The position numbers were made by a program, and so were the translations under genes. Positions 1 to 32,000 of a DNA stretch of 32,000 bases are shown in pieces. How positions within the stretch are numbered: the first letter of the stretch is position 1; the number at the start of each line of letters is the position of its first letter. The notes below the pieces were generated by a model, which was not told where the DNA came from, searched no databases, and saw only the letters and a list, made by a program, of their open reading frames with translations. The stretch comes from Synechococcus sp. A15-28 (GTDB taxonomy: Bacteria > Cyanobacteriota > Cyanobacteriia > PCC-6307 > Cyanobiaceae): contig NZ_CP047931.1 of NCBI RefSeq assembly GCF_014280175.1, forward strand, positions 1,830,001 to 1,862,000, in the 5' to 3' direction.

Positions 1-684
1 CCCCTGGTGACGGCGCTGCTGTCGGGGCTGCTGCCCTGGGGCATGGCGGTCTGGATCCCGCTGATGGCAGCGCTGGCGTTCCGGAGCCTGCCCTGGAGCC
101 GGATGGCCGCGGCCATCACCGTGGCCATTCATTCCGTGATGGCCGTGGTCACCCCCTGGCTGTGGATGAACGGTCTCAAGGACTATCAACGCGATCGCCT
201 CGTGCTGTTCCTCGACCCGTCCCAGGACCCCCTCGGCGGTGGTTATCACCTGCTGCAGAGCAGCGTCGGCATCGGCTCCGGAAGGCTGTTCGGCACCGGC
301 CTGCTGCAGGGTCAGCTGACCAAGCTGCGGTTCATCCCCGAACAGCACACGGACTTCATCTTCAGCGCCCTCGGCGAGGAAACCGGATTCATCGGCACGG
401 TGCTGGTGGTGACGGGCTTCGCCTTGCTGATGATGCGCCTGCTGCAGGTGGCCCGCCATGCCCGCAGCGATTTCGAATCGCTGGTGGTCGTCGGCATCGG
501 AACGATGGTGATGTTTCAGGTGGTGGTGAACATCTTCATGACCATCGGACTCGGTCCGATCACCGGCATTCCCCTGCCCTTCCTCAGCTACGGGCGCTCG
601 GCGATGCTCGTCAACTTCATCTGTCTGGGCCTCTGCCTGTCGGTGGTGCGACAGAGCCGTGTCAGCTCGCTGGGTCGATGGTGA
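1..684 (+). CDS. SEDS-family cell-wall polymerase (RodA/FtsW type), C-terminal part; the 5' end lies upstream of the window
   Basis: The frame is open from nt 1 to TGA 682-684. The product is a multi-pass membrane sequence with SEDS signatures PEQHTDFIFSALGEETGFIG and GLGPITGIPLPFLSYGRSAML. Confidence 0.8.
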   Translation, partial: PLVTALLSGLLPWGMAVWIPLMAALAFRSLPWSRMAAAITVAIHSVMAVVTPWLWMNGLKDYQRDRLVLFLDPSQDPLGGGYHLLQSSVGIGSGRLFGTGLLQGQLTKLRFIPEQHTDFIFSALGEETGFIGTVLVVTGFALLMMRLLQVARHARSDFESLVVVGIGTMVMFQVVVNIFMTIGLGPITGIPLPFLSYGRSAMLVNFICLGLCLSVVRQSRVSSLGRW

Positions 685-2018
685 GCGACAACAGCCTTCA
701 GGCCCTGCGGCAGCGCCTGGCCCGAAACATTCGACCTGGGGCCTGCGATGAATCCGGGGTGCGCCGACTCTGGTGGGCCGCCCTCGAGATTCTTCAGGAG
801 GAGCTGCTCGATCGCCATGCCGATGAGGGGATCTGGGTCGCCTCCCCGCTGCCGGCGCTCTACGAGCCTGAACTCCTGGCCCATCTGCAGGGATGGGTGC
901 TGGCGCCCAAGAACCTCGATCGCTTCAGTCCATCCAATGCCGCCTTGCCGGCTAGCGCTGGCCAGCGGGAGGAGGGAATGCACTTCCGCCGGCTGACTCT
1001 GCATCCTGAGGATGGGTTGGACCCCCTGCTGGTCGTCATCACACCCACCCTCCAGGCGGCTCTGGCCATTCATGGCGCTCCGGACCGACGTCAGCTGCTG
1101 ATGCGCTGTGACCACGACACCCTGGGCGATGCCCTGGCCCTGTTCGGAGCGCGCTTGCAGGATCAGTCCCCGGAGCTGGCCGATGCGTTGAAAACGCAGC
1201 TGACCGCCCTTGGTCCACTGCACAGCGATCCCCAGCTGGATCAGCAGTTCTGGCCGCGACTGGCGGAAAAGCTCACCGTGACGGCGCCGAGCCTGACCCT
1301 GCAACCCACCCAGTCCAGCTCGGAGCACAACCAGGGGTCCTCCGAGGACCTCAGCCTGCTGGAGGCCATCACCCATGAGGTGCGCACGCCCCTGGCGACG
1401 ATCCGCACCCTGATCCGCTCCTTGCTGCGACGCAACGACCTTCCCTCCGTGGTTCAGAAACGGCTGCGTCAGATCGATGGCGAATGCAGTGAACAGATCG
1501 ACCGCTTCGGGCTGATCTTCCATGCCGCCGAACTGCAGCGCCAACCGGAGGGAACCCAGCTGGCCCGAACCGATCTCGGCTCCATCCTGCGCAGCCTGGA
1601 GCCGACCTGGCGGGACCAGCTGGAGCGTCGCCAACTGAGCCTCACCCTGGAGGTTCAGCCTGATCTTCCCGACGTGCTCAGCGACCCGCGGCGGCTGGAA
1701 CCCATGCTCGGCGGCCTGATCGACCGGGTGAGCCGGGGACTGCCCGGCGGGGCCGGACTGCGGTTGGAACTGCAGCCGGCCGGCGCACGCCTGAAACTGC
1801 AGCTTCTGGTGCAGATGGAGGACGGACCGGTGTCGACCACATCGACCTCAAACACCGAACAGGTGGGCACGGTTCTCAGCTGGGATCCAGCCACCGGCAG
1901 TCTTCAGCTCAGTCAGGCCGCCACCCGTCAGCTGATGGCCAGCCTGGGGGGGAGATATCACGCGCGACGCGACCGGGATCTCACGGTGTTCTTCCCCGTG
2001 GCCACACCTCCTTCCTGA
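678..2018 (+). CDS. Histidine-kinase-like protein (HisKA H-box present, ATP-binding domain apparently degenerate)
   Basis: ATG 678 overlaps the SEDS stop (ATGGTGA). The H-box is LLEAITHEVRTPLATIRTLIRSL. The C-terminal region is HATPase-like but has weak N/G1/G2 boxes. The 162-677 part of the tracked ORF is just the alternate frame of the SEDS gene. Confidence 0.7.
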   Translation: MVSDNSLQALRQRLARNIRPGACDESGVRRLWWAALEILQEELLDRHADEGIWVASPLPALYEPELLAHLQGWVLAPKNLDRFSPSNAALPASAGQREEGMHFRRLTLHPEDGLDPLLVVITPTLQAALAIHGAPDRRQLLMRCDHDTLGDALALFGARLQDQSPELADALKTQLTALGPLHSDPQLDQQFWPRLAEKLTVTAPSLTLQPTQSSSEHNQGSSEDLSLLEAITHEVRTPLATIRTLIRSLLRRNDLPSVVQKRLRQIDGECSEQIDRFGLIFHAAELQRQPEGTQLARTDLGSILRSLEPTWRDQLERRQLSLTLEVQPDLPDVLSDPRRLEPMLGGLIDRVSRGLPGGAGLRLELQPAGARLKLQLLVQMEDGPVSTTSTSNTEQVGTVLSWDPATGSLQLSQAATRQLMASLGGRYHARRDRDLTVFFPVATPPS

Positions 2019-2129
2019 AAAGTTGAAGCACTTTGTTGACAGGTGTGAAGGTTGCTTTCGACCGTTAAATCAGGCCCCAACCACGGTGCTACTTTCCAGT
2101 CGTAACGGACCGTCTGGATTACCGCAGCC

Positions 2130-2561
2130 ATGACAGCATCGGCGTTGAATGGTCAGCTTCCTCAGTTCATCGGCAGCACCGGTGGTCTGCTTAATGCCGC
2201 TGAAACAGAAGAGAAATACGCGATCACCTGGACCAGCAACAGTGCTCAGGCCTTTGAACTGCCAACAGGTGGTGCGGCCATGATGAACTCCGGCGAAAAC
2301 ATCATGTATTTCGCCCGCAAGGAGCAGTGCCTTGCCCTCGGAACCCAGCTGCGGACCAAGTTCAAGCCACGGATCGAGGACTACAAGATCTACCGCATCT
2401 TCCCCGGCGGTGACACCGAATTCCTGCATCCCAAGGATGGTGTGTTCTCCGAGAAAGTGAACGAAGGTCGCCCGATGGTGGGTCACAACCCCCGTCGCAT
2501 CGGCGAAAACGTGAATCCTTCGAACATCAAGTTCAGCGGTCGCAACACCTACGACGCCTGA
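2130..2561 (+). CDS. psaD: Photosystem I reaction centre subunit II (PsaD)
   Basis: The 143-aa product has the typical PsaD pattern: [65 protein letters not shown]. Confidence 0.95.
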
Positions 2562-2612
2562 TCAACCCGCTGATGCCGCCCCTGCCTGGGGCGGGGCTGC
2601 GAAGATGCCGTC

Positions 2613-4133
2613 ATGCTCAGTCCTGATCGCGTCGCCTTTCACGAGGCCGCAGCCAACGGTGCCAATCTGATTCCGTTGGCCCAGAGCTGGCCAGCGGATC
2701 TCGAAACCCCTTTAACGGCCTGGATCAAGGTCGGAGCTGATCACGCTCCAGGGGTACTGCTTGAGTCTGTCGAGGGAGGCGAGACCCTCGGACGATGGAG
2801 CGTGATTGCCTGTGACCCGCTGTGGACCGCATCAGCCCGCAACGACTGCCTGAAGCGATGCTGGCGTGATGGCCGCGAGGACACATTCAACGGCAACCCC
2901 TTCGACAGCCTGCGCAGCTGTCTTGAGCCTTATCACTGCATCAGCCTGCCCGGCCTGCCACCCCTTGGTCAGCTCTACGGCGTCTGGGGCTACGAGCTGA
3001 TTCAGTGGATTGAACCCAGTGTTCCGGTGCATCCGAGACAGCCTTCGGACCCACCCGATGGCATCTGGATGCTGATGGACGCGATTCTGATCTTCGATCA
3101 GGTGAAGCGCCAGATCACAGCCGTGGCCTTCGCTGATCTCAGCCAGGGCCAATCGGAAAATGCAGCCTGGGAGGCCGCCATGGCGCGGATTGCAGAGCTC
3201 CGGCGCCGCATGGAAGCTCCCCTCCCCCTGGTTGATCCCCTGCCCTGGGATGCGCAGGCCAAGCAGCTTCCAGATGTCAAGAGCAACAGCAGCCAGGAGC
3301 GCTTCGAGGCGGCCGTCAACACCGCCCGGGAGCACATCGCAGCGGGTGACGTCTTCCAACTGGTGATCAGCCAACGCCTGGAAACCGTTGTCCCCCAGCA
3401 ACCGCTGGAGCTCTACCGAAGTCTGCGGATGGTCAATCCGTCGCCATACATGGCCTTCTTCGACTTCGGGGACTGGCAACTGATCGGATCCAGCCCTGAG
3501 GTGATGGTGCAGGCCGACCCAGCCCCGGAAGGCATCCGAGCCAGCCTCAGACCGATCGCCGGCACCCGTCCGCGCGGCACCACAGCCCACGAGGACCGCG
3601 ACCTGGAGCTGGATCTTCTGGCTGACCCCAAGGAGCGCGCCGAGCACGTGATGCTGGTGGACCTCGGCCGCAACGACCTGGGCCGTGTCTGCCAGCCGGG
3701 CAGTGTGGCAGTGAAGGACCTGATGGTGATCGAGCGGTATTCGCACGTGATGCACATCGTCAGCCAGGTGGAAGGTCGCCTGGCCCCCAAGCACGACGTC
3801 TGGGATCTGCTGATGGCGTCCTTTCCCGCCGGAACCGTCAGCGGGGCGCCGAAGATCAGGGCCATGCAGCTGATCCATGAGCTGGAGCCCGATGCCCGAG
3901 GTCCTTATTCGGGTGTGTACGGATCGGTGGACCTGGCTGGAGCCCTGAACACCGCCATCACGATCCGCACCATGGTGGTTCAACCGCACCCCGCCGGTGG
4001 TTGCCGGGTGAAGGTTCAGGCAGGGGCCGGCGTGGTGGCCGATTCAAAGCCGACGGCGGAATACCAGGAGACCCTCAACAAAGCCCGCGGCATGCTCACG
4101 GCCCTGGCCTGCCTCAACCCAGAGCTCCCATGA
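2613..4133 (+). CDS. trpE: Anthranilate synthase component I
   Basis: The 506-aa product carries LESVEGGE, NPSPYMAFF, GSSPE, RPIAGTRPRG, DPKERAEHVMLVDLGRND, FPAGTVSGAPKIRAMQLI and RGPYSGVYG. Confidence 0.93.
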   Translation: MLSPDRVAFHEAAANGANLIPLAQSWPADLETPLTAWIKVGADHAPGVLLESVEGGETLGRWSVIACDPLWTASARNDCLKRCWRDGREDTFNGNPFDSLRSCLEPYHCISLPGLPPLGQLYGVWGYELIQWIEPSVPVHPRQPSDPPDGIWMLMDAILIFDQVKRQITAVAFADLSQGQSENAAWEAAMARIAELRRRMEAPLPLVDPLPWDAQAKQLPDVKSNSSQERFEAAVNTAREHIAAGDVFQLVISQRLETVVPQQPLELYRSLRMVNPSPYMAFFDFGDWQLIGSSPEVMVQADPAPEGIRASLRPIAGTRPRGTTAHEDRDLELDLLADPKERAEHVMLVDLGRNDLGRVCQPGSVAVKDLMVIERYSHVMHIVSQVEGRLAPKHDVWDLLMASFPAGTVSGAPKIRAMQLIHELEPDARGPYSGVYGSVDLAGALNTAITIRTMVVQPHPAGGCRVKVQAGAGVVADSKPTAEYQETLNKARGMLTALACLNPELP

Positions 4134-5272
4134 GCGAAGGGCTGCTGCTCAAGGGCTTTGAAGTCGAGCTGTTCACCGGGCGGCCTGACGGCACCAACGT
4201 TGGCGTGGCCAGTGAGGTGGCCAGGGATCTCAGTGATTTCGTCACCGAACCGGACCACCGCAATCTCGAATACATCACTCCACCGATCAGGGCCTATGAG
4301 GATCTGCCGGAGGCTCTGCTGCGACCCCGCCGCAGGCTGCGCCAATGGCTGTCCCCACTAGGACTGACCCTGCTGCCCGGCAGCACCCTCAGCCTTGGGA
4401 ACAGCAGCCGCTTCGAGCGATCGGATCCCACCAATCCGTATCACGACCTGATCGAAACGACCTATGGCACCAAGGTCGTGACCGCCAGCATCCACATCAA
4501 CCTGGGCATCACGGATCTGAACTGGCTGTTTGCAGCGGTGCGGCTGGTGCGCTGTGAAGCTGCACTGCTGCTCTCCCTCAGCGCCAGTTCCCCTTTTCTG
4601 GGAGGTGAGCTGACGGGTCACCACTCCCAACGCTGGCACCAGTTTCCCTTGACTCCAAAGCAGGTGCCGCTGTTCCGGGATCATTCGCACTACACACAGT
4701 GGGTGGAGCAGCGCCTGGCCGATGGCCAGATGCGCAACGAACGCCACCTCTGGACCTCCGTTCGCCCCAACGGACCGCGACGCCCCTACGAACTCAACCG
4801 CCTGGAACTGCGCATCTGTGATCTGATCACGGACCCGGCGGAACTGCTGGCGATCACGGCGTGGCTGGAACTGCGGCTGCTGGAGCTGCGTGATCACCCG
4901 CAGCGGCTGGATCCACTCCTGTCCAGTCAGCTTAGCGAAAAGGAGCTGGCGGAGCTGGCCGACAGCAACGACGCCGCGGCAGCCCACACCAGTCTTGAGG
5001 CCACCCTGCATCACTGGCAGGACGGCCGTCCGCTGCTCAGCCGAACCTGGATTGCCGAAATCCTGGAGCAACTCGCCCCCCGGGCCGACGCCCTCGGACT
5101 CAGCGATCGGCTCAGGCCGCTGGACAAGCTGCTGGAATCCGGCAACCAGGCCATGCGGTGGACTGCCGCCAACAGTCAGGGCTGCAGCATCGGTGACCTT
5201 CTGCGGCAGGGCAGTTGTGCCATGAAGGATCAGGAAGAGTCCGTCGCCCACTTGAGCGGCACTTTGGGATGA
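4130..5272 (+). CDS. gshA: Glutamate--cysteine ligase (GCS2 / carboxylate-amine ligase family, cyanobacterial GshA type)
   Basis: ATG 4130 overlaps the trpE stop (ATGA). Motifs are [25 protein letters not shown] and LELRICD. The upstream 4001-4129 part of the ORF is the trpE alternate frame. Confidence 0.6.
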
Positions 5273-8200
5273 TCATGGGCAGTGCTGAAACAAGCGGAGC
5301 GTCGATGCCCCAGTCCACCGCCCATGCCCCTGACGGCGATCAGCCAAGGGCCAGCGGTGGCAGCCCTGGAGCCGGCCGCCTGCTGCAGCATCGCCTCGAG
5401 TTGGTGGAAGACCTGTGGCAAACCGTGCTGCGCAGTGAGTGCCCTCCGGATCAGAGCGAGCGACTGCTCCGCCTCAAGCAACTCAGCGATCCAGTGGCCC
5501 TCGAAGGCCGTGACGGCGACAGCAGCAGCGAGGCGATCGTCGAGCTGATCCGCAGCATGGATCTCTCCGAGGCCATCGCGGCGGCCCGTGCCTTCTCCCT
5601 GTATTTCCAGCTGATCAACATCCTCGAGCAGCGCATCGAGGAGGACAGCTACCTCGACAGCCTTCGCCCGAGCCGCAACCAGGACGAGGAGACCGCGGCC
5701 CCCTTTGATCCCTTCGCCCCACCGCTGGCCAGCCAGACCGACCCCGCCACCTTCGGCGAAGTGTTCGAACGGCTACGGCGGATGAATGTGCCTCCTGCAC
5801 AGGTCGAAACGCTGCTGCGGGAACTGGACATCCGTCTGGTGTTCACCGCCCACCCGACGGAAATCGTGCGTCACACCGTGCGTCACAAGCAGCGGAAGGT
5901 GGCGTCCCTGCTGCAGCGGCTCCAGTCGGAGCCGGCATTGCCCCGCTACGACGAGGAGGAACTGCGACGCCAGCTGGAGGAGGAGATCCGCCTCTGGTGG
6001 CGCACCGACGAGCTGCACCAGTTCAAACCGACGGTGCTGGATGAGGTCGACTCAACCCTGCACTACTTCCAGCAGGTGCTGTTCGAAGCGATGCCACAGC
6101 TGCGGCGGCGGCTGATGTCGTCCCTGAGCCGGCACTATCCCGATGTGCAGTTCCCCCAGGCATCCTTCTGCACCTTCGGGTCCTGGGTGGGGTCCGACCG
6201 GGACGGCAATCCTTCGGTGACCCCTGAGATCACCTGGCGAACCGCCTGTTATCAGCGCCAGCTGATGCTGGAGCTCTACATCGGCTCCGTGCAATCCCTG
6301 CGCAACCAGCTGAGCATCTCAATGCAGTGGAGCCAGGTGGCACCACCACTGCTGGAGTCGCTGGAGATGGATCGGCTGCGCTTCCCGGAGATCTATGAGC
6401 GCCGGGCCGCCCGCTATCGGCTGGAGCCCTACCGACTCAAGCTCAGCTACATCCTCGAACGGCTGGAGCTCACACTGCAGCGCAACCACCAGATGTCCGA
6501 GGCTGGCTGGCAGTCTCCGTCCGAACCCGCCACCACGACTCCCACCGAGGGAATCCCCGGCCATGAAGCGCTGCACTACACGGACATCGATCAGTTCCGC
6601 AGCGACCTTGAACTGATCCGCAACAGCCTCGTCAGCACCGAGCTGAGCTGCGAACAGCTCGACACCCTGCTGAATCAGGTCCACATCTTCGGGTTCTCCC
6701 TGGCCAGCCTGGACATCCGGCAGGAGAGCACCCGTCACAGTGACGCCATCGATGAGCTGACCACCCATCTGCAGCTGCCCAAGGCCTACGGCGCCATGGA
6801 GGAACCCGAGCGGGTGAGCTGGCTGATGGAGGAACTGCAGACCCGCCGACCACTGATCCCAGCATCGGTGCAGTGGTCTGAAGCCACCGCCCAGACCTTC
6901 GCCGTGTTCCAGATGCTGCATCGCCTGCAGCAGGAGTTCGGTCAGCGCATCTGTCACTCCTACGTGATCTCGATGAGCCACACCGCCTCCGATCTTCTGG
7001 AGGTGATGCTGCTGGCGAAAGAGGTCGGCCTGGTGGATCCGCTGGCCGGCAAGGCATCGCTGCTGGTCGTGCCCCTGTTCGAAACGGTGGAAGACCTCCA
7101 GCGGGCCCCGGCGGTGATGAAGGGGCTGTTCCAGGCGCCGCTGTATCGCAATCTTCTTCCCAACGTTGGCGTCCAGCGCCAGCCCCTGCAGGAGCTGATG
7201 CTCGGTTATTCCGACAGCAACAAGGACTCGGGTTTCCTCTCCAGCAACTGGGAGATTCATCAGGCCCAGATCGCCCTGCAGACGTTGGCCAGCAACCACG
7301 GCGTGGCCCTGAGACTGTTCCATGGCCGGGGCGGTTCGGTGAGCCGCGGCGGCGGTCCGGCCTACCAGGCGATCCTGGCCCAGCCCAGCGGCACGCTGCA
7401 GGGGCGAATCAAGATCACGGAACAGGGTGAGGTGCTGGCCTCCAAATACAGCCTGCCGGAACTCGCCCTTTACAACCTGGAGACCGTCACGACGGCGGTG
7501 GTGCAGAACAGCTTGGTGACCAATCAGCTGGATGCCACCCCGAGCTGGAACCAGTTAATGAGCCGCGTGGCCAAGCGATCCCGTGAGCATTACCGCGCCT
7601 TGGTGCATGACAACCCTGATCTGGTGGCGTTTTTCCAGCAGGTCACCCCGATCGAGGAGATCAGCAAGCTTCAGATCTCCAGTCGTCCGGCCCGCCGCAA
7701 GACCGGGGCCCGGGATCTCTCCAGTCTCCGGGCGATCCCCTGGGTGTTCGGCTGGACCCAAAGCCGGTTCCTGCTGCCGAGCTGGTTCGGTGTGGGGACA
7801 GCCCTGGCGGAGGAAGTCAACAACGACCCCGAGCAACTGGACCTGCTCAGGCGGCTGCATCAGCGCTGGCCGTTCTTCCGGATGCTGATCTCCAAGGTGG
7901 AGATGACGCTCTCCAAGGTCGATCTCGACCTGGCGCACCACTACATGAACAGCCTTGGCAATCCGGAGCAGCGCGATGCCTTTGAAGACATCTTCAACGT
8001 GATCGCCGACGAATACGCACGCACCCTGAAGCTGGTGCTCGAAATCACCGGCCAGAGCCGGCTGCTGGGGGCGGATCAGAACCTGCAGCTGTCGGTGGAT
8101 CTGCGCAACCGCACGATTGTTCCCCTGGGCTTCCTGCAGGTGGCCCTGCTGCGGCGACTGCGGGATCAGAACCGTCAACCTCCCATGAGCGAATCCCCTG

Positions 8201-8301
8201 GAACACCGGAGGACCGTCGCACCTACAGCCGCAGTGAACTGTTGAGGGGCGCACTGCTCACCCTCAACGGCATTGCCGCCGGCATGCGCAACACCGGCTG
8301 A
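5269..8301 (+). CDS. ppc: Phosphoenolpyruvate carboxylase
   Basis: Motifs are [39 protein letters not shown] and the C-terminal [11 protein letters not shown]. The start is placed at ATG 5269, which overlaps the gshA stop (ATGA). ATG 5275 is equally possible. Confidence 0.93.
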
Positions 8302-8305
8302 TCCC

Positions 8306-8779
8306 TTGCTTTCGTTCCTTCAGCAGCCCAGTGTTCCTCAACTTCCCGAGGGCTACCGCCTCGAAACCGGCCTGATGCCAGAGCCGGCGGCCATTAATCG
8401 GTTGCTGGCGTCCTGCCAGGAATCCACTCACCCGGAAGCGCTCTGGCCCAAGGCGATGGAACGGAGCCTGTGGCAGATCAGCATCCTCGAAGAATCCACT
8501 GGGGAGCTGGTGGGTTTCGTACGCGCCACCAGCGACATGGCCCTCAATGCCAATCTGTGGAATCTTGCCGCCCGCCCGGGTCCTGATCAGGCCCGGCTGC
8601 TGACCGTGCTGATGCATCGGGCCCTGAACATCCTGCGGCGGGACCTGCCCGGCTGCAGCCTGTCGGTCTCGGCACCAGCCATGTCAATCGATGCCCTGAA
8701 GGGCCAGGGTTTCGTGATTGATCCCAGTGGCATCCGGGCCATGGGATTGAGGCTGAAACCAACCTCTGGAACTGACTGA
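8306..8779 (+). CDS. GNAT-like acetyltransferase-fold protein
   Basis: A GNAT-like core is present (ELVGFVRATSD...LNANLWNLAARP...LKGQGF). The start is ambiguous: TTG 8273 overlaps ppc, TTG 8306 is chosen here, and ATG 8375 is also possible. Confidence 0.45.
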   Translation: MLSFLQQPSVPQLPEGYRLETGLMPEPAAINRLLASCQESTHPEALWPKAMERSLWQISILEESTGELVGFVRATSDMALNANLWNLAARPGPDQARLLTVLMHRALNILRRDLPGCSLSVSAPAMSIDALKGQGFVIDPSGIRAMGLRLKPTSGTD

Positions 8780-8782
8780 ACA

Positions 8783-8856
8783 CGAGCATGGAGGGATTCG
8801 AACCCCCGACCCTCAGAACCGGAATCTGATGCTCTATCCAACTGAGCTACATGCCC
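8783..8856 (-). tRNA. tRNA-Arg (anticodon CCG)
   Basis: The reverse complement folds by hand as a 74-nt cloverleaf. The acceptor is GGGCATG/CATGCTC, the D-arm GCTC-AGTTGGATA-GAGC and the anticodon arm TCAGA-TTCCGGT-TCTGA. The T-arm is GGGGG-TTCGAAT-CCCTC and the discriminator is G. No CCA is encoded. Confidence 0.9.
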
Positions 8857-8866
8857 ACTGGCCTCA

Positions 8867-10060
8867 GTGAGGGATCAGCAGGAGACCGCCCGACAGGCCG
8901 GCCCGTTATCAGTACCTTACCCAAACGCCGCCCCGCGACCCATCCGGCTCCAAACGCTCCAGCTGCAGGGGTTTCGGAACCACAGGCAACTGTCGCTGGA
9001 GCTGACCCAGCCCCGGTTGCTGGTGATCGGCCCCAACGGCATCGGCAAATCGAATCTTCTGGAGGCGGTGGAGCTGCTGGGCAGCCTGCGGTCCCATCGC
9101 TGCAGCCAGGACCGTGACCTGATCCAGTGGGAAGCACCCCGGGCTCTGCTGCGGGCCGGACTGGACGATGGCGATCAGCTGGAGCTGGAACTGCGTCGCC
9201 AGGGAGGACGTCAGGCCCGACGCAACGGCAAGACCCTGGACCGCCAACTGGATCTGATCGGCCCGCTGCGCTGCATCGGGTTCAGCGCCCTCGATCTGGA
9301 GCTGGTGCGGGGGGAACCATCCCTGCGTCGTCAGTGGCTCGACCGGGTGGTGCTCCAGCTGGAACCTGTCTACGCCGATCTGCTCAGCCGCTACAACCGG
9401 CTGCTGCGCCAACGCAGCCAGCTCTGGCGTCGCAGCGGGCAGACCAGCCCGAGCCAGCGGGACGCCCTGCTGGATGCCTTTGATGCCCAGATGGCCCTGG
9501 TGAGCACGCGCATTCACCGCCGCCGCCAACGGGCCCTGCGGCGCCTGGCACCGATCGCTCGCCGCTGGCAGTCGCACCTGAGTGCCGGGAGCGAGGAGCT
9601 GGACCTGCAGTACCAACCTGGAAGTCGCCTCGATGCCGAGGAGGCTGAGGAGCCATGGCGACTGGCCATTGAAGAGCAGCTGCGGCGGCAACGGCCGGAG
9701 GAGGAACGGCTGGGCAGCTGCCGGGTGGGGCCCCATCGCGATGAAGTCGCCCTGCTGCTGGGAGGCACACCGGCCCGGCGCTTTGGTTCAGCGGGTCAGC
9801 AACGCTCCCTGGTGCTCGGCCTGAAACTGGCGGAACTGGAGCTGGTGACGCAGCTGTTCGGAGAACCGCCGCTATTGCTGCTGGACGATGTGCTGGCGGA
9901 ACTGGACCCCACCCGTCAGCACCTGCTGCTGGAGGCGGTGGGGCAGGAGCATCAATGCCTGGTGAGCGCCACCCACCTGAATGGCTTCGAAGGGGGATGG
10001 CGGGAGCACTCACAGATTCTCAATCCAGGAGACCTGAGTCCAGGGGTGAAGATCGGATAA
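8867..10060 (+). CDS. recF: DNA replication/repair protein RecF
   Basis: The product has LQLQGFRNH, Walker [14 protein letters not shown], the signature [17 protein letters not shown] and Walker [16 protein letters not shown] 8867 is the only canonical in-frame start upstream, which gives an N-terminal extension of about 25 aa, so the start is uncertain. Confidence 0.88.
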
Positions 10061-10090
10061 TCTGGTGTGCTGTTTTTCTCTGATCGCCTG

Positions 10091-10546
10091 ATGGAGCAGA
10101 CCCTGTCTGACCTGCATCCCAACCCGGGATGGGGGGACACCCAGTTGCAAGCCACCGACATGGTCGGCAAACACTGCATTCTCGAGCTCTACGACTGCGA
10201 TCCTGCCCGGCTCGACGACGAAGCATTCCTGAGAACCACCATCACGACAGCAGCGAAACGTGCTGGTGCAACCCTTCTCAATCTGACCACCCACAGCTTC
10301 GAGCCCCAGGGCGTCACGGGACTGGCCCTGCTGGCGGAATCGCACATATCCATCCACACCTGGCCCGAGAGCGGTTATGCCGCCGTCGATGTGTTCACCT
10401 GCGGTGACCACACGATGCCGGAACAGGCCTGCGCCGTACTGCGGGATGAACTGCGGGCCCAGCGCCATGCCCTGAGGAGCTTCCTGCGGGAAACACCGGC
10501 GGCTGTGGCCAGCACCGTGCGTGAACCAATCCAGCTGCCCAGCTGA
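10091..10546 (+). CDS. speD: S-adenosylmethionine decarboxylase proenzyme (small bacterial SpeH/SpeD class)
   Basis: Motifs are [12 protein letters not shown], the self-processing site [14 protein letters not shown] and DVFTCG. Alternative starts are GTG 10067 and ATG 10160. Confidence 0.85.
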
Positions 10547-11377
10547 TCAGAGGCTGCGGTTGAGCTTGCCGCTCACCAGGCCCTCCAGATCCAGGCTGAC
10601 GGAGGTGAACCCCATATCCAGCAGGCTGCTGACCAGGGGTTCCTTTGCGTTGAGAGCCAGCAGATCATCCAGTCGATCCTGGGGCACCTCGATGCGAGCC
10701 GAGAGGCCCTGACTGCGCACCCTCACCCTGGGAAAACCTCGATCCAGCAGCCAGGCTTCCGCCTGGCCGACCCGCTTGAGCCGCTCGGCACTGATGCTCT
10801 CGCCGTAGGGAAAACGGGATGCGAGGCAGGGCTGGGCCGGCTTGTCCCACCAGGGGAAGCCAAGGGCTGACGACAGCTGACGGATCGCGGCCTTATCGAT
10901 CGCCAACTCCGCCAAGGGCGAGCGCACCCCGGCCTGCCGGGCCGCCTCGATGCCGGGGCGATGGTCACCCAGGTCATCCAGATTCACCCCATCCACCACC
11001 AACGCCCCACCGGCGGCGGCCGCGATGGGCTGGAGGTGGTGATGCAACTCCCGCTTGCAGGCAAAACAGCGGTCGGTGGGATTGCTGCTGTAGTCGGGAT
11101 CGTTGAGCTCGCGGGTTGAACACTCCTGATGGCGGATGCCGATCCACTGCGCCTGAGCCCGCGCTTCCTGCAACAGATGGGGGGCCAGAGCCGGCGACAC
11201 CCCGGTCACCGCAACTGCAGAATCCCCCTTCTGCTCATGGGCGATCGCCGCCACCAGGGTGCTGTCCACACCACCGGAATAGGCCACGCACAGGGCCTCC
11301 TGTGACGCCAGCCAGCTGCGCAACTGCTGAAGCAGATCGGCCTCCCGGGGCGGCAAAGATTCCTGCAGCCGGAACAT
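10547..11377 (-). CDS. LarE-family PP-loop ATP-utilising enzyme (TIGR00268-like sulfur transferase)
   Basis: Motifs are the PP-loop VAYSGGVDST, CFACK, DHRPG and PCLASRFPYG...RVR...ARIE. The start is taken at ATG 11375-11377 (MFRLQ) rather than the TTG at 11413. Confidence 0.7.
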   Translation of the reverse strand: MFRLQESLPPREADLLQQLRSWLASQEALCVAYSGGVDSTLVAAIAHEQKGDSAVAVTGVSPALAPHLLQEARAQAQWIGIRHQECSTRELNDPDYSSNPTDRCFACKRELHHHLQPIAAAAGGALVVDGVNLDDLGDHRPGIEAARQAGVRSPLAELAIDKAAIRQLSSALGFPWWDKPAQPCLASRFPYGESISAERLKRVGQAEAWLLDRGFPRVRVRSQGLSARIEVPQDRLDDLLALNAKEPLVSSLLDMGFTSVSLDLEGLVSGKLNRSL

Positions 11378-11430
11378 CAGCAGAACAACCCGGGCGATCT
11401 CGGTAGGCTCCAACGGTAAGAGCCGGGACC

Positions 11431-12579
11431 ATGCCCCGAAGCATCGGCATCGTGACGGCGGCGGACAGCCGCGAGCGCAGCCATGGTCAGCTGCACATCT
11501 ACGACGGTGAGGGCAAAGGCAAGAGCCAGGCCGCGCTGGGGGTGGTGCTGCGCACCATCGGGTTGGGCATCTGTGAGCAGCGACGCACCCGGGTGCTGCT
11601 GCTGCGCTTCCTCAAGGGCCCCGGCCGGGCCTACGACGAAGATGCTGCCATCGAAGCCCTCCAGCAGGGATTCCCCCATCTGATCGACCATCTGCGCACG
11701 GGCCGGGCCGATCACTTCACCGCCGATGAGGCCACCCGCTTCGACCGGGAGGAAGCCCAGCGTGGCTGGGTGATCGCCAAAGGGGCCATCGCCAGCGCGT
11801 TGTACTCGGTGGTGGTGCTGGATGAACTCAACCCCGTGCTGGATCTGGGGTTGCTGGATGTGGAGGACGTGGTCAACACCCTCAGGCAGCGACCCGAGGG
11901 CATGGAAATCATCGTGACCGGCCGTGCGGCACCGGCACCGCTGGTGCGGGTGGCGGATCTGCATTCCGAGATGCGGGCGCACCGGCGGCCGGGGCTGGAA
12001 GAGGAGCGGGTGATCCCGCTCAACATGAGCAGCGGCATTGAGATCTACACCGGCGAGGGCAAGGGCAAATCCACCAGCGCCCTCGGCAAGGCGCTGCAGG
12101 CGATTGGCCGCGGCATCAGCCAGGACAAGAGCCACCGGGTGCTGATCCTGCAGTGGCTGAAAGGGGGCAGCGGCTACACCGAGGACGCCGCCATCGCGGC
12201 CCTGCGGGACAGCTATCCCCATCTGGTGGATCACCTCCGTTCCGGCCGTGATGCCATCGTCTGGCGCGGCCAGCAGGAACCGATCGATTACGTGGAGGCG
12301 GAACGGGCCTGGGAGATCGCCCGCGCTGCCATCTCAAGCGGGCTGTACAAAACGGTGATCCTCGATGAGCTCAATCCAACGGTGGATCTGGAGCTGCTGC
12401 CGGAGGAGCCGATCGTGCAGACCCTGCTGCGCAAACCGACGGAAACTGAAGTGATCATCACCGGACGCTGCAAGAACCAACCGGCCTATTTCGATCTGGC
12501 CAGCATTCACTCTGAAATGGTCTGCCACAAGCACTACGCCGAGCAGGGTGTGGACCTTAAGCGGGGTGTGGACTATTGA
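11431..12579 (+). CDS. cobO: Cob(I)yrinic acid a,c-diamide adenosyltransferase, tandem two-domain form
   Basis: Two consecutive CobA/CobO-like halves each have a P-loop-like IY(D/T)GEGKGKS..ALG, an LKG motif and VVLDELN/VILDELN. Each half also has a (V/I)TGR...SEM tail. The product is 382 aa. Confidence 0.8.
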   Translation: MPRSIGIVTAADSRERSHGQLHIYDGEGKGKSQAALGVVLRTIGLGICEQRRTRVLLLRFLKGPGRAYDEDAAIEALQQGFPHLIDHLRTGRADHFTADEATRFDREEAQRGWVIAKGAIASALYSVVVLDELNPVLDLGLLDVEDVVNTLRQRPEGMEIIVTGRAAPAPLVRVADLHSEMRAHRRPGLEEERVIPLNMSSGIEIYTGEGKGKSTSALGKALQAIGRGISQDKSHRVLILQWLKGGSGYTEDAAIAALRDSYPHLVDHLRSGRDAIVWRGQQEPIDYVEAERAWEIARAAISSGLYKTVILDELNPTVDLELLPEEPIVQTLLRKPTETEVIITGRCKNQPAYFDLASIHSEMVCHKHYAEQGVDLKRGVDY

Positions 12580-12631
12580 GATCTTGACAAGGTTTTTGTA
12601 GAGTTTGTATGCGGAAATCTTTAAATCACCA

Positions 12632-12649
12632 TTGGCTGAGGCCAGCCAA
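12632..12649. terminator. Small hairpin between the convergent cobO and ParA-like genes
   Basis: TTGGCTG-aggc-CAGCCAA is a 7-bp stem with a 4-nt loop. On the minus strand it is followed by the T-containing stretch gtgatttaaagattt. There is no clean U-tract. Confidence 0.25.
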
Positions 12650-12662
12650 GCAAATCGTTAGT

Positions 12663-13358
12663 TCAGGCAGCCATACGTTGTTCCAAGGGTGTGAAATCCC
12701 ATCCAATTGGTGACTGGATTGGATTTAGCTTTTTGTGCTCTTCGTATAAATCTTCGATTTCTTTACAGGCCGAGCTATATGCAGTCCAGCCCATCATCCG
12801 GCGTGGATTAGCTCGCCCACGGCTGTCAATTGCCTGATCAACAGTGACTCCTTCTGTTTCTGCTTGCTCAAATGCACTTAGCAACGGAATCTGTGCATCA
12901 AGAACATTTATGTCGAATCCTTCAAGACATTCTTTAGCGCTTTTGGCAGCAGCTCCTTTACGTGAGTCAACTTTTACAAGAAGTGCGGCATATGGGATCT
13001 TGTATTGATTGATCGTCTGTGCCATCTCAATTGTCAATTCGACTGATCGACTTTGTGTAGTCGTAGGCAGCAAAACGAAGTCAGCACCCTCTACCAAATT
13101 CTTCATCTCTTCTTCGTTGGTGCTCGCTTGTCCATCTGTGACTACGATCTCTGCTGATCGAGTGGCTTTTGCTGCTGCTTCAATCGGCACAACTGGGCAA
13201 GGCAAGAGTCCTCTGGCTCCGTAGGCAGTGGCCGATCGATTTCGGTCGGCATCAACCAGGACGACCCGTTTTTGGCGATGACTCCAACTTGCTGCGATGT
13301 GAACGCTGCTACACGTTTTGGCGACACCCCCTTTCTGACCAAAAACAGTGATGAACAT
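12663..13358 (-). CDS. ParA/Soj-family partition-type ATPase (orphan, no ParB seen)
   Basis: The 231-aa product has the deviant Walker A FGQKGGVAKT followed by VVLVDADRN. The gene has a low-GC composition. Confidence 0.75.
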   Translation of the reverse strand: MFITVFGQKGGVAKTCSSVHIAASWSHRQKRVVLVDADRNRSATAYGARGLLPCPVVPIEAAAKATRSAEIVVTDGQASTNEEEMKNLVEGADFVLLPTTTQSRSVELTIEMAQTINQYKIPYAALLVKVDSRKGAAAKSAKECLEGFDINVLDAQIPLLSAFEQAETEGVTVDQAIDSRGRANPRRMMGWTAYSSACKEIEDLYEEHKKLNPIQSPIGWDFTPLEQRMAA

Positions 13359-14009
13359 CAGACAGCAACCAATGACTCATTCGCAGGATCGCGTTCTTTT
13401 TCCGGGAAGGCAATGCTGGGTTATTGCTGCTTCAGCCCGATGACTGCCACCCAGATCTGGGTCACCCGTTGTTGTGGGGTTAGCTCTCAAGCGATCCCCA
13501 TCATTGGAGCCAACCACTCGGCATGAAGTGCTGCGAGCACTGACATGTCAAAGGCATGCACCGCTGGGTTGGTCTTGTCTACCACCCACAGGAGTCCAAA
13601 GGGTGCGTTGATGGCCAGCTGCAGCCGCCACCGCCACGTGATGACCTTCCAGGTCTTCTGAAGGATCGAGTTCTTGTACATGGCTGAGTTGAACCTAAAT
13701 TGTTTGGACCCTATCCAGCTGTGCATCCATATCGCTGATCAACCCACCGGTCACGCAAGTCATTCCTGTGCAGATCGATCAGGCAACAGGTCGATCCTTC
13801 ACCTCCGCACCGCCAAGCTCTCAGATGGCGCCAAGGTCACCCGAGAAGAGAGCTGTCATCGCTAAGCGGACTCATCATCCGGCCATCTCAGCGCTCAATC
13901 GGAGAGCAGCACCCAGCAACGCCTCTGATATTCCTTCCCGCACTTGCCTCGTTGGCGATCGCCTCTTGTCACGACGGCGACAAGTGGAGGTTAATAGCCT
14001 CCGAAATAG

Positions 14010-14042
14010 GGCGTGGACCTCAAGAACGGCGTGGACTACTGA
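14010..14042 (+). pseudogene. Relic copy of the cobO 3' terminus (encodes GVDLKNGVDY-stop)
   Basis: Hand alignment gives 26/33 identities to cobO 12547-12579 (GVDLKRGVDY-stop), and both copies end in TGA. Four of the seven differences are synonymous third-position changes and the other three fall in one codon (cgg to aac). An in-frame TAG lies immediately upstream (14007-14009). Confidence 0.55.
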
Positions 14043-14161
14043 AAGCGAAGTGAATAAGCTGATAAGTTTTCAATCAAATTCCGTATCTTTTTGCTGTAAA
14101 AGCTTTCCAAAAGGAGCTTCACGGCAAGAAGAGAAATCGACAGGACAAAATTTATTTTCCC

Positions 14162-14226
14162 TTTAACCTTGAAAAAACCAGTCAATAATTCGATCTTAAA
14201 CTAGAAGGATGCTCTAGAGCTACATT
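14162..14226 (+). promoter_or_regulatory. Candidate Pho box (PhoB/SphR-type) plus -10 element upstream of ptxA
   Basis: Four 8-bp units lie in 11-bp phase: TTTAACCT (14162), AAAAACCA (14173), AATAATTC (14184) and CTTAAACT (14195). They score 8/8, 5/8, 5/8 and 7/8 against PyTTAAPyPy(T/A). TACATT at 14221-14226 lies 18 bp after the last unit. Confidence 0.3.
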
Positions 14227-14251
14227 TACCCTATCAGCAAAGATGAATTAA

Positions 14252-14998
14252 TTGAAACCTTCCGCGCTCTCGGCTAATTCGATACATCTAGACTACAACA
14301 ATATTGCCGCACTTAACGATATTAATCTAACAATCAATAGCGGCGAAGTCACCATACTCCTTGGATCCTCCGGAGCAGGTAAATCGTCATTACTAAAAAC
14401 ACTCAATTTTCTAAACCGACCAACGAAAGGCTGGATTAGCAACTCGTCTGTAGGTCGCATTGACTCCTCCAAAAAGCTAAGAGATCACCGAAAAATGACC
14501 GGCATGATCTTTCAACAACACCAATTAATAGAGCGAAATACTGCACTTTGCAATGTAATGATGGGTCGTCTTGGATATTTTTCATTTTGGCGATCACTCC
14601 TGCCGCTGCCTGTTGCAGACCAATTACGTTGTATCGATTGTTTAGATCGAGTTGGCCTTTTGGATAAGGCATTAACGACTGTCTCGTCATTAAGTGGCGG
14701 ACAACCACAGAGGGTTGGAATTGCACGTGCCTTGGCACAGCAACCCAGAATAATGCTGGCTGACGAGCCAATAGCAAGTTTAGATCCTCAGAGCTCTCAT
14801 CAAATCCTAGGCTTATTAACTGACATATGTAAATCAGACAATATTGCCATGGTAATCAGCCTTCATCAAGTGGAATTCGCGAAACAATACGGTGACCGAA
14901 TAATTGGACTTTCAGGCGGCAAAATAATATGTGATAAAAGTCCATCTTCGCTTTCTGCAGACGAATTTGATGCAATTTATACTCCATCTCCAAGATAA
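14252..14998 (+). CDS. ptxA: Phosphite/phosphonate ABC transporter ATP-binding protein
   Basis: Motifs are Walker A GSSGAGKSS, the signature LSGGQPQRVGIARAL and Walker B IMLADEP. The start is TTG 14252. An in-frame ATG at 14243 is cut off by TAA 14249-14251. The gene is first in a phnCDE-like set that ends with ptxD. Confidence 0.85.
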   Translation: MKPSALSANSIHLDYNNIAALNDINLTINSGEVTILLGSSGAGKSSLLKTLNFLNRPTKGWISNSSVGRIDSSKKLRDHRKMTGMIFQQHQLIERNTALCNVMMGRLGYFSFWRSLLPLPVADQLRCIDCLDRVGLLDKALTTVSSLSGGQPQRVGIARALAQQPRIMLADEPIASLDPQSSHQILGLLTDICKSDNIAMVISLHQVEFAKQYGDRIIGLSGGKIICDKSPSSLSADEFDAIYTPSPR

Positions 14999-15037
14999 AT
15001 GAAGAGACCTTTTCATTGGTTCGAATTCCTTTCCTTG

Positions 15038-15974
<937 letters not shown>

Positions 15975-15982
15975 TTAAACTT

Positions 15983-16008
15983 GCTCTCTCTTCATTAGAA
16001 GAGAGAGC
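15983..16008 (+). other. Perfect 11-bp stem-loop between ptxB and ptxC
   Basis: GCTCTCTCTTC-atta-GAAGAGAGAGC is followed by TTT. It lies 9 nt after the ptxB stop. Confidence 0.6.
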
Positions 16009-16036
16009 TTTACTTCTTCATTGCTTGATTATCGCT

Positions 16037-16840
16037 ATGACCAACAGCCAGTATCAACTAATCAGACATAATCTAAGCCGACGCCGCCTTCAAATGTTCT
16101 ACAGATATACGTTTATCTTGATAACTGTTGCTGTTGGTTTTGGCTTTGCAGGGCTTTTCAACGTCGAACGTCTGGTAGATGGAATTCCTTCAATTTGGAA
16201 ACTCTTATCAGAAATGATCCCACCAGATTTTAGTCGGTGGAAAGAGTGGTTTATTCCCCTGTTGGACTCACTTGCCATGAGCATTGCTGGTACGGCGATC
16301 GCAGTGTTTATATCATTACCACTATGCTTACTTGCAGCTAGAAATACAGCACCCAACAAATTTCTTTTCTATATTGCTCGTCTCATCCTGAATTTCTCTA
16401 GAGCAATTCCAGAGTTGATTATGGGAATGATTTTCGTAGCGGCTGTAGGATTTGGCAAACTTCCGGGAACACTCGCCCTAGGCCTCCACTCGGTTGGCAT
16501 GGTTGGAAAGTTTTTTGCTGAATCAATTGAATTAAGCAGTCCTTTACCTGTTGAGGCAGCACGTGCAGCTGGAGCTAATCATGCTCAAGTCATCTACCAC
16601 AGCATTCTTCCTCAGGTTCTCCCACAGATGGCAGATGTGACATTTTATCGATGGGAATACAATTTTCGAGCGTCAATGGTTGTAGGCGCCGTTGGCGCTG
16701 GTGGCATTGGCCTTGAAATTATCAGCTCACTTCGCTTAATCAAGTATCAAGAAGTTTGTGCACTTCTGATTGTTGTTTTGATAATGGTGACCATGGTAGA
16801 TAGCCTTAGCAATTACCTTAGAAAAAACTTTGTAGGATGA
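16037..16840 (+). CDS. ptxC: Phosphite/phosphonate ABC transporter permease
   Basis: The product is a PhnE-like polytopic membrane protein. Its stop overlaps the ptxD start (ATGA at 16837-16840). ATG 16037 is preferred over TTG 16025. Confidence 0.85.
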   Translation: MTNSQYQLIRHNLSRRRLQMFYRYTFILITVAVGFGFAGLFNVERLVDGIPSIWKLLSEMIPPDFSRWKEWFIPLLDSLAMSIAGTAIAVFISLPLCLLAARNTAPNKFLFYIARLILNFSRAIPELIMGMIFVAAVGFGKLPGTLALGLHSVGMVGKFFAESIELSSPLPVEAARAAGANHAQVIYHSILPQVLPQMADVTFYRWEYNFRASMVVGAVGAGGIGLEIISSLRLIKYQEVCALLIVVLIMVTMVDSLSNYLRKNFVG

Positions 16841-17820
16841 CTACCAAAGATCAAAAGTCCAAAGTTGTGATTACGCACCGAGTAGATCCACGGATTATAC
16901 GCACTTTAGAAACATCTTTTCATGTAATAACTAATCAGACAAGCCATACACTTGATCGAAGCGAAATACTTGCAAGATGCAGGGATGCCGTTGGCTTGAT
17001 GGTCTTCATGCCCGACAGCATTGACGAGGATTTCCTCTGTCAATGTCCTCGCCTAAAGACGATTGCGGGCGCATTAAGGGGTTACGACAACTTTGATATT
17101 GATGCTTGCCGGTCTCATGGAGTCAACTTCACTATTGTGCCCGATTTATTGGCTCAACCTACTGCCGAGCTAGCCCTTGCCCTAGTTCTGGCGCTTGGAC
17201 GTCGATTGTTGGAGGGAGACGATTACATGCGTTCCGGTGAGTTTCACGGATGGAGACCAAAGCTATACAGCTTTGGCGTCATGAAAAGGAGGATTGGTGT
17301 CGTAGGGATGGGGCGCCTTGGTAGAGCTTTTACCCGAGTTGTCTCGGGATTAGACTGCACAGTGAAATATTATGATCAACAACAACTGAATCCTGATTTG
17401 CACCAAGAGCTAGGCGTTGAATATTTAAACTTTGAAAGCCTTCTCAAGTGGAGTGATTATTTAGTAATGATGCTGCCCCTCACAGAGTCGACGCATCATT
17501 TAATTAATAAAGACAGCTTATCCCTTTTAAAACGAGGATCTTTCCTTGTCAACGTTGGGCGTGGATCTACGGTTGACGAGATAGCAGTAGCAGATTCTTT
17601 AGATAGTGGTCTTCTTGCGGGTTACGCTGCTGACGTTTTCGAAATGGAAGACTGGGTTCGCGAGGATCGTCCTAATGCAATCAATTCTCGCTTAATCGAA
17701 AGCAAGTCAAATACTTTTTTCACTCCACATGTCGGATCAGCCGTGTCAGACATCCGCTATGAAATCGAGTTAGAAGCAGCTCAATCACTACTTAGTTCAG
17801 CCCCGAATTCTATTAATTAA
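16837..17820 (+). CDS. ptxD: NAD-dependent phosphite dehydrogenase
   Basis: The protein collinearly resembles my recollection of Pseudomonas stutzeri PtxD. Shared blocks are VITHRV, TNQT, ILARCRDA, FMPD, GYDNFDIDAC, VPDLLAQPTAELA and SGEFHGWRP. The Rossmann motif is GVVGMGRLG. Catalytic-position motifs are VGRGSTVDE, GYAADVFEMEDW and FTPHVGSAV. Confidence 0.88.
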   Translation: MTTKDQKSKVVITHRVDPRIIRTLETSFHVITNQTSHTLDRSEILARCRDAVGLMVFMPDSIDEDFLCQCPRLKTIAGALRGYDNFDIDACRSHGVNFTIVPDLLAQPTAELALALVLALGRRLLEGDDYMRSGEFHGWRPKLYSFGVMKRRIGVVGMGRLGRAFTRVVSGLDCTVKYYDQQQLNPDLHQELGVEYLNFESLLKWSDYLVMMLPLTESTHHLINKDSLSLLKRGSFLVNVGRGSTVDEIAVADSLDSGLLAGYAADVFEMEDWVREDRPNAINSRLIESKSNTFFTPHVGSAVSDIRYEIELEAAQSLLSSAPNSIN

Positions 17821-17829
17821 TTTTTTTGT

Positions 17830-17860
17830 GAGAGTTCACGGTACTCTCGTGATTCTTTTT
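17830..17860 (+). terminator. Candidate rho-independent terminator after ptxD
   Basis: GAGAGT-tcacggt-ACTCTC is a 6-bp stem (extendable by G-U pairs), followed by gtgattcTTTTT. Confidence 0.4.
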
Positions 17861-17997
17861 ATCGGCCTAGCCTGATCGCGGCCGAACAACTCACCCAAAT
17901 ACAAAGCTTTTAGGAATAAATACACGAAATGACCTATTACTGGCATTGACGAATGATTTGAGTATGTGTGCACGGCATGAATGACTGAATCAATCGA

Positions 17998-19131
17998 TCA
18001 GTAACGCGGCACGGTCTGATCCACCTGCACGGACCAGGCATCGATGCCGCCATCGACGTTGGTGGCCGTGATGCCCTGCTCAGCCAGCAGCTCCACGGCC
18101 TGGGCGGAACGGCCGCCGAGTTTGCAGTGGACGTAAAGGCGCCCGGTTTCCGCCATTCCGCGGATGCGTTCGATCGCCTCACCGCTTTTGATCGTGGCCA
18201 GAGGAATCAGCACTGCCCCAGGGATCACAGCCACCTCGGCTTCGGCGGGGTTGCGCACATCCAGTAGCACCACATCGTCTGCCGAGCCATCCAGCAGCGA
18301 CTTGAGCTCGATCACGCTGATGCTGTCCATGGGGGGCGCCGTCGCTCGGCAGAACTGCTGGTAGTCAATCAAGCGATCGATCGCCGGCCGATCCGGGTCA
18401 CGCCGCAGCGTCAGCTCACGGAAACGCATCGTCAGGGCATCCACCACCAGCAAGCGACCATCCAGGCTCCGGCCGATGCCGGTGATCAGCTTGATCGCCT
18501 CCGTCGCCTGAATCAAGCCGATCAGCCCGGGCATCACCCCCATCACCCCGGCCTCCGCGCAGGACGGCACCTGCTCCACCGGCGGTGGCTCCGGCAGCAG
18601 ATCGCGGTAGTTGGGGCTGTCCGGCGTGCGGTTGAACACCGATGCCTGGCCGTCAAAGCGCTGCACCGATCCATAGATCAAGGGCTTTCCCTGCAAGACG
18701 CAGGCGTCGTTCACCAGGTACCGCGTCGGGAAATTGTCCGAGCCATCACACACCAGGTCGTATGCCGATATCAGTTCGAGGGCGTTCTCCCGATCCAGCA
18801 TCTGCTCATGCAGCACCACCTGACAGTGGGGATTGAGCTCCTGCAGCCTGTGCGCGGCGGAGCGCCCCTTGGATTGGCCGAGCCAGTCCATCCCATGAAT
18901 CACCTGCCGCTGCAGGTTCGACAGCTCCACGACATCCCCATCGACGATGCCGATCCGGCCGACACCTGCGGCGGCCAGATACAGCAGCAGCGGTGAGCCC
19001 AGACCACCGGCGCCAACGCAGAGCACGGACGACGCCTTGAGCCGTTCCTGTCCGGCATGACCCACCTCCGGCAGCATCAGGTGGCGGGCATAACGGCTCC
19101 GCTCCTCCCCACTCAGTTCCTCAATCGACAT
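17998..19131 (-). CDS. moeB: ThiF/MoeB-family adenylyltransferase fused to a C-terminal rhodanese domain (MoeZ-like)
   Basis: Motifs are RYARHLMLPEVG, the nucleotide loop VGAGGLGSP and NLQRQ. The rhodanese active-site loop is HCKLGGRS. Confidence 0.85.
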   Translation of the reverse strand: MSIEELSGEERSRYARHLMLPEVGHAGQERLKASSVLCVGAGGLGSPLLLYLAAAGVGRIGIVDGDVVELSNLQRQVIHGMDWLGQSKGRSAAHRLQELNPHCQVVLHEQMLDRENALELISAYDLVCDGSDNFPTRYLVNDACVLQGKPLIYGSVQRFDGQASVFNRTPDSPNYRDLLPEPPPVEQVPSCAEAGVMGVMPGLIGLIQATEAIKLITGIGRSLDGRLLVVDALTMRFRELTLRRDPDRPAIDRLIDYQQFCRATAPPMDSISVIELKSLLDGSADDVVLLDVRNPAEAEVAVIPGAVLIPLATIKSGEAIERIRGMAETGRLYVHCKLGGRSAQAVELLAEQGITATNVDGGIDAWSVQVDQTVPRY

Positions 19132-19633
19132 CGATCGGCACCGGCCGCACCTGCCGATCCTCCTCCAGCCACCAGGCCCTCAGTTCGTGCTGGCCCGAGA
19201 GGATCAACATCAGCTGGTGAGGGATACCCCGACAGCGATCCGCCTCAGACGGCAACGGCGGGCTTTGTGGATGGGAATGGGCCACACCGATGATCCGTTG
19301 TTGGTGTTGCCGCGACCAGCGCTGCGCCGCCAGTTGTTCGCGGGGGTCGAGCAGGAAATTGCTGTGCCGGCCATGGGAGTCAGCCGCTCCCCACGGCTGC
19401 AGATCCGGCTGGCGGCCCCAGCGATTGCACACCGGCCAGACGTGATCCAACCGCAGCGAGGTACCCTCGCCCGGGGATCCGATCAACAGAGCACATCCCT
19501 CCTCAGGCCAGCTCGCCAGCAAGGTGCGCTCCAGAATCGTGAGGCATCCACAACGCAGCTGCAGCGTGGATGGCGCGATCGATGAAGCGCCGATACGCTC
19601 AGCTGACCGTATGAACAGTTCTGTCGGTTCCAT
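19121..19633 (-). CDS. JAMM/MPN (Mov34) family metalloprotease
   Basis: The product has EEGCALLIG and the JAMM motif HSHPQSPPLPSEAD (HxHx7Sx2D). Its stop overlaps the moeB start by 11 nt. The start is taken at ATG 19631-19633 and is uncertain. Confidence 0.7.
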   Translation of the reverse strand: MEPTELFIRSAERIGASSIAPSTLQLRCGCLTILERTLLASWPEEGCALLIGSPGEGTSLRLDHVWPVCNRWGRQPDLQPWGAADSHGRHSNFLLDPREQLAAQRWSRQHQQRIIGVAHSHPQSPPLPSEADRCRGIPHQLMLILSGQHELRAWWLEEDRQVRPVPIDVD

Positions 19634-20024
19634 GAGCGACGCCACCACCGAAGTTAAGGACCCCGCGACCGACGCGACCCCTGCGGTGGAAGCGTCTGCC
19701 ACCAGCTCCGAAGACACCACCTCCTTCACCGAGCGCTACAGCGAAGTGCTGGGCAAGGTGAACGAAACCCTCGACCAGGTCGACTGGAACCAGATGGGTC
19801 GCATCGGCAAGATCGTTGGCATCTTCGCTGCTGTGATCGTTGCTCAGATCCTGATCAAGGGCATCCTCGACACGATCAACCTGCTGCCCGTGGTTCCCGG
19901 TCTGCTGGAGCTGCTCGGCGTTGTGGTGGTGGGCCAGTGGAGCTGGAGAAATCTCACCACCAGCGACAAGCGCAGCGCTCTGGTGCAACGGGTGCAGTCC
20001 CTGCGTCAGGAATACCTCGGCTGA
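19611..20024 (+). CDS. CAAD-domain membrane protein (CurT/CURT1-like)
   Basis: An acidic N-terminus is followed by two hydrophobic helices (IVGIFAAVIVAQILIKGIL, VVPGLLELLGVVVVGQW) and an amphipathic tail. The start is ATG 19611 or 19632. Confidence 0.55.
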   Translation: MNSSVGSMSDATTEVKDPATDATPAVEASATSSEDTTSFTERYSEVLGKVNETLDQVDWNQMGRIGKIVGIFAAVIVAQILIKGILDTINLLPVVPGLLELLGVVVVGQWSWRNLTTSDKRSALVQRVQSLRQEYLG

Positions 20025-20028
20025 GGTC

Positions 20029-20919
20029 TCAAGCGATCATCCGAGCCAGGCGCTTCAGGCAGTCCTGGCTCTGGGAGACGTATCCGCCTCCGAACAGGTT
20101 GGCGTGGTTCAGCAGGTGATACAGGTTGTAGATCTCGACGCGCTCCTCCCAACCTGAGCGAAGCCGGAGCACTGCGTCGTAAGCCGCGTAAAACGCTGGG
20201 CTGAATCCGCCGAACATCCGCGTCATCGCAAGATCCACCTCGCGGTCGGCCCACCAGCTGGCGGGGTCATAGAGGGCACCACGCCCATCCATCAGCACCC
20301 CTGCATTACCGCCCCAGAGGTCGCCATGCACCAGGGCGGGGCTGGGGGCATGGTCGTCCAGCCCCTGACGCAGGCCAGTCAGCAACTGATCCAGCCAGTC
20401 CCCCGGCAGGGAGAGATCCCCGGCCAGGGCCAACTGGGGCCGCAGACGCAGCTCCACAAAACAGGCCCCCCATTCATCCCGCCATCCCCCCGGCTGGGGG
20501 CCTGCACCGATGTAGCCATCGCGATCCCAGCCGAAGCGCTGGGGTGATGCCGCTTCCGAGGCCCGGTGCAGCAGTGCCAGGCCATGCCCAAGGGCCCGCT
20601 GATCGCTGCCGCTGAGCTCCAGCCAGGGCAGCAGCAGCACCGCTCCGCCGGGCAGGACTGACAGGGCCAGCGGCTTGGGCACCACCAGCCAATCCGGATC
20701 GGCCTGGGCATGCAGGGCTTCAAGCGCCTCGGCCTCCACATCAAACAGGGCCATGGCCTGGGTGTTGCCGCTCTTGGCGAAGAGCCGTTCGCCATCCGCC
20801 AACGTCAGACACCAGGCCTGGTGGATGCAGCCGCCCCCCACCGCATGCACATCCACCAGCTGGCGGCCCGGCAGCGGTCCAGTGGATGCCACCAGCTCCT
20901 GCCGCAGTTGAGGGTGCAT
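20029..20919 (-). CDS. Fructosamine/ketosamine-3-kinase family protein
   Basis: The product has [10 protein letters not shown] near the N-terminus and the catalytic [10 protein letters not shown]. The start is taken at ATG 20917-20919 (MHPQL), with ATG 20949 as an alternative. The rest of the 623-aa tracked ORF is an antisense artefact. Confidence 0.8.
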
Positions 20920-20970
20920 CGCCGGGAAGGATCGCTCTGTTGCCAGCATGCACCGGTTCAGGGGTGCGCT

Positions 20971-22473
20971 TTGACGGCAACCGGAGTGATCGTGATCGGT
21001 GGCGGCATCGCCGGGCTCACCGCAGCGGCGCTGCTGGCCAAGGAAGGTGTGCCGGTGACGCTGCTGGAGGCGCATCACCAGCCGGGGGGGTGTGCCGGCA
21101 CGTTCCGCCGCGGTCCGTGGACCTTTGATGTGGGCGCCACCCAGGTCGCCGGGCTCGAACCGGGCGGAAGCCATGCCCGACTGCTGCAGCATCTGGGCCT
21201 GCCCCTGCCGGAAGCCGAGATCCTTGACCCCGGTTGTGTGGTGGATCTCGGGGATGGCTCGGAGCCCATCCCCCTCTGGCATGACCCCGAGCGCTGGAGC
21301 GAGGAACGCCGTCGCCAGTTCCCCGGCAGCGACGCCTTCTGGCGCCTTTGTGAGCTGATCCATCGCAGCAACTGGGGCTTCGCTGGTCGCGATCCGGTGG
21401 TCACGCCGCGATCTTTGTGGGACCTCCGCCAACTGCTCAGCGCCCTGCGCCCGATCACCGTGGCCTCGGGTCTGCTGACGGGACTGACCATGGCCGACCT
21501 GCTCGGCCTCTGCGGCTGTGGCGACGACCCACGGCTGCGACGGTTCCTCGACCTCCAGCTCAAGCTGTATTCCCAGGAGCCCGCAGACCGGACCGCGGCT
21601 CTCTACGGCGCCACGGTGCTGCAGATGGCGCAGGCACCGCTGGGGCTCTGGCATCTGCATGGCTCGATGCAAGTGCTCAGCGATCAGCTGGTGCAGGCGA
21701 TCGAAAACCAGGGCGGCCGCGTGCTGATGCGCCATCGGGTCACCGGCCTCGAACCCACCGACGAGGGCTGGCGCGTCGTCGTGGACAGTCCCTCCGGCCG
21801 GGATCAGATCCACACAGCCGCTGATCTGATCTGCAGCCTGCCGCCCCAATGTCTGTTGGATCTGATCCCCGAAGCGGTGATGCCCAGGGGATACCGGCAA
21901 CGCCTGAGCCAGCTGCCGGAGCCCAGTGGCGCACTGGTGCTCTATGGCGCCGTGCGACGGGAGGCGTTACCCAGCTCCTGCCCGGGCCATCTGCAACGGG
22001 GGGCTGACGATCCGGGCTCTCTGTTCGTCTCGATCAGCCGGGAGGGTGACGGTCGGGCCCCGAAAGGTCAGGCCACCGTGATCGCCAGCGTGTTCACACC
22101 CACCGCGGACTGGTGCAGCCTCGAGGAGGAGCCCTACCAGGCCCGCAAAAGCAAGCGCCTGGACGCCATGCGCCGGGAGCTCAACCACTGGCTTGATCTG
22201 AAGCCCCAGGACTGGTTGCACGTGGAACTGGCTACGCCCAGGGGATTCGCCGGTTGGACCGGTCGCCCGCGGGGCATCGTGGGGGGACTCGGCCAGCATC
22301 CGAGCCGTTTCGGGCCCTTCGGGCTGGCGGGGCGGACGCCGATGCCAGGCCTTTGGCTCTGCGGCGACAGCCTCCACCCCGGCGAGGGAACGGCGGGCGT
22401 CAGCCTCTCAGCCCTCAATGCCTGCCGGCAGCTGGTGGCAGCGCGGGGCGGAGAGCTGCAACTCAGGGGTTGA
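20971..22473 (+). CDS. Phytoene-desaturase-family FAD oxidoreductase (CrtD/CrtH-like)
   Basis: The dinucleotide fold [31 protein letters not shown] is N-terminal, and the C-terminus has [13 protein letters not shown]. Possible starts are TTG 20971, GTG 20986 and GTG 20992. The exact carotenoid function is not assignable by eye. Confidence 0.6.
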
Positions 22474-23338
22474 ATTCAGCCTCTGTATTGAGAAAACCAG
22501 GCCGCAGGGCCTGCGTTCGGCTCAGTTCCTTGTGCAGCTGATCCCAGTTGGTTTTGATCACGGCATCCTCGAGCTGCTCCAGACTCCAGCGGTAGGCCGC
22601 CAGGGCCTTGAGCACCGCCTCGCGGTTGCTGCTGGCCATGGCCACCCCCAGGTCGGGATTGCCACCACCGACGCGGCTGGTGTCCGCGAAACCACTGGAG
22701 GCAAGGGCCTGGGCCAAAGCGCGGATCTCAGGGTCGCGTTCGTCACCGGCAGCCCGCAGCAGAGCCGCGCTGACCAGCACTGGCATGTGCGAGATCATTG
22801 CCACCGCCTGGTCGTGTTGGGAGGCGGCGGCCGTGAACCAACGGCTGCCGAGTCGCCCGGCCAGGTCTTCGACCACCGCCAGTGCCTTGGGATCAGTGTC
22901 GGCATCCGGGGTGGCAATCCAGGGACGCCCCTGGAACAGATCGCGCTGACCCGCCTCCACGCCGGCCTGGGCTGTTCCCGCCATGGGGTGGCTGGCCACG
23001 AAACCAGGGTGGCGATCGTTCCAGGTGTCGAGCACCGGCTGTTTTACCGAAGCGACGTCGGTCACCACCGCATCAGCGGGCAGGGCCGCCACCAGCTCCG
23101 CGGGCGGATGAAGCAGCGCTGGAATCGGCAACGCCAGGATCACCAGGTCGCAGTGGGCCAGGCAGGAGGGATCAGTACTCACCGCAGTGACGAGTCCTCG
23201 GTGCATCGCTCGTTCCGCAGTGGCCGATCGGTGAACCAGACCTTGCACCTCGATGCCCTGGGAGAGCAGGTCCAAACCGATCGATCCACCGATCAGGCCG
23301 AGACCGACGATGCCAACGCAGCCCGAATCCCTACCCAT
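22463..23338 (-). CDS. tyrA: Arogenate/prephenate dehydrogenase
   Basis: The N-terminal Rossmann motif is [12 protein letters not shown], and SHPMAG is present. The start is ATG 23336-23338. The 3' end overlaps the convergent oxidoreductase gene by 11 nt. Confidence 0.8.
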
Positions 23339-23420
23339 GCCGTTCCACGCTCCTCGGGTCATGTTGGTCGATCGATTGCGATGAACCGTTTGGGCATCGA
23401 ACTCTGCGTAGGGTTCACCG

Positions 23421-24866
23421 ATGCTGGAAGCCCAAGCCCACACTCACCTGAAGTCACTGCTGCGGCAGGGTGAGTCGAACTGGCCCCATCACCTGACCCT
23501 CAGCCGACTGGTGGGTCGCAGCCTGAGACGGGGCGATCGGACCCTGCTGCGCCTGGCACCGAACCAACGGGAACGTTGGTGGTTGGGGTTGCTGATGCCG
23601 CTGTGTCTGCAACCCAGCAGCGCCGTGCTTGTGCTCACCCCACAACAGCGACAGCGACTGCTGCAGGTGGAACGCCCTCGCCTCGCAAAACAGGGGTTCC
23701 GACTGGCCTGCTGGGAAGGCAACACCCCCCCGCCGCAGGATCAACTCTGGCTGCTGGACCATGCCGGCCTGATTCAGGCGCATCGCCAAGGACTGCTGGG
23801 CGAGCGTCAGTTACTGCTGCCAGGCATCGATCAGCTCAGCGAGCAGCTGCGGCGGTGCATGGCCATCCGCTTGGATGCAAGCCACTGGCAACAGCTTCGT
23901 CTCGCCCTCCCCCAGGCAGAAAAGCCATTGCTGGAGTTGCATGAACGCCTCAGCAGACAACTGTTCCGGGAGGCGCCACGGGTGGATGCCTGCATTCGCC
24001 TCGACAACAGCGCCTGCCAGAGCCTGCGGGATCTGCTCGGGGTCATGGGGCCCTGCCCATCGCCCTGGTCAGAGCTGCTCGCCTGCGATCCCCGCGAGTG
24101 GGCGAACTGGGCTGAGCTGGATCACACCATGCTGCAGTGGAGTTGGTGCCTGGAACCCCTGGAACCCCTGCAACAACTGCAGGGGCTGCTGAGCCAGCGC
24201 CCAGCTTTGATGCTCAGCGACAGTGGCGACAGCGCCCGGCTGGAACAGGAGCTGCTGGAGGCGAACGCCCCGCCCACGGTCACCGCGGTGCTGCGGGAGG
24301 CGGAACTGGAAGAGCCTCTGCCGTTGTTTGCCCCCAGGCGTCAACCAACACCCAACACGGAGATCTACGCCCAGCATCTGCTCGAACAAAGTCGGCGACT
24401 GATCCTGGGGCGGACAGGTCTCACGGTGCTGTTGCTTGACGATCCCAGCCTGCGTCGATCGCTCACGGCATCGTTGGCCGCCGAATTCGGCACCCGGGTT
24501 CAGGATGAGTGCACCGCACCGGAGGTCAACGGTGTGGTCAGCGGCAGCTGGAGCTGGTGGTTGCAGCACCTTGACCAGTTGCCGGAGCCTGAGCAGATCA
24601 TCATCGGCCTGTTACCGCTCGCCAGCCTCAGCAACCCGATCACAGCGGCTCGGGTGGAACGGTTGAAACACGACGGTGCGGATTGGTTCCGCTCCCTTTT
24701 GCTGCCGGAGGCGCTGCGGCAGATCCCTGCCGCCGTGGCCCCCCTGCGTCGTTCAGGGGGCAGGCTCGCCGTTCTGGACGGTCGCCTGCGCGGGAGGAGC
24801 TGGGGCGATCAGGTGCTGCAGCGCCTTGAACCCTGGAGGCCGCTTCAACGGTTGCTGCCCGACTGA
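23421..24866 (+). CDS. DinG/Rad3-like protein retaining a helicase C-terminal-type domain but lacking recognisable Walker A and DEAH motifs
   Basis: The C-terminal block LPLASLSNPITAARVERL...WF...LPEA...RRSGGRLAVLDGRL resembles the Helicase_C_2 pattern. No GxGKT is present anywhere in the 481 aa. Confidence 0.45.
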   Translation: MLEAQAHTHLKSLLRQGESNWPHHLTLSRLVGRSLRRGDRTLLRLAPNQRERWWLGLLMPLCLQPSSAVLVLTPQQRQRLLQVERPRLAKQGFRLACWEGNTPPPQDQLWLLDHAGLIQAHRQGLLGERQLLLPGIDQLSEQLRRCMAIRLDASHWQQLRLALPQAEKPLLELHERLSRQLFREAPRVDACIRLDNSACQSLRDLLGVMGPCPSPWSELLACDPREWANWAELDHTMLQWSWCLEPLEPLQQLQGLLSQRPALMLSDSGDSARLEQELLEANAPPTVTAVLREAELEEPLPLFAPRRQPTPNTEIYAQHLLEQSRRLILGRTGLTVLLLDDPSLRRSLTASLAAEFGTRVQDECTAPEVNGVVSGSWSWWLQHLDQLPEPEQIIIGLLPLASLSNPITAARVERLKHDGADWFRSLLLPEALRQIPAAVAPLRRSGGRLAVLDGRLRGRSWGDQVLQRLEPWRPLQRLLPD

Positions 24867-24916
24867 ACTCAGCCGGCTCAATCCTGCATAAACTGACCGG
24901 AGGACAACTTGATGGG

Positions 24917-25165
24917 ATGGGAGAAGCTCGCCGCCGGTCAGCCCAGGGCCTGCCACCACGCCAACCCAAAAAAGGAGTCTCGTCCCAAGACACCTCCCCC
25001 CGGATCGTGTCCTGGATCCCCCTGACCCGAAATCAAGCTCAGCAGTTTGTGGCGGTCACCACCCGCGGCGCATGGATCGGGATCGGAGCCATGGTCGTGT
25101 TCTGGGTGACGGTTCGCTTCATCGGCCCTGCTGCGGGCTGGTGGACCCTGGCGGACACGCCCTGA
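24917..25165 (+). CDS. Small hypothetical protein with one C-terminal transmembrane segment
   Basis: The ORF encodes 82 aa with the hydrophobic GAWIGIGAMVVFWVTVRFIG. The start is uncertain and no family was recognised. Confidence 0.35.
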   Translation: MGEARRRSAQGLPPRQPKKGVSSQDTSPRIVSWIPLTRNQAQQFVAVTTRGAWIGIGAMVVFWVTVRFIGPAAGWWTLADTP

Positions 25166-25227
25166 CCCGCAGAGCCGCGCAGAAACTGAAGGAAACCTTT
25201 AGCGTGGGTCTTGATTAAGACTCAGGC

Positions 25228-25584
25228 ATGTTTCCCCGTCTCGCCGAGCACTATCGCTCCGTGGTCCAGGATCTCGTGATGAGCCTGCAAGCCCTCGCTT
25301 CTGGGTTGAAAGCGTGTGGAGTGACCGCCAGCTGCTACTCCTGCGGGGATGGCGAAGATGGCCATGGGGCCTCATTCGTCGCCGACCTTGGTGAAGGTCA
25401 CGTGGTCCGCTTCCTCGTGTCGGATTTCGGCATCAGCTGGGTGGAATCCCGCAACGGCCATGAGCTGGTGAAGCTGGAAGGCGCTGAAGCCATCCAGGAA
25501 CTGCAACGGATGACGGAATTGCTCCACCAACAGCGACATGCGGACAGCACAACAAGCGAACTGTCCGCAACCACCCTCGCTTGA
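25228..25584 (+). CDS. Hypothetical protein (118 aa)
   Basis: This is a clean ATG ORF in an otherwise unoccupied gap, with a protein-like composition. No recognisable motif was found. Confidence 0.5.
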   Translation: MFPRLAEHYRSVVQDLVMSLQALASGLKACGVTASCYSCGDGEDGHGASFVADLGEGHVVRFLVSDFGISWVESRNGHELVKLEGAEAIQELQRMTELLHQQRHADSTTSELSATTLA

Positions 25585-25585
25585 A

Positions 25586-26713
25586 TCAGGCCGCAGCCTC
25601 GTCCGCCGCGGCCTTGGGAGCTGAGCTCGCCGCAGATCGAGCCGCTGCAGCAAGGGGTTTCATCGAGTTGGCCTTCACTTCAGACCCCTCAACAAGCTTC
25701 TGACGCACCAGCTGCTCGATGGTGACGGCTGCCTCGGGGTTCTCCTCCATCCAGGTGATGGTGTTGTCCCGCCCCTGACCGATGTTGTCGCCCTCATAGC
25801 TGTACCAGGCCCCCTTGCGGATGACCACACCGGTTTCTTCCGCCAGATCCAGCAGACACCCCAGGGTGCTGATGCCGCGACCGAACAGGATGTCGAATTC
25901 CGCGATGCGGAACGGCGGAGCCACCTTGTTTTTGGCCACCTTGACCTTGGCCCGGATCCCGAATTCCTCCGTCCCTTTCTTCAAGGTCTGGATCCGGCGG
26001 ATGTCCAGTCGAACGGAGGCATAGAACTTGAGTGCGTTGCCGCCTGTGGTGGTTTCAGGGTTGCCGTAGGTGACGCCGATCTTGAGGCGCAGCTGGTTGA
26101 GGAAGATCACCGTGCAACCGGATTTGCCGATGTTGCCGGTGATTTTCCGCATCGCCTGACTCATCAGGCGGGCCTGACTTCCGACGGCCAGATCCCCCAT
26201 CTCGCCTTCGATCTCAGCCCGCGGCGTCAGGGCAGCCACCGAGTCGATCACCACGATGTCCACCGCCGCGGAGCGGACCAGCTGGTCAACGATCTCCAGC
26301 GCCATCTCACCGGTGTCCGGCTGGGACACCAGCAGGTTTTCCACGTCCACGCCGAGCGAGGCGGCGTAAACCGGATCGAGGGCATGCTCAGCGTCGACGA
26401 AAGCGGCAACACCACCACGCTTCTGCACCTCAGCAATGGCATGCAGGGTGAGGGTGGTCTTACCGGAACTCTCCGGTCCGTAGATCTCAACGACACGTCC
26501 CTTGGGATAGCCGCCCCCCAGGGCCAGATCGAGGGTGAGGGCACCGGTGGAGATGGTTTCCACCCGCATCCGGGAGGCGTCGCCAAGGCGCATGATCGAG
26601 CCCTTGCCGAAGTTGCGCTCGATCTGGCCGAGCACCAGATTCAGCGCCTTGTCGCGCTCACCGGAGGAACGGGGATCGGAACCGGAGGCGGCGGATTTCA
26701 TCTCTGCAGGCAT
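25586..26713 (-). CDS. recA: Recombinase A
   Basis: Motifs are [23 protein letters not shown], Walker [21 protein letters not shown] and IVIDSVAAL. Confidence 0.97.
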
Positions 26714-26777
26714 GGAAGCAACCTGAAACTAAGGAACGAGAGATCCAATGCCACAGAAGCGCCGAATCGTCTCAGGT

Positions 26778-26791
26778 AGTACAGACGTACG
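26778..26791. promoter_or_regulatory. Candidate LexA operator upstream of recA
   Basis: AGTACAGACGTACG matches the cyanobacterial LexA-box pattern RGTACNNNDGTWCB at 13/14 positions on either strand. It lies 65-78 nt upstream of the recA ATG. Confidence 0.4.
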
Positions 26792-26799
26792 CTAACGGA

Positions 26800-27549
26800 T
26801 CAGGGCCAGTGCGCCAAGGGGGCCGCCAGTTGATCCGGGTCAATCAGCCGGATCCCTGGCGGGAGCCCCTCGCGATCGGAGGGCTTGAGATAGCCCCAGC
26901 TCGCCAGCCAGCACGGCAGCCCCTGGAGCCCCTCGGTGTCACGCACCGTCTCGAGGGTGGCGCGGCGGTCCTCGACAAAACCCGCCAGCACCCGTTCCCG
27001 CTGAAGCCTCAACAGCACCTCCGGCTTGGGACCGGCTTCCCGTCCATCCAGGCGCCAGGGCTGCAATCCAAGGCTCTCCAGCAACTCAGCGGTGAACGCT
27101 GCTGTCTTGGCGGTGAGCACAGCCCAATCCAATCCCTCACCTGGAAGAGCCTGGAGTCGATCCACCAGACCGGGGAACGGTTGATGCAAGCCAAGCCATG
27201 CGTCGCGATCCGTGCCGACCGCCTGCTGCCGTGTCTGATCCAGAGCCTCCTGCAGTCGGGTGGCGGACCAGCCACGCCGCTGAAGGGCCCCGGCCTGCTC
27301 CGCGGAGTAATCCGTGGTCCAGCGTTCGAGATCCAGTCGAGGCATCTCAGCCGCCAGCAGCACCATCTCCCAGCCGTGATGCACCCAGGGCCGCAAGCAT
27401 CGGAACCCCTCCGGCACCTCGTGGGGATCGAGCCCGTCGGGGTCCCCATGGAGCCGCTGGGCGGCCATCGAAGCACTCCACCAGTATTCCGCCATCCCAT
27501 CGACGATCACACCGTCGAAGTCGAAGACGAGGAGAGGACGTGCCGTCAT
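26800..27549 (-). CDS. HAD-superfamily hydrolase
   Basis: The N-terminal motif I is LLVFDFDGVIVDG. The product is 249 aa. Confidence 0.7.
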   Translation of the reverse strand: MTARPLLVFDFDGVIVDGMAEYWWSASMAAQRLHGDPDGLDPHEVPEGFRCLRPWVHHGWEMVLLAAEMPRLDLERWTTDYSAEQAGALQRRGWSATRLQEALDQTRQQAVGTDRDAWLGLHQPFPGLVDRLQALPGEGLDWAVLTAKTAAFTAELLESLGLQPWRLDGREAGPKPEVLLRLQRERVLAGFVEDRRATLETVRDTEGLQGLPCWLASWGYLKPSDREGLPPGIRLIDPDQLAAPLAHWP

Positions 27550-27558
27550 GACTGAAAA

Positions 27559-27630
27559 CTGGGCCGCTAGGATTCGAACCTAGGAATGGCGAGACCAAAA
27601 CCCGCTGCCTTACCGCTTGGCGACGGCCCA
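27559..27630 (-). tRNA. tRNA-Gln (anticodon UUG)
   Basis: The reverse complement folds by hand as a 72-nt cloverleaf. The acceptor is TGGGCCG/CGGCCCA and the D-stem is the 3-bp GCC/GGC. The anticodon arm is GCGGG-TTTTGGT-CTCGC and the T-arm is CTAGG-TTCGAAT-CCTAG. Confidence 0.9.
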
Positions 27631-27721
27631 ATGATCCGGACAACTCCGCTCTGAAACGGTGCTCCGGCCTTCCAATAGTTACCCATATAAGGCAGACCTT
27701 CGTCAATCCATCGACGGGTGC

Positions 27722-29365
27722 TCAGGGGGGGAACACACGCAGTCGGCAATGCCCGGCCTGGCCGAACACATCACTGCGCAACCGGTAACGCTGAACGAGA
27801 TCAGCCTGCATCCGGCGGACCCGTTCGGATCGCGGCAACAGTTCCACCGGCCGCCCCTGGGGCATCACCACCTGCTCCACGGCCAACCGACACTCCTCGA
27901 GGCCCGCCAGTTCATCGTCCTGTCCATCAACTGAAACCGGGTCTGGCTCCTCCTGATCCGGACCCTGGCGCCGACTGAGCAGCCGCTCCAGAGCGCGCTC
28001 CACCTGGGGCAACGTGTCGGCCTTGATCACCAGGATCGGCACCTTCAGCTCACGGGCCTGCCGCCGCAGTGACGGTTCACGCCCCAGGCCCTGACGGATG
28101 CTCAGCACCACATCCGCATCCGAGAGATCCTCCACCAGCTGCACGGGCCAGCCATGACGCCGGGTCGACTCCTCCACCAATTGCGGTGTGATTCCGCAGC
28201 AGAGCAGCTGCAGGTCGTCGCTGGCGGACCTGGCCTCCTCCTCCGAATCGATCTCAGTGCCGCTGGGAGGCGGGTCGACAGGCGGACGCATCGGCACCGC
28301 AGCCAGGGCCGGCCGGTTCTGCAGCCCAGGCTGTGCCAGCAGGCGGGGACGCCGCTGATCCGGTGGATCCACGAACCGAACAGCGCCATCGGCCGCCAGC
28401 TCCCGCTCCTGGGGCCGAGGCTGCAGACCCCGCAAGAGCTGGTCCACCGTGGAGGCCACATCGGTATGAATCGACCAGCGCTGGCGGCTGTGCATCTCCA
28501 CCGCCACGGGAAAGGTTGGATCGGCAGCGCGCTCGAGCACCGTTTTCTGACTGCGTCGTCGCCGGGCCTCATCGTCACCGAGGGTCACCGACTGGATGCC
28601 CCCCACCAGATCACTGAGGGTGGGGTTCTTGATCAGATTGGCCAGAGCATTGCCGTGGGCCGTGGCCACGAGCATCACGCCCCGCTCGGCAATGGTGCGA
28701 GCTGCCTGAGCCTCCAGCTCCGTACCGATTTCATCGATGACGATGACCTCCGGCATGTGGTTCTCCACCGCCTCGATCATCACCTGATGCTGCTGTTCGG
28801 GTCTGGCGACCTGCATCCGTCGGGCCCGGCCGATCGCTGGATGGGGGACGTCTCCATCGCCAGCGATCTCATTGCTGGTGTCGATGATCACCACCCGTCG
28901 CTGCAGGTCATCCGCCAGCACGCGGGCAATTTCGCGAAGTGCGGTGGTTTTGCCCACGCCCGGGCGCCCCATCAGCAGCAGGGACTGACCACCATCCAAC
29001 AGGTCCCGAACCAGGGCCACGGTGCCGAAGACAGCACGACCGACCCTGCAGGTCAGGCCCACCACATCCCCCCGTCGGTTGCGGATTGCGCTGATCCGAT
29101 GCAGGGTCCGTTCGATTCCAGCTCGGTTGTCTGCGCCGAAGCAACCCAGCCGGGCCACCATGGCGTCCAGGTCGTCTCGGGTGAGAGGGACCTCGCCAAG
29201 GGCCAGAGCCTGACCGGGGTAACGCGCCTCAGGAACACGCCCAAGGTCCAGCACCACCTCAAGCAACTGCTCCCGGCGCTCCGCCGGGCCAAGGGCGTCC
29301 CGCACCGGATCGGGGAGCAGGGCCAGCAACCGCTCGAGATCGTCTGTGATTCGTTGTGTCGTCAT
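27722..29365 (-). CDS. AAA ATPase with C-terminal R3H-type nucleic-acid-binding region (Ycf45-like)
   Basis: Walker A is LLMGRPGVGKTT and Walker B is VIVIDEIG. The C-terminal third is long. The start is ATG 29363-29365 (MTTQRITDDLERLL), 23 nt downstream of the ldpA stop. Confidence 0.7.
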   Translation of the reverse strand: MTTQRITDDLERLLALLPDPVRDALGPAERREQLLEVVLDLGRVPEARYPGQALALGEVPLTRDDLDAMVARLGCFGADNRAGIERTLHRISAIRNRRGDVVGLTCRVGRAVFGTVALVRDLLDGGQSLLLMGRPGVGKTTALREIARVLADDLQRRVVIIDTSNEIAGDGDVPHPAIGRARRMQVARPEQQHQVMIEAVENHMPEVIVIDEIGTELEAQAARTIAERGVMLVATAHGNALANLIKNPTLSDLVGGIQSVTLGDDEARRRRSQKTVLERAADPTFPVAVEMHSRQRWSIHTDVASTVDQLLRGLQPRPQERELAADGAVRFVDPPDQRRPRLLAQPGLQNRPALAAVPMRPPVDPPPSGTEIDSEEEARSASDDLQLLCCGITPQLVEESTRRHGWPVQLVEDLSDADVVLSIRQGLGREPSLRRQARELKVPILVIKADTLPQVERALERLLSRRQGPDQEEPDPVSVDGQDDELAGLEECRLAVEQVVMPQGRPVELLPRSERVRRMQADLVQRYRLRSDVFGQAGHCRLRVFPP

Positions 29366-29388
29366 CACGGCGTCCCCCGAACCCGCTT

Positions 29389-30435
29389 TTAGCAGGAGTG
29401 TTCCATCCCCGGCCGTCGCCGCCATGGCTCCACCAGGGAGCGGGCCAGCTCCAGCCCCGCCTGCCAGCCTTCAGACCAGTGACGCAGAGATGTGCCCCTG
29501 GACTGCGCCTCATGGATCAGGGGCATCAGCAGGCGACGAGCCATTCCTCCGAAGGCAACCCCAGCAGGGCGCTCGTCAGCCCGCAACAACTGCACGGTGC
29601 TGGCATTGGTCCCTCCGGCCAGTTGCAGCGGTCCAGGCGGTGCCAGCGGCCGCATCCGTCGCCACAGCTGCACCGCAACCCGAGCGGTGCCAGCACCGAC
29701 ATCACCACTCATGGGGCGTCCATCCAACTGCCAAAGCGGGCTGAATCCCCAGCGGCGCAGGCTGGAATGACGTCGCCAGAGTTCCTGAGCCAGCGCAGAC
29801 GGGGTGATCCCATGCCCCTCCAAACCGCAACTCACGGCAAGACGCTGGAGCGGCACCCCTGCAGCGGACAGCTCCGCCAGTAGGGCATCAAAGGCGTCCC
29901 CCCGTCCAGGGGCAGTGTGCACCTCCACCGCATCAGGGCGCATCGCTGCCAGCTGCTCGGCGATCGCATCGGAACCGAGGCGGTGGTCGCGCTCTTCGAT
30001 CAGGCCCAGCGGACAGCTCGATAGGCAGCGACCACAGCCGTAACAACGCAGCTCGTCCACCGATCCCACCGCTGCGATCGCCTCTGCAGGACAGACCCGC
30101 TGACAGGGGCGAGGACAGTCGACCGGACAACGGGCAGGGTCAAACCAGGCCTTGCGGAAGTGGGCATCACTGCCGTCACTGACGCTCACCATCAGCCATG
30201 GCCGCGCCAGGCCGTTCTGATCCAGCCACTGGAGCCCCTGCCGAGCCGCCCTGACAACCGCTGGGTCGGCTGCGACATCGACGCAGTCGATGCCTGCAGC
30301 TCCGTAAACGGCGCAGAGATCGGTGATCGCCGGCAGATCCTGGTTGCTGGCACCGCAGATCAACTTGACCCAGTGGCCCTGACGCAGGGCCTCCTGCGGA
30401 TTCAGCTGGCCAGGAGGCCGCTCATCGGCTGCCAT
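29389..30435 (-). CDS. ldpA: Iron-sulfur light-dependent period protein LdpA
   Basis: The N-terminus has [12 protein letters not shown]. Two Cys clusters are present: [14 protein letters not shown] and [12 protein letters not shown]. Confidence 0.75.
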
Positions 30436-30863
30436 CGCAGGCTCCTGGCTCCACCCATTTCAACGATGATGCGCAGACGGGGTTCACGGCTGCAGAGATC
30501 GCAGAGGGAGCTCAGCTCGGATTGCGACAACACCTGTCCCTCCAGCAGCCAGAGCGCCACCTGGGCGTCACCGTCGAGCAGATCCCCAAGCTGCGGCACC
30601 ACCTCCTGCACCTCCCCCACGGCAGCACCGCGCCCGACGCTCTGATGGCCGAGATGGGGAGGGCGAATGCCGTGTTTCTGGGTCAGGAACACCTCCGGAT
30701 CGCCGAGGCCACGGGCTGACGTGAGTCGGGTGCGGTAGCCGGCCCCACGCAGGCGACGCAACAGCCTGGTTTCCGCTCCACCCTCCAGCGGGGCATGCAC
30801 AGCCAAGCAACCATGGGCCTCGAGATCACGGCGGAATGTCCGACCGCTGAGAAGCAGAGGCAT
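30402..30863 (-). CDS. ndhN: NAD(P)H-quinone oxidoreductase (NDH-1) subunit N
   Basis: [45 protein letters not shown] is the typical NdhN N-terminus. The start is ATG 30861-30863. Confidence 0.85.
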
Positions 30864-31238
30864 GACTGCAGGATGGCTGCGCAAGAGTCTGGCAGCCAAA
30901 GGCAAGGGTGGGGAAGAGGAGAAAGGTGCTGCTGTATGGTCTTTGTTTGTTCTGCGTTTCTGTGCCCGTCCGCTAGCCGGGCCTCCAGTCGGCAGAACAG
31001 ACCCCGCGATTGCGCAGGGTCCTCAGGCCAGAGCGGATTCTCCAATCCGCCGGGAAACTTCCAGAGCACTCCGTGCACAGGTCAGTCCCAGCCTCGCTGA
31101 ATCGACCGCTAGCCCCATTCGAGAGACCTCCTTTCCGGATCCCTCCCTCGAACCACGTCTGCGTCCAACCGATCAGCACGCCATGCCCCATCCGGCTTTC
31201 CGGATGGTGGTAGTCCCGCTGGCGCTTCCTCCCCAACC

Positions 31239-31895
31239 ATGTCAATCGGCATTCTCGGGAAGAAGCTGGGCATGTCCCAGTTCTTCGACGAGCAGGGCAG
31301 AGCCGTCCCCGTCACCTTGATCGAGGCCGGCCCCTGCCGAATCACCCAACTCAAAAGCAGCGACACCGATGGCTATGCCGCGGTGCAGATCGGCTTCGGC
31401 GATACCCGCGAAAAGCTGATCAACAAGCCTGCCAAGGGTCACCTCAACAAAACCGGCGAGAGCCTCCTGCGTCACCTGCGCGAATACCGCGTGGATGGCC
31501 TTGAGGGTTTCGAACTGGGCGGATCGATCACCGTTGGTGATTTCGAAGCCGGCCAGAAGGTTGATGTCAGCGGTGACACGATCGGCCGCGGCTTCTCCGG
31601 TTATCAGAAACGCCATGGCTTCAGCCGTGGTCCGATGACCCACGGTTCCAAGAACCACCGCGAGCCCGGTTCGATCGGCCCCGGCACCACACCGGGCCGC
31701 ATCTATCCAGGCAAGCGCATGGCCGGTCGCTACGGCGGCAAGAAGATCACCACCCGCGGCCTGACCATCCTCAAGGTGGACAGCGAGCGCAACCTGCTGG
31801 TGGTGAAAGGGTCGGTTCCCGGCAAGCCGGGCGCCCTGCTGAACATCCGACCCGCCCTGCGGGTGGGTGCCAAGCCCGCCAAAGGAGGACAGTGA
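31239..31895 (+). CDS. rplC: 50S ribosomal protein L3
   Basis: Motifs are [30 protein letters not shown] and GSVPG. Confidence 0.97.
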
Positions 31896-32000
31896 TGGCT
31901 GACTGCGTGATTCGCGACTGGCAGGGAAAGGAAGCCGGCAAGGCGACCCTCGACCTGAAAGTGGCCAAGGAGACCACGGCCAACGATCTGATGCATCGTG
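31895..32000 (+). CDS. rplD: 50S ribosomal protein L4, N-terminal 35 codons (runs off the window)
   Basis: ATG 31895 overlaps the rplC stop (TGATG) and is preceded by AAAGGAGG. The translation [35 protein letters not shown] fits an L4 N-terminus and the conserved rplC-rplD order. Confidence 0.8.

Follow-up and report, generated by a model that had tools for sequence, protein, structure and literature searches.

A composite island between cobO and moeB of a marine Synechococcus, and the cobO 3′ end as a proposed docking site for cyanobacterial integrases

We found that the AT-rich block between the core genes cobO and moeB of Synechococcus sp. A15-28, a marine strain, is genuine and forms an island of two parts gained by horizontal transfer. 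Its left module (12580-14042) is a decayed mobile element and its right module (14043-17997) carries ptxABCD (Table 1). Between the two lie a displaced copy of the cobO 3′ end and a jump in base composition, and we therefore treat them as two modules and not as the single island of the preliminary description. Related intact elements indicate that integrases of cyanobacteria dock at the end of cobO, a target site not described before. We consider it quite probable that the cobO-moeB junction is an insertion hotspot, that the left module is an integrase-less remnant, and that ptxABCD lay downstream of cobO beforehand.

Table 1. Features of the island and its borders in the window, the whole 32,000-nt stretch analysed
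Feature	Coordinates	Strand	Description
cobO	11431..12579	+	Tandem-domain cob(I)yrinic acid a,c-diamide adenosyltransferase, intact; vitamin-B12 gene; proposed integration target
attL core	12535..12579	+	Last 45 nt of cobO (YAEQGVDLKRGVDY, then stop)
P′ arm	12580..12630	+	Conserved element left end; phased repeats GTTTTTGTAGAGTTTGTAT at 12592-12610
parA	12663..13358	-	Orphan plasmid-type ParA ATPase, 231 aa, Walker A GQKGGVAKT
79-aa gene	13487..13726	-	Conserved small hydrophobic protein, no assigned function
Junction relic	13967..14001	+	Relic of a foreign empty cobO-moeB junction: last 13 nt of cobO, 10-13 nt intergenic, moeB stop and 3′ end
DR2	14008..14042	+	Displaced former cobO 3′ end (GVDLKNGVDY, then stop), attR-side core
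Candidate Pho box	14162..14202	+	Four 8-mers with 11-nt spacing: TTTAACCT, AAAAACCA, AATAATTC, CTTAAACT
ptxA	14243..14998	+	Phosphite/phosphonate ABC transporter ATPase
ptxB	15087..15974	+	Periplasmic phosphite-binding protein, 295 aa from ATG
ptxC	16037..16840	+	ABC transporter permease, 267 aa from ATG
ptxD	16837..17820	+	NAD-dependent phosphite dehydrogenase
Terminator-like hairpin and T run	17826..17852	+	6 nt past the ptxD stop; consensus scan
moeB	17998..19131	-	ThiF-rhodanese adenylyltransferase; core gene; right border

As first described, the low-GC block occupies exactly 12580-17997, with 45.2% G+C against 64.3% (1-12579) and 65.3% (17998-32000) in the flanks. Windowed G+C, GC3 (0.35-0.43 in island genes, 0.74-0.83 in flanking genes) and tetranucleotide usage all deviate; the tetranucleotide distance between island and backbone is 0.361, compared with 0.124 ± 0.009 (maximum 0.154) for backbone chunks of equal size (n = 200). 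In 100-nt windows, G+C drops from 0.55 to 0.43 at the cobO stop codon, the abrupt switch seen earlier, and the moeB edge is equally sharp (0.36 to 0.65). The 32-38% G+C quoted initially is true of local minima, but the mean is 45% and the block is uneven: 51.4% in 12580-14042, of which 13359-14007 has 55.8%, then a step at 14043 down to 34% in 14043-14251, and 43.0% in the ptx part. The preliminary description was also right that the block holds no integrase or transposase; none is detectable anywhere in the window, and the nearest tRNA lies at least 3.7 kb from the block. Marine metagenome contigs contain a near-identical island in 29 blocks (98-99.6% nucleotide identity).

Comparison with relatives supports the view that the block is foreign DNA put between two core genes, cobO (Pfam PF02572, E = 1e-87; NCBIfam PRK07413, 779 bits against a cutoff of 426) and moeB (Pfam ThiF, E = 8e-79, plus Rhodanese). 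The two genes are generally adjacent across Synechococcus, Cyanobium and Prochlorococcus; at least 44 of the 60 evaluable species representatives have an empty site with a gap of 60 nt or less, and the block is not general at this locus. Differing low-GC insertions (36-49% G+C) occupy the junction in L001, L008, L014, L016 and L026. The G+C content of the island (43-45%) is within this range and equals that of the cobO-targeting elements described below (41-45%), and low G+C may simply be a signature of the mobile gene pool. The closest relative, L001, whose cobO is 88-95% identical to that of the window over the entire gene, has another insertion at the junction and a 32-nt perfect repeat of the cobO 3′ end. 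In L011, L193 and L197, native intergenic sequence and the moeB stop stand directly 3′ of a distal copy of the cobO end, and the L197 distal copy has the codons and spacer of the native lineage (compare L006).

The same scars are recognisable in the window. The attL core matches all 38 specified positions of a codon-degenerate core, and a profile of left ends, built with the window excluded, matches 12535-12630 (E = 8.4e-20). The core has a lowered GC3 (GGT, CTT, GGT, TAT), within a final 100 nt of cobO at 0.55 G+C, and by analogy with L197 the element probably contributed most of it. The P′ arm sequence is also found 3′ of the cobO stop in L001, L011 and L014, and its repeat motif GTTTGTA is unique within the window (1 match, 0.03 expected). 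A metagenome scan for the cobO end plus this motif, using a pattern that held only the last 9 nt of the core, gave eight matches, all with the full 45-nt core and the P′ arm sequence. DR2 is identical to the cobO end of the window at 28 of 35 nt and to those of other genomes at 31 of 35; on the degenerate core it scores 32/38 (maximum 26 among 300 shuffles), and its nhmmer alignment (E = 1.6e-5) stops at the stop codon. The junction relic beside it resembles the type of Synechococcus MAG BS30m-G31 (L012), scoring 28 in local alignment where 500 shuffles reached at most 25. It occupies the position expected of the P arm, and a simple integration model does not account for it. No P-arm repeats were found in the window, no third core copy at moeB (best score 19/27, within the null) and no recognisable element end after DR2 in the ptx module.

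Integrase genes accompany the cobO core on metagenome contigs. L195 and L191 have non-cobO DNA 5′ of the 45-nt core, a 461-aa tyrosine recombinase gene about 100 nt from it, and the GTTTGTA arm motif on both sides. The recombinase matches a PHROG integrase family (E = 1.6e-16) and has the R..K..xxR..H..Y blocks; its Pfam score of 20.8 bits is under the gathering cutoff of 27.1. L199 and L200 combine a 68%-identical integrase with a perfect cobO core and a different phased repeat pair (GTTAGAA). The arm repeats covary with the integrase between the two pairs of contigs, in favour of the integration model. A full T7-type RNA polymerase is encoded beside the core in L199 and L200. Because L195, L191 and L199 are linear contigs without terminal overlap, their putative attP could equally well be the point where two tandem elements meet. 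The same topology recurs in Prochlorococcus MIT 1201, where the rpsD 3′ end recurs as a perfect 19-nt repeat flanking a 48%-identical integrase, again with no tRNA.

For the left module, relatives thus point to insertion by an integrase at the final ~45 nt of cobO, where the preliminary description saw no evident mobilisation mechanism. We propose that a family of heterobivalent-type tyrosine integrases uses this stretch as its attB, and that small cargo elements and at least one T7-like phage lineage carry these enzymes. The attP of the element would be a cobO-end copy with 11-nt-phased arm repeats (GTTTGTA-N4-GTTTGTAT) on both flanks. Upon integration, the cobO reading frame would be rebuilt from the copy of the element, and the old cobO end would be displaced to the far side, adjoining the integrase gene. 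The left 1.46 kb of the island is then probably such an element minus its integrase and P arm, retaining the P′ arm, parA, the 79-aa gene and the displaced cobO end. As ptxABCD lies directly 3′ of this displaced end, the operon would have adjoined cobO before the parA element came. It might have arrived by an earlier integration at the same site, the ends of which have since been lost, or by allele exchange via the conserved flanks. We infer integration in this genome from the scars and the relatives, the window being free of integrase and P-arm repeats.

The gene content first read from the sequence, a ParA-like protein and ptxABCD, is upheld by profile and structure-relative matches, and the genes are accessory. 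ParA matches Pfam CbiA/AAA_31 and PHROG_164 (ParA-like, E = 8e-28) and shares 35-38% identity with plasmid-encoded ParA proteins from cyanobacteria; we saw no ParB partner for it. Together with about 100 nt upstream, parA recurs at 78-83% nucleotide identity in islands of TAK9802, N32 and MU1625, at other loci. The 79-aa ORF is annotated as a gene on metagenome contigs. Its product has no Pfam or PHROG family, and its 25 cluster representatives at E ≤ 1e-10, all of 80-120 aa, have the C-terminal ~65 aa conserved in common.

A different route is possible, though we think it rather doubtful: an integrase-less, pre-assembled island may have passed from one Synechococcus lineage to another as naked, vesicle-borne or transduced DNA and been installed by homologous recombination in the highly conserved cobO and moeB flanks, possibly with one illegitimate joint and with no site-specific event in this genome. 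In the sister lineage L091 a ptx cassette occupies the corresponding position, and because this cassette is diverged (79% nucleotide identity; PtxD 72%) beside a MoeB that is 96% identical, alleles appear to have been exchanged at the cobO-moeB locus. The L012-type relic beside DR2, the lack of an integrase in the window, and the G+C content of 13359-14007, similar to the 57% of the L008/L011/L012/L014 backbone, point the same way. However, cobO is L001-like over its full length with no mosaic breakpoint seen, and attL has the canonical core and P′ arm common to independent insertions. Such transfer still requires a site-specific origin of the repeats in an earlier host, and it complements integration at the cobO end rather than replacing it.

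It seems improbable that a low-GC donor such as Prochlorococcus gave the whole ~5.4 kb in a single transfer of unspecified mechanism. G+C and GC3 are low all through, ptxABCD is known from Prochlorococcus (PMC10119275), and the best solved relative of PtxB is that of Prochlorococcus MIT9301 (PDB 5LV1; E = 1.7e-120, 70% identity). On the other hand, the displaced cobO end and the G+C step divide the block into two modules, the closest relatives of the parA module sit in other Synechococcus islands, and no Prochlorococcus-named protein is among the best 120 PtxD matches listed. High-light Prochlorococcus has about 31% G+C; the 43-45% of the island is far above this and equals that of the cobO-targeting elements. 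The Prochlorococcus-like donor suggested earlier is thus not established. An ancestral block that relatives have since lost, with a composition due to selection or expression and not to transfer, is hardly credible and already contradicted. The 29 near-identical metagenome blocks do indicate stability within one wild population, but cobO and moeB adjoin as a rule in three genera, L001 carries another insertion, the duplicated cobO end is an insertion mark, and island GC3 is about 40 points under that of neighbouring genes.

Integration at the cobO end has parallels elsewhere. Phage 21 and e14 insert into icd of Escherichia coli and bring a replacement 3′ end. The cobO elements likewise leave the target ORF intact by supplying a near-identical 3′ end, and the old end is a direct repeat at the other border; host, gene and integrase differ, and in the window only a remnant is left. 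Cis-mobilisable elements (CIMEs) are integrase-less elements bounded by att sites and derived from integrative elements. The left module resembles them in having attL- and attR-type cores at its borders without an integrase, and a related integrase might in principle act in trans to excise it, but unlike CIMEs the module lacks the P arm with arm-type repeats, which may prevent such mobilisation. Tycheposons of Prochlorococcus target seven tRNA/tmRNA genes (Hackl et al., bioRxiv 10.1101/2020.12.28.424599). They share with the cobO elements a picocyanobacterial tyrosine recombinase, niche-adaptive cargo delivered into hypervariable islands, partial target copies left as repeats, and build-up by iterative integration. 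The tycheposon-like insertions of Synechococcus at tRNA-Phe also have the same topology, with the recombinase at the distal end beside the target remnant (Grebert et al. 2022, PMC8995045). In contrast, the cobO elements target a protein-coding gene, at its 3′ end, and not a tRNA, and the copy in the window has no recombinase. The T7-like cyanophages P-SSP7 and S-TIP37 integrate via int/attP, and all 11 known attP sites match tRNA-Leu (Shitrit et al. 2021, PMC8776855). L199 resembles them in its T7-type RNA polymerase, integrase and adjacent host-derived core/attP, but it has the cobO 3′ end as its core; 50,697 phage records gave no match to the integrase, and the polymerase is only 28.7% identical to that of its nearest cyanophage, P60.

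The cargo of the right module is a known one. Clusters of ptxABCD(-phnYZ) occur in Prochlorococcus MIT9301 and marine Synechococcus (Martinez 2012; Feingersch 2012; as summarised in PMC10119275 and PMC10284923). The window has the same four genes in the same order, likewise in a flexible genome region, but without phnYZ; one clade III strain with ptxABDC and without phnYZ has already been published (Dore et al.). Neither the genomic site nor the flanking element scars are described in the ptx-cluster literature as far as searched. PtxA (NCBIfam TIGR02315, 268.3 bits, cutoff 266.1; Pfam ABC_tran), PtxB (Pfam PF12974, E = 9e-67) and PtxC (NCBIfam TIGR01097 PhnE, 282.8 bits, cutoff 216.7; Pfam BPD_transp_1) match transporter families. 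The best solved relatives of PtxD are phosphite dehydrogenases (6IH2, E = 5.5e-103; 4E5K, E = 1.3e-95), with the nearest glyoxylate reductase at 7e-54, and its RGS, DVFEME and TPHxGSA blocks are conserved. Among PtxD relatives outside this population, a sister Synechococcus allele (72% identity) comes first, followed by assorted non-picocyanobacteria at 58% identity or less. The TTG starts reported earlier are mostly an artefact of taking each ORF from its earliest potential start: in-frame ATGs lie 21 nt (ptxB) and 12 nt (ptxC) further downstream, and gene callers chose these on identical metagenome contigs. The earlier remark holds for ptxA only, which lacks a usable ATG because this allele has a stop at codon 3 (ATG 14243, then TAA; open frame from TTG 14252). 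This stop is a polymorphism.

The candidate Pho box, 41-81 nt upstream of the ptxA ATG, is the best four-unit match in the window on both strands (25/32) to the consensus PyTTAAPyPy(T/A); 15 of 300 island shuffles score as high, and the box is suggestive only. We regard Pho control of the operon as probable. Terminator-like sites in the region are not above shuffle expectation in number, and position alone favours the one after ptxD. PtxABC would import phosphite, and PtxD would oxidise it to phosphate with NAD+. By its gene content, ptxABCD would thus give the cell access to an alternative phosphorus source.

The AT-rich block at 12580–17997 of the window, between the convergent genes cobO and moeB, has 45.2% G+C at its exact coordinates, against 64.3% in the left flank and 65.3% in the right flank. 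In a sliding window, G+C falls from 0.61–0.70 to 0.41–0.56 at about 12500–18000, and each border is sharp and lies at the stop codon of one of the two convergent genes. GC3 is 0.35–0.43 in five island genes but 0.74–0.83 in the larE-like gene, cobO, moeB and the JAB gene. The tetranucleotide distance to the backbone is 0.361 for the island, compared with 0.124 ± 0.009 (maximum 0.154) in 200 equally long pieces of backbone. G+C, GC3, tetranucleotide usage and the sharp edges thus bear out the AT-rich block seen in the preliminary description. The 32–38% G+C quoted there describes local minima only, although the observation itself is sound. Core genes lie on both sides: psaD, a trpE-like gene, ppc, tRNA-Arg, a recF-like ATPase gene, the AdoMet decarboxylase gene, the larE-like gene and cobO on the left, and moeB and the genes for a JAB protein, a CAAD protein and fructosamine kinase on the right. 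A shallow G+C dip (0.55) at 2001–2500 of the window corresponds to psaD, a highly expressed core gene, and is ordinary. The island is horizontally acquired. AT-rich islands that carry accessory genes are commonplace and already known, and the same holds for the gene content of this one.

PtxA and PtxC exceed the cutoffs of their NCBIfam families (268.3 bits against 266.1 for TIGR02315, PhnC; 282.8 bits against 216.7 for TIGR01097, PhnE). Among solved structures, PtxB is closest to its namesake from Prochlorococcus MIT9301 (5LV1, E=1.7e-120; 264 residues aligned, 70% of them identical), followed by the phosphite-binding proteins of Trichodesmium and Pseudomonas stutzeri. PtxABC is thus an ABC transporter with a PtxB-type binding protein. 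PtxD has the D-2-hydroxyacid dehydrogenase fold and is nearer to solved phosphite dehydrogenases (6IH2, E=5.5e-103; 4E5K, E=1.3e-95) than to other members of that family, the nearest glyoxylate reductase scoring 7e-54; in the alignment it retains the conserved blocks of the catalytic region. The cutoffs passed by PtxA and PtxC and the best relatives of PtxB and PtxD therefore confirm the ptxABCD annotation, and with it the gene content first proposed. By homology, the operon is predicted to import phosphite and to oxidise it to phosphate. A candidate Pho-box-like array of four units lies 41–81 nt upstream of the ptxA ATG (the best in the window, p about 0.05 against shuffles), and a putative hairpin with a T run lies downstream of ptxD. 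Dore et al. 2023 (PMC10119275) report ptxABDC in the absence of phnYZ from just one strain of clade III, so this combination is previously published. The window fits their description.

We compared the cobO–moeB junction in a CobO-based scan of species-representative genomes, which gave 80 loci, 60 of them with both gene ends placeable. The gap between the two genes is at most 60 nt in 44 of the 60 and at most 20 nt in 32, and we regard such a junction as an empty site. Neither parA nor ptx is present within 10 kb of cobO at any of the 80 loci. The junction comparison thus upholds the description of the block as an insertion between core genes. Other low-GC insertions at the exact junction occur in a minority of loci (see the table), and outside a common left end the window island has no similarity to them. 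The cobO–moeB junction is an insertion hotspot.

Coordinates and sizes of the features discussed (window coordinates for the window; otherwise those of the respective locus)
Locus	Feature	Position	Strand	Remarks
Window	island	12580–17997		
Window	left module	12580–14042		parA element
Window	right module	14043–17997		ptxABCD
Window	core	12535–12579		last 45 nt of cobO
Window	displaced cobO end	14008–14042		second copy
Window	231-aa ParA-type ATPase	in left module	-	
Window	79-aa ORF	13487–13726	-	
Window	ptxA	within island	+	
Window	ptxB	within island	+	
Window	ptxC	within island	+	
Window	ptxD	within island	+	
L001 (closest relative)	insertion			3.0 kb, 44% G+C
L008	junction insertion			1.1 kb
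L014	junction insertion			1.6 kb
L016	insertion	11150–17585		>6.4 kb, 36% G+C; two large ORFs (408, 464 aa), small Gly/Ala-rich ORF
L011	junction insertion	11150–11292		143 nt
L026	junction insertion			299 nt
L199	core	2461–2505		
L199	integrase	2613–3989		
L199	RNA polymerase	5466–7880		
L198 (Prochlorococcus sp. MIT 1201)	rpsD 3' end repeat	9870–9888 and 19574–19592		19 nt, perfect (YYSRKV)

The island is composite and bears integration scars. The cobO gene, which encodes a tandem-domain adenosyltransferase, is intact (382 aa, full length against NCBIfam PRK07413, 779 bits). Its last 35 nt are repeated inside the island, at 14008–14042 (GVDLKNGVDY*), with 28 of 35 nt identical, or 31 of 35 when compared with the cobO ends of other genomes. 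This second copy scores 32 of 38 on a codon-degenerate version of the 45-nt core, the maximum in 300 island shuffles being 26. In nhmmer searches, a profile of nine other element ends matches the window at 12535–12630 (E=8.4e-20) and at 14007–14042 (E=1.6e-5), and the latter match stops at the stop codon. Left of the copy, G+C is 55.8% (13359–14007), against 34% to its right (14043–14251). In the closest relative, L001, the cobO-end duplication is a 32-nt perfect repeat, and at L011, L193 and L197 the native spacer and then the moeB stop come straight after the distal copy. The distal copy at L197 has native-lineage codons and the native spacer (compare L006). The copy joined to cobO terminates in GATTATTGA, after which element sequence begins. 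From this codon pattern, cobO receives its new end from the element, which displaces the old one.

A block with two phased repeats directly follows the cobO stop in the window, L001, L011 and L014. We call this left end the P' arm. Its repeat block reads GTTTGTA-N4-GTTTGTAT, in the window GTTTTTGTAGAGTTTGTAT at 12592–12610. Direct repeats at both borders, an intact target ORF and empty sites in relatives are all found, as for integrative elements that replace the 3' end of their target. On this reading, the left module is a cobO-targeting element of this family from which the integrase and the opposite arm (P) have been lost. The ptx operon starts immediately behind the displaced cobO end, and would therefore have been the direct downstream neighbour of cobO when the parA element came in. 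Both the 143-nt insertion of L011 and a stretch of about 430 nt at 331–806 of L197 consist solely of the element left end between two cobO cores. Such miniatures are either the scars of elements since deleted or very small, non-autonomous elements.

No integrase was found in the window with Pfam, PHROG or tblastn using the integrase of the metagenome contig L195. An integrase pseudogene in 13360–14010 was also considered, but tblastn with the same query gave nothing at E<10 there and no Pfam or PHROG match was obtained. The preliminary description had called the mobilisation mechanism not evident. This is true of the window, which has no integrase, but relatives point to both a mechanism and an att site. 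The stretch at 13967–14001, which borders the displaced cobO end on its left side, can be aligned with the insertion-free cobO–moeB junction of a different lineage, L012. This relic holds the final 13 nt of cobO, then the spacer ACAAGTGGAG, then the moeB stop codon and some 10 adjoining nt (score 28, shuffle maximum 25). It looks as if part of the junction of an earlier host travelled with the element. A breakpoint within cobO towards an L012-like donor was looked for and none was seen; the cobO of the window shows no switch towards that lineage.

To find further members, metagenome contigs were scanned for the last 9 nt of cobO followed by 12 nt and the repeat block, a pattern for which we estimate less than one chance match. 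The scan returned eight contigs, all eight with the complete 45-nt core. Six are occupied cobO junctions. L195 and L191 differ: DNA other than cobO precedes the core, and a gene for a 461-aa protein starts about 100 nt off and reads away from it. This protein matches PHROG integrase families (E=1.6e-16) and, weakly and below the cutoff, Pfam Phage_integrase (20.8 bits); it contains the blocks GLRP, KTGKQRTVP, YSLRSTY, LAGHT and EKYYARLD, as expected for a tyrosine recombinase. In both contigs the repeat block flanks the core on both sides in the same orientation, and flanking arm-type sites are the usual arrangement for lambda-like integrases. An integrase about 100 nt from the core, with phased repeats on both sides, is found in L195, L191, L199 and L200, corresponding to either an attP or a junction of tandem elements; the four contigs are all linear, with no terminal overlap. 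L199 and L200 encode a 68%-identical integrase beside a perfect cobO core, with a different repeat pair in 11-nt phase (GTTAGAAT-AAA-GTTAGAAC). Repeats that vary with the integrase around a constant core would be the pattern expected of binding sites.

At E≤1e-10 the integrase family comprises 47 proteins, every one of them from a marine metagenome or from low-light Prochlorococcus. Besides its integrase, the uncultured contig L199 has a complete gene for an RNA polymerase of the T7 type (PHROG_414, E=1e-144), whose nearest phage relative, in Synechococcus phage P60, is only 28.7% identical. Judged from these genes, L199 may represent an undescribed podovirus lineage integrating at cobO. The integrase has no relative among 50,697 phage records, and searches of IMG/VR contigs, by single protein or by alignment, turned up relatives of neither PtxB nor the integrase. 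The GTTTGTA motif alone gave 91 matches in viral contigs, none with cobO-like sequence upstream, and we attribute these to chance. In Prochlorococcus sp. MIT 1201 (L198), a 48%-identical integrase lies at one end of a 9.7-kb insertion bordered by rpsD repeats, with the same topology as at cobO. Within 290–560 of a phage-like metagenome contig (L203), an NYSRKV* core is accompanied by yet another repeat set (TTCTTCAAAG), which lies upstream of the integrase gene. No tRNA is present in L195, L191, L199 or L198. Apparently the family has several conserved protein genes as targets, in each case at the 3' end.

The origin of the ptx module has to be considered separately. After the displaced cobO copy there is no element end and no third core, leaving the arrival route of ptx unmarked in the window. 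A candidate for a third, decayed cobO core at the ptx–moeB border (GGCATGAATGACTGA, 17974–17988) was rejected, as the best score across 14043–18010 is 19 of 27, within the shuffle distribution; no third core is found at this border in L091 or L001 either. The preliminary description had taken the low G+C to point to a Prochlorococcus-like donor. However, the integrase-bearing contigs have 41–45% G+C, the same as the island, so that such a donor need not be assumed. The exact PtxD sequence occurs on 29 blocks of marine metagenome contigs, always in an identical context, and the contigs bearing it are 97.9–99.6% identical to the window in island and flanks alike. Therefore, the island is stable in one wild population. 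A single-cell genome contig (L091, GCA_902599585.1) carries at 1–3715 a ptx cassette adjoining a 96%-identical MoeB. This cassette is 79% identical to that of the window at the nucleotide level, and its spacer to moeB cannot be aligned with the window. A divergent cassette at the same locus indicates that ptx alleles were exchanged or re-acquired there. PtxD is far more divergent (72% identical) than PtxB (91%) and PtxC (89%), which hints at a mosaic cassette.

The wild contigs also differ within ptxA. At 14243–14254, the window and the contigs L081, L085 and L088 read ATG AAT TAA TTG, and L082, L083, L084, L086 and L087 read ATG AAT CAG TTG, CAG being the form in most wild contigs. Because of the TAA at codon 3, the allele of the cultured strain must restart at TTG. 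Of the TTG starts assigned to several island genes in the preliminary description, this one stands; the others mostly vanish when in-frame ATGs are used, as chosen by gene callers on identical contigs. The stop at codon 3 may impair expression of the ATPase, and a weakened or inactivated allele may be segregating in the wild population.

The ParA-type ATPase of the left module has a deviant Walker A motif (GQKGGVAKT, residues 7–15), matches Pfam CbiA/AAA_31 and reaches 85.6 bits on NCBIfam ParA_partition, below the cutoff of 180. It is of the small plasmid type, 35–38% identical to ParA of cyanobacterial plasmids, and no ParB-type domain is found in the neighbouring ORFs. With about 100 nt upstream, parA forms a discrete module, which recurs at 78–83% nucleotide identity at other chromosomal loci in ORFan-rich islands of the marine Synechococcus strains TAK9802 (L092), N32 (L093) and MU1625 (L096), around 9900–10700 in each; nothing else is common to these islands and the window. 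Metagenomes contain hundreds of parA variants. The simplest guess is that ParA is a leftover maintenance function of the element. The 79-aa ORF was considered as integrase debris but instead falls into a conserved protein family whose members are small and hydrophobic, with the core WKVITWRWRLQLAINAPFGLLWVVDKTNPAVHAFDMSVLAALHAEWLAPMMGIA; it matches no Pfam or PHROG family and has no homologue in the other compared loci.

Tycheposons, in the sense of Hackl et al., integrate at one of seven tRNA or tmRNA genes. The window differs in that its repeats are the cobO 3' end, the nearest tRNAs lying at 8782 and 27558. The hallmark recombinase of tycheposons is absent from the window but present in the related L195, L191 and L199. 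Niche-related cargo in a hypervariable island is a shared feature, represented here by ptxABCD and by differing junction insertions in L001, L008, L014 and L016. In the literature searched, nothing was found on cobO as an integration site besides the cyanobacterial cobO gene carried by the Prochlorococcus siphovirus P-SS2 (PMC2784084), which is probably unrelated, and only tRNA targets are described for picocyanobacteria. The proposed attachment site is new, though of a known general kind. What is new is a recurrent docking site at the cobO end, with a defined core and arm repeats, and a linked integrase family outside the searched phage collections.

More broadly, it is possible, though we hold this only tentatively and think it somewhat doubtful, that one coherent picocyanobacterial family of tyrosine integrases uses the 3' ends of conserved protein genes (cobO in Synechococcus, rpsD in low-light Prochlorococcus), is common to an uncultured T7-like phage lineage and to small, possibly satellite-like cargo elements, and forms a counterpart to tycheposons that targets protein genes, seeds hypervariable islands and ferries cassettes for nutrient acquisition, ptxABCD among them, between clades. 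Marine Synechococcus reportedly lack conjugation and natural competence. Through the cobO-targeting elements there would be a concrete way, open to testing, for these organisms to gain and swap nutrient-acquisition genes. The duplicated cobO end together with the GTTTGTA repeats provides a signature for genomes and metagenomes, and the integrase with its att site is a candidate pair for genetic tools in marine Synechococcus.
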